Shown in pieces: positions 1 through 64,000 of a DNA stretch of 64,000 nt. The stretch comes from Candidatus Sumerlaeaceae bacterium (GTDB lineage Bacteria > Sumerlaeota > Sumerlaeia > Sumerlaeales > Sumerlaeaceae), in assembly GCA_049968255.1 (NCBI GenBank), contig JBMFRB010000001.1, positions 64,001 to 128,000 on the forward strand. Reading direction: 5' to 3'. The first letter of the stretch is position 1; every line of letters starts with the position of its first letter. The position numbers were made by a program, and so were the translations under genes. Under the pieces are notes generated by a model, which ran no database searches, was not told the origin of the DNA, and saw only the letters and a program-made list of their open reading frames with translations.

Positions 1-68
1 TTTTGCTCCAGTTGAGAAGAACTCTCGAACGAATAACTATTTCCAATCCAACCAGAAGGACATGTCAG

Positions 69-1604
69 ATGCAAGTTACCACGGAAAACTCTCCGGGGCA
101 GACCTCTTGTTCTCAAAAATGGCTCATTGTATGGGTTTTGGCGCTGTTTGCTTTTGCGGGGGCGCTTTATCTCGCCCGCTTGGGGGCAACGCCCCTGCGC
201 GTGAACGCTGAGATCCGGACTTACGAGATTACGCGGAACATGATCGAGCGCGGCGATTACATCGTACCGGTTTTCCGCGAAGAAACACGTTTTAATAAAC
301 CGCCCTTCTACTATTGGTGCTCGATAGCGGTGAGCCGTCTGGCGGGGAATTTTGGACTCGCAACTCATCGGCTGCCTTCTGTGCTTAGTGCGTTTGGCGT
401 GCTTGGACTGGGTCTGGTGTGGGCTCGAATTCTCCGAGCGGAAAAGGAAACTTTGCTAGGGCTCACTATCCTTGCAGTGACTTATCTTTTTCTAGTCCAA
501 GCACGACGCGGAAGTTTTGAAGTCCTGCTGAGTTTCCTCTGCAATGCCTCGTTGCTCGCCTTCTATCTAAGCAAAGTCCGCAAATCGTTTAGATGGGCAT
601 TGGCAGGCGGCATATTGTGGGGCCTGGCCTTTCTTACAAAAGGCTCGCCGGCCCTCCTCTTTGTGCCCCTCGTGCTTGCAGCGTGGCTCTGGGGGCAATC
701 GAGTTTGACGAAGATTTTCCGGCGCGAGTTGCTGCCAGTTGTTATTGTGGGCGTTTTCATCGCCATGAGTTGGTATGCATACATTCTTGTGTTTCGTCCG
801 GATAGTCGAAGCGATATTCTGGGCGAGGTGCTCTTACCGCTCGGGATCAAAGCTGGGCCAAAAACTACTGCAGAGCACCGTGCCCCGTTCTATTTCTATG
901 CGCTGGGCATCTGGCGTGCTGGTTTTCCGCTTTCGATTTTCTTGCCGCTGACAATTTGGCACATGGTGAAACATAAGCTCTACCCAGCAGCTAGCCCTTT
1001 ACGCCTTTTTGCGCTCACGATGATTATTCCTTTTTTGATCTTCAGCGTCATTCCGATGAAACAGGATCATTATTTGTTGCCTGCCTATCTCCCGTGGGCG
1101 ATCCTCACCGGTCTTGCCATTCACGACGCCGTCCGCGGGATAGTTGGGTTTTCGCGCAAGTGGGTGACCGTTCCCGTGGCCCTTGCTTCAGTCCTGCTAC
1201 TCGTCGCGGGATTTGCTGTCGGCATTGGGACTTACATGGTCTTTGAATCGCTGGTCTACGCGGTACTTGCTGGCACTCTGCTCATTGCCACTGCTGGCGC
1301 AACTCTTTGGTTGGTACGCACTGGACGCTCGCCCCAGGCCATCGTAGCATTGGCCTTTTCCACGTGGGTACTCTTTGGGTGGTACTTCGTGTGGATGCGT
1401 CCCATCGAGGATGGTTTTGGTTCCGGCGCTCTTTTCAGCTCGCCGAGCTATAACGCTCAGTATTGGGAAGCAAAAATTCAGCGCTATCCAATTCTGGGCA
1501 AATTACTCGACTACGATCGAGGATTGAAAAAGGCCAAAAAGGCTTCGCGCGGCGGCGCACAGGGCGTTTTTACTCCTTCGCTTGATGCATCGGGTGAAGA
1601 ATGA
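69..1604 (+). CDS. ArnT/PMT-like (GT-C fold, GT83/GT39) membrane glycosyltransferase
   Basis: Many TM segments; motifs EIRTYEITRNM..GDY, R-FNKPPFYYW, LAFLTKG, KQDHYLLP; ATG at 69 chosen; stop overlaps next ATG (ATGA). Confidence 0.8.
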   Translation: MQVTTENSPGQTSCSQKWLIVWVLALFAFAGALYLARLGATPLRVNAEIRTYEITRNMIERGDYIVPVFREETRFNKPPFYYWCSIAVSRLAGNFGLATHRLPSVLSAFGVLGLGLVWARILRAEKETLLGLTILAVTYLFLVQARRGSFEVLLSFLCNASLLAFYLSKVRKSFRWALAGGILWGLAFLTKGSPALLFVPLVLAAWLWGQSSLTKIFRRELLPVVIVGVFIAMSWYAYILVFRPDSRSDILGEVLLPLGIKAGPKTTAEHRAPFYFYALGIWRAGFPLSIFLPLTIWHMVKHKLYPAASPLRLFALTMIIPFLIFSVIPMKQDHYLLPAYLPWAILTGLAIHDAVRGIVGFSRKWVTVPVALASVLLLVAGFAVGIGTYMVFESLVYAVLAGTLLIATAGATLWLVRTGRSPQAIVALAFSTWVLFGWYFVWMRPIEDGFGSGALFSSPSYNAQYWEAKIQRYPILGKLLDYDRGLKKAKKASRGGAQGVFTPSLDASGEE

Positions 1605-2299
1605 AAATTCTGTTGATCGAAGATTCGCGGCGTCTGCGTGAGGCGTTGGGACACGGCCTTCGGCGTTTAGGTTACACGCTCGTCACAGCAGCTGACGGCG
1701 AGGAGGGATATCGCCTGGCTTCCACGCAGCCGTTTGATATCATCATCCTGGACTTGATGTTGCCAAAGCTCGACGGCTTGTCCGTCCTACGAAAACTCCG
1801 TGCCGAAAAGTGCGATACGAACATTCTCATTCTCAGCGCGCGCGACACCGTGGAGCAGCGAGTTGAAGGACTCCGCAGCGGAGCCGACGATTACCTCGTA
1901 AAACCGTTTTCTTTCGAAGAACTCGTGGCTCGGATCCAAGCCCTAACGCGCCGACGTTTCGGAACACGCTCGCCCCGGATTGTCGTCGGGCCGCTCACAG
2001 TGGATACGGCAGGGCGTGTCGCTTACGTGGACGGAGAACCCGTGGCCCTTACGGCGCGCGAGTTCGCCATCCTCGAGTATTTGGCTTTTCACCGAGACCG
2101 TGTTGTCTCGCGCGCCCAAATCGAAGAGGCACTCTACGAAGATCGATTCGGTTTGGCAAGCAACGCCGTGGAATCGGCTATTTGCCTGCTCCGGAAAAAA
2201 ATTGATCGGCCCGGTCGCCCCTCATTGATTCAAACGCGGCGAGGGCTGGGTTACGTTCTGACTGATGCGCTAGAGAGCGGCGGGGACTCCGAGCCATGA
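1601..2299 (+). CDS. OmpR-family response regulator
   Basis: Receiver ILLIED...DLMLP...GADDYLVKPF; winged-helix LTAREF...IQTRRGLGY. Confidence 0.95.
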   Translation: MKILLIEDSRRLREALGHGLRRLGYTLVTAADGEEGYRLASTQPFDIIILDLMLPKLDGLSVLRKLRAEKCDTNILILSARDTVEQRVEGLRSGADDYLVKPFSFEELVARIQALTRRRFGTRSPRIVVGPLTVDTAGRVAYVDGEPVALTAREFAILEYLAFHRDRVVSRAQIEEALYEDRFGLASNAVESAICLLRKKIDRPGRPSLIQTRRGLGYVLTDALESGGDSEP

Positions 2300-3789
2300 A
2301 AAAACGCCCCTCTCTTCAGTGGCGTCTGTTCGCGCTGGCGTGCGGTCTGCTTCTTTTGCTGGGCGTAGTCAGCGGTTACATCACCTACCGCCTCGTGCGC
2401 CAGAACCTCACGCGTGCCTTTGACCAGGCATTGCGTATGAAAGCGCGCGCATTGCTCTCGTCCGTTCGCAAAGAGTCGAGCGGCAAGCTCGAGCTCGAAT
2501 ATGCGGATGAGATGATGCCGGAGTTTCTCCCCTCGCCTCGCGCGGAATACTTCGAAATCCGCGACGCGCAGGGACAGCTTATCGAAAAATCCCCGTCACT
2601 CGGAGCTCGGGAACTGCAGGCAAAGAAAAGGCATACTCATCGTGCTTATGCGGTGAAAGACGTTCGTTTGCCAGATGGACGTCGTGGGCGTGCCGTGCGA
2701 CTGTGTGGGGTTCCTGCGCAGGAGGAGGACGAGAAAGATGATCGAGCCACGAGTGCGGTCGAAGAGAACATCGTTTGTGTGGTGGTGGCGCGAGAACGCG
2801 AATCGCTGGACCAATCCCTCGCAGTGATTGCTGCTTCCCTTACACTAGGAAGCCTCTTCGTTGCGATAGGCGGCGCCGTAGGGCTAATGCTCGTTGTTCG
2901 GTTTGGGCTGGCACCGCTGCGAGCATTGGCGCAGCGCGTGGAGCAACTCGGTCCCGATGATCTGGATTGCCAACTCACCTCCCCACACTTGCCACAGGAG
3001 CTTGTTCCCATAGCTGAACGGCTGGATCAGTTGTTCGCACGGGTGCGGGAGGCTATCCAACGCGAGCGGCGCTACACAAGCGACGTGGCCCACGAGTTGC
3101 GAACACCGCTGGGAGAACTGCGCGCGACCCTGGAGGTGGCTGCCTGTTGGCCCGACGATCATGCCCTTTTGCGCAGTTCCATCGAACAGGCTCTGGAATC
3201 CGTGGGCGAAGCAGAGACGCTCGTGAACACGCTCCTGGAACTTGCACGTAGGGGGCATGCAGCCGCACCGCCACCCATGCAACCGCTTTGGTTCCGTACC
3301 ATCATCGACGAAGAAATTGGCAAACTTGCAAAACAGGCAGAGGAGCGCGGAATCCGGTTTACTTGGCTACCAGCTGCGCCAACGTCCGATCGCACCATTG
3401 AGGCGCATCCCGATCTGTTTCGGGCCGTGATGCGCAACATCCTTAGCAATGCTGTCGAGTACGCACCCGAGGGAAGCGAGGTTCAGTTGCAGACAAAAGA
3501 ACAGGAAGGCGCCTTCCTTGCGATCGAGGTTTGCAACCAGGCGCCTGAGCTGGAGGCGAAAGACATTGAAGAAATGTGTCAGCCATTCTGGCGCAAGGAC
3601 GCCGCCCGCACAGATCGCCAACACAGCGGGCTCGGTCTTACCATTACCCAATCGCTGTGTAAGGTGATGGGAATGAGGTTGAGCCTAGAGCTCGAATCCG
3701 ATGGCCTGCTCGTTGTCCGTCTTGTGGCCAAGACGGCTGACGGTGACAAGGGGCTTGGGAATCCCCAAGAACATTTCCACACGTGCTAA
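2296..3789 (+). CDS. Membrane sensor histidine kinase (QseC/PmrB/CusS-like)
   Basis: Two TM helices, HAMP, H-box DVAHELRTPL, N-box NILSNAVEY, G-box SGLGL; ATGA overlap with the regulator. Confidence 0.93.
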   Translation: MKKRPSLQWRLFALACGLLLLLGVVSGYITYRLVRQNLTRAFDQALRMKARALLSSVRKESSGKLELEYADEMMPEFLPSPRAEYFEIRDAQGQLIEKSPSLGARELQAKKRHTHRAYAVKDVRLPDGRRGRAVRLCGVPAQEEDEKDDRATSAVEENIVCVVVARERESLDQSLAVIAASLTLGSLFVAIGGAVGLMLVVRFGLAPLRALAQRVEQLGPDDLDCQLTSPHLPQELVPIAERLDQLFARVREAIQRERRYTSDVAHELRTPLGELRATLEVAACWPDDHALLRSSIEQALESVGEAETLVNTLLELARRGHAAAPPPMQPLWFRTIIDEEIGKLAKQAEERGIRFTWLPAAPTSDRTIEAHPDLFRAVMRNILSNAVEYAPEGSEVQLQTKEQEGAFLAIEVCNQAPELEAKDIEEMCQPFWRKDAARTDRQHSGLGLTITQSLCKVMGMRLSLELESDGLLVVRLVAKTADGDKGLGNPQEHFHTC

Positions 3790-4056
3790 AAGACACGTTT
3801 TGTGCAATGCGGCAGCCTGATGTGGATACACAAGCTGTGCGGTTGCACTGACGAGTGGTCCCCGTGGACGTTTTCCGATGGCTTGAATAGGGGCAAGCAA
3901 GCCCAGTAATTGAAGATCAAAGATGCGCTGGGACGGCGCAATCCCGGTGCGCCTCGGACGACGGTTCGGTCCGAACCTGGTCAGGCCCTGACGGGAGCAG
4001 CCATAAGGACGTCTGGCCGTGTGTTCGATGGCGTGCCGGGTTTGGGCCGTCTTTTT

Positions 4057-5247
4057 TTATGGGCTTATGACTGCCGGCTTGACTCGACGCTTGTCCAGAA
4101 ATTCAATAATGCGTTCGACAGCTCGCGCGGCACTCCCTGGCTTGCCAAAGGACTGGCGGATTCGCTCATATTCGGACCGCATGGCCGCGAGCCGCTGTGG
4201 CGAGAGAAGGATATCGAGCGCCTTAGCTGCAATTTTGGGGCCAACGACCTCGTGCTGAAGAAGTTCGGGCACCACTTCCCTACCAGCAACGATATTGACA
4301 AGACTTATCCACGGTGTGCGAACGACAGTACGGGCAAACAAGTAAGTGAGCCAGGAAACGCGGTAGATGACAATTTGAGGCACTCCAGCAAGCGCCAGCT
4401 CCAGCGTGGAAGTACCGCTTTTGCAAATTGCGAAATCCAGCGCTCCACGCACGGAAGCATGATCTTCCAAAGCAACGGCTATCGGGAAATGGCGCCTTGC
4501 CCGCATCGCCTGGGCAACAATGGTGTCATCAACCGTGTGGGCTTTCGGAATGACGAATGCCGCTGAGGGGATGTGCTTCGCGATAGTCCCAGCTGCATCA
4601 AGGAGGGGGCGCAAATGATACTCCCATTCGCTTCGGCGGCTACCAGGCAGCAATCCAATAAGGGTGGCGTCGGGCTTAAAGCCAAGCCATTGGCACACTT
4701 GCGCCTTTGTGCGAGTAGGCGAAGGGGCATCCAGTAAAGGGTGGCCGACGAAATACGTTTCTATCCCCGCTTCGCGGAATAAGGTCTCTTCGAACGGAAA
4801 GATGACGAGGAGGAGGGATACAGCTCGCTTGAGAATCTCAATGCGGGAATAATGCCAGGCCCAAACCTGAGGAGCAATGTAGTAAATTACTGGAATTCCA
4901 AGTCTTGCAGCCTGTTGTGCAAGACGAAGGTTGAAGCCTGGGTAATCGACAAGCACCAAAGCATCAGGCCGCTTGCTCTCGAGCAAAGCACAAGCTTGAC
5001 GAAAGAGCTGCTTGAGCTGAGGATAGTGATAGAGCGCCTGGGTAATTCCAATGATCGGAAAGCCTGAAGCCAGATCGAATTCCAGACGCATCCCAGCGCT
5101 TTCCATCGCCTTTCCACCATATCCAAAGCACTCTAAGTCTGATACTTGTCTCTTTAATATTGATATAAGACGTGAAGCATGCTGATCAGCAGAATGTTCC
5201 CCCGCCACGAACATGAGCTTAAGGGGCTGGGACGATGGGCCGGCCAT
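4057..5247 (-). CDS. lpxB: Lipid-A-disaccharide synthase
   Basis: AGEHSAD, VDYPGFN, YYIAPQVWAW, FVGHPL, LLPGSR, KSGTSTLE, VPELLQ. Confidence 0.96.
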   Translation of the reverse strand: MAGPSSQPLKLMFVAGEHSADQHASRLISILKRQVSDLECFGYGGKAMESAGMRLEFDLASGFPIIGITQALYHYPQLKQLFRQACALLESKRPDALVLVDYPGFNLRLAQQAARLGIPVIYYIAPQVWAWHYSRIEILKRAVSLLLVIFPFEETLFREAGIETYFVGHPLLDAPSPTRTKAQVCQWLGFKPDATLIGLLPGSRRSEWEYHLRPLLDAAGTIAKHIPSAAFVIPKAHTVDDTIVAQAMRARRHFPIAVALEDHASVRGALDFAICKSGTSTLELALAGVPQIVIYRVSWLTYLFARTVVRTPWISLVNIVAGREVVPELLQHEVVGPKIAAKALDILLSPQRLAAMRSEYERIRQSFGKPGSAARAVERIIEFLDKRRVKPAVISP

Positions 5248-5269
5248 AGAGGCAGGAAATCTCTCCCTC

Positions 5270-6241
5270 TCAATAGTCGTTAAAGTATTTTTCTAGTCTT
5301 TCATGAATAAGGCGCGTAATTTCAACTGCTAATTCTAATGCGTCGCGTGCATGTTCCCCCTTGACCATCGGCTCGGTGCCACGTTCAATGCATTCGAGGA
5401 AATGTTGCAGTTCAAGTTTGAGGGGTTCCTGCCTTTTCAGGGTTTCCTTGGTTCGAACAATGGTCACTGTTGGTGTCCCCGGCGGCGCGTTGGGGGTATG
5501 AATCCGCCTGTAGATCTCGACGTCCTGTTCAATGTAGTCGATTGCGATATAGGCGTTGCGCTGAAAGACTCTTATTTTCCGTTTTCGGACGGGCGTCACG
5601 CGGCTTGCGGTCAGATTGGCAATGCAGCCGTTCTCGAAGTGGATCCGGGCATTGGCGATGTCTTCCTTGTCGCCGTAGATACCCACGCCGGCTGCTTCGA
5701 GATAGGTGACGGGCGCATTCACAAGCTGAAGAATGATGTCGAGGTCATGGATCATGAGATCAAGCACGACGCCGACATCCTTGACGCGGGGATCATAAGG
5801 GCCGAGGCGATGCGCTTCGATGAACGCCGGGTTGCGCACAATTTGTTTCAACCGCATGATCGCGGTGTTGAAGCGTTCGATGTGGCCGACCTGGAGGATA
5901 CGCTGCTTTTCGCGTGCCAGGTTGATGAGCGCCTGGGCCTGTTCCACATTGGAAGTGATCGGTTTCTCGACGAGAACATGGACGCCGCTCTCGAGAAAGT
6001 CTCGAGCTATCTCATAATGGAGGACAGTGGGCACAACAATGCTGCAGGCGTCAACGCGTCCGAGCAGTTCCCGATAGTCCGTGTAAGCAGAGGTCTTGTA
6101 CTGCTTTGCTATCTTTTGGGCTGCGCGGGCGTCCACGTCGGCCACGCCCACCAGTTCGCAATTTTCCAATTCCGCGTACACTCGGGCGTGGTGCTGACCC
6201 AAATGGCCCACTCCCACGACCCCGACGCGAATCTTAGGCAT
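5270..6241 (-). CDS. Gfo/Idh/MocA oxidoreductase, GnnA-like (UDP-GlcNAc 3-dehydrogenase)
   Basis: GVGHLGQHH, HVLVEKP, VGHIERFN, DVGVVLDLMIHDLD; immediately upstream of lpxB; ATG at 6241. Confidence 0.8.
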   Translation of the reverse strand: MPKIRVGVVGVGHLGQHHARVYAELENCELVGVADVDARAAQKIAKQYKTSAYTDYRELLGRVDACSIVVPTVLHYEIARDFLESGVHVLVEKPITSNVEQAQALINLAREKQRILQVGHIERFNTAIMRLKQIVRNPAFIEAHRLGPYDPRVKDVGVVLDLMIHDLDIILQLVNAPVTYLEAAGVGIYGDKEDIANARIHFENGCIANLTASRVTPVRKRKIRVFQRNAYIAIDYIEQDVEIYRRIHTPNAPPGTPTVTIVRTKETLKRQEPLKLELQHFLECIERGTEPMVKGEHARDALELAVEITRLIHERLEKYFNDY

Positions 6242-6337
6242 TCGGCTTCCAGATTCTCGGCAAGATTCGTATGATGACTTTGCTACAGCGCCACCCCCAC
6301 GCGGCGTCGTCAAGCTCGATTATCACCGGCAAAACGT

Positions 6338-6628
6338 TCACTGGACCTTGTGGGCGCGAGCACGCTCCTTGAGCATGCGATGCATCCGCCGCCGGCACAT
6401 CGCGCAAAGCTCGAAAACGTAAGCTTCGTAGACTTCGTCCGTGGCCTCCTCCGCATCGAGAAACTCCATCTCTTCGATCAGTTTCTCGATTTGCGCCGTA
6501 TGATCAGCAAGCAGATCGTCAATCGTCAACTCGATTGGTTGCGCTTTAGCGTAAAGCTCGATGCGCAAGACGTAGAGCTGCGCACCCGGTGGCACGTCAG
6601 CCCCGCAGTTTGAGCACTTTCGACTCAT
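6338..6628 (-). CDS. Small hypothetical protein with terminal CxxC...CxxC (putative zinc ribbon)
   Basis: MSRKCSNC...ELCAMC with an acidic helical middle; co-oriented with the gnnA-like gene and lpxB. Confidence 0.65.
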   Translation of the reverse strand: MSRKCSNCGADVPPGAQLYVLRIELYAKAQPIELTIDDLLADHTAQIEKLIEEMEFLDAEEATDEVYEAYVFELCAMCRRRMHRMLKERARAHKVQ

Positions 6629-6719
6629 GCGGTAATTTTGCTGTGCCGAACCGCAAGTTGTCAATGGTTATGGATTTTCTTTGCCACGCCGCAGTCGACC
6701 TCATTAGATTTGAACTCGT

Positions 6720-7127
6720 ATGTCAGCAATGTGGCACTTCGAAAAGCATTTCACGCCAGCGGAAGCGAATTCTCTCATTCCCCGAGTTCGCGAAAACTTC
6801 CGCAAGATTCACACGCTGCTAGGCTATGACTACCCTGGCTGGACGAAGGTGGCCAGTCATGGCAATGGCAATGGCAAGATGTGGCAATTCAAATTGTTGG
6901 CCCAACAGCTGGGACGTCGTGAATGCGAAGACATGGCGGGAGATCTCATTCGGGAATTGGAGGAGCTGGGGATCATTGTGCGGGATTGGCGACGTGGGCT
7001 GGTCGATTTCCCTGCGGTGTGGGCTGGTCGAGAGGTCTTTCTGTGCTACGAATTGGACGACGGCGAGCAGGTGCGGTTCTATCATGGACTGAATGAGGGC
7101 TATGCTGGCCGTCGGCCGCTAAAGTAA
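6720..7127 (+). CDS. DUF2203-like protein
   Basis: FTPAEANSLIP...GLVDFPA..GREVFLC...FYH...GYAGRRPL. Confidence 0.8.
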   Translation: MSAMWHFEKHFTPAEANSLIPRVRENFRKIHTLLGYDYPGWTKVASHGNGNGKMWQFKLLAQQLGRRECEDMAGDLIRELEELGIIVRDWRRGLVDFPAVWAGREVFLCYELDDGEQVRFYHGLNEGYAGRRPLK

Positions 7128-7148
7128 TTTCTTATCGAGGTGACAAGG

Positions 7149-8195
7149 ATGAAAGCAGTTGTTTTCGAGCAGACGGGCGGTCTCGACAAACTGGTGGTGA
7201 AAGAGATGCCGTGCCCCAGGCCAGGGCCCGGCGAGGTTCTTGTGCAGGTGAAGGCCTGCGCTTTGAATCATCTCGACATCTGGGCGCGGCGGGGTGCCTT
7301 CAACGTGCCGCTTCCGATGCCCCATATTTCGGGATGTGACGTGTGCGGGATCGTTGCGGAGGTGGGTGCTGGCGTCGAAGGTCTGCAAGTAGGCGATCGG
7401 GTCATTATTGCTCCCGGCCAGGGATGCGGCCACTGCCCGGAATGCCTGGCTGGCCGCGACTCGTATTGTCCCGACTATAAGATTTTTGGCTTCCAGATTC
7501 AAGGCGGTTATGCAGAATTTACAGTGACTGCCGCGCGGCATGTGATTGCCGTCCCGCGCACGCTGAGCTACGAACAGTGGGCTGCGCTGCCCCTTGTCTT
7601 TCTCACCGCCCACCACATGCTTTTCTCGTGTGGCAAGCTCAAGGCCGGACAAACTGTGCTCATCCACGCCTGTGGTAGCGGCGTCGGCATGGCTGCGATT
7701 CAACTGGCCAAACTCGCTGGAGCCTTCATTATTACCACTTCGGCCAGCGATCATAAATTACAACGGGCGTGCCGCGAACAGGGAGTAGATGGAACAATCA
7801 ACTATAACCGCGACGACCTGATCGAGCATGTCGAGCATCTGACTAACGGCAGCGGCGTGGACCTTGTGATAGACCCGGTGGGACCAGCGGTGTGGGAGAA
7901 AAGCATCGCGGTGTTGCGACGCGGCGGACGTCTGGTAAACTGCGCAGCAACGACAGGCATGGAGGCACAGATTAGCGTTCGTAGCCTTTACGCTAAGCAA
8001 ATTGCACTTGTCGGCTCATATATGGGCTTTCGTTCGGAGCTCGACACAGTGATCCGCCTCGCTGCGGCTAAGAAAATTGAGCCCATCGTTGATTCTACAT
8101 TCCGCCTAGAGAGAGCATGCGACGCACAGGCACGCATGGAGAACCGCGAAAACTACGGCAAAATCGTATTAGTCACAGACTCGACGCTGTGCTGA
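7149..8195 (+). CDS. Zinc-binding dehydrogenase (MDR superfamily)
   Basis: ALNHLD, PHISGCD, structural Zn CGHCPEC...C, GSGVG Rossmann loop. Confidence 0.9.
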   Translation: MKAVVFEQTGGLDKLVVKEMPCPRPGPGEVLVQVKACALNHLDIWARRGAFNVPLPMPHISGCDVCGIVAEVGAGVEGLQVGDRVIIAPGQGCGHCPECLAGRDSYCPDYKIFGFQIQGGYAEFTVTAARHVIAVPRTLSYEQWAALPLVFLTAHHMLFSCGKLKAGQTVLIHACGSGVGMAAIQLAKLAGAFIITTSASDHKLQRACREQGVDGTINYNRDDLIEHVEHLTNGSGVDLVIDPVGPAVWEKSIAVLRRGGRLVNCAATTGMEAQISVRSLYAKQIALVGSYMGFRSELDTVIRLAAAKKIEPIVDSTFRLERACDAQARMENRENYGKIVLVTDSTLC

Positions 8196-8312
8196 TGAGC
8201 ACGCGGCATTTCTCAAGAGTTGACAGCGGTGAGTTCTTTCTCAGGTTGTAACGTCGTTGTGTTGTCCAAGGACAAGACATACGAACTCTGCGATACCAAG
8301 AACGGGTTGCCC

Positions 8313-8828
8313 ATGGTGAATTTGAAAGACTACATACGCGACATCCCAGATTTCCCCAAGCCGGGGATCGTCTTTAAGGACATTACTCCGCTGCTGAAAT
8401 CTGCGGAGGCTTTCCGCGCGACGGTTGATCGGCTTGCCGAGCGCTACAAGGGCAAGGCAATCACACAAGTGGTGGCAATTGAGTCGAGGGGCTTTCTTTT
8501 TGGGGCGGCGCTGGCTTATGCGATAGGCGCCGGCGTTGTTCCCGTGCGCAAAGTTGGCAAGCTTCCCGCAGCCACATTTCGCGAGAGTTACGAGCTCGAG
8601 TATGGCACGGACAGCGTAGAAATCCACCAAGATGCAATCACGCCTCAGGACAAGGTGATCGTGCTCGATGACGTCATTGCCACGGGAGGCACACTAGCCG
8701 CAGCATGTCGGCTCGTGCGTGGGTCGGGAGGATCAATTCACGAAGCAGCAACAATTATTGAGCTCACCTTCCTCAACGGCCGCGAAAAACTCGGTGATGT
8801 CCCTTTCCACTCTCTCCTTTCCTACTAA
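8313..8828 (+). CDS. apt: Adenine phosphoribosyltransferase
   Basis: [30 protein letters not shown] motif [11 protein letters not shown]. Confidence 0.97.
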
Positions 8829-9089
8829 TTGAGATGATGCTGCTGCCCTTTTCGCAAGGGCTGGTGATAGCACGGGCGCCCGCCAGCGAGGCGATTTGAT
8901 CCGAGAGCGGTGGCCGCATGCGCAAATTGAAACGGAAAACGTGGCTCCCCGCGCGACGAAGCCTATGAGAGACTCTTTTTCGTGCTCGGCATGAGCGGGT
9001 GGCACTCTTTGCGCCACTCACCTGCCTTACAGGGCATCGATCCTCGGGGGCTTCTGTTGACTACCTGATGCTAACGCACCACAATTGTA

Positions 9090-11368
9090 ATGGTGAAGAT
9101 AACCATGAAGCTCCTCCCTACGATGGCTCGTTCAAATTTTCGCAAAAGAGAGCATACCGTGCCGCGTTTATGGCGGGTGATTGTCGTCATGTTTGCCTGG
9201 CTTGCTGGTCTGTGGAGCCAAGCGGCCGGTCCCCCACCAGCAAGCCAAGTTATGCCCGAATTCGGTGCCTCCAAAGAAGAGGTTCGGCAAAGACTAGCAA
9301 AGAAGGCTGCGACGCGGGGATTGGACCGCGTTGACGGCGAGACAAAATTGGAAGATCGCGGTGAATTTTATCGGTCGGGGCACACCACCATACCGTTGTG
9401 GCGCCTGCCTAGCCAGTTTGCTGTGAAATACCGCGAAGGCGTTGATCCGGCAGTTGCGAATAAGCAAATTCGCGACGCTGCTGCAGCGGCGGTGCAGGAA
9501 CTCGCAAGCTGTAAACCCAAACGCCTAGGAATTTTTTCGACTTCGGCGGAAGATACAACTGCGGTTATTGGCCAAGTGAAGCGCAGCAGCGTGGTGGAAA
9601 AAGTGTTTCCGGTCTACGTCTACCCAGTGGACCACGCCCGGATGGTCGCAACTGACGACATCATCCTTTGTGTCGAAACCGAGGGGGCACGGAACGCTTT
9701 GATGCCAACGCTGGCGAGCATGGGCATCGCGCTCGTCTCGCAGCTACCGCAAAAGCACATAAACGTGTACCTTGTTCGGCTTACTGCTCAGGCCAAAGAC
9801 GATGCTTTGGGCGCCTGTGAGAAACTCAACCAGTTGCCGGGAGTGAAGTGGGCTGAACCGGATTTTGTGCGGGAACTCTTTTTTGATTTTTCCCCCAATG
9901 ACCCCTTGTTCTCGAAGCAGCAGGGGTTGCATAACACGGGGGCAAATGGAGCCGTTGCCGATGCGGACGTGGATGCTCCCGAGGGGTGGGACATAACGGT
10001 TGGTTCGCCGAGTGTCGTGATTGCGATTATAGATGATGGCGTGGATACGTCACACACAGACCTGCTCATCGCCCCTGGTGGCTACGATTTCTATAACAAC
10101 GACAGCGATCCCTCCCCTACTGGCACCGACGGCCATGGGACAGGTTGTGCTGGCGTGGCTGCAGCCATTGTCAATAATGGCTACCACACGGCGGGAATCG
10201 CAGGGGGATGCAAGATTCTCCCCGTTAAAATTTCACAAGGCAGCTCTTTTGCTTCGAACACTGTAATTGGCAACGCGATTAGCTATGCGGCAGACCACGC
10301 CGACGTGCTCTCGAATAGCTGGGGTGGAGGCGCCTCGAGCAGCTACATCAACAGTGCCATAGACTATGCCGTGACCTATGGGCGTGGGGGCAAGGGATGT
10401 CCGGTGTTCTTTGCCAGTGGGAATTCGGCAAGCGGTTGGTACCAAGGCGGAGGTCGTTATCGCCTGAGCACGACAGGGCTGAACGGCAACTATTATATAG
10501 CGTTTGACTACACTAAAGATGTGAGCTTAGCATTCGGATTAGACACAGTGTATGTAGACAATGTCTGCCTATTGAACGCTGATACATACTCACATATCTG
10601 GCGTGAAGACTTTGAGGGGCCAATATTCCCGCCCACTGGCTGGACTCTGGCTAGCAGCACGGGCTCAAACTTTTGGTTCCGCACGACAACAAACGCCTAC
10701 ACTGCAACCGCAGGCTCCTATTCGGCACGGGCAGGAGCTATTGGCAACAACCAGTGGACTGACCTCAGGACTCCGTTGCTGAATCTGACTGGCAGCGAAA
10801 CACTGTGCTTCGCTGCCTATGTTTCAACCCAAGCGAACAAAGACCTGTTTTACGTGGACATTTACACGCAGACGGGAACCTACGTGGGCTCGTGGGGGCC
10901 GTTTAGTGGAGTGCCTACGATTACGACAAGCGTGGCTTATCCGGCGAATTATGTAAACACGATTGCGGTGGGGGCTTCTAGTGATTGCGACCGCCGATCG
11001 GATTACAGTGAATACGGGCCGGAACTTGATTTTGTCGCTCCAAGCAATGGGGGATGGAACGATATCGTTACGCTTGATCCGACTGGCAGCGTGGGCTGGA
11101 CGTCCGATGATTACAAAACGAATTTCGGTGGCACTTCCTCCGCCTGTCCACTCGCGGCCGGGATTGCAGCCTTGCGCCTTAGTTACAATCCGAGCGAAAC
11201 CGCTGCGTCGTTGCGCTCATGGATGCACGCCCATTGCGACAAAATTGGAGGTCTCCCTTATAGTGGGGGCGAACCGGGCGCCGGCGGGAGAAATGACCAG
11301 TACGGCTACGGGCGTGTAACGCATTCATGATGGTTCCCGTCGGCTTGAGCAGTTGGTCATCGGAATAG
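9090..11368 (+). CDS. Secreted S8 subtilase with inserted beta-sandwich; apparent 1-nt frameshift near 11318
   Basis: Signal-like hydrophobic stretch; triad IIDDG / HGTGCAG / GGTSSACP, oxyanion ASGN; ORF stops at 11330 but the -1 frame continues NAFMMVPVGLSSWSSE-stop to 11368; true start may be 9105 or 9123. Confidence 0.88.
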
Positions 11369-11745
11369 CTCTTGCCACATTTTCGATTGCCAAGCCCTCC
11401 GGCTCGTAGCGCGACAGCCCTTGCCTTCACAATTGCGCTTGAACCTCGTAGGCTGAGACCGCATTTCATGACGCAGGCGGGAGGGGGGCGAACTTTTGCG
11501 CGGAAAAAGAAGTTGCGCCCAGCATTCCCGCGCAGAGATGACGGCTGTCAACACTCTGTGCGGAAGATCGAACCAGTCGACAGGCTTTCCCGCATGCCAA
11601 ACGGCAGATCCATGGAGTCGATAGCGTGAGAGAGGACGAGATCTTTTCCCACATGTCCAGCCCAGGAACTGTCAGGCCCAAAGCTCCTACGGACGACCTC
11701 TTTTTCCAGAAACTCCAATGCTCTCATAAGCTTGAGCTCGCGGCC

Positions 11746-12798
11746 CTACTCAGAGAGTGCGTCGGCGGCAGAGGGAAGCATGTCGGGATTGATGCGTTCT
11801 TTGATCGCGCGTTCCAAGCGTTCGGCGACGTCGGGATGTTCCTTCAAGAACTGCTTGGCATTTTCGCGACCTTGGCCAATGCGTTCGCCCTCGAAGGAGA
11901 ACCAAGCGCCGCTTTTCTCGATAAGTTTTGCGCTCACGCCAAGATCGAGCAGATCGCCCTCGCGCGAGATACCTTCTCCGAACATGATATCGAACTCGGC
12001 CTCTTTAAAGGGCGGCGCGAGCTTGTTCTTAACGACCTTTGCGCGGCATCGATTGCCCACGTTCTCCGTGCCTTCTTTGATCGCGCCAATGCGGCGGATA
12101 TCGATGCGGATAGATGCATAAAATTTCAATGCACGCCCACCGGTGGTCGTCTCAGGATTACCAAACATCACTCCGATTTTTTCGCGGATCTGGTTGATGA
12201 AAATGACGCAAGTCTTGCTCTTGTTGATAGCCGCCGTGAGTTTGCGGAGTGCCTGCGACATGAGGCGAGCCTGCAAGCCAACAAAGCTGTCGCCCATTTC
12301 GCCTTCGATTTCGGCCTTAGGAACAAGCGCGGCGACCGAGTCGATCACGATGACGTCAATGGCGTTGGAGCGGACAAGAGTTTCCACGATGTCGAGCGCC
12401 TGCTCACCAGTGTCCGGCTGGGAAATGAGCAACTCGTCCACATTGACGCCAAGTTTGCGGCAATACACCGGATCCATAGCGTGTTCCGCGTCAATGTATG
12501 CCGCTACCCCGCCCATTTTTTGGGCGTTTGCCACGACGTGAAGAGCGAGTGTCGTTTTACCCGAGCTTTCTGGCCCAAAGATTTCCACAATGCGGCCCCG
12601 CGGAACGCCCCAGATGCCAAGAGCGCAGTCGAGGCTAATCGAGCCCGTGGGAATAACTTGAATGCCTTGCTCGACACTGTGCTCGCCCATGCGCATGATG
12701 GCGCCTTTGCCGTAGCTGCGCTCGATTTGCGAAAGCGCCATCTCTAGGGCTTTTACGCGCGACTGATCCGTCTTTTCCGGTGCATCATTACGGGCCAT
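11746..12798 (-). CDS. recA: Recombinase RecA
   Basis: [44 protein letters not shown]. Confidence 0.99.
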
Positions 12799-12874
12799 TG
12801 TTTGCTTTCCTTGTCGTGAAAGAATACTTCCTCAGTTGATTTTGCAGCTTGAGCAAAGACAACGGAAAAATCGT

Positions 12875-12889
12875 TGGCATCGTATGCCA
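12875..12889. promoter_or_regulatory. Perfect inverted repeat TGGCAT-CGT-ATGCCA in the divergent recA/epimerase intergenic region (candidate operator)
   Basis: Read directly; lies just downstream of a minus-strand TTGACT (-35-like) element pointing at recA. Confidence 0.3.
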
Positions 12890-12932
12890 GTGTAGTCAAT
12901 CTCGTAAGATTCTACGATGAGAAGGGAATGAA

Positions 12933-13400
12933 ATGCTGCAACAATTGATCGAAGGCGTCAGGTTGAAGCCGTTGAAAATCCATGCCGACGAGCGTGGGCG
13001 CGTGATGGAAATGCTGCGCATGGACGATGAGATTTTTTTGAAATTCGGGCAGGTGTACATGACGACAGCCTACCCGGGTGTGGTGAAGGCATGGCATTAC
13101 CATAAGCTGCAGACCGATCATTTCGTGTGTGTGCATGGCATGATGAAGGTGGTTCTTTACGATGGACGGGAGGCGTCAGCGACGAAAGGCCTGATCAATG
13201 AGTTCTTTATTGGCGACTACAATCCTATGTTGATTCAGATCCCACCCGGCGTCTACCATGGGTTCAAATGCATCAGTGAACACGAAGCGATCGTGATCAA
13301 TACGGTGACGGAGCCTTACAACCATGCGAACCCGGATGAATATCGCGTGGCGCCTCACGGCGGAGAGATTCCTTACGACTGGTCAAGGAAAGACGGGTAA
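12933..13400 (+). CDS. dTDP-4-dehydrorhamnose 3,5-epimerase family cupin
   Basis: DERG, GVVKAWHYH, IPPGVYHGF. Confidence 0.88.
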   Translation: MLQQLIEGVRLKPLKIHADERGRVMEMLRMDDEIFLKFGQVYMTTAYPGVVKAWHYHKLQTDHFVCVHGMMKVVLYDGREASATKGLINEFFIGDYNPMLIQIPPGVYHGFKCISEHEAIVINTVTEPYNHANPDEYRVAPHGGEIPYDWSRKDG

Positions 13401-13421
13401 GCCAGACAGGTGTGAAGAACC

Positions 13422-14531
13422 ATGAACAAAACCATCGAAGAGATCCGCAGCGAGATAGACGCTCTTGACCGCACGCTGGTGGGATTGTTGGACCGGCGGG
13501 CGCAACTCGCGCGAGAAATCGGCAAGGCGAAGCTTCAGCACGGTCAGCAAAAGTTCTTCGATCCGGCACGTCAGAAACGGGTGCTCGAAAATGTCCTGGC
13601 CGCCAGCAAAAATGATTTTCCCCAAGACGCACTGCGCAAAGTCTTTGTCGAGATCATGTCAGGATGCCTAGCGGCGGAAAAGCCTCCGATGGTGGCTTAC
13701 CTTGGACCCGAAGCAACTTATTCGCATCTGGCCGCGCTCACGGAGTTTGGCAACTCGGTGGCTTATCAGTCGTATGCTTCGGTCGAGGACATCTTCTTCG
13801 CTGTGGATCGCGATTGGGTGGATTACGGCGTGGTGCCCATCGAGAACTCCACGGGGGGCGTTATTCACACGACGCTGGACCTCTTCCTAGATTACGAACT
13901 GCTGATCTGCTCGGAGATTTACCTTCACATCCACCACAACCTCATCTCGCGCAATCCGCTCGAGCGCATAAAGACGATCTATTCGAAGGCAGAGCCTTTC
14001 CAGCAATGCTCGGTGTGGTTGAAGGAGAATCTGCCAGGGGTGCAGCTCATCGAGGTCGGTTCCACGGTCAAAGGCGTGGAGATGGCGAAAGACCGCGATT
14101 ACGCGGCAGCCATTGGGAGCGAAATCGCCGCCCGAAAGTACAACGTGCCGATTGTTGCAGCAAATATCGAGGATATGAAGGATAACATGACGCGCTTTCT
14201 GGTGATTGGGAAACAGGAAGCAGCTCCGACGGGACGCGACAAAACGAGTGTGATGTTCTCGATCAAAGACCGCCCCGGGGCCCTGTTTGACCTTCTGTAT
14301 CCGTTCAAAAAGCGCAACATTAACCTCTCGACTATAGAAAGCCGCCCATCGCGCAAGAAGGCGTGGGATTACTTCTTCTTTGTGGACCTGGAAGGGCATG
14401 TACAGGATGAGCCTGTTTACGAAGCCTTGCAGGAACTCAAAAGTCTCGCCACGTATTTGCGTGTGATGGGCAGCTATCCACGCGACGTGAAAATACGCGA
14501 TCTTAAAGAAATCGAACAGACTGTGATCTGA
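13422..14531 (+). CDS. pheA: Chorismate mutase / prephenate dehydratase (P-protein)
   Basis: N-terminal AroQ (RSEIDALD), VPIENS, NMTRF, ACT domain IESRP. Confidence 0.95.
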   Translation: MNKTIEEIRSEIDALDRTLVGLLDRRAQLAREIGKAKLQHGQQKFFDPARQKRVLENVLAASKNDFPQDALRKVFVEIMSGCLAAEKPPMVAYLGPEATYSHLAALTEFGNSVAYQSYASVEDIFFAVDRDWVDYGVVPIENSTGGVIHTTLDLFLDYELLICSEIYLHIHHNLISRNPLERIKTIYSKAEPFQQCSVWLKENLPGVQLIEVGSTVKGVEMAKDRDYAAAIGSEIAARKYNVPIVAANIEDMKDNMTRFLVIGKQEAAPTGRDKTSVMFSIKDRPGALFDLLYPFKKRNINLSTIESRPSRKKAWDYFFFVDLEGHVQDEPVYEALQELKSLATYLRVMGSYPRDVKIRDLKEIEQTVI

Positions 14532-14584
14532 CGAGCAGCCCAATTTCCGGGCCTAGGCCTGAAAAAAGCGGTGCAACAGTCAAG

Positions 14585-15259
14585 ATGCGTTATGAGCAGA
14601 AAGTGTGGGCACCACTGTGGCTTGAGCTTAGTGGTCTGCCGTTTTTTCTCGCGGAGAAGGCGAGAACTCCGGTGGCCTGGAGCATTTTCAAAAAAATCGT
14701 CGAGCTCGATTGTGCACTCAATCCTGTGCCTGGTATTGTTCAGATCTCGCTCGACGATCTGGCAAAACGGTGTGGCGCAAAAGCTGACATCGTTCGCAGA
14801 ACTATGAAAGCTCTTCAGAAGCTCGGAATTCTGGCGTGTTTTCTTCCTGAGACAGACGAAGAAGAAGCTTTTTTCCAGGTGAAAACTCCCCTGCACACTC
14901 CTCTGTCGCCAGACGAGGTGCGGGGGCATCATCCTGAGCTTTTCGCCGCGGAAGGTCACTATTTCCGATATGCGCAGGCGACAGAAGGAAGCGAGTACGA
15001 CGATTCTGAGGATGTCCTGCTCAAGGAGGTCGTGGATCTCTACCTTAACGCGATCGGCTTGAAGTTGAATGCCTTCGTGCTAGACGAACTTCGGTTGATT
15101 CGGCAACGCTTTCCCATAGACTTGATTCGACAAACCTTTCGGCGCGCAGCGAAGAACGACATTCACTCGCTGGGATGGGTCATGAAGGAACTGATTCGGC
15201 AAAAGAGGAAGCTGGATGAAGAAAAGGGAGAAGACGCAGAAAGTTTGCCCGAAATGTGA
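14585..15259 (+). CDS. DnaD-like replication protein (winged helix + DnaD/DnaB_2 domain)
   Basis: HTH ISLDDLAKRCG...VRRTMKAL; C-terminal YLNAIG-L...DLIRQTFRRAAKNDIHSLGWVMKEL. Confidence 0.65.
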   Translation: MRYEQKVWAPLWLELSGLPFFLAEKARTPVAWSIFKKIVELDCALNPVPGIVQISLDDLAKRCGAKADIVRRTMKALQKLGILACFLPETDEEEAFFQVKTPLHTPLSPDEVRGHHPELFAAEGHYFRYAQATEGSEYDDSEDVLLKEVVDLYLNAIGLKLNAFVLDELRLIRQRFPIDLIRQTFRRAAKNDIHSLGWVMKELIRQKRKLDEEKGEDAESLPEM

Positions 15260-15911
15260 GGGATGGGGCTATATCCTCACAGACAACGGCGCCATTCCGT
15301 GCGAATGCCAGGATGAGGCTCGTTTGGAGCAAGCTTATCGGGCTGCCCAGATTCCTCCGCGTTTCCTCACGAAAACTCTCGATAGTTTTCGCCCGATGGA
15401 CCCTCGACATAAGGAAATTGTCGAGTTCGCAAAGAATTTCGTGCGGACATTCCGCGTGAACGCACCAAATCAGCCGACGAAAGGACTCTTGCTTTACGGC
15501 AAGGAAGGAACTGGCAAGACACATATCGCCATAGCCATTCTCAAGCAGGTCATTGCCAAGGGTCATCGCGGGCTTTACTGGAACGTACCGGAGCTCTTTC
15601 TAGAATTACGGCGAACGATGAATGCGCCGACCGAACTCGACGAAGCTGCCATCATCGACGAGGCTGTGGAAACAGAGCTGCTTGTGCTCGACGATCTGGG
15701 AGCGGAAAAAGTCAGCGACTACGTGATGGACCGCCTATACGTGCTCATCAACGGACGCTACGAGAATGATCTTCCCACCATCATCACGACGAATCGTTCG
15801 CTCGAGGAGCTTCGCGCTCAAATTGGGCCAAGGATTGTGTCGCGCCTCTCGGAGATGTGTCTGCGCATTGAGTTCCCAGTCGGCGATTACCGTTTGCGCA
15901 ATTTGCAATGA
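15216..15911 (+). CDS. DnaC/DnaI/IstB-like AAA+ ATPase (helicase-loader type)
   Basis: CPKC-GWG...CEC zinc motif, Walker A GKEGTGKT, Walker B LLVLDDLG, TIITTN, RIVSRL; overlaps upstream gene by 44 nt. Confidence 0.9.
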   Translation: MKKREKTQKVCPKCEGWGYILTDNGAIPCECQDEARLEQAYRAAQIPPRFLTKTLDSFRPMDPRHKEIVEFAKNFVRTFRVNAPNQPTKGLLLYGKEGTGKTHIAIAILKQVIAKGHRGLYWNVPELFLELRRTMNAPTELDEAAIIDEAVETELLVLDDLGAEKVSDYVMDRLYVLINGRYENDLPTIITTNRSLEELRAQIGPRIVSRLSEMCLRIEFPVGDYRLRNLQ

Positions 15912-16045
15912 GCTGCTGTGTTCAATTTGGTGACGGTGACGTCCATGTTTAGGAAGTCGGGCCAAATGGCGCGCCCGTGCAACTCTGATTTAGGTAAGTG
16001 ATACAACATCAAGCTTTAGCAAAACGGACTTGTAATTCGTGAACG

Positions 16046-16066
16046 TCCTCTTCATGATGAAGAGGA
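16046..16066. promoter_or_regulatory. 10-bp perfect inverted repeat TCCTCTTCAT-G-ATGAAGAGGA
   Basis: Read directly; about 25 nt upstream of a sigma54-like element. Confidence 0.4.
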
Positions 16067-16089
16067 ATCGCGCCGTGCGATTGGTGGGA

Positions 16090-16105
16090 CGGCATAAGCT
16101 TTGCT
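16090..16105 (+). promoter_or_regulatory. Putative sigma54 (-24/-12) promoter
   Basis: CGGCATAAGCTTTGCT: GG-N10-GC spacing, close to TGGCACG-N4-TTGCW; 67 nt before ATG 16172. Confidence 0.55.
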
Positions 16106-16171
16106 CACCCCAGGGGTGCGGCGTTGTAGTTGTTACACCGTTCCCAATCTAAACAAGAAGGGAGCTAGAAT

Positions 16172-17053
16172 ATGAAGTTCAGTTCAAAGTTCTTCCTCAC
16201 AATTTTTGCCAGCATGTTAGTTAGTCTTGTCGGGGCGCAAGAAACCTCGCCAGCCGAAAAGGCGACGTCGAAAACGGACGAAGTGAAAAAACCGCCTGAG
16301 CTGACGATAGTTGGAGGTCGGTTTGTCCGGGACGATTTCACCACGATCGGCGGTGGCGTGGTTTATTTCATTTTCCAGGAACGCTTGAAAGAACTCCCGC
16401 ATGAGAACACGATGGAAAAGGTACGGGCGATGGCTGAAACTGCGGCTGAGGTCGATGCAGAAGGCAATTTCTACCTTGAAATGAAGCCAGGCAATTTTGC
16501 GCTGGTGTACGACCCGAACGCCCAGTTTAAGCCGGAAATGGCCGACCCAGGCCCAGAGAGTATGGAGAAGCTGCGCAAACGTACGCCGGAACAGGTGAAG
16601 GCTTTGATTGATGTTATTCGCGAGAACGCGGCGAAAGGTTTGCCGATCGAGAATGGCCGGATTGGGACGGCTTACGTGGTGGAAAACCGTTTCGTACGGC
16701 CGCCGGCTGTAGACTTCGGTGAAATGCCGCTCGGGGTGGACCAGTCTGCCACAATTATCGCGGTCAAAGAGAATGGCGAAATCGTGGATTTCCCCGTCAT
16801 GCTTAAGCTGCGGGGAAAGAATGGCGATATTTATGAGCCGCACACGCCAACACTCAATTCGCCCGGACGTTTCGTGTTCTGCGATCTGGAGCCACAACGC
16901 TACGACGTATTTGCTATTGGCGTAAGGATGGCGCCCAAAGAAGACGCACCGGTCACTACTCCTACCCTGGAAAACACTGCGTTCGAGTTTGAAGGTGTGC
17001 CGATTGAACACAAGGTTACGGTCAAGCTCCCTGCGGGTAAAAACGAAGAATAA
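16172..17053 (+). CDS. Secreted hypothetical protein (beta-rich, carboxypeptidase-regulatory-like domains possible)
   Basis: Sec signal MKFSSKFFLTIFASMLVSLVGA; SD GGGAG; VDAEGNFYLEMKPGNF and GRFVFCDLEPQRY patterns. Confidence 0.75.
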   Translation: MKFSSKFFLTIFASMLVSLVGAQETSPAEKATSKTDEVKKPPELTIVGGRFVRDDFTTIGGGVVYFIFQERLKELPHENTMEKVRAMAETAAEVDAEGNFYLEMKPGNFALVYDPNAQFKPEMADPGPESMEKLRKRTPEQVKALIDVIRENAAKGLPIENGRIGTAYVVENRFVRPPAVDFGEMPLGVDQSATIIAVKENGEIVDFPVMLKLRGKNGDIYEPHTPTLNSPGRFVFCDLEPQRYDVFAIGVRMAPKEDAPVTTPTLENTAFEFEGVPIEHKVTVKLPAGKNEE

Positions 17054-17194
17054 CCCGTCCTCGCGCATGGGGTGAATGGCCGCATCGTTGCTGCAAGGCA
17101 ATGGTGCGGCCTAGTTATTGAGTGATACAGCAAATGTGGCGAGTAGAGGCACGGCGCCAATGGAAGCATCGTGCGGCGAGCCGGAGAAGGAAGC

Positions 17195-18289
17195 ATGAGC
17201 CAATGGCAACTGATTCGGGCGAAAAGCTATGTCGTGGCGATTGCAGCGTGGTTCGTCACGTGGGCTACCAGCACATTCGCTGTGGAACAGCTCTTGCCTA
17301 AGCCCGAGCGTTCTCCCGACGGAAAACTTGGCGCAAACGTAGAGTGGGAGACTCTTGGGCAGGTAGGAGTCCTCCGCATAAAGATTTTCGATGCTAACGA
17401 CCGCGTCGTGGGAAGTATCGAAGTTCCTCAGGTGCGCCCAGATCCAGCAGACCTGACGTGGCTTGATCAGCGATGGGTCATGTGCGAGTCGTTTCTGGGC
17501 GAACGCGCAAGCGGATTTTATTACGTTGATGCGCTGTCGATGCGTGGATATTTGCTAGAAATTTACGCGTTGCAGGGCAAGCCGAACTGGGATTTCGATG
17601 TCACCTATGCCGATCGCGAGACGTCTTTCTCAGTTAGTAACGTTTCCATAGGCCGCACCTGTTTGTTTCCAGTTGTCCTCGGAGCGCTTCCTGTCCAAGA
17701 GGACCAATATTTTCGTTTAGAGTTTTGCCAACGGTTCGTGGCAGCAGTTGACGCCTACCGCTTGTGGCTGCGTGAAGAGAAATGGCGAACATTTGACGTC
17801 TTCGGTGAGGCCGCCATTCGCTCAGGAACTGGAGGGTTGGCGCTTTGCTCGCATGATGGTCAACTTGCACTCGTGTATTTCTCACTGCGAGCGGAAGAGC
17901 CTTTGAAAATCCTGAAAGCAGCACGTTTGCTACCACTGCCTGCCGAGCTGGCTGCGAAGCTTGCCAGCGACAAGACAAACGTCGTGGTGGCGTGGGAGGA
18001 AAATGGGCGCTTTACGGTCCGCCGGCGCACTGCTGGAGATCTGCTGACGACTGGGAGTCGCGAAAGCGTTCTTTACTCGGGAACAGTGGAAGGAGCTACG
18101 GACGTCCCCGTTGCATTAGCATTGGATACACACGTGGCTGAAAAACTCACAGATTCCACGCACAAGGATGAGGGAGAGGAGATGGCGGACGCCGCGGAGA
18201 AGAATAAAGGGCTCGAGAACAAAAAAACAAAAAAAGAACGCTTGTCTCCTCTCCGCAGTAAAAAATCGCCATCCCGTAGAGAGCGCTAA
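17195..18289 (+). CDS. Secreted hypothetical protein with basic C-terminal tail
   Basis: Signal-like N-terminus ending TFA; SPDGK motif; Lys/Arg-rich end. Confidence 0.7.
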   Translation: MSQWQLIRAKSYVVAIAAWFVTWATSTFAVEQLLPKPERSPDGKLGANVEWETLGQVGVLRIKIFDANDRVVGSIEVPQVRPDPADLTWLDQRWVMCESFLGERASGFYYVDALSMRGYLLEIYALQGKPNWDFDVTYADRETSFSVSNVSIGRTCLFPVVLGALPVQEDQYFRLEFCQRFVAAVDAYRLWLREEKWRTFDVFGEAAIRSGTGGLALCSHDGQLALVYFSLRAEEPLKILKAARLLPLPAELAAKLASDKTNVVVAWEENGRFTVRRRTAGDLLTTGSRESVLYSGTVEGATDVPVALALDTHVAEKLTDSTHKDEGEEMADAAEKNKGLENKKTKKERLSPLRSKKSPSRRER

Positions 18290-19290
18290 TGCACTTCTTC
18301 GAGATTGTTGTCGCCGCGTTCGGCCACGAGCGACGACACCGTATCAAGGTATGGTGCTAATTCTTCTGATTGATAAAAGCCAAGGCCAGCCTCGCGGTCG
18401 CGCCGAATTTGCAGCACCAATGCTTCCGCGCTAGAAAATCGAATCTCATCGCGCAGACGGACAAGGAAGAAGAGGTAAAGATCCGCTCCTACGATATTGT
18501 CGTCAAAATCCAGGAGATGGGCTTCGATGGAAAGGCGCTCACTGCCAAATGTTGGATTGAATCCGATGTTGACGAGGGCGGGAAGGAGCTTATCGCTGGC
18601 AGGCAAATAGCCAGCGCAAAGATAGACGCCACGAGCCGGCACGGCATAGGCCGGGTTCTGTTCGAGGTTCGCAGTGGGAAAGCCAAGCGTGCGGCCGCGT
18701 CCGTAGCCACGCACTACGATGCCGCGCAATTCGTGCGGGCGCGTGAGGAGCTCGGCGGCAGATGCAACATCTCCCGTGTAAAGAAGGTCACGGATCATCG
18801 TGGAGCGCACGAACATGTTCTTGTGTACGACGGGGGGCACCACTTCGACATCAAAACCAAACCGCTGCCCTAATGCCTGAAGTGTGGCGACGTTGCCTTT
18901 ACCCTCAGCACCGAAACAGAAATCTTCGCCACACACAATCGCTTTTATGCGAGCGCGCCGCACGAGAATTTCTTCGACAAATTGCTCTGGAGTGAGTTGT
19001 GCGAATTCGCGCGTAAACGTGAGACAGACAAGAGCATCAAGGCCAAGCCGCCTAAGGATTTGGCGTTTGCGATCGGGATACAGCAATCGCTTGGGCGCGA
19101 AGGGCGGCGCCAGAACCGTCAGGGGATGTTCGCGAAAGGTCAGAACAGCAGAGCAAAGCCGACGTTGGCGTGCAAGGTCGAGCACGCGCGATATGAGAGC
19201 TTGGTGACCTCGATGTAGCCCGTCAAAAACACCAACAGCCACGACCGATGGCCGAGCAAATTCCCATTTCGGTCTCTCGTAAATCAGCAT
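18286..19290 (-). CDS. ribF: Bifunctional riboflavin kinase / FAD synthetase
   Basis: GVFDGLHRGH, GEDFCFG, GRTLGFPTAN, NIGFNPTF, IEAHLLDF. Confidence 0.96.
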   Translation of the reverse strand: MLIYERPKWEFARPSVVAVGVFDGLHRGHQALISRVLDLARQRRLCSAVLTFREHPLTVLAPPFAPKRLLYPDRKRQILRRLGLDALVCLTFTREFAQLTPEQFVEEILVRRARIKAIVCGEDFCFGAEGKGNVATLQALGQRFGFDVEVVPPVVHKNMFVRSTMIRDLLYTGDVASAAELLTRPHELRGIVVRGYGRGRTLGFPTANLEQNPAYAVPARGVYLCAGYLPASDKLLPALVNIGFNPTFGSERLSIEAHLLDFDDNIVGADLYLFFLVRLRDEIRFSSAEALVLQIRRDREAGLGFYQSEELAPYLDTVSSLVAERGDNNLEEVH

Positions 19291-19482
19291 GAGACCAGCA
19301 ATGGCGCCCTTGGTGCACTGCGGCAAGCGCAAAGCTCTTTATTTCTCGTGAAGTTTTTGCACTGGGAGCATCAGGGAAAAGCACTGAAACCACTATTGTG
19401 TATCGCTTGCAATGGGGTTCTCCCCCTCACATGATTGCACTTCTATCACGATGCTAACAAATATCACTTCTTCGGACGCGTC

Positions 19483-20739
19483 ATGATTCGCTTCGAGCGG
19501 GTGACAAAAGCTTTTCGCGTACAACCCTCGAGCTCCGGCAGTGGGGTGCATCGCATGGCCAGCCGCGTTCGCTCGCTCATACGACCGCGCTACCACGAAG
19601 TTCTCCGCAATATATCGTTTGAAATCCCTCCGGGAGAATCTGTGGCGCTATTGGGCGTCAACGGGTGCGGCAAAACGACGCTGCTCCGTCTGGTCTGCGG
19701 CGTTACTCATCCCACCTCCGGCAAAGTGATCGTAAACGGACGTGCTGGTGGGCTTATCGAACTGACGGCGGGTTTTCATGAAGAGCTGAGCGGGTTGGAA
19801 AACATTTTCCTCAACGGGACTCTGCTGGGATTGACGCGAAAAGAGATTCGCCAAAGGCTGGAGGCAATTCTCGATTTCGCTGAACTGGGCGAATTCATCC
19901 ACACCCCGGTGAAACACTATTCTTGGGGAATGATGCTGCGCCTCGGCTTTTCCATAGCTGTGCACGCGGAGCTCGATGTTCTCGTTGTGGATGAGGCCCT
20001 CGCTGTGGGCGATGGCTATTTCCAATGGAAGTGCCTCCAGCGAATTGATGAGTTCAAACGAGCCGGCAAAACGCTGTTCTTTGTGTCGCACGTTCCGGCG
20101 CAGGCCGAGTCGGTATGTCGGCGCGCGATCTGGATTCACGATGGGACTATTCAGGCCGAGGGGTCGTCGGCCGAAGTCAGCAAGCAGTACGCGGATTTTG
20201 TGGTGCGGCGCCTTGCGGGCGAAGCGCCTACAAACCTACCGCTCGACCTTGTGGCATTAGTGCCAAGCCTGCGTTTCGGCACTGGCGACGTCATCATACG
20301 CGAGGTGAAGTTGACAGATGCCGAAGGCCGAGTCCGGCACCTCTTTTGCACTGGCGAGCCGGTGGTCTTGGAATGCGTCGTTGACGCAATGAAAGACATG
20401 GATGACCTGTGCATTGTGTTTCAGTTCGACCTGCCCAATCGCACGGTGGTGAAGGCCTCAACCCACCATCGCTGCGGCCCATTTAAGCTTAGCCGTGGCC
20501 GCCACAGAATTCTGCTAAAATTTACAGAGCTCTTGCTTTATGACGGAACGTATTACCTTACGTTTGGGTTGCGCACCGTTGCCCGCGTGACAATTCACGA
20601 CGCCCTTGTTCACATGTACACATTTGCAGTGAAAAACCCGAACCCTCGTTTTTCGGGTCGCGCGCTTTGCACCAAAGCCGAGTTAAATTGGGAACCTGCG
20701 GAGATCAAAATCCAGATGGAAAGCGGGGACCGAACCTAA
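19483..20739 (+). CDS. Wzt-type polysaccharide ABC exporter ATPase with C-terminal Wzt_C domain
   Basis: GVNGCGKTT, GFHEELSGLENI, YSWGM, VDEALAVGD, FVSH; C-terminal RFGTGD beta domain. Confidence 0.9.
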   Translation: MIRFERVTKAFRVQPSSSGSGVHRMASRVRSLIRPRYHEVLRNISFEIPPGESVALLGVNGCGKTTLLRLVCGVTHPTSGKVIVNGRAGGLIELTAGFHEELSGLENIFLNGTLLGLTRKEIRQRLEAILDFAELGEFIHTPVKHYSWGMMLRLGFSIAVHAELDVLVVDEALAVGDGYFQWKCLQRIDEFKRAGKTLFFVSHVPAQAESVCRRAIWIHDGTIQAEGSSAEVSKQYADFVVRRLAGEAPTNLPLDLVALVPSLRFGTGDVIIREVKLTDAEGRVRHLFCTGEPVVLECVVDAMKDMDDLCIVFQFDLPNRTVVKASTHHRCGPFKLSRGRHRILLKFTELLLYDGTYYLTFGLRTVARVTIHDALVHMYTFAVKNPNPRFSGRALCTKAELNWEPAEIKIQMESGDRT

Positions 20740-20810
20740 GCAGGCCAAGCGAATAGGTAACATCGGCAAGGAGTATAAAAAAATGCAAATGCCTCAGAGG
20801 CGAAGAGCGC

Positions 20811-20886
20811 AGGCGAGTGGCGCAATTGGCAGCGCATCTGACTCTGGATCAGAGGGTTCTAGGTTCGAATCCTAGCTCGCCTGCCA
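20811..20886 (+). tRNA. tRNA-Gln, anticodon CTG
   Basis: Full cloverleaf: AGGCGAG/CTCGCCT acceptor, GCGC D-stem, TCTGA-CTCTGGA-TCAGA, CTAGG-TTCGAAT-CCTAG, G73, encoded CCA. Confidence 0.97.
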
Positions 20887-20976
20887 ATATATTTATGTCC
20901 ACACTGGGGGATAGAGACCTTCGCGGGTGCTCTGACGCACAGATGGATTTCCAAGGTCTGAGGTGCCATAATCATA

Positions 20977-21005
20977 TTGCCATTGCCCCCGTGGACTCCT
21001 ACACT
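20977..21005 (+). promoter_or_regulatory. Putative sigma70 promoter
   Basis: TTGCCA-17 nt-TACACT, 20 nt before ATG 21026. Confidence 0.5.
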
Positions 21006-21025
21006 GAGTTTCAGAAAGTTGACGC

Positions 21026-22750
21026 ATGGCAGCCTATCTTTATCCCAGCAAAGAACTGAATCTGGGCGATAAGCCGTTTGAACTCAAGGGGCGTGTCGTG
21101 ACGCTCGGGCGACATCCCAACAACGATATTTCGTTGCTCATGGAATCGATTTCTCGCTTTCACGCGAAACTCGAGCTCGTGGGAACACGATGGGTGGTCA
21201 GCGACCTGAATTCGAGCAATGGAACATTTCTCAACGGTGAGCGTATCGCCACACCGCGCCCATTATCTGAAGGGGACGTCCTTACGCTGGGGCGGGCTGA
21301 TTTCATTTTCTCCTATTTGTCGCCCGAAGAGCGTGAACGCCACGCGAGAGAAGGGACCACGCCAACGCCTCAGATGTCGAGCGGGGTCAACCTCCTCGGC
21401 GAGGATGAGAGTTCGAGCACAATTCTCTCCACGAAATTGAGTGTAGAAGCTACCCCACTACCGACCCGTTTTTTTGCCGAAGTCGGAGTGGACCTCCCAG
21501 CACTTCGGCGGGCAAACGAGCGTCTGCTGGCTCTCTACGAACTGAACGAGATCATTCGCACGAGCACGACAACGCAGGAAATGCTCGAGCGCGCCATGGA
21601 TCTGATCTTCGAATGCTTGCCGGCAGACCGTGGCGTGATCTTGACGGTAGAGGCACCCGGCGCACAGCTTGAGCCACAGGTTGTGAGGTTCAGGGATCCC
21701 AACACATCCGGCGAATTAGCGATTAGCAAAACGATTGTCGAGAAGGCCATGCGCGAGCAGGTGGCGATTCTCAGCCGCGATGCCAGTCTCGACTCGCGTT
21801 TTACGGGAAGTGAATCAATCATTGCGCACGACATTCGTTCGACGATGTGCGTGCCAATGGTTTCGAAGAAGAACGTCCTCGGAATCATCTTCGTCGATAG
21901 TCGGGAGCGCGTGCACTCGTTTACTGAGGATGATCTTGCATTTTTAGCGTCGCTCGCGAATGATCTGGCTATTTCCATTGAAAATGCTAACTTGTTACAA
22001 GAAAGTATTAAAAATGAGCGACTGGCAGCGGTGGGCCAGACGATTGCCGGTCTGGCACACAACATCAAAAACATTCTCCAACTTGCGCGGGGGGGAATCG
22101 AGCTCCTTGATGCTGCCGTGGCCAAGCGCAATGTTGAGGACATTGAGACTTTCTGGCCGATCGTAAAGCGCGGCATCGAGCGCATGCAGCAGCTCACCCA
22201 AGAAATGCTGGATTTCTCGCGGCAAACAAAACCGGAGTTGGTAGAAGCAGCGATCAATGATGTTGTCCTGGATACCGTTCGCTCCTTCGAAAAAGATGCC
22301 GTGGAATGTGGTGTCGAGATCGAGCTCGAGCTCGCACAAGATCTGCCGCGTCGCAGGATAGATCCGAACGGCTTGTGCAAAAGCTTACTCAATTTGCTGA
22401 CCAACGCAGTGGATGCGTTCGAAGGTCGGGGTGGCAAAATCGTTATCACAACTTCTTGCGAAAACGACGTCGTTTATCTCAGGGTGCAAGATAACGGAAA
22501 AGGAATCCCACGTGATAAGCTTGGCCGTATCTTCCAGCCATTCTTCACCACGAAAGGATCGAAAGGAACGGGGCTGGGACTGGCAATGACCAAGAAATAC
22601 ATCGAAGATATGGGTGGCACAATCAGCGTGCAATCTGTCGAAGGCCAAGGCACAACATTTACGATCGCTTTCCCGCCGCCGCCCAAAGAGATTACTTTCG
22701 ATCTCGAGGATGGCCTGACGCGCGGCGACGACGCTCCGAAAACAAAATAA
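21026..22750 (+). CDS. Cytoplasmic FHA-GAF-histidine kinase
   Basis: FHA LGR...ISRFHA...DLNSSNGTFLNG; GAF IRSTMCVPM; H-box GLAHNIKNIL; FFTTKG-GTGLGL. Confidence 0.92.
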   Translation: MAAYLYPSKELNLGDKPFELKGRVVTLGRHPNNDISLLMESISRFHAKLELVGTRWVVSDLNSSNGTFLNGERIATPRPLSEGDVLTLGRADFIFSYLSPEERERHAREGTTPTPQMSSGVNLLGEDESSSTILSTKLSVEATPLPTRFFAEVGVDLPALRRANERLLALYELNEIIRTSTTTQEMLERAMDLIFECLPADRGVILTVEAPGAQLEPQVVRFRDPNTSGELAISKTIVEKAMREQVAILSRDASLDSRFTGSESIIAHDIRSTMCVPMVSKKNVLGIIFVDSRERVHSFTEDDLAFLASLANDLAISIENANLLQESIKNERLAAVGQTIAGLAHNIKNILQLARGGIELLDAAVAKRNVEDIETFWPIVKRGIERMQQLTQEMLDFSRQTKPELVEAAINDVVLDTVRSFEKDAVECGVEIELELAQDLPRRRIDPNGLCKSLLNLLTNAVDAFEGRGGKIVITTSCENDVVYLRVQDNGKGIPRDKLGRIFQPFFTTKGSKGTGLGLAMTKKYIEDMGGTISVQSVEGQGTTFTIAFPPPPKEITFDLEDGLTRGDDAPKTK

Positions 22751-22782
22751 CAGATTCGTAAGGCGCTCCACCCCGAGGATGG

Positions 22783-24732
22783 TTATTTTTCCATCGGCGC
22801 CGCCTCGCCAACAGTTTCAATAGCGAGGGAATAGATTTTTAGCGCAATCTTTGTCCGACGTGGACATTCGACGGTGTCGGTCCGATCAACCCGCAATTCC
22901 AAAGTCAGCGATTTCGCTTCCTCTTCGATCTCGATAGGCAGTTCGAGGTTCGTTTCGTCTTCGAGCGTGGCTTGAATTTGCTCTGCTCCAACCCGCATCA
23001 CGACATTCACACGACGGTCCAGCCATTCCCCCGAGTCAGGACAAATGAAATCGGGTGACGCATGGAGACGTAGCACATAATGGCCAGGCTCCAGTGAAAC
23101 CGGAAGCGAGATCAGAGCCTTCTCGCGGGTCAGCCACACGCAGCGTCGCCCGCTGAGCTCATATTGCAGCGAAGGGAAATCGGTTGCGAATTCAGGTCCA
23201 CGGAATGGCCGATCGTGTGGCCCGAACAGAAAAAGGGTGGCGGTGGTGGGCTGGTCCATGACACGCAAGGTATCAGGATCGTCATACCAAAGGCGCAAAC
23301 TGACCATATCAAACTTTTGCGCGGCAGCGGCCAGATTCAAACGTTCGCGGAAAAGCGCTTGCGCCTGACTGAACTGATCGAGAGCTCCCCAGAGAGTGTA
23401 AGGGTGTGCCTCACGCCACGGAAACTGATAGCTCGTAAAATAAATAACTTGATTTCTTGGCACCGCGGCCCACTTTTCAAAGAAATCGCTAGCGGTGACG
23501 ATTTGGTAGCGGTCTCCAAGAAAATAGCGACTCATCCGCTCCGCAAAATCCGGCCACGTAACAACCACTGCTCCCTCCGCCGCGTTTTGCTCGATTGCTT
23601 TGGCCACCTTGGCATACGGTGGGTTGTTTGGCTCGCGGTTTTGGGCGCCCAATCCTTTTAGCATCATGAGTGCAGCCAGAACCGTTGCTGGCAGGCGGAC
23701 CAAAATATGGCTGTGAGCCAAAAGAATGCCAAATGAAAGATAAACAAGAGGCAAGGCCAGGACGGGTGTGGCGAAAGGCATGAAACGCGTACGCCCGCTC
23801 TGGCTCCATAAGAAGGGAAGCAGCACAATAAGCAACGAAGCGAGGAGCGTGCTTTTCGCCGCACCAGCACGGCGCCGCACGACATGCACGAGAGCCGGTG
23901 CCAGTAAGAGGTAAACGAGGCCGAAAAAGGTAAGCCACAAAGCGTTAGTGCGAAAACTCAATCCAAGAAAGAATGCGTTTGTGACAACCTTGAGCAATTC
24001 TGACCATTGCGGCCGTGGATCATACCAACTGGCTTTCGTCGGCATGATAGCGAGCCAAGGTAGCGAGATCACTGCAACGACGAAGTGATGAAAGAGCACG
24101 ACAGCCAATGGCGGCAGCCGACGCCAACGCAACCGCGAAGCCGTGGCCCGCAACCACCATAGGCGGACGAGATGCAACGCAAGAAAAGAGGTGGCGACAA
24201 ATGCAGCTTCGCGGTGAAGGTGAAGCAAGACGATCAGAAGGCCGTCATAAAGGAGCCACAGACGCACGGAGTGCTCTTCGCGCATGTGCTGAAAAACAAC
24301 GAACGTGAGCAGGACCACACATGCGGCAAACACTAAAGGTTCCGCTTGCTGCGAGTAGAAGATGTGAAGTGGTGACAGAGCAAGCAAGAAAGCCGACATT
24401 AGCGACGCGCCTTCGCTTGCAAAACGTCGAATAAGAAGATACAGAAGTGGCACGGTAAGCGCACCCATCAGAAGCGAGGGAAGACGAATAAGCCAAAGCG
24501 ACGTTCCCACAAAAGTCACTGGCTTGAGAATGCCGTAGTAAACTGGCGGACAAAGGTCTATTTGCTCTGTGCGTAAGTAGTCCGCAAAGGGCAGTAGGGC
24601 ATCGAGCGTAGCAATAATTTCGGGAAAACCTGGCAGTTCGGCGTTGCGGAAATTGTAGACGCGCATGCCCAGAGCAATAAGAAAAAGAAATGCGGCGACG
24701 ACATAATGACGTAGCTTAGACATCAGAGACAT
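22783..24732 (-). CDS. GT-C fold (PMT/GT39-like) membrane glycosyltransferase with C-terminal soluble domain
   Basis: D-CPPVYY, IRLPSLLMG, LALSPLHIFYSQ; about 11-13 TM then a hydrophilic beta-rich domain. Confidence 0.75.
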   Translation of the reverse strand: MSLMSKLRHYVVAAFLFLIALGMRVYNFRNAELPGFPEIIATLDALLPFADYLRTEQIDLCPPVYYGILKPVTFVGTSLWLIRLPSLLMGALTVPLLYLLIRRFASEGASLMSAFLLALSPLHIFYSQQAEPLVFAACVVLLTFVVFQHMREEHSVRLWLLYDGLLIVLLHLHREAAFVATSFLALHLVRLWWLRATASRLRWRRLPPLAVVLFHHFVVAVISLPWLAIMPTKASWYDPRPQWSELLKVVTNAFFLGLSFRTNALWLTFFGLVYLLLAPALVHVVRRRAGAAKSTLLASLLIVLLPFLWSQSGRTRFMPFATPVLALPLVYLSFGILLAHSHILVRLPATVLAALMMLKGLGAQNREPNNPPYAKVAKAIEQNAAEGAVVVTWPDFAERMSRYFLGDRYQIVTASDFFEKWAAVPRNQVIYFTSYQFPWREAHPYTLWGALDQFSQAQALFRERLNLAAAAQKFDMVSLRLWYDDPDTLRVMDQPTTATLFLFGPHDRPFRGPEFATDFPSLQYELSGRRCVWLTREKALISLPVSLEPGHYVLRLHASPDFICPDSGEWLDRRVNVVMRVGAEQIQATLEDETNLELPIEIEEEAKSLTLELRVDRTDTVECPRRTKIALKIYSLAIETVGEAAPMEK

Positions 24733-24858
24733 TGTCTAAGTTGATAGGAATCGAGAAGCGAGAGAATTTGTTTTACGCATGCGCAAGTTCCGAGAGAATT
24801 GCTAAGCCCCAAGGCAGACGGGAGTGTGCGCGCGATTTGGTAACGATGAGAACGACTA

Positions 24859-25596
24859 ATGAAACAACGCAGCGCTGACAAATCGAATAACGTAGACCAG
24901 ACGGCGTGGCTGGCTGCAGCCATACTCTTGCTTCTCAGCTGTTGGCCGAACGCACTTCTTGCAGATCATGCTCTGACGCAGGACGGGACAGGACTCTTCA
25001 ATGTTTCGGTGGAACAAACTGCGACGACATGGAGCCGCCCGCTTCGCGTACGGTGGCACAGCGATAGCTTCGAGTACGACTACGATCGCCATCAAATCAT
25101 TCGCGCTGAATCGGAAGGATCAACGCTGGTTTGGCTGGCTGACGTTATCACAACAGAAGCTGTGGTGGGTAAAAACGAGGCACGCGAGCTAATGAGGCGT
25201 ATGCGTTGGCACCGATATGTTCCGCCGCCTCCGCGTGTTGTTGCGCTTCCTACACCAACGCCCTTGCCCACAGCCACCCCGACACCAGAAATTGTGAGCT
25301 CAAAAGCAGAGCTTGCGGATCAATCGCTTCCGCTGAGGGAACGTCTCGAAAAACAGCGAGAGATTTTTCTCACTCAGCAGCAGGCATTAGCCGAACAACT
25401 CCGGTTCGCGGAGCGCATGCACAGTGTTACTAACGAGGAGGCAACGGCGCTGAGGAAAAAGCTGCTCGAGAGGCAAATTTTGATTTTGAAACGGTATTTC
25501 CCACCGAACGAGGAAACAGTACAGCTGACGATTGAGGCGCTTGAGGATCAGATTCATCAGGTGGATCAAAAAGGAAAGTTTAGCTGGGAATTTTGA
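24859..25596 (+). CDS. Secreted hypothetical protein with Pro/Thr linker and helical C-terminus
   Basis: Hydrophobic signal segment; PTPTPLPTATPTP; ends FSWEF. Confidence 0.7.
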   Translation: MKQRSADKSNNVDQTAWLAAAILLLLSCWPNALLADHALTQDGTGLFNVSVEQTATTWSRPLRVRWHSDSFEYDYDRHQIIRAESEGSTLVWLADVITTEAVVGKNEARELMRRMRWHRYVPPPPRVVALPTPTPLPTATPTPEIVSSKAELADQSLPLRERLEKQREIFLTQQQALAEQLRFAERMHSVTNEEATALRKKLLERQILILKRYFPPNEETVQLTIEALEDQIHQVDQKGKFSWEF

Positions 25597-25716
25597 GTGA
25601 ATGAATGATTTGCGAACGACCGTGTAAACTTGCGCGGGTTTTATACACAAGTGAGACGAAATAGGCCACTAAGACCAGCAAAGAAAAAGACCGTTAAAGA
25701 ACGACCTGCGCAGAAT

Positions 25717-25932
25717 ATGGGTGAAAAGGGAATCGAGTTACAGGGGACCGTAATCGAACCACTGCCGAACTGCATGTTTCGGGTCGAGCTCGAAAATGGA
25801 ATGAAAATTTTAGCGCACATTTCAGGCAAGATGCGGATGCATTATATTCGCATTTTGCCTGGCGACAAGGTGACAGTTGAGCTGTCGCCTTATGACCTCA
25901 ACAGAGGGCGCATCATTTATCGGTTCAAATAA
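25717..25932 (+). CDS. infA: Translation initiation factor IF-1
   Basis: [39 protein letters not shown]. Confidence 0.98.
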
Positions 25933-25984
25933 GGGCGAACATTGCGCGGCCCAAAATTCACTTTCTCTATGAGGAAGAACTGCA

Positions 25985-26098
25985 ATGAAGGTACGACCAT
26001 CGGTAAAATTGATCTGCAAGAAGTGCAAAATGATTCGCCGCAAAGGCGTGCTTCGTGTTATTTGCGAGAACCCTAAGCACAAGCAGCGTCAGGGATAA
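25985..26098 (+). CDS. rpmJ: 50S ribosomal protein L36 (not in the ORF track)
   Basis: Translated by hand: [37 protein letters not shown]. Confidence 0.98.
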
Positions 26099-26248
26099 GT
26101 TATCTCGACGAGTGCCGACCGCTACCGCGGGGCGCGATGTAGTCGAAAGTTGAGGGGGAATTTATCCCCCAGAACCTGATACGAGGAGATCAACGAATGC
26201 CGGAGCTCGCGGTAGTAGGCGCGGGCGTGGCACGAGAGGCAGAATGAT

Positions 26249-26626
<378 letters not shown>

Positions 26627-26632
26627 GGTCCT

Positions 26633-27043
26633 ATGGCTGAGAAAAAAGGCAAAGCGGCAAGCGCCGCCACAAAGGTTAAGAAAAAAGCGCGCAAGAATGT
26701 TGCTAACGCGATCGCACACATCCTCGCGACGTTCAACAATACGATTGTGAACATCAGTGACGAAGCAGGAAATACGATCGCGTGGGCATCGAGCGGTAGC
26801 GCTGGCTTCAAGGGTTCACGCAAGAGCACGCCATTCGCTGCTCAGCTCGCGGCTGAGCAGGCCGCGCGCAAAGCCATGGAGCACGGCGTGCGTACGGTAA
26901 AGGTCTACGTCAAGGGGCCGGGAAGTGGGCGTGATGCAGCAATTCGAAGCTTGCAGGCTGTCGGCCTGACGATCACTCTTATCAAGGACGTTACGCCAAT
27001 TCCGCACAACGGGTGCCGTCCGCCGAAGCGTCGGCGCGTATAA
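26633..27043 (+). CDS. rpsK: 30S ribosomal protein S11
   Basis: [32 protein letters not shown]. Confidence 0.99.
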
Positions 27044-27105
27044 CCCTTGCTGCTGGTAATCCGGGGCGAAAATGAGTCGAAGACTACAGGTTATGGGGCG
27101 TCACG

Positions 27106-27387
27106 ATGATTGAGGTCAATAGCCTCTGGGCCCCGGCACTTATGGTGTTAGTGGCCGTTGGTGGGAGGCTTTACTTTCGCGAGCGTCAACTTTCGCTTCG
27201 GTCCAGGATTGTCCTCATCATCGGAGCGCTTTGCCTCATGGCCTTGTGGGGCATAAGAACAAATGAATCTAGCATTGCGCCATGGTGTATGCTCGGTTTC
27301 GGCGCATTTGTGCTAGTAACAAGTTTGCTTTTTTTGCGACGATTCGAAAAACAATCGGCTGTGGAAAGCAAGTCGGGGTCGGGATGA
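27106..27387 (+). CDS. Small three-TM hypothetical protein inside the alpha operon
   Basis: 93 codons, three hydrophobic helices with Arg-rich flanks, GGGG upstream of ATG; fills the rpsK-rpsD gap. Confidence 0.55.
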   Translation: MIEVNSLWAPALMVLVAVGGRLYFRERQLSLRSRIVLIIGALCLMALWGIRTNESSIAPWCMLGFGAFVLVTSLLFLRRFEKQSAVESKSGSG

Positions 27388-27501
27388 AAGTGTGCCTTCC
27401 TTGTGAAACGCGGTAGCCCACCTATCGCAACACTGTAAACCGCCCCAAAACTGACCAACAGAAAAACTGTCTAGAAGGACAAGGAAAGGAAAGAAGGCAA
27501 A

Positions 27502-28131
27502 GTGGGACGATATCTTGATGCACGTTGTCGGTTGTGCCGACGGGAGGGGACAAAGCTGTTCCTCAAGGGGGAGCGCTGTCTCACAAGTAAATGTGCGATC
27601 GAGCGGCGCAATTATGCCCCTGGCCAGCATGGTCAGAACCGCGCGAAGCTCTCGACGTATGGGCTTCAATTGCGGGAAAAACAAAAAGCAAAGCGTATTT
27701 ACGGCGTACTCGAGCGTCAGTTCCGACGCTATTTTGCGCTTGCGGAGCGCATGCGCGGAGTCACGGGTACCGTCCTTCTCCAATTGCTCGAGCGTCGGCT
27801 TGATAACATCGTCTACCGGCTCGGCATAGCGAGTTCTCGGTCACAGGCTCGTCAGTTTGTGCGCCACGGCCACATTTTGATCAACGGTCGGCACGTGAAC
27901 ATTCCTTCTTACCTCGTGAAACCCGGCCAAGAGATTTCGGTTGCTGGAAATGCACGCGAGTTCAAGCTCATCCGCGAGAACGTGGAAGCCGCACAACAGC
28001 GCAGCACCATCTTGCCGTGGCTGGAGTGGAATCCGGAGAAGCTCGCGGGCAAACTGTTGGCTGTTCCATCGCGTGAGGACATTCCGACGGAAATCAACGA
28101 GCAGCGCATTGTCGAACTGTACTCCAAGTAA
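27502..28131 (+). CDS. rpsD: 30S ribosomal protein S4
   Basis: CRLCRRE, PGQHG, LREKQK, LERRLDN; GTG start. Confidence 0.99.
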
Positions 28132-28232
28132 TGAAAAGTGTATGAGTGCAGGACCGTGCCAAGCGGCAGGGTGGGTCCCAGGATACTGATCAACGAGCGA
28201 AGTGAGTGGCGCAAAATAGGAGAAACGGTGCT

Positions 28233-29297
28233 ATGGAATTCAAACCTCTGATCAAGGGTTGTGAGGTAAAAGTTGACGAAGAGACTTTGTCTCCGACGTT
28301 TGGTCGATTTATTGCGGGCCCATTTGAGCGCGGTTTTGGAACCACAATCGGCAACTCGCTGCGGCGCATCCTCTTGAGCTCGATTCCGGGCGCAGCCATT
28401 GTGGCCGTAACGATCGCCGGAAAACCGCATGAGTTCGACGTGATCGAGGGCGTAAAAGAAGATATCCTCGACATCCTGCTCAACCTGAAGAACGTGCGCC
28501 TAAAAATGTTGCGCTCAAAAGGCGACACCGTGCTGCGGCTACAAGCAAATGGGCCCCGCGGTGAAAGTTCAGGCCCAAACATGATCACCGCCGGAGACTT
28601 TGCACCTAACTCGGATGTGGAGATTGTGAACCCGGAGCAACCTATTGCTACGCTTAGCAAGGGTGCTCATCTCGAAATGGAATGCCACGTGCGGATCGGA
28701 CGTGGTTACGTGAGTTCCCAGGATATCAAGCAAGAATATCCCGAGCTGGCGAAGTTCGGAACCATTATCCTAGATGCCGCATTCTCCCCCATCCTCAATG
28801 TGCGCTATGTGGTGGAAGCGGCTCGTTATGCTCGGCGCACCGACTACGATAAGTTGATTTTGGAAATTACGACCAACGGAACCGTGAAACCGCAAGATGC
28901 ATTGAGCTGCGCGGCAAAACTGCTGAAGGACCACATGTCGTACTTCATTACTTCGGAAGACGAAGCAGCCGAGCGAGCAGCCGAGGAAGAAGAAAAGCAG
29001 ATCGAAGAGGCCATCCGCGAGTTGCAAGAAAAACTCGACAAATCCATCGAGGAGCTCGAGCTTAGCGTCCGCAGCTATAACTGCCTCGAACACGCGGGCA
29101 TCAAGACCATTCGCGATCTCATCCAGAAGACCGAAAGTGAAATGCTCAAATACCGGAATTTCGGTCGAAAATCTCTCAACGAGATCAAGAGCATTCTCAA
29201 GGAGATGGGGTTGCGGTTTAACATGGAAATTGACCCTGAGACTGGGCTGCCCTTGGGGATATTTCCCTCTGAAAAGCTCGAAGCTTTGAAGAAATAA
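28233..29297 (+). CDS. rpoA: RNA polymerase alpha subunit
   Basis: ERGFGTTIGNSLRRILLSS, LELSVRSYNCL, RNFGRKS; SD AGGAG before ATG 28233. Confidence 0.99.
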   Translation: MEFKPLIKGCEVKVDEETLSPTFGRFIAGPFERGFGTTIGNSLRRILLSSIPGAAIVAVTIAGKPHEFDVIEGVKEDILDILLNLKNVRLKMLRSKGDTVLRLQANGPRGESSGPNMITAGDFAPNSDVEIVNPEQPIATLSKGAHLEMECHVRIGRGYVSSQDIKQEYPELAKFGTIILDAAFSPILNVRYVVEAARYARRTDYDKLILEITTNGTVKPQDALSCAAKLLKDHMSYFITSEDEAAERAAEEEEKQIEEAIRELQEKLDKSIEELELSVRSYNCLEHAGIKTIRDLIQKTESEMLKYRNFGRKSLNEIKSILKEMGLRFNMEIDPETGLPLGIFPSEKLEALKK

Positions 29298-29319
29298 CTG
29301 GAGTTAGGGAAAGACTGCC

Positions 29320-29796
29320 ATGCGACATAGACGTCATCGTTCGAGACTCAACCGCACAACAGAACACCGCAAAGCGTTGATGCGTAACTTAGCTATTGCG
29401 CTGATTCAGCACGAGATCATCAGAACGACCGAGGCGAAAGCGAAGCAGCTTCGTCAATTCGTTGAGCGGCTGGTGACGATCGCCAAAGACGGCGTGAAGG
29501 CTGCTGATCCGGCTGGCGTGACCCTGGCCAAGCGGCGCCTTGCATTTTCCTACCTGCAACACAAGGAGGCTGTGAAGCGCCTTTTTGAGACGATCGCCCC
29601 ACGTTGCTTGGAGAGGCCGGGCGGATACACGCGTGTCGTGAAATGTGGGCGTCGGATGGGTGATGGTGCCCCGATGGCCTACATTGAGTTTGTGGATCGT
29701 CCTGTCGTTATTCCGGAGTTGGACGAACCCAAAAAGGGACGCGCGCGTCGACGGCGCGAGAAAGAAGCTGCTCAGGCAGCTAGCGCTGAAGTCTAG
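29320..29796 (+). CDS. rplQ: 50S ribosomal protein L17
   Basis: MRHR, IRTTEAKAK, RPGGYTR, GDGAPMAYIE. Confidence 0.99.
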   Translation: MRHRRHRSRLNRTTEHRKALMRNLAIALIQHEIIRTTEAKAKQLRQFVERLVTIAKDGVKAADPAGVTLAKRRLAFSYLQHKEAVKRLFETIAPRCLERPGGYTRVVKCGRRMGDGAPMAYIEFVDRPVVIPELDEPKKGRARRRREKEAAQAASAEV

Positions 29797-29863
29797 GTAG
29801 GGCGACGCGCGTCGGGATTTTCGCAACGCGGCTTGGACACGGAGTGAGCTTGCGCTTCGGAGC

Positions 29864-32800
29864 TTACTCCGTGTTTGTTATTTTGCGCATGCGGGTGCGG
29901 CCTGCTTTGGCCACCGGATTTTTGGCATCTATCTTGAGAACCATCTCGTAAGTTTCGAGCGCGCGTAGGGCAGCGCCACGTCCTTCGTAGGAACGGGCCA
30001 GTTCGATAAGGTCGGCAATTGCCTCGTGTTCGGGGGCGATCTGAAGAAGCGCGTTCACGTATTTACGAATGAGCTCCGGGCTCGAGTTATCTATCTCCCT
30101 GGCTTTGCGGTAGCACTCAATGGCACGGTCTACATCTCCAGCCTGATAGACGAGGTCTCCAAGTCGCACGAGATATTCATAGCGCTTGGCTGGCTCGAGG
30201 TGCGCGGCCTCGAGTTTTGCCGAGAGCGATTCGATCGTTTCTGGTTCGTATTGCTTGGCCAAATTTTCCTGTTCGCGAGCTCGCTCCATCTCGCCGGAGC
30301 TACGGTAAAGCTCTGCAAGCACTAGCGCATTTGCAGCGGCCTCGGCGCGCTCCCTCACCGTCATCAGCAAATCGCTAAAAATTTCCCGTGTGGGGCGATG
30401 GTGCGGAACTAACTCCACGGTCCGCCGACATGCCGCCACTGCGCGCCAAGGATCGGTTTCGCGGCAGGCGCGTGCCAATTTATAAAAATGTTCGGCGGCA
30501 GCATCGGGATTGCTTGCACGGGCATAGGCTTCGGCTAGCGACTCGAGAACGTTAAGATCGGACGGATTAAGAGCATTTGCGTTGCCTAGCCATCGCACGG
30601 CGTCGGCATAATGGCCAGTGCTCATGCAGAGATCGGCAAGTTTGACCATCTCTGCTATCGCGCGACTGCGCTGGCCGGCGCTTTGCAAGAACTGAATGAA
30701 TCGCTCGCGCACCTCGCGCTGACGCCGATCTATGGAAATAATTCGCTCGAAGGTCCGCGTGGCCTCTTGGAACTGACCTTTCTTGATATAGAGATCTGCC
30801 AGCCGCTGATACTCTGGCAGGACTTCTAGTTCGTTGCCTATCTGGGCAAAAAGTTCCAAATAGCGGCTCAAAAGGGTAGGATCGTCGGGTTCGAGAAGTG
30901 TCAGCTGGTGATAAACCTCTACAGCTTCTTCTACTTCTCCGCGCATCACGAGCAGATCAGCAAATTCTTGAAGCTGCTGCATTCGTGCTTCGCGTTCGCC
31001 AAGCACCTCGAGCAGCTCGATGAGTTGGCGACGCGGCTCAATCTCTTTGGGAGCAAGCTGAATGCGGCGTTTCAACACGCCGACCGCTTCGCGCAAGCGT
31101 TTTTGGTCGAGAAGCAGTTCAGACAGTCGTTCGAGGGCGGCCAGAGCCTCGACTTGGCGATTTGCCTTGGTGCAGAGCTCTGCCAGTGCTTCGTACGCCT
31201 CAATCCACTTTGGCCGTATTTCTGACGCCCGTTGGAGAAAATGAATGGCGCGATCGTAATGTTCGTGGGCTTCCGCCTCCTTGGCGCACTGCATAAAGAG
31301 GCGCCCAGCAATCTCAGTGGCTCGGTACGCAGCGAAAAGTTCAGCCAACCGCGCGCGAAACTCGGTTCCTGCGCACGTACCAGCAAGCGCCTTTTCTGCC
31401 ACCTCCCGCGCTTCCTCGATCTCGCCTTGCTCGAGTTTCGCCCTCACAATTTCGGCGTATTCTTCCTGAGCTCGTGGCAACTGTTCGAGTTCTTCGTAGA
31501 GTTTGGCCAATTGCAAACGCACATCAAGAAGCGTGGGATCTTCCGCGACAAGCTCGGCCAACATCGCTGCCGCCTTGTGTTTGTCGCCTAACTGGATGTA
31601 ACGCTCCGCCAGATCTCGTAGACGGAAGAGAACCTCTTCCGTTTTGCCAAGACGCCGAGCAATCTCGACACGGCACTCAAGCAACGTAAGATCCTCAGGA
31701 TCGATTTCGAGCCCCTCCCGGACGAGCTCTTCGGCTTTGGGCAAATTGCGACGGTTAAGGTAATAGTGCACGAGCCATACGATTTCGGGGAGGATTTCCG
31801 CGGGAATTCCGCAACGACGATAAACTTCGAGGGCCCGCTCGCGGATCGCGGGATCGGGTTCACCGTGTTCGAGAACTTTCTCAAGCACGCGGCATGCCTG
31901 CTCGGGCTCGCCATGGTCCACAAGCGCATTCGCAAGATGAACGAGGGCATCGCGCGCAACGTCTTCATTGCCGATCAGTGCTGAAAGGTCGGCAAGGCGC
32001 TTCCACGCATCTAAGTGCGAGGGGGCTGCCCGCGTAATGGCTTCAACGCATCCTATAGCTTCGGTATATTTTTTCTCAGCTACAAAGACCTCCGAAGCTA
32101 ACCACCATTGCCGCACAGCTTCGTCGAGTTGCCCTAGCTCGGCAAGAGTCGCAGCCAAACGCTTGCGCACGTGGGCACGCTTGTCATCGAAAGCAAGGAC
32201 GGTGAGAGCTGCCTCGCGAATACGAGCGGGGTTGCCTTCTTCAAGTTCGATTTCGAAAAGTCGCTGAGCGACGTCTGCGGCTTTCTTCGTTAATTTCACG
32301 CTGGCACAACAGTCGAGCAGCATTTTCAGCGCTTCTTTGTCGTCTGGTCGTAGCGCAACAAGCTTGTCGAAGACCTCCACAGCGCGCGCAAAGTCAGAAT
32401 TTTTTGCTGCCTGATATCCCAACGTGCGAAGTGCATGGACTTGCAGCCGCTCGTCGCCTGTCAGCTGGGCCATGGCTAGGAACTTTTCCCAGGCGGGTTC
32501 ATAGTCAGGGTGGCGCTCAGCAAAGGATTTGAGAAATTCAGCTGCCGCCAGCGGCCCGTGCTGGTCTTTTTTCGTTTGCGCGATCTGGATCGCGCATTTC
32601 AGTGCACGCCCGAGATCCTTGAGCTGCTCGGCGAGTTCCAATAGCGCCTGCAAAGCTTGCTCATTGTCCGGATCCACAACGCTGATCCGCTCATAAATGG
32701 CGATGGCGCGGTCCGTGAATTTTAGCGTTTGGAGCATTTTCGCGAGCTCGAAAAGAGCCTTCACCGCCTCCTCGCCATTGCCAGCTTTGATAAGTTGCTC

Positions 32801-35800
32801 GGCGAGCTTTTCGCGAAGCTCGATATTGCCGGGATCATACTGAAGATATTTTTTTATCCATTTAGCTGCCGCGGCAGGATCATTCTTTGCTAACGTGAGA
32901 TCGACAAGTCGCTTGACCAGGTCAATGACATCCGGCTTGCGACGCTCGCGTTCGTAAAAGCTCACCAGAGTTTCCAGCGTTGGAATATCCTCGGGAAAAA
33001 CTTCCAAAACCTCGCGGTAGCAGTTTTCTTCCTCTGTGACTGCGCCGGCCTGAGCGAAGAGGCGCGCAGCTTGCAGCGATGCTTGCGCAGCCTTTGCCCC
33101 GTCGCCAAGTTTTCTGTGGATCTGGGCCGCGAGATACCAACTATCAGGGGCACTGCCCGCTAGTGAAAGGATCTTCTCGAGCACTAGTCGAGCGTCCTGG
33201 ACGCGCCCTTGTTCAATCAGCCAATCGAGGTAGATTCCGGCTAGAGCAACAAGAAATGCAGCTCCTGCCCTGTGGTTCACGCTTTCCAGGAGTTCGAACG
33301 CCGCGTCCATGGCTGCGAATTCAAGAAGTACCTTCCCCAGAACGAGGACACGTGTGCGGCTTCGCGCCACAAGGGCCGCGTCCAAGGCGCGCTTGGCAAG
33401 GTCATGCACAGCTATGTCGCCACCAGAAGCGCGGTAGAGCTTCGCGATCAAGGGAGCCGCAAGGGCTGCCGGATCGAGAGCCATAGCGCTCTCAAGTGCT
33501 TGCAGCGCAGTGCGCCATTCACCTACTGCAATGAGATCATCGGCGACCTGCGTGTAGCACTCGACGGCATGCTCTGTGTCGCCGGTGTTCGCCATGAGTT
33601 CTGCCAGTTTGAGGCTCAGCTCGGGGCTACGCGGCAGACTTTTGAGCTCGTCAATGGCCTCCTTGCGAATTTTGTTAGCATTTTTGCCAGTTGCAATTTC
33701 GCAAATACCAATGAGCTCAGCCGAGAGCTTTTGACGATCAGCTTGTTCGCGCCAAATGGCAGCCAATGCCTGGCGCACTTCGAGATTCTTCTGGGCAAGT
33801 CGTTTGGTTGTTTCGAGAATCCGTATGCGCTCATTTAGCCCGAGAGGTGCCCCGTGCTGCGCCAACCAATCGAGCGCACGCTTGGCGGCCACGTCCGCTG
33901 GCAGCATTTCCAGCAATTTGATAAGAAACTCGGTTTCCTGCGGTTCAAAGGCCAGAATGCGCTCGCACAAAGCAATGCGCTGATCGGTCTTGATCGCAGA
34001 AGAGTGCTCTGCATACTCGTATGCTTTTTTATAGGCTGAAAGGGCCTCGCGAGGCTGATTCGTTTTTTCGTACAGCTGGCCTAGCTTTTCCCAATCGAAG
34101 ACGTCGGCCACAGCAAGCTCGCAAACCTGTTTCTGCGCTACAAGCGCGCGATCCCAATGACCGGCCACCTCATAAAGGCGCGCCGTGTCGCGCCAGGAAC
34201 CGGCCGCGAAATCGATCTGCTTAGTGCGGAAATAGAGCTCTGCCAGTTCCTCGAACAATTCAGCATCATCGGGCGAAGGGGCAAGAGATGTTGCACGTCC
34301 GAAGAGTGGAATAGCGCGCAAGGGCTCATTAAGAGTATCGCGATAGTGACGCGCCACCTCCACGAACATCTGTTTCGCCTCGGCCTGAAATCCTTCTTTT
34401 TCGAGAAAATCTGCGAACTCCTCTCGAAGGGAAACTTCGTTGGGATAGCACTGGAGCAGCTCTTTGTAGAGCTCGACCGTAGCCTCGGCCTTGCCGGTGC
34501 GCTTATATGCTTCGAGAAGCTGTTCGTACAGGGGTAGCGCCGCTTGCGCACCGCGAGTGCGGTAAGTAGTCTCTGCGCGCTCTCGCAGAATTTGGAAATC
34601 CTCAGGGCGAATCTGTGCTAGCTGATCGAGCCATAAGAGGGCCTGATCTTCATCCCCTCTCGCGCGGGCGAGGTCAACCATCCGGCTTGCCACTTCTGCC
34701 GCTTGCTCAGCTCTGCCGTTGGCTAGCAGGAGCTTCAGCAGTTTTTCTTTTATGGCAATTTCTTCTGGCGCAAGGTTTTCAGCGCGGACCAATTTTTCAA
34801 GCGCAGCCTCAGGCGCCCCGGTTGCGGCGTAGTAGTCCGCCAACACTTGGAGATAGTGCACCGCAGCCTGAGCGTCGCCGCGCCGCTCGGCAACTACAGC
34901 GGCGGCTTCGAGCGCTTCCTGCGACTGTGGTTCGAGCTCTAACCATTTCGCAGCATAATGCTCGGCTGAATCTACTTTGCCTTCGCTCAGGGCAGCCGCC
35001 ACCTGTTCGCGGTAGAAAGAGATCAGAATGTCCAGCTGGCCCAATTGCGCAAGCTGAAGAGCCAGCTGCTCGATTCTTTCTAAGTCACCGCGCCGATGCG
35101 CAATCCTCACGCCGATCCGCAGGAGTCTTTCCTCGCGAGGCTGAAACTCCAAAGCCCTTGCGAAGGCCTTTTCAGCCAGCTCAGGGTCATCTTCGTCGAG
35201 AGCGCGTGTCGCAATTTCCTCATAGAGGTGGAGTGCCTCATCTTTCTCGCCCAGAAGTATGAGAACATCCGCCAACCCCAAACGCAGGTCGGGATCGTCG
35301 GGGGAAAGGCGAATCATTTGTTCGAGGATCCCGCGCTGCTGCGGCAAGTCCGCTTGCTGGCGCGCTGCTTGCAAAATCACTCGCAGCTCAGCCAGGGCAT
35401 CGGACGTTCGGCCTAACTGTTCGAGAGCAACGACAAGCTTTCGTCGGATTTCCAGTTCGTCGGGCCACTTTTCCAGGTAACGCCGAAATTCCTCTACGAG
35501 CTCGGCGTGGTTTCCACGTTTTTCTAGAAGCGCCAAGTAATCGCGATGCGCGGCTCGGGCTAGCTCTGGATCATCCAGGCGCTCGAGGATGTTTGCGCGC
35601 CGTTTGATAACATCCTCGCGCTCGGGCTCGATTTCGAGAGCCATGGCTAAATGGGCAAGAGCTTTGCGCAGATTACCGCTTTGTTCTGCAAGGTCAGCCA
35701 CACGCAAATGTGTCGCCAGGAGTTCTGCACGATTGCCTGCGCGCTGGTACCATACGGCGCTTTCTTCGAGAAGCTCAACATCATCCGGCAAGGCGGCAAC

Positions 35801-37675
35801 GCTCTTTGACAGCAGTTCTGCCATAGGAGCCGCGTCCTCTTGAGGCCAAACCGCAGCAAGGGCTTTGGCAAGTGAGCGAACCGACGTGAGGGACGTTGTG
35901 GCGAGAGCGATCTCGAGGAAATTTCGCAACAAGATGGGATCTTCGGGCGGATGTGCCGCAATGCGTGGCAGGAGCCGTTGCGCAAATTTGTCGCGGTCCT
36001 CGCGTTGCGCCTCATTGAGCAACTCCAGGCTTACCTGGGTAGCCAAGCGCGTCAGGTCTGATTCCCACAGTAGCTCTGCATATCGGAGTTTAGCCTGTGT
36101 GTCCGCGGGGTTGAGTTCCAAATAGCTCTGATAACAGGCCACTGCGCCAGCCGTGTCATCAATATCGTCGCATTCCTGCGCAGCCTCGAGGTAAAGGCGG
36201 GCCGCTGATTGCGCGCAGCCATGTTTTGCAAGAAGCGGCGCTAGTTCGAGGCGCGTTGCCGTGAGAGGTCGGATCTCGAGCGCCTGAAGCACCGCGCGCT
36301 CGCCGCCCTCCTTATCGCCCAAGGCAAAAAGAAAATCCGCGAGACTACATAGCTCTTCGAACGCCTGATCGAATTGCTCTGCCTGGCGCAAAAATGCGAT
36401 GAGATCCCAACGAAGCTCGACGCTCTCCGGCTCGTTGAAGCGTGCCTGACCGAGCAACTCGATGGCACGTTCGAGCTCTCCACGCTGGCGGGCCAAATGT
36501 GCGGCCTCCCAAAACTCTCGCGCTGCTTCCGGACCGTTTGCTTGCTCTTGCCAGATTAGGCCAAGCCACTCGTGCACTTCGGGCGAGTCGGGTTCAACGT
36601 CGAGCCAACGACGCGCTGCCTGCTGGGCTTCGAAAAACATGGTGTTTTCAATATAGAGCAGGACAAGTTCATGGAGCGCGGCCCGGGCTTGCTCGCGCTT
36701 GCCAAGTGCCACGAGCGAATCCACGTAGACAGATTGTACGCCGGCTTCGGGCCTGCGAATCGCAGCAGCTTTTTCGACAACGCGCACCACATCCGCATGC
36801 TGGCCTTGTTTCGCGTAATGAAAGGCAAGATTGTTAAGCGTGGAAATGGCGCGATCAAATTCTCGCCGCGCTAAGTGGATCTCAGCGAGTTTTTCCAGGT
36901 ATTCAAATTTATCGGGAAAGAGCGAGGAAAGCTTTTCATATACTCCAACGTTCTCTGCCTGTCGGCCCGATGCTTCACGGCGCGAGGCCAACTCAAGTAG
37001 GAGTGTTTCCGCCCGCTCGCGATTCCCCTGAAGTTCAGCGCTATGCACCTTCAGGAGCAGAAGGTCCTCATTTTCCGGAAAATCCATCGACGCGCGCTCG
37101 AGCACACGGTCCGCATCCTCGTACTTGCTCTGCCCGAGATAGTTCTCGGCAACTGCGATAAATTCGTCGCACGCTTGAGCCGACTCGCCTTTTGCGGCTA
37201 AAATATTTGCGAGGAGCAAACGTGCTTCCAAAAGGTCCGGACGAAATTTGATTGCTTCGCGTGCTGCAGCTTCAGCCTTCGCGTGATCGTAATCCACGAA
37301 AGCACGCTCCGCTTCGTCGAGAAAAGACAGAGCGACCTGGTCGAGTTGCGATGTATCTATTTCGAGCTGAAAAAGTCGAACAAGCTCGGTTGCCGCGGCC
37401 AATGGTGGAATTTCGCGGACATACGCGTAGAGTTCCACCAATGATCCGCCCTGATAGCCGGCGCATGTCTTTGTTGTGCACTTGAAGGTTTTCTTCTTTG
37501 CGTCGATGAGCAGCGAGCGAAACCGCGTGTCCTTGTGAATGGGACAGAAGGCTTTGACCGAGGCTCCAACGACCTGGATCTTGTCAGCAGCAAACCCGAT
37601 CTGCTCCAGCAAAGCGACGGGATCCAGCTGTTCGTTGACCTGCTCGATGAGACCTGTCGCTGCCTGAACGTTCAT
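29864..37675 (-). CDS. Giant TPR-repeat protein with N-terminal DnaG-type CHC2 zinc finger
   Basis: 2603 aa; FCPIH...FKCTTKTC...GGSLVELYAYV...AATELVRLF then continuous TPR-like helical repeats; no signal or TM; SD AAGGAG. Confidence 0.88.
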   Translation of the reverse strand: MNVQAATGLIEQVNEQLDPVALLEQIGFAADKIQVVGASVKAFCPIHKDTRFRSLLIDAKKKTFKCTTKTCAGYQGGSLVELYAYVREIPPLAAATELVRLFQLEIDTSQLDQVALSFLDEAERAFVDYDHAKAEAAAREAIKFRPDLLEARLLLANILAAKGESAQACDEFIAVAENYLGQSKYEDADRVLERASMDFPENEDLLLLKVHSAELQGNRERAETLLLELASRREASGRQAENVGVYEKLSSLFPDKFEYLEKLAEIHLARREFDRAISTLNNLAFHYAKQGQHADVVRVVEKAAAIRRPEAGVQSVYVDSLVALGKREQARAALHELVLLYIENTMFFEAQQAARRWLDVEPDSPEVHEWLGLIWQEQANGPEAAREFWEAAHLARQRGELERAIELLGQARFNEPESVELRWDLIAFLRQAEQFDQAFEELCSLADFLFALGDKEGGERAVLQALEIRPLTATRLELAPLLAKHGCAQSAARLYLEAAQECDDIDDTAGAVACYQSYLELNPADTQAKLRYAELLWESDLTRLATQVSLELLNEAQREDRDKFAQRLLPRIAAHPPEDPILLRNFLEIALATTSLTSVRSLAKALAAVWPQEDAAPMAELLSKSVAALPDDVELLEESAVWYQRAGNRAELLATHLRVADLAEQSGNLRKALAHLAMALEIEPEREDVIKRRANILERLDDPELARAAHRDYLALLEKRGNHAELVEEFRRYLEKWPDELEIRRKLVVALEQLGRTSDALAELRVILQAARQQADLPQQRGILEQMIRLSPDDPDLRLGLADVLILLGEKDEALHLYEEIATRALDEDDPELAEKAFARALEFQPREERLLRIGVRIAHRRGDLERIEQLALQLAQLGQLDILISFYREQVAAALSEGKVDSAEHYAAKWLELEPQSQEALEAAAVVAERRGDAQAAVHYLQVLADYYAATGAPEAALEKLVRAENLAPEEIAIKEKLLKLLLANGRAEQAAEVASRMVDLARARGDEDQALLWLDQLAQIRPEDFQILRERAETTYRTRGAQAALPLYEQLLEAYKRTGKAEATVELYKELLQCYPNEVSLREEFADFLEKEGFQAEAKQMFVEVARHYRDTLNEPLRAIPLFGRATSLAPSPDDAELFEELAELYFRTKQIDFAAGSWRDTARLYEVAGHWDRALVAQKQVCELAVADVFDWEKLGQLYEKTNQPREALSAYKKAYEYAEHSSAIKTDQRIALCERILAFEPQETEFLIKLLEMLPADVAAKRALDWLAQHGAPLGLNERIRILETTKRLAQKNLEVRQALAAIWREQADRQKLSAELIGICEIATGKNANKIRKEAIDELKSLPRSPELSLKLAELMANTGDTEHAVECYTQVADDLIAVGEWRTALQALESAMALDPAALAAPLIAKLYRASGGDIAVHDLAKRALDAALVARSRTRVLVLGKVLLEFAAMDAAFELLESVNHRAGAAFLVALAGIYLDWLIEQGRVQDARLVLEKILSLAGSAPDSWYLAAQIHRKLGDGAKAAQASLQAARLFAQAGAVTEEENCYREVLEVFPEDIPTLETLVSFYERERRKPDVIDLVKRLVDLTLAKNDPAAAAKWIKKYLQYDPGNIELREKLAEQLIKAGNGEEAVKALFELAKMLQTLKFTDRAIAIYERISVVDPDNEQALQALLELAEQLKDLGRALKCAIQIAQTKKDQHGPLAAAEFLKSFAERHPDYEPAWEKFLAMAQLTGDERLQVHALRTLGYQAAKNSDFARAVEVFDKLVALRPDDKEALKMLLDCCASVKLTKKAADVAQRLFEIELEEGNPARIREAALTVLAFDDKRAHVRKRLAATLAELGQLDEAVRQWWLASEVFVAEKKYTEAIGCVEAITRAAPSHLDAWKRLADLSALIGNEDVARDALVHLANALVDHGEPEQACRVLEKVLEHGEPDPAIRERALEVYRRCGIPAEILPEIVWLVHYYLNRRNLPKAEELVREGLEIDPEDLTLLECRVEIARRLGKTEEVLFRLRDLAERYIQLGDKHKAAAMLAELVAEDPTLLDVRLQLAKLYEELEQLPRAQEEYAEIVRAKLEQGEIEEAREVAEKALAGTCAGTEFRARLAELFAAYRATEIAGRLFMQCAKEAEAHEHYDRAIHFLQRASEIRPKWIEAYEALAELCTKANRQVEALAALERLSELLLDQKRLREAVGVLKRRIQLAPKEIEPRRQLIELLEVLGEREARMQQLQEFADLLVMRGEVEEAVEVYHQLTLLEPDDPTLLSRYLELFAQIGNELEVLPEYQRLADLYIKKGQFQEATRTFERIISIDRRQREVRERFIQFLQSAGQRSRAIAEMVKLADLCMSTGHYADAVRWLGNANALNPSDLNVLESLAEAYARASNPDAAAEHFYKLARACRETDPWRAVAACRRTVELVPHHRPTREIFSDLLMTVRERAEAAANALVLAELYRSSGEMERAREQENLAKQYEPETIESLSAKLEAAHLEPAKRYEYLVRLGDLVYQAGDVDRAIECYRKAREIDNSSPELIRKYVNALLQIAPEHEAIADLIELARSYEGRGAALRALETYEMVLKIDAKNPVAKAGRTRMRKITNTE

Positions 37676-37755
37676 GGGCTCCTTCTGTTATATCTTAGCG
37701 TCGCCACTGGGGCCACAATGCTTCGTCAAAACGCGCGTCGCCGAACTTGCAGCTC

Positions 37756-40452
37756 TCACGCCTGATAGACTTTAATGTTATCGAGATACAGCACACCAGT
37801 CGTGGCAAGATTGTCGCGGATCGACAACGTGTTGACGTAGCCATAATTGGAGGCCAGCTTCGCGTCGCGAATGACTTCCTGGCCGTCTACGTAGGCGGTC
37901 ACAGTCCCCGCCAGAAGGTTGAGCTCATACTTGACATGACGCCAAGTGCCCAGATCGTAAGGCAGCGGTTCGCCTTGCACGCGCAAGGTTGGCTGCGAGC
38001 GCGAATCGAGTCGATGGATAATCGTGTGGACCGATTGCTTGAAATCTTCGTCTTTTTCGATGTAAAAGCCAAGCAAGTACTTATTTTTCTCGTCGCAACG
38101 GATGTCGAATTCGACGACCACCAAGCCTGTGGCTTTCGGGAAATGACAAACGTAATGTGCGCTTCCCGACCCAGTGCGCTTCTCGAATTTGAGACACCCT
38201 TTCGAGCCAGGTGCGGGGGAACTTGAATCCACGGTAAGGCTGGCGTAGTCGTATTCGCCTTGCCATCCCCGCGGTTGTGCACCTGGCTCCTCGTCGTCAA
38301 ACGTTTGTTCGAAAATGATTTTCTTGCCTTCGGTGCCAGCAGGGCCAGACGCTGCTGGTCCAACAGCGGGCAGTTTGGTCGTGGGCTCGAAGGCCGGCGC
38401 TGACTCAGCAGGAGAAACTTGCGACGGAGAGGACTCCACCTGACGACTCTCCATCCCTGCAGAGCTTGCTTGCGACGGAATCTCGGTTGTCTCATCGTTG
38501 AGTGAGAGGCGTGGCATGGGCGCTTCGGCAACGGGGGGTGTAGTCGGTTGGGACTGCTCCTTGGGTTCTGCGCCGATTAGCACGTCAAGATTCACACTCG
38601 AAAGAGCATCGAGATTCAGCGGTGATGGCTCGTTTTCGCCGCGCGGAGGTGCCGTTTGGGTTTCTTCGAGTCCTGGCAAAGGAACCTCGAGATCTGGCAG
38701 CTTTAGTTCGGCTTCAGCCTCACCGGCCTTGGCCGAAGCCGGCGAAGCAGTTGTGCCGCTCCCGATGAGATCGTTTAGCACAAGCACGTCAGCTTCTCCG
38801 GCCGGTCGCTCCTGCTGAATGACTTCGCCTTCCGCCACCTCGGGCTTGAAAATCTCAGGCGCCGAGGTCTTCGCCGGTTCTTCTTCAGGCTCAGGCTGAG
38901 CTGTCGCCACCTGCTGCAAAATCGAACTTCCCAATGCGCCAGCACCCGCAAGCGCACTAGGGACGCTGCTGAGCGCGGGAGCGGGCGGAGCTTCGGGTTT
39001 GCGTTCAGCTGCGCGTTTGGGTTTCTCGGGAGCTGCTTTTGTCTCCTCGACCTTTTTCACCGCTGCTGCCCCCGACGGTGCGGACGCGCCTTCAGCAGCA
39101 AGGTGCTGTACTTCTTCCAGAATTTTCCGCTCGCGGCGAGTGGTGACAATAACGTAACCCGCCAGTGCCAGAACGCTGAGGACGAGCACCCCTCCCCCCA
39201 CATAGAACAACATGATTTGCTTACCTGCGGCACCGCCTGCTCCTGGCACTGGGGCAGGTTTTTGAAGCTTATCGTTGACCTCGCGCAGGAGTTTCTGCGC
39301 CTCAGGGTTTGCAGGATCAATGGTCTTGATGGAGATGAGCGCAACACGCGCATCTTCGAGACGATTCGCTGCGATGGAGGCCTTGGCCTCGTTGAGCAAC
39401 TGCTGGATGCGCTTACGTTCTTCGGTTTTCTGGCCTTCAGCAGAGGGACCGGCCCTAAGCGTGTTGAGCTGAGCAATGTAGAAAGCCAACGACGGATCGT
39501 TCGGATCAATGGACCGCAGTTCTTCGAGTGCGGCCTCGGCGGCTTGCAAATTCTTTGCAAGAAGCGCATTATTGAATTTTTCCTGAATGGGGCGGACTTT
39601 GCGCAGGCGCTCGCGGTTAGCCTGTTCGTTTGTGGTGACGAGCTTGACGACGTTTGCGACCTCACTGCGGAGCTTCTTCAGGTCTTCGCGCAATTGCACA
39701 ATTTCGTCTGCTGAAGCCAGGCCCGCGCTGGCACGCTCCCGCATGCGGATAAGTTCTTTCGCTTTTTCCTGTTCTTCGGGCGTAAGTTTCTGGGCTTCTG
39801 CCGGCAATGCTACCTCACGGCTTTCCACCGCCGCACGCGATGTGGGCGCTGTCTCACGCGTCTCGATTGTCTTGGCGAACGAATAACCATCGTTGCGCAA
39901 CTGATTGAGGAGTTTTTCCGCGTCGCGCTCTGTGGGGAATGCACCGATGACAACCTTGTACACGCCGCCGTCCTCGATAATGTCCACACCGGCATAGTCA
40001 TCGCTCAGAAGGGTTTGCTGAAGTCCTTCGGCCTGCCGCCGGTCCGGAAACTCGCCCACAGCAACGCGGTAGACACGGCCGGCCTCCGCACGGCTCACAA
40101 CTTTTTCCGTGGCGGATTCCGCCTGCACAATGCCCTCGGGTTGATAGCCAGATTCTTGAAGATCTTTGATGAGGGCATTTGCTTGGGCTTCGCTTTCGAG
40201 AGGGCCAATGAGGACACTATAGTTACCCTGCGCATCGACGGCCAACTCGATGGATGCGCCGGAACCATATCCGTCCGCCTGCAAATAGCGTTGGAGCTGG
40301 GTCGCATCCTTCTCTTTGAGATTCGAAGCTACGCGTACTTTGACTTCGCCTGCCCCCCCGCCAGGAACACCTTCGCTTTTGGGAGCGGCAAACAGGGCGG
40401 TAACAAACAACGCGACTATTCCTAGAACTTGAGCTCGAAGAAGCGGCTTCAA
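37756..40452 (-). CDS. Bitopic membrane protein: signal, 2x SPOR, helical region, TM, P/A/E-rich linker, C-terminal jelly-roll-like domain
   Basis: YSVLIGP..SEAQA and YRVAVGEF/YKVVIGAF SPOR patterns; TM QIML...VIV followed by RRERK; IIFEQTFD...LYLDNIKV; TTG start with AAGGAG. Confidence 0.82.
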   Translation of the reverse strand: MKPLLRAQVLGIVALFVTALFAAPKSEGVPGGGAGEVKVRVASNLKEKDATQLQRYLQADGYGSGASIELAVDAQGNYSVLIGPLESEAQANALIKDLQESGYQPEGIVQAESATEKVVSRAEAGRVYRVAVGEFPDRRQAEGLQQTLLSDDYAGVDIIEDGGVYKVVIGAFPTERDAEKLLNQLRNDGYSFAKTIETRETAPTSRAAVESREVALPAEAQKLTPEEQEKAKELIRMRERASAGLASADEIVQLREDLKKLRSEVANVVKLVTTNEQANRERLRKVRPIQEKFNNALLAKNLQAAEAALEELRSIDPNDPSLAFYIAQLNTLRAGPSAEGQKTEERKRIQQLLNEAKASIAANRLEDARVALISIKTIDPANPEAQKLLREVNDKLQKPAPVPGAGGAAGKQIMLFYVGGGVLVLSVLALAGYVIVTTRRERKILEEVQHLAAEGASAPSGAAAVKKVEETKAAPEKPKRAAERKPEAPPAPALSSVPSALAGAGALGSSILQQVATAQPEPEEEPAKTSAPEIFKPEVAEGEVIQQERPAGEADVLVLNDLIGSGTTASPASAKAGEAEAELKLPDLEVPLPGLEETQTAPPRGENEPSPLNLDALSSVNLDVLIGAEPKEQSQPTTPPVAEAPMPRLSLNDETTEIPSQASSAGMESRQVESSPSQVSPAESAPAFEPTTKLPAVGPAASGPAGTEGKKIIFEQTFDDEEPGAQPRGWQGEYDYASLTVDSSSPAPGSKGCLKFEKRTGSGSAHYVCHFPKATGLVVVEFDIRCDEKNKYLLGFYIEKDEDFKQSVHTIIHRLDSRSQPTLRVQGEPLPYDLGTWRHVKYELNLLAGTVTAYVDGQEVIRDAKLASNYGYVNTLSIRDNLATTGVLYLDNIKVYQA

Positions 40453-40664
40453 TGTCCCTCTCTCCTTAATAATTCAGCATTTACCCGCGGAAGGCGGCCC
40501 TTTCACGTTTTAGGCTCTTGAGCTAAACCATACGTGTCGCTGGTGCGAGGTCAACCATGAACCTACCGTCAAGCGCACCTTTGACGTCTGCTGGCTACAC
40601 CGTCACTAGAGCGCTGTAAACGAGAGCGCGTGTCCACAAAAAATTTCAAAATCTGTCCGTCAGC

Positions 40665-41504
40665 TCAGCGCTGATAAGCGACAGCTGCGTAGCCAACAAC
40701 GTAGTCTTCGCTCAGAGGGTGTGCCTCATAGCTGGTGGTGAGCGAAAGAACGGTGCCTCGCGTAGCTCCCAGGGTGCGAGCCATGAGCATCGCCGTGGTG
40801 ATAGGTCCAGCACCACATGCCATATACTCCCCGCTCTCAACGCCGGATGAAAATTCTATCGGTTCCAGCGCCGCGATCGCCCTCGCTGTGTGTTCACTCT
40901 CGCGATAAGCACGCTCGGCTCCTGGCCCATGATAAAGGTCCGAACTTGCCACGATGATCGTGGACTTGGGAAGCTTTTCCATGACGTTGAGCAGTGCCGT
41001 GGCTACCCGCTTGCAGTTCGAAAGCGAACGGTCGTAAATCACCACCGGCACTAGTTCGAAGTTCCTCAGTACATACTGGAGGAAGGGCAACTGCACTTCG
41101 AGTGAATGTTCGCGCCGCTCTGCGTCGGGATAGAAATCAAAGATATGGTGGTTCTCCAAAAGTTCAGCGACAAACTGGCGATCGAGCGGCACATTGCCGA
41201 ATGGCGTGGCAAAAGCCCTGCCGGGAAATACGCTCGCGCCGGGAAACGCAGCATAATGGCTGGGTGCTAACACAATAGCGCGTTCTATTGCGCGCTCTTC
41301 CAACAGCTTATAAGCGTGAGCCGCAGTCAGGCCACTGTAAATATATCCGGCGTGAGGCGACACGAGCGCGATAGGATCGATCTCGCGCGGCACCACGGCC
41401 GCACCAAAGAAACGATCGAGGAGCTGGCGCAACTCTGACGGATCAGAAGGGTAAAACCCGTAGTGCCCCGCGTTCACTGCAGGCCGAACTTCTGTGGTCC
41501 ACAT
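40665..41504 (-). CDS. AmmeMemoRadiSam protein B (MEMO1 family), stand-alone
   Basis: PHAGYIYSG, APSH, EHSLEVQLPFLQ, ASSDLYH, ACG-GP, VVGYAA. Confidence 0.9.
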   Translation of the reverse strand: MWTTEVRPAVNAGHYGFYPSDPSELRQLLDRFFGAAVVPREIDPIALVSPHAGYIYSGLTAAHAYKLLEERAIERAIVLAPSHYAAFPGASVFPGRAFATPFGNVPLDRQFVAELLENHHIFDFYPDAERREHSLEVQLPFLQYVLRNFELVPVVIYDRSLSNCKRVATALLNVMEKLPKSTIIVASSDLYHGPGAERAYRESEHTARAIAALEPIEFSSGVESGEYMACGAGPITTAMLMARTLGATRGTVLSLTTSYEAHPLSEDYVVGYAAVAYQR

Positions 41505-41612
41505 CGTGGCACCTCCGTGCGCTCGTGCTGTCTCTTCCTAGTAATTACCGCGGGAACAGTTTTTTTTGCAATCAGGAATAACAGCACTTGCCCGTAAAAG
41601 GCCAGAGGACGC

Positions 41613-42824
41613 TTACGCCCTGCTTACACTTTTTCCTGCGAAGCTCTGCGACCCACGGGCTAACACATATGAACCTATAACAAGCAGAGCGAAGATACCC
41701 CACATGATCAGATGATTGCGCCAGAGGACCTCGAGCGTGGCGCCGAGCAAACACGCAACCGAGAAGGGAAGGAGAACCTTCAAGCAGGCGAACATTACCT
41801 GGTCAATGCGAACACGTGGCAAAGTCCAGCGCAGCCACAACATGACAAAGAGCAAAACAGAGGTCTTGGCCAAAAGCTGGAACAGTCCAAGGAAGGGCCG
41901 ACCTGCTGCATCAAAAGGGAAATTCCAACCACCGAGGAAAAGGATCGAGGCGACAGCACTGAGCAGCACCATGACAGCATACTCAGCCAGAAAGAAAAAC
42001 GCAAAGCGCATCCCGCTGTATTCCGTATGGAAACCGCTCACAAGCTCGCTTTCCGCCTCCGGCAGATCAAAGGGTGCACGCTTGGCGCTTGCTAAACTGG
42101 CAACGTAGAACAGGAAAAATGCGAGGAAAGCCCACGGGGAGATGAGGACAAACGGGAGAATTCGTTGCTGATTCGCGATTTCAGTAAAATTAAGCGATCC
42201 CGCCAGCGTGACGATGACAAGAGCGCTGAGGCCGAGTGGAATCTCGTAGCTCATCATCTGAGCCGCAAGGCGCATTCCACCATAAAGCGACCACTTAGAA
42301 TTCGGGGCCCAACCAGCCATAACCACACCGATCACCTCGATAGACGCGAAAGCGAGCACAAAAAACAGTGCCAAATCCATGTTGGCGACGACAAGCTTAT
42401 CGGCAAAAGGGAGCGCAACAAAAGGAACTATCGCGCCCACGAGCACCAAGGTGGGCGCAAGCGAGAATAGCAGTTTGTGCGCCTGGGCGGGAACAATGTC
42501 TTCCTTCAGGAAAAGCTTTAGGCCGTCGGCAATACTCTGCAAAATGCCGTGCCACCCCACACGCATGGGACCGAGTCGACTCTGGATGTGGCCTGCGACC
42601 TTGCGCTCCAAGTAAACGAGAATCATAACTGCAAGGCTCACAAATGCGAGGATGACGGCGAATCCAATAAGAATCGTAATCACCGCCGCAAGACTATCTG
42701 GGATTTGAGCTCCGGGCCAGATCCGAACTGAAAACACGCTGTGCGGCGTGGCGAGGAATTGTTGAATTGCCGCGGCAAGATCGAGTGCCGGGCTCGGCTG
42801 ATCGCTAAGCAAAGGTGCTTGCAT
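41613..42824 (-). CDS. nuoH: NADH-quinone oxidoreductase subunit H
   Basis: ERKVAGHIQSRLGP, ADGLKLFLKE, SYEIP, RAPFDLPEAESELVSGFHTEYSG, LPRVRIDQ; SD GAGGT before ATG 42824. Confidence 0.95.
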   Translation of the reverse strand: MQAPLLSDQPSPALDLAAAIQQFLATPHSVFSVRIWPGAQIPDSLAAVITILIGFAVILAFVSLAVMILVYLERKVAGHIQSRLGPMRVGWHGILQSIADGLKLFLKEDIVPAQAHKLLFSLAPTLVLVGAIVPFVALPFADKLVVANMDLALFFVLAFASIEVIGVVMAGWAPNSKWSLYGGMRLAAQMMSYEIPLGLSALVIVTLAGSLNFTEIANQQRILPFVLISPWAFLAFFLFYVASLASAKRAPFDLPEAESELVSGFHTEYSGMRFAFFFLAEYAVMVLLSAVASILFLGGWNFPFDAAGRPFLGLFQLLAKTSVLLFVMLWLRWTLPRVRIDQVMFACLKVLLPFSVACLLGATLEVLWRNHLIMWGIFALLVIGSYVLARGSQSFAGKSVSRA

Positions 42825-42918
42825 TGCGGGACCTCGCACTAACAAGTGATTAAGGTAAGCTTATTCATTCAGATTGCCCAACATTGGCAAAGCCTTAAGG
42901 AAAAGCTTTGTGCCAACG

Positions 42919-44049
42919 CTATCCGCGTACAAGCCCACGTTGCTCTAATTCGCGGTGTGCTTGTTCAACTTTGTCCACAGCTTCCACACTGGCTGACCAC
43001 GCCACAAGGTCGCGCAATCCTTCTTCAAGGGGAATTCGTGCAGCCCATCCAAGGGCGTTGATCTTGGCGGGGTCGCCATAGCAATGGCGGATGTCCCCGG
43101 CGCGGAAGCGGCGGGTAACAAGCGGCTCGAGATCCTCACGCCCATTGAGCTTGGCAAGCAGCCGAGCCAGATCGAGAATCGAAGTGGGACGGCCTGTGCA
43201 AATGTTGTAAGCATCGAGGTTCGCGTTGGGATTCTCGAGCAGGAACAATTTCGCTTCGACGATGTCGCGCACGCAGATGAAATCCCGAACCTGTTTGCCA
43301 TCTTCGTAAATCAGAGGAGGGTTGCCATTTTTGATTCGTGAAAGGAAAATGGCGGCAGCGCCCGTGTAGGGATTCGACAGCGACTGCCGTGGGCCATAAA
43401 CGTTGAAGTAACGGCAAGCCACCACAGACAGGCGATGAGCTCGCCCCACAACAATGGTGTACTCTTCTTGATCCTTCTTGTTGAGCGCGTAAACAGAGGT
43501 GCAATAAAGGGGTTTTGTTTCGGGAGTGGGCACAGCCTGCAAAATCTCGCCGGTCTCGGGGTCGTGAACTTCGAAATCGTGGCGCTCAAGCTGCTCTTCA
43601 GGGCGAAGCATGGGGTAAACAATTTTGCCGTCAGAGGGTCGCCGATAGGCGCCCTCGCCATAGATACTCATCGAACTGGCGACGAGTAGGCGCTCGACAT
43701 GCTGGCATTCGTTGATGATGAGATCTAACAAGTTTGCTGTTCCGGTTGTGTTGACATCGGTGTAGCGAAGGATCTGATATTGAGATTGTCCCACTCCCAC
43801 CATCGCTGCATCGTGAATGACGGCGTCCACGCCATCGAGCGCCTTTTTCAGCACATCCCGGTCGCGCACGTCGCCGCGGATGAACTCGGCCTCTTTATTC
43901 AGGTAGTCGGGGGGCGTGTCGCGGTGCCCATGCACCTGCGGCTCAAGATTGTCGAGCACACGAACTTTATAGCCTCGTTCGACGAGTAAATCCACCATAT
44001 GTGAGCCGATGAAGCCAGCCCCACCTGTCACCAAAACACGGTTGAACAT
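42919..44049 (-). CDS. NAD-dependent epimerase/dehydratase (extended SDR)
   Basis: TGGAGFIG, SSMSIYG, YALNK, RYFNVYGP, NPYTG. Confidence 0.93.
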   Translation of the reverse strand: MFNRVLVTGGAGFIGSHMVDLLVERGYKVRVLDNLEPQVHGHRDTPPDYLNKEAEFIRGDVRDRDVLKKALDGVDAVIHDAAMVGVGQSQYQILRYTDVNTTGTANLLDLIINECQHVERLLVASSMSIYGEGAYRRPSDGKIVYPMLRPEEQLERHDFEVHDPETGEILQAVPTPETKPLYCTSVYALNKKDQEEYTIVVGRAHRLSVVACRYFNVYGPRQSLSNPYTGAAAIFLSRIKNGNPPLIYEDGKQVRDFICVRDIVEAKLFLLENPNANLDAYNICTGRPTSILDLARLLAKLNGREDLEPLVTRRFRAGDIRHCYGDPAKINALGWAARIPLEEGLRDLVAWSASVEAVDKVEQAHRELEQRGLVRG

Positions 44050-44190
44050 AGTTTCCAACTCCTCACGCTGGATGCGCGGCATTGTGCGCGCGCTTACACA
44101 TTCCATGCTGCACGCTATCGGGTGATAAGCGCACGGCAAGAGAGAAGTTTTATAGCGCCGGGTAGATCTCCTTGGCAGACACGGGAAGGC

Positions 44191-45504
44191 TTACCCTTTC
44201 CACACACCTGGGATCGGCGTCAGGCAATACTCGCAACGGCCATCGCGCAGGTGCATCGCCGTGACAGCAAAAATATCGCGTTCGACGATTGCTTTTTTGC
44301 AGTGGGGGCAAAACGTGGTTCCAGCGTCAGGAATCTCCATGACATTCCCAATATAGACGTAGCGCAAGCCTGCGGCACGTGCTTCATCGCGAGCGCGTTC
44401 GAGGATGGTGACGGGGGTCGGGGGTAAATGCGTGAGCCGATGCGCAGGATGAAAACGTGAAAAGTGCAGGGGAACATCCGGGCTAACCTCGTGGGCTAGC
44501 CACTCGCACATGCGACGGATGGTGGTAAGATTATCAGTGTACGTCGGCACAATAAGGTTGATGATCTCAACCCACACACCTTCCTCTCGCAGCGTTCGTA
44601 TGGCATCGAGCACCGGCTGAAGATGACCGGAGTTGAGCTTCATGTAGGTTGCCTCGTCGAAGCCTTTGAGGTCCACATGGGCTGCATCGAGATAACGCGC
44701 TAACTCGCGCAGTGGCTCGGTGCGAATGTATCCGCTTGTGACGAGGATATTTTTCACACCGGCGCTCCGAGCTTTTTGAGCGGTATCGTAGGTGTATTCG
44801 TACCATGCGACGGGCTCTGAATAGGTGTAGGATATAGAGGGGGAACCACTGGCCTTTGCCAAGGCGACGACGTCGTCGGGCGTCATTGTAAGCCTGGCTA
44901 ATTCTTCCAAGCTTGCCGGTGGGGGCGCGCCGGGACGAAAACGAAACTCTGGGCCGTCGGCTTTCTTTGTCTCCTCAGGGCGTTTTTGCGAGATCTCCCA
45001 ATTTTGGCAATTCATGCAACGCAGGACACAGCCAGCAATGGCGAGCGAGAACGTGCGGCTTCCTGGCAAAAAATGAAACAGCGGTTTTTTCTCCACAGGG
45101 TCTAAGTGGAACGAGCACGGGTTGCTGTAGGCGAGCGTATAGAGCGTGCCGCCGCGATTGATGCGCGTCCGGCAATGGCTGCGGTCGCCTGGTTCAAGCG
45201 CGCACCGATTGGGACAGATCGTGCATTGGACGTTCGCACCATCCTTACGGTAAAACATTGCCTCCCGAATCCACCCACGACGTTGCCACATTTCGAATGT
45301 GTTGTCGTCGGGCGCGCCCTTTTTGAAGACGCCCGGATTGTCCTGCGTGGCGTCTGTGATTGCTGACGAGCTGAAAAGCCATCCCCACGACGCGCTGGCC
45401 CAGCATGCCATTCCCCCAGCGATTCCAAGACGGAGCAGATCACGACGCGAAAGTAGAAGCTGTTCCCATCGCCTGTCGTCGCTTATGTTCTGGCGATCCT
45501 TCAT
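44191..45504 (-). CDS. AmmeMemoRadiSam radical SAM enzyme with twin-arginine signal
   Basis: SRRDLL + hydrophobic stretch; CTICPNRC, DPVEKKPLFHF, CVLRCMNCQNWEISQ, YTYSEP, HFSRFHP, CPHC..CEYC. Confidence 0.92.
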   Translation of the reverse strand: MKDRQNISDDRRWEQLLLSRRDLLRLGIAGGMACWASASWGWLFSSSAITDATQDNPGVFKKGAPDDNTFEMWQRRGWIREAMFYRKDGANVQCTICPNRCALEPGDRSHCRTRINRGGTLYTLAYSNPCSFHLDPVEKKPLFHFLPGSRTFSLAIAGCVLRCMNCQNWEISQKRPEETKKADGPEFRFRPGAPPPASLEELARLTMTPDDVVALAKASGSPSISYTYSEPVAWYEYTYDTAQKARSAGVKNILVTSGYIRTEPLRELARYLDAAHVDLKGFDEATYMKLNSGHLQPVLDAIRTLREEGVWVEIINLIVPTYTDNLTTIRRMCEWLAHEVSPDVPLHFSRFHPAHRLTHLPPTPVTILERARDEARAAGLRYVYIGNVMEIPDAGTTFCPHCKKAIVERDIFAVTAMHLRDGRCEYCLTPIPGVWKG

Positions 45505-45546
45505 TGCCGGTTTCCCTTACTAAATTACCCATGGCTGCAGGATTTC

Positions 45547-47766
45547 TCACAGCGATTCCGAACTTCTCGCAACCTGTCGGGGTGCTGCGACGAAAAAAGC
45601 TGTGGAAGCGAGAAATAAGCCACAGACTGCTGCGGGAATCATCATTCCTAATGCGGGGACGAATAAGGTGGCGAAGAGGACCGCCCCCAGTGCTCCGCCA
45701 ACAAAATCTGCAGAATAGAGCTGTGAAGCGCGTGCTGTGAGCTCCTGCTCAGCTATCCTACTGCATAGTGCAAAGACCGCGCCAGTGGCGGCGCCGAGCG
45801 CCAAGAGTTCGCCGGCAAAGAGCCACTCAACTAGCCAGATTCTCAGCTGTGACAGGTGTGGACGAGAGGCCATGCTATTGCAAATGAAGGGGAGAGCAAC
45901 CACAATCACCGCATGTGCGGCGGCCAATGCCGCATTAGACAAAAGGGAAATCAATAAGGCACGGTGCAACGCATCTACCCGCCGCGTGGCTCGCACACCT
46001 ATCGCCAACCCTGCCATGAACAGCGTGATGAGGAGTGCCGAGAGGTAGTAGAGAGTTCCCGCGACGGTTTGCACCGCGGCAAGGGCAAGATATTCTAGGC
46101 CCGAGGCGCTGAAACCTGTGGCGAAAACTGGCCACTGCAGACGGCGCATTCTCCACGCGTACATGAAGAGGATGACAAGCAACCCTGCCTCAAGAAGACC
46201 GAACCGAAAGCCATACTCGCGCAGCCATCTCCGCAGCGCGAAATGATTTGCAATGGGGAAGAAGTCCGCATTTTCGGGCGCATGCGCTGATTGCGCGCGT
46301 TCGAGTGCGGCGATTCGGTCAGGAGCAGCAACCGTGGCAGCCAAGAAACTTGGCCGCACGTAAACCGTGCGAAGGTTACGCTGCGCGAATGCACCTGCTA
46401 AATCGGTAGCAAGCGGCCTGTCGGAGGCGAGGAGCAAGATTAGGTCCGAGGGCAATAGGCGGACATGGTGAAACTCTGCACCAAATGCGCGAGACACCGA
46501 GGCAATAAGCTGTGCGCGAGGAGCATCGAAGTACTCCGTGTATTCGCCTAATGGCAATGCAATGACCCCTCCCGATTTCAATGCATCCCGCGCTGTGCGT
46601 GCAAATTCCCTCGTGAAATAGCGATTGGCGAGAAGTGTGGTTGGCAATGCTTCGTCCACAAGAATGACATCTATCTCGCTTCGATATCTTGCTAAAAAAT
46701 TGCGCGCGTCGTCGAGCACGACATGGACATGCGTGCCGCTTGCAAAGTCACCTCGATCGCTTAAAGCAGCCTCAAGTGCAGGATCGGGCTGGACGAATGT
46801 CACGTCGGCGACGCCATGTTGCTGAATCGCGACCAACACATCGCGTCGGGGCGGGCCAATCACCAGAACATGCTTCGGCGCAGGATGTGCCAACAGGGGC
46901 AAATGAACGAACTGCTCAACCGACTCCGGAGTATCGGTCGAAAACATTGGCGCCCCATTTCGGAAATAAGTGCGCTGCCCCCCTAGCTCGCTGACAATAA
47001 TTTGTCCGTACGGCGAACGGCCTTCAAACACAAGTTTGCCTGCGGGAATCAGCCAAGAAAGAGAAGGTCGTTCCATAAACGCCCCGACCACGAGCGCCAA
47101 CACGGCTAACGCGATCCAAGCGAAGCGGACGTCCATGAGCTTGCGCAAAGCGGGCAGCGGATCTGCGAGAGCTGCACTTACAAGCGCCACCGCGACAAGA
47201 GCTGACGTCTGCAAATGCCCCAACCACCGAGAGAGAACAAAAGCAAAAAGTACACCTCCGATTAGGCTACCCACAGCATCCAAGAGGTAGCTCTGGCTAA
47301 TGCCAAATTCCCTCTCATTGAGGGCAAGCCGCTGCGTGTTGCGCACAAGGAAAAAAGCGCTCAGCGAACAAAAAGGTATTTGGGCAAGTGTGGCGACGGT
47401 GAGCTGCGCCGACAACCCTAAGCCGCCCCCCGCCAGGAAAAGAGTATGGCGGGCCGAGCGCAGCGCAAGAATCGTCAACAATGGGAAAACCGCCAGCAGT
47501 GCCCAGAGCCACCGCTCGCCAACGCTAAGGCGGCCGGCACGGGGCGGACACCATCGCGCCAAGGCGCTGGCTAAACCACCAAAAAGAAGCCAGCTGCCAA
47601 GAGCGAGCCCGATGAGATATTCGTTGCCTCCGTAGGAGCCCATGAGCTCACGAAGAAGCGCGAACTGCACCCAAGGCGCTGTCAGCCCCAGGGCTAAGAT
47701 TTTCAGCCGAAGCTGACGCCCGCAAAAGCTTCCCCTGGTCGACGATGATGCGCTCTCGAACGCCAT
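45547..47766 (-). CDS. Fused multi-TM / spermidine-synthase-like membrane protein
   Basis: 7 N-terminal TM (RELM..YGGNE, YLLDAVG), SPYGQI, DDARNFL, NRYFTREF, C-terminal TM block (LYSADFVGG); ATG at 47766. Confidence 0.82.
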   Translation of the reverse strand: MAFESASSSTRGSFCGRQLRLKILALGLTAPWVQFALLRELMGSYGGNEYLIGLALGSWLLFGGLASALARWCPPRAGRLSVGERWLWALLAVFPLLTILALRSARHTLFLAGGGLGLSAQLTVATLAQIPFCSLSAFFLVRNTQRLALNEREFGISQSYLLDAVGSLIGGVLFAFVLSRWLGHLQTSALVAVALVSAALADPLPALRKLMDVRFAWIALAVLALVVGAFMERPSLSWLIPAGKLVFEGRSPYGQIIVSELGGQRTYFRNGAPMFSTDTPESVEQFVHLPLLAHPAPKHVLVIGPPRRDVLVAIQQHGVADVTFVQPDPALEAALSDRGDFASGTHVHVVLDDARNFLARYRSEIDVILVDEALPTTLLANRYFTREFARTARDALKSGGVIALPLGEYTEYFDAPRAQLIASVSRAFGAEFHHVRLLPSDLILLLASDRPLATDLAGAFAQRNLRTVYVRPSFLAATVAAPDRIAALERAQSAHAPENADFFPIANHFALRRWLREYGFRFGLLEAGLLVILFMYAWRMRRLQWPVFATGFSASGLEYLALAAVQTVAGTLYYLSALLITLFMAGLAIGVRATRRVDALHRALLISLLSNAALAAAHAVIVVALPFICNSMASRPHLSQLRIWLVEWLFAGELLALGAATGAVFALCSRIAEQELTARASQLYSADFVGGALGAVLFATLFVPALGMMIPAAVCGLFLASTAFFVAAPRQVARSSESL

Positions 47767-47782
47767 GTTCCGAGCCGCAGCG

Positions 47783-49426
47783 CTAACGGTGCTCGCCCTC
47801 GTGGAACGCCTGCACCTCATAGGTCATCACGCTGACGTTTGGTCCACGCCAAGCATCGGGCAGACGTCCCGCCTTCCGGCTAAGATGCGCAAGAAACATC
47901 TCTTTATCCGGAAGCTGCTCCCACACTTGAGGTAGGAATGTCGCCATGGCGGAGCCAATTTTCAGAACCACGCCATCGCGGTACGGTCGCAACTTTGCCA
48001 ACAAATCCTGGGGCGAGGAGAATTGGAGCGGCTTGGGCACCGTGAGGACGCTCACTTCGACCTCGATGCTCGGCAGCTCATAGGGTGTCACGGGCGAAAA
48101 GCGTGGATCCTCGAGCGCGGCCGCCCAGGAATTGTCTATGACAGCCAGATAAAGGGGTTCTTGCGGAAAGATGTGACCGATACACCCACGGAGTTCACCG
48201 TGCTTGGTCAGTGTGACAAAACATCCCTTCGGGACCTTGAGCGAAGCGGGTAACGTGGTGGCGTCCACTTGCAGGCGCTTGTGGGAGCGGACAGCTTCTT
48301 CAAGCGCTGCTCGGGCCAATCGCACGACGATTGCACCCTCCTCGTGCGTCAATGTCCCTGTCGTTTCTGAGTTCTTTGCTGCGCCAATGTTCGGTTCAAA
48401 AGAGGGGCCTACCCCATCATGTCCGCCTCCTTTCGATTTTATCTCCCGAGCAGGTTGTGCAGAATTCATGCCAGCGTCCTCGTAGAATGCGACTGCGGCG
48501 TAACCAACGACGCGCGCCTTGTCTCCCGCCGTGTCGCCACTATTGCGGTAGTCGAGGAGCACTGGACTCCAGCCAAAGTGCTTGGCCAGCTCCATCACGA
48601 CCATGATAGGAATTTTTCCACAAGCTTGCTGATCAGCCATGCGGCGCGTATCAAGGGAACATATTGCAGTGACACAGCTCGAATCCAGCCGCTGAGCTAT
48701 GTCATAAGGGTAGTAATGACTCAAATCGGAACTTGCAACGACGAGGGTATGAGCGTCGATGTACGGCGCCAGGGCTTTCGCGATCTCTTGGGGATCTGCC
48801 TCGCCGCACAGCAGAGGAACAAGTGTGAATTGGCTAAGCACGCGCTGAAGAAAAGGCAACTGTACTTCGAGAGAATGCTCGAAGGTGTCGGGGCGTAGAT
48901 CGTGCGAGGCCCCCTTCTGCCATGCAGGCACATGCATGCGTGCTTGCGGATGATATGAGAACGGCGGGTGGGCTGCAAGTTTGTCGCACAGCGGATCGAG
49001 ATTCACTCGGCCCAGCGGCGTTTGATAGTGCGCCGGTGTGATAGCCACGCCGCAGAATTCGGCATAGTGGCTAGGCGCAAGAATCATAACGCGCGAGAAA
49101 GCAGTCCCTTTTGCTGCAGCATAGGCCGTGGCTGCAACAGGGCCCGAGTACGGATAGCCTGCATGCGGGGCCACTAGAGCTCGCAAGCGCGACGTGGTCG
49201 TCGCAACATTCGCTTGCGCAAGCAAGCGATCAACAGTGGCCGCGAGTTCTGCACGGTCGGCGGGATAAAATGCCCCTGCCACGGCGGCCGATCTTACCAC
49301 CTCAAGTGGGATGCTGCAAGCTGTGGGTTCACCGGCTGCGCCAGAGAAAGAATAGCGGAGAAAAATAATAGGCACAAGAATCGCGATTGCCGCGAAGATG
49401 GAATGTTTCTGCAATTGGTTGCACAT
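47783..49426 (-). CDS. AmmeMemoRadiSam B-A fusion (MEMO + AMMECR1) with N-terminal signal/anchor
   Basis: PHAGYPYSG, EHSLEVQLPF, SSDLSHY, YRNSGD; then CFVTL...LRGCIG, DPRF, ATFLPQV. Confidence 0.92.
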   Translation of the reverse strand: MCNQLQKHSIFAAIAILVPIIFLRYSFSGAAGEPTACSIPLEVVRSAAVAGAFYPADRAELAATVDRLLAQANVATTTSRLRALVAPHAGYPYSGPVAATAYAAAKGTAFSRVMILAPSHYAEFCGVAITPAHYQTPLGRVNLDPLCDKLAAHPPFSYHPQARMHVPAWQKGASHDLRPDTFEHSLEVQLPFLQRVLSQFTLVPLLCGEADPQEIAKALAPYIDAHTLVVASSDLSHYYPYDIAQRLDSSCVTAICSLDTRRMADQQACGKIPIMVVMELAKHFGWSPVLLDYRNSGDTAGDKARVVGYAAVAFYEDAGMNSAQPAREIKSKGGGHDGVGPSFEPNIGAAKNSETTGTLTHEEGAIVVRLARAALEEAVRSHKRLQVDATTLPASLKVPKGCFVTLTKHGELRGCIGHIFPQEPLYLAVIDNSWAAALEDPRFSPVTPYELPSIEVEVSVLTVPKPLQFSSPQDLLAKLRPYRDGVVLKIGSAMATFLPQVWEQLPDKEMFLAHLSRKAGRLPDAWRGPNVSVMTYEVQAFHEGEHR

Positions 49427-49516
49427 CGCACGTCACCCCTCGCAATGTATGTTCTAACATTCAGACGCTTCGGCAAGAGTTTTCAAAAAGCATGTCGAGA
49501 AAAAGGACGAAGAGAC

Positions 49517-49957
49517 GTGTCGGAGTTCGGTGTGCGTGATGAAAAAGAGGAAGCACTGCGGGCAAAGATGGCCCGGCTCGGTATTCGCGAAGAAGACCTA
49601 GTCGAGAAATTCGTGCGGTCTGGTGGCCATGGCGGGCAAAAGCTCAACAAAACAGCGACTTGCGTTTATCTTCGCCACGTACCAACCGGTATGGAGGTCA
49701 AGTGCCAGCGGGAGCGCTCCCAAGCACTGAATCGTTTCTTGGCGCGGCGTATCCTCGTCGAAAAAATCGAGGCAGAACTCCTCGGCAGGAAAAGTGCTCG
49801 AGTGCAGAAGATTGAGAAGGCCCAACGCCAAAAGCGCAAGCGTGCCAAGCGCGCTGCAAAGAAACATGCTGCAGAGAAACATAAGGTGTTGGCATACGAA
49901 CCAGCCCCCAACGAAGACAAAAAAGCACAGACACCTCGCGCGGAGCCTGAGCCATGA
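49517..49957 (+). CDS. Short GGQ peptide-release-factor-like ribosome rescue protein
   Basis: FVRSGGHGGQKLNKT, HVPTG, CQRERSQ, basic tail; GTG start at 49517 after AAGGA. Confidence 0.88.
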   Translation: MSEFGVRDEKEEALRAKMARLGIREEDLVEKFVRSGGHGGQKLNKTATCVYLRHVPTGMEVKCQRERSQALNRFLARRILVEKIEAELLGRKSARVQKIEKAQRQKRKRAKRAAKKHAAEKHKVLAYEPAPNEDKKAQTPRAEPEP

Positions 49958-50151
49958 TAGTTGAATAGTTCAAAATTTCTTTTCTGTCTCTCCCCTGCCG
50001 TTGCAGTGGACACCACACTTTTCCTGACGAGGGGAAGTGCCCTCTACCTCCGGCCCTTCTTGCCTCTTTATCTTAACCTGCCTGACCGCAGGCGATTGAC
50101 GAGCTGCAGCTCATTCAGATCATTCGCCTTCCATCGTTGCCGGAGCCGTCG

Positions 50152-51276
50152 TCAGAGTGATTTCGCCAGCGTGTTGAGGATTTCCAGGCCCTGGGCAAGT
50201 TTGTCGTCGGTGGTGGCGTAAGAAATTCGGAAATGCGTGTCGCGCTGCGAGAAAACGTTGCCGGGAATGACCAGGACATTGTTTTCAATGGCTTTTGTCA
50301 CAAAATCCGTGGCCGACATTGCCTTGGGAGCAGGCACGAAGGCGTAGAATGCGCCAGCTGGTTTTACAAGTTCAAACGAATCACGCAGCGCCTCGTAGAC
50401 CATATCGCGCTTGCGCTTATAGGCAGCCACCTGCTGCGACATGTCCGTCTGCAGAGCCACCGGACCGGCAGCCTGCGCCATGCTTGGCGCACAGACAAAG
50501 CTATATTGCTGCAAGGTCGTCATTTTTTCGATCACAGACTTAGGCCCAGTGACGTAAGCCATGCGCCAGCCTGTCATGGCGTAGCTTTTCGAAAAGCCGC
50601 GCATAAGGATTGTGTTCTCGTATATCTCGGCAAGGCTCACAAAAGGCGCATCGTAGCAGAAGAGATTGTAGATTTCATCCGAAATGACGAGGAGATTGTG
50701 GCGCCGCGCCATCTCGGCAATGTCTTCGAGTTCTTCGCGCGTGTAGATTGCCCCGCTCGGATTGCAGGGACTATTGACGACGAGAAGTTTCGTTCGCGGC
50801 GTGATGGCAGCCTCAATTTTGTCGAGTGGCGGACGAAAATCAGGATAGGTGTCAATGAGGACAGGCACGCCACCTGCGAGACGCACCTGGTGAAGATACA
50901 TAACAAAATAGGGATCAAGGATGATGACTTCGTCGCCGGGATTCACCAGCACGAAAAAGGCTAGCATCAGGGCACCTGAAACACCGCTAGTGACGAGGAT
51001 GGGCGGCACTTCGGACCAACCGAACTCTTTGCGCAAGTCGGCAGCGATGGCTTCCCGCAGTTCAGCAATGCCCTGCGTCTGAGTGTATTTGTTCTGCCCC
51101 CGGCGAATGGCCTCGATAGCAGCCTCCTTAATGGGATCAGGAACGTCAAAGTCCGGCTGGCCGATGGAGAGATTGATCGGATCCTTCATTGTGGCAGCTA
51201 AATCGAAGACTTTGCGTATGCCGCTGGCATCGAGATTGGCCACACGATCAGCAATCGGAGATTTCATTTCGGACAT
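50152..51276 (-). CDS. PLP-dependent aminotransferase class I/II
   Basis: LSIGQPDF, NSPCNPSG, ISDEIY, GFSKSYAMTGWR. Confidence 0.94.
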   Translation of the reverse strand: MSEMKSPIADRVANLDASGIRKVFDLAATMKDPINLSIGQPDFDVPDPIKEAAIEAIRRGQNKYTQTQGIAELREAIAADLRKEFGWSEVPPILVTSGVSGALMLAFFVLVNPGDEVIILDPYFVMYLHQVRLAGGVPVLIDTYPDFRPPLDKIEAAITPRTKLLVVNSPCNPSGAIYTREELEDIAEMARRHNLLVISDEIYNLFCYDAPFVSLAEIYENTILMRGFSKSYAMTGWRMAYVTGPKSVIEKMTTLQQYSFVCAPSMAQAAGPVALQTDMSQQVAAYKRKRDMVYEALRDSFELVKPAGAFYAFVPAPKAMSATDFVTKAIENNVLVIPGNVFSQRDTHFRISYATTDDKLAQGLEILNTLAKSL

Positions 51277-51597
51277 GGTCTCACCCTATGAAAGCGATAA
51301 CTTTTGCGAAAGCTGAGGTGATGAAGAAACGGAACGCAAGAAGAAGGAGCGGGAAGCGAGTGCTATCGACAAAAAAAGCCAAGTGAATGTTAGGTCCGCC
51401 GCTGGCCGGCGCGCTGCCCGAAACCAACTTCTGGCTAAGCGGGAGCTGGTCAAGGCGTATGCGAGATGCCTCTAGGGGGAAGAAGGCGCATGAGGCGCCG
51501 AAGGGAAAGAGACGTCAGGAGAGAAAAACACCCGTTTGGTACGGACGAAAATTCGCCCTTGAAAGAAAAGATGCGGTAGGATGAGCTTGCACCTACT

Positions 51598-53025
51598 ATG
51601 TCTGACCCTACCGGCTCAAAACCACTCGCACGTTTTGCCGCGCTCGACGCGTTGCGCGGTTTTGCGATCCTGACAATGGTTTTGTCGGGAACGATCCCTG
51701 AAGGGATCCTTCCCTCGTGGATGTACCACTGCCAAGTCCCCCCACCGGATCACAAATTCAATCCTTCGATTCCAGGCATCACGTGGGTGGATTTGGTGTT
51801 TCCCTTTTTTCTTTTTTGTCTCGGCGCCGCCATCCCCTTTGCGCTGCAGCGGCGCATGGAGAAAGGGCTCAGCCAGGCACAGGCTGTGGGAGTGGTGATC
51901 AAGCGTGGTTTTCAACTTTTCGCGTTCGCTGTCTATCAGGCTCATTTTTCGCCATACAATTTGAAAACCGATCCCGACTGGCTCCGCTGGGTCTATGCGC
52001 TTATGGGTTTCGGCCTTCTCTTTCCCATGATGATGCGCCTTCCCCAATCGTTGCCTAAGGTGTGGCATTGGGCAATTCGCGCATTTGGTTGGGGCGCGGC
52101 GCTCTGGCTGGTGTCGCACTTTCAGTATCAAAACGAGCCGACAACTTTTAGTATCTATCGCTCGAACATCATCCTCATGCTCCTCACGGTGTCGGCAGTT
52201 TTTGGCTCGCTCGCATGGATCTTCACGCGATCAAGTCACCTGCTGCGGTTGGGAGTGCTCGGCATCCTTATGGCGCACCGCCTTTCTTACGGATCGGAGG
52301 GGTGGGTGAAATGGATCACGGATCTCGTGTCGGTCGCCAAGATATGGAACCTCAATTACACGCACTACCTGTTTATCGTGATTCCAGGAACCATAGCTGG
52401 CGATTTGATGCTGCAATGGATGCGGCATCGTCAGGAGGACGAGCAACTGAGCTGGCCAAGCTCTCGCTACGCTTTGCTGGCGTCGCTCGGCGTGGTGTTA
52501 ATGGTCGTCGAGCTTGTCGGACTCAAAGGACGTTGGATCGGAGCGACCGTGATCGTTAGTGCCGTGCTTGTGGGGATTGGTTTCTGGTTGGTACGCACCC
52601 CTGGCTGCGACACGGAGAGATTTCTGCGTCAGCTGGTGGGATGGGGAAGTTACTGCCTATTGCTGGGGTTAGCATTCGAGCCTTACGAGGGGGGAATAAA
52701 AAAGGACCCCAACACCATGAGCTACTTTTTTGTGACAACAGGTTTAGGGTTTTACCTTATCGTCACATTCACGATCGTTCTTGATTTGTGGAAGGTGCGC
52801 CTGGGAACGCATCTGCTGGTTGCCAACGGGCAGAATCCCATGATTGCTTATGTCGGAATGGGCAATCTCATCCATCCGGTGCTCAACCTCACCGGAATTG
52901 GCCCATTCCTAGAAAAGCTCACGCCAGGGCCATGGCTGGGAACGCTGCGTGGCTTTCTCCTCACTCTGCTGCTGGCCTGGATCGTAGCTCAGTTTACGCG
53001 ACTCAAAATTTACTGGCGGACGTGA
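51598..53025 (+). CDS. HGSNAT/NagX-like (DUF5009-type) membrane acyltransferase-family protein
   Basis: ALDALRG, TWVDLVFPFFLF, GIKKD, GQNP; multi-TM. Confidence 0.85.
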   Translation: MSDPTGSKPLARFAALDALRGFAILTMVLSGTIPEGILPSWMYHCQVPPPDHKFNPSIPGITWVDLVFPFFLFCLGAAIPFALQRRMEKGLSQAQAVGVVIKRGFQLFAFAVYQAHFSPYNLKTDPDWLRWVYALMGFGLLFPMMMRLPQSLPKVWHWAIRAFGWGAALWLVSHFQYQNEPTTFSIYRSNIILMLLTVSAVFGSLAWIFTRSSHLLRLGVLGILMAHRLSYGSEGWVKWITDLVSVAKIWNLNYTHYLFIVIPGTIAGDLMLQWMRHRQEDEQLSWPSSRYALLASLGVVLMVVELVGLKGRWIGATVIVSAVLVGIGFWLVRTPGCDTERFLRQLVGWGSYCLLLGLAFEPYEGGIKKDPNTMSYFFVTTGLGFYLIVTFTIVLDLWKVRLGTHLLVANGQNPMIAYVGMGNLIHPVLNLTGIGPFLEKLTPGPWLGTLRGFLLTLLLAWIVAQFTRLKIYWRT

Positions 53026-53163
53026 GGAGCAGGCTGGCTTTGTGCCCCGAGCCCCGTAGTTGCGCGCGCCACGCATAAAATGCGGCCAGGCCTGTTACCC
53101 TAATACTCGAGCCACGTGAAGCTAAGTAAGAAGCTACGCGTGGGCATAATTGGAGACAGTTCA

Positions 53164-54144
53164 ATGTCGCACGACAAAGCACCTTGGATTACATACCGTC
53201 CGGAGATCAAAGTGCTCGATTGCACAATCCGCGACGGAGGTTTGATGAATAATCATCAGTTCGACGATGAGATGGTCCGCGCAGTCTACAAAGCGTGCCT
53301 CGAGGCCGGCATCGATTACATGGAGATCGGTTACAAGGCATCGAAGAGCATTTTTGCACGCGACACTTATGGAGATTGGAAGTACTGTGACGAGGACGAC
53401 ATCCGACGAATTGTTGGAGAAAACAATACGCCGCTGAAGTTGGCAGCTATGGCCGACGCTGGAAAAACCGACTACAAGACCGACATACTGCCGAAAGAAA
53501 AAAGCGTTCTCGACATGATCCGCGTGGCCTGCTACGTCCACCAGCTCGCAGAAGCTGTAGATATGATCAAGGACGCGCATGATAAAGGTTACGAAACGAC
53601 GTGCAACATCATGGCGATTTCCGTCGTAAAAGACGCAGAGATCGAGCAGGCACTCGAGATTCTAGCAGAAACGCCGGTCTCAACCGTGGTTGTCGTGGAT
53701 AGCTATGGGTCGCTCTACACCGAGCAGGTCCGCATGCTCGTTCAGCGCTACAAAAAGGCCCTCGATGGGACGGGGAAAGAAGTTGGCATCCATGCCCACA
53801 ACAATCAGCAATTGGCTTTCGCCAACACAATTGAGGCAATCATTGCTGGAGCAAACCGCCTCGACGCCACAATGGCCGGATTGGGCCGCGGCGCAGGCAA
53901 TTGCCCGATGGAACTGTTGCTCGGTTTCCTCCGCAATCCAAAATTCAAGATACGGCCGATCTGGGAGCTTCTGGAAAAGTACTTTGTGCCACTTGCGAAG
54001 GAGCTTGATTGGGGGCCATCGCCTCCTTACATGATTACTGGCCAGTTTAACCAACATCCGCGCGCCGCTATCGCCTGGCGTGCTGGCGAGCAAAGAGATC
54101 GGATCGTGGAATTCTACGACAAATGCATCGGAGACGTCGAATAG
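53164..54144 (+). CDS. DRE-TIM metallolyase, 4-hydroxy-2-oxovalerate-aldolase-like catalytic domain
   Basis: DCTIRDGG, DSYGS, HAHNN, GLGRGAGN; ATG at 53164. Confidence 0.85.
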   Translation: MSHDKAPWITYRPEIKVLDCTIRDGGLMNNHQFDDEMVRAVYKACLEAGIDYMEIGYKASKSIFARDTYGDWKYCDEDDIRRIVGENNTPLKLAAMADAGKTDYKTDILPKEKSVLDMIRVACYVHQLAEAVDMIKDAHDKGYETTCNIMAISVVKDAEIEQALEILAETPVSTVVVVDSYGSLYTEQVRMLVQRYKKALDGTGKEVGIHAHNNQQLAFANTIEAIIAGANRLDATMAGLGRGAGNCPMELLLGFLRNPKFKIRPIWELLEKYFVPLAKELDWGPSPPYMITGQFNQHPRAAIAWRAGEQRDRIVEFYDKCIGDVE

Positions 54145-54385
54145 GGAAGCGAATGCTTTTGCGTTGAGCAGAACCCTACAGCACAGCGATCTGCTCGGCG
54201 CGAGGAGCGAGGCAACAAAAAATCCACGTGGCATGTCGGCATCATTCGGCCGCGGGAATAACACCACTCGGCACGTGGCGCTCTTCGTCAACCAATCGGC
54301 GAAAACGCGCACAGGTCTTTGCTGCAAACGACGGCGAGCTCACAACGGCCTGACAACCAACAGCACAAGAGCCATGCCCGCTACC

Positions 54386-56881
54386 TTACTCGAGTTCCCA
54401 GGAACTGACGCGTGTGGGGACCTCGATGAAGACTGTTTTGACTGCGTCAGCAACGACCAGCTTTGATGTGTCGCTGATGGCATTGCTCAGCACAACCTTG
54501 TCCGTGCCGTCGCCACGGAAACGAAACTGCCCCAGCAGGAGCCATTGGCCACCATTAATCTGCTGGTTGATGCGAATCGTCGTCGTGCCTTGAGCGTGAT
54601 AAACCGTAAAGGGCGAATCGGTGGCCCGATTCGAGGACTCTGGATACCAGACGTAGAGCTCATAAATCCCCGGGGTGGGGATGTAAAGCTTCCAAGTGGC
54701 TGTGCTCGGGGGATTGGTGCCCCAGGAGTAGCGGTAAGACGTGCCATACTTATTGGGCTGAGCCGTGCCCGTTGTCCAAGACCCCGTGAGGCTGAAACGC
54801 TGCGAATCACTATCGTCTACGATGGAAAAGTCCGTCGAGTCTGGGCCAAGAACTAACGTGTCGAGCAAATTGCCCTGGGCATCGTAGCAATAAGCGATGA
54901 ACGAGACGGTCGACGAAGGTGCCAGAACATTAGACAAAACGAGGCGCCCATTAGCCTTTGTGGTGGTTTCGCCAAGAAAACTCCCGTCGGCAAAGACGCG
55001 TGTACGGACAGCACGATGATGATAGACTTCCACGCGGAAGGGAACGCCATCTTGGATGGGCTTGAGGTCGTTGACGATCAAGTCGCCATTGTTGCGCGGG
55101 TAGGGATTCGAGTCGAAAGCGGCCCAATGAATCGGCGAGTTGGTGCGCACATTTGCCTGCAATTGACGCAGCGTAGGCGTGTCGAGGAGATCGAGGTTTG
55201 AGAGCCCTTGGGCGCTCATCATAGCAGCGGCAGTTCCGCCAGCACTGCCAATCACCCACTCAATGGGGTGCACACGGTAGCATGCGTTTGTGATATAGGT
55301 GGTGGCGATTCCTTTGCCACCGGCGAGAAGATTCCGCACATTTGCAGAGCCAAGCGCACGATAGGGAACATAAAAGGGAGCGGCTTTGCTAAAGGGCGGC
55401 ACGATGCCCGTGCTGCTTTTGGTGGGATGGACGTCTACCGCATAATTGCCGATGCCGACAGAGTCATAAAAACGCCAGGATGTGCCCCCATTGTAGTTCG
55501 TCGCGGCAGTATTAACAAGATATCGGCTCGTAAGGCGGAAATTATCGAGACCGATGATCCGGCGACAGCAACGGATGTAAGGGAATTTCGCGAGGCCGTG
55601 CCCCGTCCCCATCATGTTGAGCGGATCAGTCGTGCCATGGGGCATGCGGGTGTCCCAAGTGGTGGTGCGGCGCTCCTTCATGTAAAAATACCACGCCACC
55701 GCGTGCTTCTCGGCCTCCGCGACGTAGGCGAGATTGAGGCCCCCATGCCAATCGGCAGCTTCGGCTGCACATTGGCTCTTGGTCTTATAGATCGAGGCGT
55801 AGGGGTAATCGTTTCCGGGATACCAGTTCTGCATGGAAACATCGCCGACATTCACACTGTCGAAGCTGAAAAGCGGGCCTGTGTTCTTCAGTCGGCGATA
55901 GGTCCAAATACGATTGTAGGTGTACGAGCCAAACGAAAAATACGTCGCGCTCTGCGTGGCGTAATAGCTATCGAAATCTGGCCAAGGAGTCTTGAGCTCG
56001 TCCTCGGTGTGGGTTGTAGGATTATCGGTCATGCAGAAGGGGAAAACAGTCGCCTGGCTACCGCTCTCATTGCAGGCTGGAGGTGTCCCATCTTCAGACA
56101 TTTCTTCGGTTGTTAGCTCACGTCCCACAGTGTAGTTTGCGCCGGAAAGAACAATCACGTCGCCTGTCTCGGATGCATCAATGACGACAAAACCTTTCGA
56201 TGGGTTGCGGGGAACGACGTCGTAGAGTATCTTCGTAAAATCTGAAGAATCGTTTGGCGAATACCAATCCGTCATTTCCTCGGAGAGAAACTTGGTGTGG
56301 GGAACATAGCCAGGCTTCGGGGTGCGCTGGATGAGAGTAAGGCTAGTGATTTTCAAGGCATTGCCGAAATCGTCGGATACAGGAATCGTCCGGACACGTT
56401 TGACAACGGTCATGCGCATGACCGTCACGTTTGTTGTTTCGGATAACATTTGGTCGAGCACCCACACTGCCGTGCGGGGATCGAAAGCCTCGCGGGAGAC
56501 CCAGCACGAGCCGTTGGGAGCGAACCCTTCGCCCGGGGCGGACGGAGGCGCATTCTTGAGACGGTTGAGAAAATCGAGATAATCGGCAGGATAGTAGAGC
56601 GTGGGCTGAGTGCGCATGAGCGTGGCACCAGGATCATGCCACGCGTTGTCAATGGCGGCAACCCCCTGCGAGGTGGTTTGGCCACCGAGCCAATCGGTGG
56701 GTTCGACCAGCAAGATTTGCGCGTTGGGATTTGTGCGTGAAGCAGCCAACGCAGCTGCCGGAGCACTAAATGATCCGCCAACAATCACTATGTCGTACGC
56801 AAGCTGCTGCGCCGCCCCGTTCATCGCAACGACTCCCCACATGAGAATGGCTAAGCAAAGGATGACGAGAACACGCCGCAT
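54386..56881 (-). CDS. Secreted FAD-dependent oxidoreductase with C-terminal golvesin/xanthan-lyase-CBD-like domain
   Basis: Sec signal; YDIVIVGG, EPTDWLGGQ, IDASETGD, PYIR..RR, YRVHP-EW; tail NRATDSPF...INQQINGGQW...VVADAVK. Confidence 0.85.
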   Translation of the reverse strand: MRRVLVILCLAILMWGVVAMNGAAQQLAYDIVIVGGSFSAPAAALAASRTNPNAQILLVEPTDWLGGQTTSQGVAAIDNAWHDPGATLMRTQPTLYYPADYLDFLNRLKNAPPSAPGEGFAPNGSCWVSREAFDPRTAVWVLDQMLSETTNVTVMRMTVVKRVRTIPVSDDFGNALKITSLTLIQRTPKPGYVPHTKFLSEEMTDWYSPNDSSDFTKILYDVVPRNPSKGFVVIDASETGDVIVLSGANYTVGRELTTEEMSEDGTPPACNESGSQATVFPFCMTDNPTTHTEDELKTPWPDFDSYYATQSATYFSFGSYTYNRIWTYRRLKNTGPLFSFDSVNVGDVSMQNWYPGNDYPYASIYKTKSQCAAEAADWHGGLNLAYVAEAEKHAVAWYFYMKERRTTTWDTRMPHGTTDPLNMMGTGHGLAKFPYIRCCRRIIGLDNFRLTSRYLVNTAATNYNGGTSWRFYDSVGIGNYAVDVHPTKSSTGIVPPFSKAAPFYVPYRALGSANVRNLLAGGKGIATTYITNACYRVHPIEWVIGSAGGTAAAMMSAQGLSNLDLLDTPTLRQLQANVRTNSPIHWAAFDSNPYPRNNGDLIVNDLKPIQDGVPFRVEVYHHRAVRTRVFADGSFLGETTTKANGRLVLSNVLAPSSTVSFIAYCYDAQGNLLDTLVLGPDSTDFSIVDDSDSQRFSLTGSWTTGTAQPNKYGTSYRYSWGTNPPSTATWKLYIPTPGIYELYVWYPESSNRATDSPFTVYHAQGTTTIRINQQINGGQWLLLGQFRFRGDGTDKVVLSNAISDTSKLVVADAVKTVFIEVPTRVSSWELE

Positions 56882-57103
56882 GCTGGTGCGGTCATGTTTT
56901 TTCGGGTGGAGTGAAAAGTTCCCTTCCCGTTCTTGGAGTAACACAGTGGCAACTCCTACACGCGCATTTATTTACTCTTATATTGATTTTGCAGAAAAAG
57001 TCACGAGTCAATCCTTGTTTGGCAGAAAGCGTGGGTAAGCTCGCTTGATGACAAGCATGTTATTGTTACCGAAGCCCCGCCGAACCGTTGGCAGGTAGGT
57101 ACT

Positions 57104-57151
57104 AAAAAAAGCTCCGATCCCCCACTCGGGGATCGGAGCTCGCTTTTTTTC
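57104..57151. terminator. Intrinsic terminator downstream of groEL (potentially bidirectional)
   Basis: AGCTCCGATCCCC-cactc-GGGGATCGGAGCT 13-bp stem flanked by an A run and a T run. Confidence 0.85.
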
Positions 57152-57189
57152 GCTTAGGAAAAGGAGCGACGCGCCCTTGCAGCCTGCGA

Positions 57190-58815
<1,626 letters not shown>

Positions 58816-58871
58816 TCATTTCCTCCACTTCGATTTATTTGGTTTGTTAGCAGGCGCACGAGAAGCTGCTT

Positions 58872-59177
58872 TTACTTCTTCTCGCTCTTTTCGATCACGG
58901 CGAGAATGTCGCTCTCGTGCATGATCAGGTATTCTTCGCCATCAATTTTGACCTCGGTTCCGGCATATTTGCCGAACAGAACCTCGTCGCCGACTTTCAC
59001 ATCGAGGGGGATCCGCTTGCCGCTCTCGTCTTTTTTCCCTTCGCCGACAGCGACAACAGTACCCCGCTGCGGTTTCTCTTTGGCCGTGTCGGGAATGATG
59101 ATTCCCGCGGCTGATTTCTGTTCTACTTCCTCCGCGCGCTTTACCAGCACACGGTCATGCAGCGGACGAACCGGCAT
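58872..59177 (-). CDS. groES: Co-chaperonin GroES
   Basis: [24 protein letters not shown]; SD AAGGAGG before ATG 59177. Confidence 0.99.
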
Positions 59178-59228
59178 GTGAGTGAACCTCCTTAACGATA
59201 GTTTGCTCGCAATTTCTGGCACAGCCTC

Positions 59229-59246
59229 ATGCAAAGCAGGTGCCGA
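59229..59246 (-). promoter_or_regulatory. Putative sigma54 promoter of groES-groEL
   Basis: Minus strand TCGGCACCTGCTTTGCAT, GG-N10-GC; AT-rich IHF-like tract upstream. Confidence 0.6.
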
Positions 59247-59396
59247 TTGTAATGATGGCTAATAACAATTGCATTATCAGTGATCTATAAAGATAACGCT
59301 TTGCCATCGCCTGCCGGACTGTTCCCATTTGAAACATGTGCAAGGCGACGTGTTGAATTAGTGCGTCATTTGCGCAGGAAAACCCGGGAATCAGGC

Positions 59397-59588
59397 CTGA
59401 ATGCGGGCCCAGAATTGCGCCAGCGTGCGGTGGCGGCTCTCGCGAAATGAACTATGAGCATGCGAGTCGGCGCAGATTCGTGGGCAAGCCTCTTGATGAT
59501 TGTGAGGGCGCAGCTGCCTAGGACGGATACGGCCGAAAAACGAATAACCTGCACCGCTGAAACGTAGTTGGCCACGGCCTGCGTTCAG
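59397..59588 (+). ncRNA. Candidate rod-shaped structured RNA (6S-like or rplY leader)
   Basis: Nested helices paired by hand across 192 nt with G-U wobbles valid on the + strand. Confidence 0.4.
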
Positions 59589-59658
59589 CTTTGGGCGAGC
59601 AATGTAAGAGCTCGGCCGGCTGAAACAACAGGCACATTTTGCGACAAGAGGCATAACG

Positions 59659-60321
59659 ATGGAACGCGTAGCAATCAAGTTCGAGCCGCGCGCAGCGACA
59701 GGTAAAGGGCCCAACCGCAAATTGCGTGCGAAGGGAAAAATTCCTGCTGTCATTTACGGTTCAGGCATCGAGCCACAAAAAGTCGCCCTCGATGCGCATG
59801 AGTTTGGTATTGTTCTCCAAAAGGCAGGGAGCAGCGCCATGTTCGCGCTCGTCGCTAACGAGGGACCAAGCAAAGAAGAGCGGCTAGCTGTGATCCGCGA
59901 AATTCAGCGCGATCCTGTGACGCGCCGCATTCTCCACGTGGACCTGTATCAAGTCCGAATGGATGTTGAGGCAGACTTCGAGGTGCCTGTGCATCACGTA
60001 GGGGTGCCCGTTGGCGTGCGCGAGGGAGGCATCCTCGAAACGCATCGCCACGTCGTCGAAGTGCGCTGCCGGCCTGACATGCTTCCAAAGTTCATCGAGG
60101 CTGATCTGACCAACTTGAAGATCAACCATGCTTTCCATGCGGGGGAACTGAAGCTGCCCGAAGGGCTGAAACTTGTCACGGATCCAGAAGAGGTGCTCTT
60201 CAGCATTCTTCCGCCGAAGGATTATGTCGAGCCGACGCCTGCGGCACCTGGTGAAGAGGAGATGGCTCAGCCGGAGGTTATTGGACGTAAGAAGGCCGAA
60301 GAAGAGGAAGCTGAGGAATAA
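59659..60321 (+). CDS. rplY: 50S ribosomal protein L25 / Ctc (long form)
   Basis: GKGPNRKLR, IPAVIYG, QRDPV...HVDL, GVREGG, acidic tail. Confidence 0.97.
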   Translation: MERVAIKFEPRAATGKGPNRKLRAKGKIPAVIYGSGIEPQKVALDAHEFGIVLQKAGSSAMFALVANEGPSKEERLAVIREIQRDPVTRRILHVDLYQVRMDVEADFEVPVHHVGVPVGVREGGILETHRHVVEVRCRPDMLPKFIEADLTNLKINHAFHAGELKLPEGLKLVTDPEEVLFSILPPKDYVEPTPAAPGEEEMAQPEVIGRKKAEEEEAEE

Positions 60322-60342
60322 CGGTCGCTATGGCAATCTTGG

Positions 60343-60388
60343 CGCCGGTCGGGGTGCGTGCAGTACTCCGACCGGCGTTGTGTTTGTT
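60343..60388 (+). terminator. Probable terminator after rplY
   Basis: 15-bp stem CGCCGGTCGGGGTGC/GTACTCCGACCGGCG (2 G-U) followed by TTGTGTTTGTT. Confidence 0.55.
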
Positions 60389-60626
60389 GCCAACACAAAC
60401 AGCGTCGCCGTTGCAGTGCACCTCGTGAAGGTTGCAGCTTTTTAGCCAGCCTGAGTACACTCAATTGCCAATGGCAGGAGAAGGAGTTCCCCACTGCTCA
60501 TTACCGCTGGAGCAGATCAACGCGTGTGGGCTTGAAGGAAGGCACGGGGCCGCACAGCAAACCACAATGACCAGAGAGCGGGTAGCGCAAACTTCATCAT
60601 GGATAAACGCGACCGAATTTGCTGGG

Positions 60627-61103
60627 TCAGTAGGGACGCGCTGCGCTGGGCTTGAGCACGACATCGCTGCGCGCCGGTGCGCTTGGCACATACACGGACG
60701 GATCGGCCACCTGGGGCGATGACTGGAAAGAATACGCGGGGATTCGCCACTCGAAGCTACTGGCGTAGCGAGGGCCGACGTACTGTGGAGTGCCAACGTA
60801 AGCGCGAGGCCCATAGGCCGCGTACATCGGATCGCCATACTGGTTCTTCTGCGGGCCAATGAGACTTATCTGTCGCTGCATGGCCTCGCGGCGCTGATTT
60901 TCAATATCGGCTGCTTTGGCATAGGCGTCATGCACCACTTGCTGGCCTTTTTGCATGTATTTGCGCCATGCCTTGGGGGTCCAGTGTAATTCTTCCGGCT
61001 CACAGGGATTCGACCCGCCACCGCCAGCCAAGACATTGCAACATAGGGCGAGAAGAGCGAGCGCCAGGGATATCGCTCGACTAAAGCTTTGTTTGCCAGA
61101 CAT
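60627..61103 (-). CDS. Secreted hypothetical protein with Tyr/Pro-rich C-terminus
   Basis: Signal ending VLA; SD AAGGGAG. Confidence 0.65.
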   Translation of the reverse strand: MSGKQSFSRAISLALALLALCCNVLAGGGGSNPCEPEELHWTPKAWRKYMQKGQQVVHDAYAKAADIENQRREAMQRQISLIGPQKNQYGDPMYAAYGPRAYVGTPQYVGPRYASSFEWRIPAYSFQSSPQVADPSVYVPSAPARSDVVLKPSAARPY

Positions 61104-61119
61104 TGCGTCTCTTTCTCCC

Positions 61120-61392
61120 TTACGGCAAATCGTGAATTTTTCGCAGCCGATAGATTGCCTCGTTTACTTCGCACGGGAGCCACTGGTCTTGCTCGCGCAA
61201 GTACCGCGCCACGAGGTCCAGCGAGCCCATTTGACTATAAAGCTGGTCGGCGTGCACCACCTGTTCCTTTTCAATAAAGCAGCGGTCGCCGCTGCCGACG
61301 GTCATAGGGTCTACTGGCATTTTAGCACGCCATGCGCAGCCAGAAAAAATGAAAGCCGCAACTATCATTGCGGCTAAAGTGACACACGTCAT
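61120..61392 (-). CDS. Small putative lipoprotein
   Basis: MTCVTLAAMIVAAFIFSG-C lipobox; ATG at 61392 just downstream of rpsT. Confidence 0.65.
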   Translation of the reverse strand: MTCVTLAAMIVAAFIFSGCAWRAKMPVDPMTVGSGDRCFIEKEQVVHADQLYSQMGSLDLVARYLREQDQWLPCEVNEAIYRLRKIHDLP

Positions 61393-61454
61393 TTGTTTCC
61401 GTGATTTCAGCACGGCCTTATTGCGTGAACAACAGCAGAGAAAAGCAAGAGCAA

Positions 61455-61730
61455 TCACGCCGACGCTTTTTGCGCTGCGCTGAGTTTTTTCAACAGCTTG
61501 GATTGCAGGCGGCGCATTTTGTTCTTGTGAATAATGCCGCGTTTCCAAAGGCGGCCGATGAGGCTTTGAGTCTCCCGCACCATTTTGGTGGCAACATCGG
61601 CTTCTCCTGAGGAGATGAGCGTGACGCTTTTTTTGATGCATGTCTTCATCGTGGATTTTGCGGCGCGGTTGCGAGCCTCACGCTTGAGGTTTTGGCGCAT
61701 ACGCTTCTTTGCAGATTTCTTGTTCGGCAA
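61455..61730 (-). CDS. rpsT: 30S ribosomal protein S20
   Basis: PNKKSAKKRMRQ, GIIHKN; TTG start. Confidence 0.97.
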   Translation of the reverse strand: MPNKKSAKKRMRQNLKREARNRAAKSTMKTCIKKSVTLISSGEADVATKMVRETQSLIGRLWKRGIIHKNKMRRLQSKLLKKLSAAQKASA

Positions 61731-61886
61731 GGCAGTCCACCTTCACAGTTATTGCGTTTGTGTTTCTCCAGGAAACGGTCCCCGCACGCGCCTTCGCGTG
61801 TGCCGGGTGCCGTAATCCGGCGCTAGATACCACAGGCTACTGAAATTGTTCGCCAGGCGCGGTGTCAGAATTTGCGGTGCAGTGAA

Positions 61887-63764
61887 TCATCCCGTCCAAC
61901 CAAGGAGTTCTTCCTCCGATTTCACGAGCGGAAGCTGGACGTTGACGATCGTTCCGCACCCTTCACGGCTCCGGATGAAGATTCGTCCGCGGTGGTCATC
62001 CACGATGCGTTGCACTAGCGCAAGCCCAAGGCCGGTGCCGTGAGTTTTTGTGGTGAAAAAGGGCGACCAAATCTTTGGCAACACGTCACGCGGGATGCCA
62101 TGGCCGTTGTCCACGATCCGAATTCGGACGTACTTGCCCGTGTTTTGGGTGCGTACAATGACCATGCCGCCTCGCGGCACTGCCGATCGTGCATTTTGTA
62201 AGAGATTGAGCAGCATTTGCCGCATTTGCATGCGGTCGCAAACCGTTGGGGGGAGATCCGGCGCAAGATCGTGAACAACGGTGATTTCTTTGCGACGGAA
62301 TTCGTCCTGAACGAACGTAAGCGCTTCGGCCACGACAGTGTTGAGGTTGACCAGCTCGTAGGTGGGTTTGGCATGGCGGGCAAAGTCGAGCACATCTTTG
62401 ATGAACTTATTGAGCCGGTCCACCTCTTCCATAATAATTGCCGTGTACTCGGCTATCTTGGGATCGGCCAGATCGGCCGCGCGGCGTTGGATGCGCTGAG
62501 CAAATCCTCGCACGCTCGTCAGGGGATTGCGAATTTCGTGAGCGACAGTGGCAGCCATTTCGCCGAGCGCGGCAAGCCGTTCTTTGCGCAGCAGCTCCTT
62601 CTGAGTGCGGCGAAGAGCTTCGTAAGACTCAAGCAGCTGCCGGTTCTGTTCCTCGATCTGTCGATATAGACGCGCATTTTCAATGGCCTGGGCGGCCATT
62701 CCCGCGATGGCGAGCAAAATTTTCCGTTCCGAAAGATCAAACTCACGACGCTCGGCGGTGTAGAGGCGGATGGTGCCAATCGTGCGGCGGCGCGCGACGA
62801 GTGGCGCGCAGATCATTGAGACGACTCCCGCTCGCGTGGCTTCGTCGCGCCAGCGAAACTGCGAATCTACACGCACATCTTCCATATAAATCATCTCGCC
62901 GCCAATGACGGGATGGTCCACGTGGCTTTCCTCGAACGGGACCTCTTGGGGCCCGATAAATCGCTCGCCGCTCGATGCCACGACACGAATAAAAAGGCGA
63001 CCGTCGCGCTCCTCCAGAAGGCGAATTGTGCACTCAGCCGCATCAAAAATTTGTTTTGTGCGATGGACGATCAGCTTGAGTACGCTTTGGTAATCGAGCG
63101 TCGACGCCATCTCTTGCTGGATCTCGTAGAGAAGCGAGATTTCGCGATAGTGCTGCTCGAGCTCCTCGTGCGTGACAGCATTACGCAACACTTGTGCGGC
63201 AAGCGAGGCTAGTGTGGAAAGAAATTCTCGGGTGTCGGCATCAAACAGCCGTTGGCGGCGCGCAAAAATGTCGATGACACCCAACGCTTCATCGCCGGCA
63301 ACCAGCGGTATGGTGAGGCGGCAAGACTTGTCGCCCGCCAGCGAATCACTGCCGCGAATGTCTTCCCCGTATTGGTGCAACTGCCCCGTGCGCACAACTT
63401 CGACAAGCACGTTTGCGCTCTCAAGCAGATCAATTCGTTCCAGTCGCGGCATGGTCCCGCGCCAAAGTTTTGGCACTAACAAATTCGATGCGGAATCGAG
63501 AATATAAAGCACCGCACCGTCGGCAGCGGTCCAGCGCACGACTTCATCGAGCACAAGGCGCATGATTTCGGTGGGCTTCATCGTGGAGGTCATGGCCACT
63601 GTGACGCGATAAAGCGCCTGAAGCTGCAGCATCCGGTGATTGAGCTGCTGCGTTGTTGAGCTGTCGGCTAAGTTGTGGGCGGATGGCGAAGGGTCTCGCT
63701 GCTGCGCAGCAGCACAGCTTTCCTCGAGATGAGCGTACTTATTGGTTTTTGAGCGCTTCTTCAT
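61887..63764 (-). CDS. Cytoplasmic 2xGAF histidine kinase (NtrB-like transmitter)
   Basis: Two GAF domains; ERLAALGEMAATVAHEIRNPL; FFTTK-HGTGLGL. Confidence 0.93.
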   Translation of the reverse strand: MKKRSKTNKYAHLEESCAAAQQRDPSPSAHNLADSSTTQQLNHRMLQLQALYRVTVAMTSTMKPTEIMRLVLDEVVRWTAADGAVLYILDSASNLLVPKLWRGTMPRLERIDLLESANVLVEVVRTGQLHQYGEDIRGSDSLAGDKSCRLTIPLVAGDEALGVIDIFARRQRLFDADTREFLSTLASLAAQVLRNAVTHEELEQHYREISLLYEIQQEMASTLDYQSVLKLIVHRTKQIFDAAECTIRLLEERDGRLFIRVVASSGERFIGPQEVPFEESHVDHPVIGGEMIYMEDVRVDSQFRWRDEATRAGVVSMICAPLVARRRTIGTIRLYTAERREFDLSERKILLAIAGMAAQAIENARLYRQIEEQNRQLLESYEALRRTQKELLRKERLAALGEMAATVAHEIRNPLTSVRGFAQRIQRRAADLADPKIAEYTAIIMEEVDRLNKFIKDVLDFARHAKPTYELVNLNTVVAEALTFVQDEFRRKEITVVHDLAPDLPPTVCDRMQMRQMLLNLLQNARSAVPRGGMVIVRTQNTGKYVRIRIVDNGHGIPRDVLPKIWSPFFTTKTHGTGLGLALVQRIVDDHRGRIFIRSREGCGTIVNVQLPLVKSEEELLGWTG

Positions 63765-64000
63765 AGACGCCGAGAGTCTCGCGGACGGTGCGACGCCAAG
63801 TCAAGGCAGCAGCCGCCTGGCGGGCACGAGCCACACGCTCGGCGCGCAGTGTGTCGTCGCTAAGCAGACAGGCCACAGCCGCAGCGAGCGCACGCGGCGT
63901 CGGCTCAGCCAGAACATAAGCGCTCTCTGCCCCGGTGAAATCGAACACGCCACAATTGGCCGAAGAAACTACGGGGACACCCGCAGCCATTGCCTCGAGG
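63739..64000 (-). CDS. GT4-family glycosyltransferase, C-terminal part (runs off the window)
   Basis: LEAMAAGVPVVSS...LTWRRTVRETLGVY. Confidence 0.85.
   Translation of the reverse strand, partial: LEAMAAGVPVVSSANCGVFDFTGAESAYVLAEPTPRALAAAVACLLSDDTLRAERVARARQAAAALTWRRTVRETLGVYEEALKNQ

Follow-up and report, generated by a model that had tools for sequence, protein, structure and literature searches.

The closest described parallel to the locus reported here is the FimV/HubP group of proteins, which are outlined in PMC12918733 as having a periplasmic peptidoglycan-binding domain, a transmembrane (TM) helix, an acidic cytoplasmic region and a C-terminal TPR domain. A second point of reference is the SPOR domain, which, as stated in PMC6895207, binds strands of denuded glycan, in which the septum is enriched. 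We analyzed a window of 64,000 nucleotides from a Candidatus Sumerlaeaceae bacterium (GCA_049968255.1, contig JBMFRB010000001.1, positions 64,001 to 128,000), and it contains two genes, here called A and B, whose predicted architecture parallels that of FimV/HubP but lacks two of its defining features, the LysM domain and the FimV TPR domain. The phylum Sumerlaeota (BRC1) is widespread and known almost entirely from metagenome-assembled genomes. No description of the A-B pairing was found in the literature (the SPOR results were dominated by matches to “spore”), and CHC2, tetratricopeptide and zinc together returned nothing related, as judged by title. The sequence-only reading of this DNA had likewise not recognized the pairing as a described system, but it overlooked FimV/HubP as a close architectural analogue. 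Our preferred reading, to which we give somewhat less than an even chance, is that A and B make up a peptidoglycan-anchored septal or polar landmark and a cytoplasmic TPR scaffold. The two genes and the signals around them are the following (window coordinates):

37756..40452, minus strand: gene A, SPOR-anchored bitopic membrane protein of 898 aa with a TTG start (open reading frame and translation)
29864..37675, minus strand: gene B, giant CHC2-zinc-ribbon and TPR protein of 2603 aa, predicted cytoplasmic (open reading frame and translation, Pfam)
37676..37755, minus strand: A-B gap of 80 nt, with AGAAGGAG before the ATG of B (sequence and terminator scan)
40527..40554, minus strand: promoter-like site, TTGACC and TATGGT with 16 nt between them, within the 212 nt upstream of A (agrees with the consensus at 9 of 12 positions)
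29834..29877, no strand assigned: 18-bp hairpin where the 3′ ends of rplQ and gene B converge (top-scoring terminator-like site of the scan)

The two co-oriented reading frames lie on the minus strand exactly where they were first placed, 80 nt apart, and the pair takes about 10.5 kb of a 3.1-Mb genome. Shine-Dalgarno sequences precede both genes (AAGGAG, 9–10 nt before the TTG, in the case of A), and the scan gave no terminator-like site on the coding (minus) strand of the gap between them. The region upstream of A contains six promoter-like sites, not clearly above the 3.9 ± 1.8 found in shuffles, and the 18-bp hairpin, which overlaps the stop codon of B, was scored on the plus strand only. 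That the promoter and terminator scans do not stand clearly above shuffled controls weighs against our preferred reading.

Gene A can be divided from N- to C-terminus into the following parts:

40381..40452, minus strand: signal-peptide-like N-terminus, residues 1 to ~24, hydrophobic core 3–25 (Kyte-Doolittle)
40138..40341, minus strand: SPOR domain 1, residues ~38–105 (PF05036, 29.2 bits against a cut-off of 21)
39883..40080, minus strand: SPOR domain 2, residues ~125–190, Pfam’s best stretch (PF05036, 47.1 bits against a cut-off of 21)
39223..39855, minus strand: periplasmic helical region with weak TPR-like motifs, residues ~200–410 (sub-threshold profile matches)
39148..39216, minus strand: single TM helix, residues ~413–435 (Kyte-Doolittle peak 2.38)
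39097..39144, minus strand: juxtamembrane K/R cluster and conserved helix, RRERKILEEVQHL (residue counts, family conservation)
38323..39096, minus strand: disordered linker, acidic and rich in P/A/E, in which short islands are conserved, e.g. ERPAGEADVLVLNDL, LKLPDLEVPLPGLEE and PLNLDALSSVNLDVL (composition, family conservation)
37759..38322, minus strand: concanavalin-A-like jelly-roll domain, residues ~711–898, predicted cytoplasmic (alignment, AlphaFold2, Foldseek)

Pfam, hydropathy and AlphaFold2 agree with the anatomy originally read from the letters: a signal, two SPOR domains, one TM helix with RRERK, a linker and a terminal beta-sandwich. The hydrophobic N-terminus (19-residue Kyte-Doolittle peak 2.09 at residue 4) has a similar counterpart in most A homologs. 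The SPOR family matches two stretches in the Pfam search (E 4.5e-18), and the second of these also matches the SPOR structure of CwlC (1x60, E 2.5e-5). The periplasmic helical region gives sub-threshold matches to TPR_19 (20.8 bits) and TPR_14 (19.4 bits), and its conservation is high within the A family. LysM is absent from a Pfam scan of A at E ≤ 0.01, which returned SPOR and, weakly, TPR_19 and RraB. Many A homologs contain an extra periplasmic jelly roll of the DUF1080/3-keto-disaccharide-hydrolase type, which opens with an LF.D.F...P..W motif similar to that of the C-terminal domain of A.

These SPOR domains could also be those of a divisome or septal-wall accessory, in which case A would coordinate septal peptidoglycan synthesis or remodeling in the manner of FtsN, DamX, DedD and RlpA, and B would scaffold cytoplasmic parts of the divisome instead of being a persistent polar hub. 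Such a role is consistent with the two SPOR domains, with the presence of FtsZ, and with the periplasmic DUF1080-type domain of many homologs, which could bind glycan. Close A homologs are also named “cell division protein FtsN” or “DedD” in source databases, but these are automatic labels set off by the SPOR domain. Moreover, A is oriented opposite to FtsN, DamX and DedD with a large conserved part predicted to be cytoplasmic, and nothing in it was seen to resemble the FtsN essential region; we regard a divisome accessory as unlikely.

The orientation of A follows from its signal peptide, its SPOR domains and the fact that it has just one strong hydrophobic helix, which together predict that its C-terminus lies inside the cell and its SPOR domains outside, and this predicted topology holds. 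Of the 38 A homologs examined, 37 have a central hydrophobic helix, the exception being a truncated reading frame. TTRRERK stands right after the helix of A, and there are four K/R in the 20 residues after the helix vs two in the 15 before it, in line with the positive-inside arrangement first claimed; across homologs the same 20 residues hold from two to eight K/R, with at least three in 36 of 38. A motif related to the juxtamembrane one, R..ELLRQVQEL, recurs in distant families. The linker, originally put at about 270 aa, comprises 269 residues (P 13%, A 16%, E 13%) with a net charge of −20, and in 32 of the 38 homologs its net charge lies between −14 and −68.

The C-terminal domain is all-beta, with 14 strands and a mean pLDDT of 93.6 in the AlphaFold2 model, and with 54% mean column identity in a 37-sequence alignment it is the best-conserved piece of A. 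By sequence it gives only Laminin_G_3, below cut-off (E 0.01), and the FimV C-terminal TPR domain (TIGR03504) has no match in A. By structure it resembles lectin and CBM folds at a TM of about 0.6 (Foldseek; best match 5mqr, E 5.8e-9, TMq 0.69). There is one copy of it in the genome, and the 160 representative clusters found at E ≤ 1e-30 always carry it at the C-terminus. Its nearest solved structures, the CBMs of sialidases, the lectin domain of calreticulin and alginate lyases, are carbohydrate binders, and concanavalin-like lectin folds are unusual in the cytoplasm; both points weigh against our preferred reading. The same structures favor a reversed or otherwise different topology, with an extracytoplasmic, glycan-binding C-terminal domain that would make A a carbohydrate-binding protein of the surface or periplasm with no relation to B, and the similar LF.D.F...P..W start of the periplasmic jelly roll of many homologs points in the same direction. 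However, a protein with a signal peptide, SPOR domains and a single strong hydrophobic helix must have its C-terminus inside, the K/R cluster lies after the helix, and comparing the two jelly rolls as profiles gave no significant match (probability 7%, E 0.005). We consider such a topology highly improbable. An internal duplication, relating the C-terminal jelly roll of A to the N-terminal periplasmic one of other families, was dropped on the basis of the same comparison.

Gene B consists of two parts:

37361..37675, minus strand: putative N-terminal CHC2 (DnaG-type) zinc ribbon, residues 1 to ~105, ligands C44, H47, C66 and C71 (profile, structure, conservation)
29867..37354, minus strand: TPR-like solenoid, residues ~108–2603 (Pfam, AlphaFold2, Foldseek)

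B had been described as a CHC2 finger followed by TPR-like repeats. The repeats are recognized with ease, with TPR families matching above their cut-offs, at up to E 3e-79 (TPR_14 253.5 bits, TPR_19 234.1 bits), and helical hairpins begin at residue 108 in an AlphaFold2 model of residues 1–300. Foldseek with this model returned OGT, consensus-TPR and APC/C TPR structures, all of them TPR structures with no zinc-ribbon match. The CHC2 assignment is weaker than had been implied, since a search with just the first 120 residues gives PF01807 21.4 bits (E 2.2e-4), short of the cut-off of 24.9, and DnaG of Aquifex (2au3) aligns over residues 32–111 at E 0.038. It is backed by a B paralog whose N-terminus carries PF01807 above cut-off (28.2 bits), by the presence of this family in 22 of 30 ESM-Atlas neighbors of the B N-terminus, and by residue conservation: C44, P45, C66 and C71 are invariant in 24 B orthologs, and the zinc ribbon is the most conserved stretch of B. 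The AlphaFold2 model has four strands at 34–66 between helices (pLDDT 94). As first stated, B has no export signal; no segment reaches the hydrophobicity threshold (Kyte-Doolittle 1.6, 19-residue window), the maximum being 1.59, and its net charge is −107. The best TIGR03504 scores genome-wide both fall inside B and, at 24.8 and 24.4 bits, stay below the cut-off of 30.65; the B paralog C3 reaches 22.2 bits. This genome (G000) encodes three CHC2-TPR paralogs, and the two besides B are not adjacent to an A-like gene. The zinc ribbon thus does not serve A alone, which weighs against our preferred reading.

The ribbon led the sequence-only reading to propose a contact of B with DNA or the replisome, through which A and B would tether the chromosome or the replication machinery to septal or polar peptidoglycan. 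The DnaG-type character of the most conserved part of B argues for such a linker, as does its basic face (nine K/R vs two D/E in residues 39–75), and HubP, which links the chromosome origin to the pole via ParA1, gives a precedent for a function of this kind. Against it, the Toprim catalytic and DnaB-binding C-terminal domains are absent among the 23 Pfam matches of B while a complete DnaG (127.8 bits, 617-aa frame) is encoded elsewhere in the genome, the overall charge of B is strongly negative (above), zinc ribbons mediate protein contacts too, and the pair has no DNA-related gene as a consistently linked neighbor. In A loci without B, the downstream gene encodes a Hel308-like helicase (four loci, family f10) or endonuclease V (two loci, family f7). 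These neighbors were rejected as hints of a DNA link, being lineage-specific synteny found only in families without A-B adjacency. Our results do not support the original claim of contact with DNA or the replisome: of a primase, B has only the zinc-ribbon module. We think a wall-to-DNA linker quite improbable. The same low standing applies to its fullest form, a phylum-specific trans-envelope tether in which a primase-derived zinc ribbon on a TPR solenoid tens of nanometers long would capture DNA or the replisome and couple it to denuded septal peptidoglycan by way of the acidic tether and of the lectin-fold domain as a cytoplasmic adaptor. If it were true, this would be a wall-to-chromosome link made from parts unrelated to ParABS/HubP or PopZ.

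Conservation in relatives, which the sequence-only reading had named as a check, bears out the pairing. Of 41 related genomes, 40 have a homolog of A and 38 the B-type N-terminus, and a CHC2-TPR gene directly follows A on the same strand in 24 of the 39 loci fetched (two others stop at a contig edge, leaving 37 evaluable). These 24 loci span 11 of 15 families, with gaps of 14–289 nt, and the genes that flank the pair vary from locus to locus. A and B are a linked two-gene module, nearly universal in Sumerlaeota. No other phylum is named in the match titles for the pair, and that it is a two-gene operon specific to Sumerlaeota, as our preferred reading has it, is a tentative proposal that may or may not prove right. 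Two observations weigh against that reading: adjacency is missing in 13 of the 37 evaluable loci, which take in all sampled members of families f7, f9, f10 and f13, and two genomes that are >90% complete (G005 and G037) have A and no match to the N-terminal 300 residues of B. We also note that in G005 (a single genome) A is without SPOR domains, and B is absent.

Linkage could also exist without interaction. The two genes would then be co-transcribed for dosage or timing, A being a wall-bound membrane protein with its own cytoplasmic ligand and B a general TPR scaffold or chaperone. The four families named above lose adjacency yet keep both genes, several of their genomes having a giant CHC2-TPR gene elsewhere, and the genome studied here has CHC2-TPR paralogs that stand by themselves at other sites. 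When B is apart from A (four genomes), it has no consistent neighbor; the products of the genes beside it include an MFS transporter, a NamZ-like enzyme, carboxypeptidase-regulatory repeats, a radical SAM enzyme and a cyclopropane synthase. On the other hand, the order A then B, on the same strand and with short gaps, has been kept in 11 families in spite of the turnover of their flanks, and this is the pattern expected of interacting products. Co-transcription without interaction is in our view rather unlikely; that A recruits B, as first proposed, is an inference from the gene linkage.

In our preferred reading of A and B as landmark and scaffold, the signal peptide would export A and so place its tandem SPOR domains in the periplasm. 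Since SPOR domains bind septum-enriched denuded glycan, A would collect at the division site and stay at the new pole. The TM helix would put the juxtamembrane helix, the acidic tether with its conserved motifs and the jelly roll in the cytoplasm, where B, probably a soluble solenoid of about 2500 residues headed by the zinc ribbon, may dock on one of these elements. B would then be a very large platform for other cytoplasmic machines, a functional parallel to FimV/HubP. FtsZ and the T2SSE family of secretion and pilus ATPases (16 matches), all encoded in G000, could be candidate clients, and the locus would in this case give a handle on the organization of type IV filament ATPases, of division and possibly of the chromosome. 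Two of the predicted domain contexts have rarely or never been described: a primase-type zinc ribbon that heads a giant TPR protein, and a lectin-fold domain in the cytoplasm.

Comparison with individual known proteins shows which of these parts are familiar. FtsN, DamX, DedD and RlpA, like A, carry a SPOR domain above the Pfam cut-off that presumably binds denuded septal glycan. FtsN, DamX and DedD are bitopic N-in proteins whose short N-terminus is cytoplasmic and whose SPOR domain is at the periplasmic C-terminus, whereas A runs the other way round, with a signal peptide, SPOR domains at residues 38–190 and a predicted cytoplasmic part of about 465 residues; the NCBIfam model of RlpA matches the SPOR part of A only (27.8 bits vs a cut-off of 201). 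The putative ribbon of B agrees with the DnaG zinc-binding domain (PF01807) in the CHC2 ligand pattern and the helix-ribbon-helix layout, but its spacing is C-x4-C where DnaG has C-x2-C (read from the 2au3 alignment), it is below cut-off, and what follows it is about 2500 residues of TPR without a Toprim or helicase-binding domain. Large bacterial TPR scaffolds such as SgmX of Myxococcus, PilW, LapB and MamA are, as B would be, cytoplasmic or membrane-proximal TPR arrays that act as assembly platforms. None of these four has a CHC2 ribbon or a SPOR-protein partner, and their NCBIfam matches to B, which are weak, partial and all far below cut-off (e.g. SgmX, 106 vs 1800 bits), reflect generic TPR similarity.

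The closest likeness is to FimV/HubP/TspA of Pseudomonas, Vibrio and Shewanella, which, as described in PMC12918733, have an N-terminal periplasmic peptidoglycan-binding domain, one TM helix and a long acidic cytoplasmic region that ends in a conserved protein-interaction module. By the same description their total size is similar to the 898 aa of A, and TPR-type interaction surfaces occur in both systems. There is no detectable sequence homology between FimV/HubP and A-B, and no FimV C-terminal domain scores above cut-off in G000. Where FimV/HubP has a LysM-like wall-binding domain, A has tandem SPOR domains at the same position; where the C-terminus of FimV/HubP is the FimV TPR domain, that of A is a jelly roll; and the TPRs are supplied in trans by a 2603-aa protein with a CHC2 zinc ribbon. 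If A and B are indeed a landmark and its scaffold, then FimV/HubP-like polar or septal hubs would have been built by bacteria more than once from different parts, with SPOR in place of LysM, a jelly roll in place of the FimV domain and the TPRs on a separate protein.

Genes A and B, which encode a SPOR-anchored bitopic membrane protein (898 aa) and a CHC2-TPR protein (2603 aa), are real open reading frames and lie where a sequence-only reading had placed them. Both are on the minus strand with an 80-nt gap between them, and the pair and its candidate signals from a consensus scan are as follows:

40554-40527, minus strand: promoter-like site in the 212-nt region 5′ of A
37756-40452, minus strand: gene A, TTG start preceded by AAGGAG
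29864-37675, minus strand: gene B, ATG start preceded by AGAAGGAG
29834-29877: 18-bp GC-rich hairpin exactly between the convergent rplQ and gene B, overlapping the stop codon of B

The same scan scored nothing terminator-like between A and B on the coding strand, and the hairpin may be a terminator shared by rplQ and B in both directions. These signals are compatible with a two-gene operon, short of proof; the scan totals of 6 promoter-like sites (3.9 ± 1.8 in shuffled controls) and 23 terminator-like sites (16.4 ± 3.8 in shuffled controls) are not clearly higher than the controls. That A and B are co-transcribed while their products do not physically interact seems to us unlikely.

Downstream of B, and convergent with it, are infA, rpsM, rpsK, rpsD, rpoA, and rplQ. 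Upstream of A lie Memo-like, NuoH-like, epimerase, radical SAM, and spermine-synthase-like genes and a Memo-AMMECR1 fusion. We also note that the Memo-like, radical SAM, and Memo-AMMECR1 fusion genes (40665-41504 and 44191-49426), with the spermine-synthase-like gene (757 aa) between them, resemble the known AmmeMemoRadiSam triad plus a second Memo copy. The NuoH-like gene (41613-42845; PF00146, E 1.3e-110) has no genes for further NADH dehydrogenase subunits beside it, and 54386-56944 encodes an 852-aa protein with an FAD-dependent oxidoreductase domain and a Golvesin C-terminal domain.

Protein A matches the peptidoglycan-binding SPOR family in two stretches (Pfam E 4.5e-18), placed at about residues 38-105 and 125-190 by a profile scan of the genome; the second aligns to the CwlC SPOR structure 1x60 (E 2.5e-5), and its alignment to FtsN 1uta is weak (E 0.32). 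The only two hydrophobic segments are signal-like residues 3-25 and a central helix at about 413-435, and the interval between SPOR and helix is conserved and helical, and its TPR-like matches are sub-threshold. The transmembrane helix is followed by TTRRERK and by a conserved juxtamembrane helix, then by a 269-residue P/A/E-rich linker (net charge -20) that carries short conserved islands, for example ERPAGEADVLVLNDL, LKLPDLEVPLPGLEE, and PLNLDALSSVNLDVL, in 17 aligned sequences (A, 11 close homologs from databases, and 5 homologs from the same family). The C-terminal ~190 residues, a single-copy domain in this genome, are predicted to form a 14-strand beta sandwich (mean pLDDT 93.6). Its nearest solved neighbors are concanavalin-like lectin/CBM domains, the best being sialidase BT_1020 (E 5.8e-9, TMq 0.69), with the calreticulin lectin domain and alginate lyases among the others; a sequence search gave only a sub-threshold Laminin_G_3 match. 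The anatomy read from the sequence (paired SPOR domains, one helix, P/A/E linker, terminal beta sandwich) was correct.

Since A has a signal peptide and one helix, its SPOR domains are predicted to be periplasmic and its linker and jelly roll cytoplasmic, the orientation that had been proposed. An extracytoplasmic position for the lectin-like domain is at odds with this topology and is extremely improbable. The SPOR domains would also fit a divisome accessory, but the topology of A is inverted for such a role, which we regard as doubtful. In this genome (G000) we saw no protein of the FtsN kind, with SPOR at the C-terminus; the only other SPOR protein likewise has the domain near its N-terminus:

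G000:C10:2924-4348 (locus L115): 474-aa protein, SPOR at residues 46-104

What stays constant in A among relatives is the central helix with its following K/R cluster, the C-terminal jelly roll, and the acidic linker, whose net charge is -14 to -68 in 32 of 38 homologs. An additional domain starting LFSDTF lies between signal peptide and SPOR at 18 of 39 A loci and is absent from A in the window's genus; when four of the 18 were scanned against Pfam, one passed as a 3-keto-disaccharide hydrolase (DUF1080; 35.9 vs. 26.8 bits), one was sub-threshold, and two had no match. In a single case, genome G005 (locus L046), A is 639 aa long, its periplasmic part is reduced to ~80 residues, and it has no SPOR; no match to a B-type N-terminus was detected in the same genome.

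In protein B, no segment exceeds the hydrophobicity threshold, and the net charge is -107. The protein matches 23 Pfam families, of which almost all are TPR-type repeats or helical repeats related to these, with no Toprim or any other catalytic domain among them. The TPR part of the sequence-only reading stands, and its CHC2 finger is less firmly matched than that reading implied: residues 1-120 fall below the cut-off for the DnaG-type zinc ribbon (PF01807; 21.4 vs. 24.9 bits, E 2.2e-4), whereas the N-terminus of a paralog passes it with 28.2 bits. The same residues match Aquifex DnaG 2au3 (E 0.038), 22 of 30 ESM-Atlas neighbors of the N-terminus are in PF01807 clusters (top score 0.96, 175 of 256 features common), and 24 orthologs all retain C44, P45, C66, and C71. 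An AlphaFold2 model of residues 1-300 (pLDDT 94) begins with two helices, continues with four short strands (34-66) and a second pair of helices, and passes into regular helical hairpins; Foldseek with this model returned TPR structures only and so gives no independent test of the ribbon. Overall the evidence for a CHC2 zinc ribbon is mixed but favorable. Across 14 orthologs, no other stretch of B is as well conserved as the ribbon (54-60% of positions matching vs. 22-51% elsewhere), and residues 39-75 hold 9 K/R vs. 2 D/E.

It had been proposed that the pair links the cell wall to DNA. The sole basis for that is the ribbon's ancestry and basic face; B is very acidic and has no primase part besides the ribbon, and the pair has no DNA-related gene as a regular neighbor, so we consider such a link very unlikely. 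A separate, normal DnaG is encoded in the genome (127.8 bits, 617-aa frame). Two further CHC2-TPR proteins make three with B and indicate that this architecture forms a small family of paralogs in the lineage; neither of the two genes adjoins an A-like gene:

G000:C3:224989-231447 (L013 8990-15448): CHC2-TPR paralog, 2152 aa, after M23 peptidase, uppS, cdsA, and a BioB-like radical SAM gene
G000:C10:47958-49403 (L014 6959-8404): CHC2-TPR paralog, 481 aa, adjoining clpB and der

The proposed linkage of the two genes holds up in the neighborhoods of A from 39 relatives. At 24 of these loci, representing 11 of 15 sampled families, a CHC2-TPR gene directly follows A on the same strand (gaps 14-289 nt); at 13 something else follows, and two, cut off by the end of a contig, are not evaluable. 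Conservation of the flanking genes ends at the window's own family, so the persistent order of A then B is not just general synteny. The adjacency occurs in none of families f7, f9, f10, and f13, several genomes of which have a CHC2-TPR gene of 3035-3127 aa at another site. Where the giant TPR gene does not adjoin A, a Hel308-like DEAD helicase gene lies downstream of A at four f10 loci (L033, L039, L040, and L045) and endonuclease V at two f7 loci (L035 and L037).

A was found in 40 of 41 genomes of the class, the window's own included (the one without a match is 66% complete), and the N-terminal 300 residues of B in 38, the exceptions being G009 (66% complete), G005 (92%), and G037 (91%). 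A pattern-seeded scan with the C-terminal domain of A, covering one genome per prokaryotic species, gave 57 loci, of which 51 are titled Sumerlaeota, Sumerlaeia, Sumerlaeales, Sumerlaeaceae, or BRC1 and six have uninformative titles; none of the 57 names another phylum, and distant relatives could be missed because the seed is a single peptide motif. HMMER with this domain against 1.84 billion representative proteins found 594 proteins at E<=0.001; the tighter limits E<=1e-10 and E<=1e-30 leave 246 and 160. Among the 150 proteins listed, the match lies at most 17 residues from the C-terminal end. Close homologs carry the NCBI name Candidatus Sumerlaeaceae. Residues 1-130 of B match 24 giant proteins (2574-3120 aa), the few with a source name being "tetratricopeptide repeat protein" and one being filed under Hydrogenedentota (NCBI).

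In our best reading the pair would be a peptidoglycan-anchored landmark with a scaffold. We tentatively prefer a model in which A would mark the septum and thereafter the new pole and would present docking elements in the cytoplasm, where B, encoded beside it, would be attached as a very large TPR platform. SPOR domains recognize denuded glycan strands, which are enriched at the septum (PMC6895207). The 3.1-Mb genome encodes FtsZ, and 16 matches in it are to the secretion/pilus ATPase family T2SSE (GspE/PilB/PilT), a sign of numerous type IV filament or secretion systems; FtsZ and these ATPases are plausible, if speculative, clients. Database annotation of the pair goes no further than "SPOR domain-containing protein" for A and "tetratricopeptide repeat protein" for B, and a limited literature search found no published description of it. 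The closest comparison is with the polar landmark proteins FimV/HubP which, as summarized in PMC12918733, have a periplasmic wall-binding domain, one helix, a long acidic cytoplasmic region, and a conserved C-terminal module; to that extent A is like them, with its C-terminal domain as the putative interaction module. Unlike them, A has neither a LysM domain nor the FimV C-terminal domain, and since these two defining features are absent, A would be a functional analog of FimV/HubP and not a member of the family.
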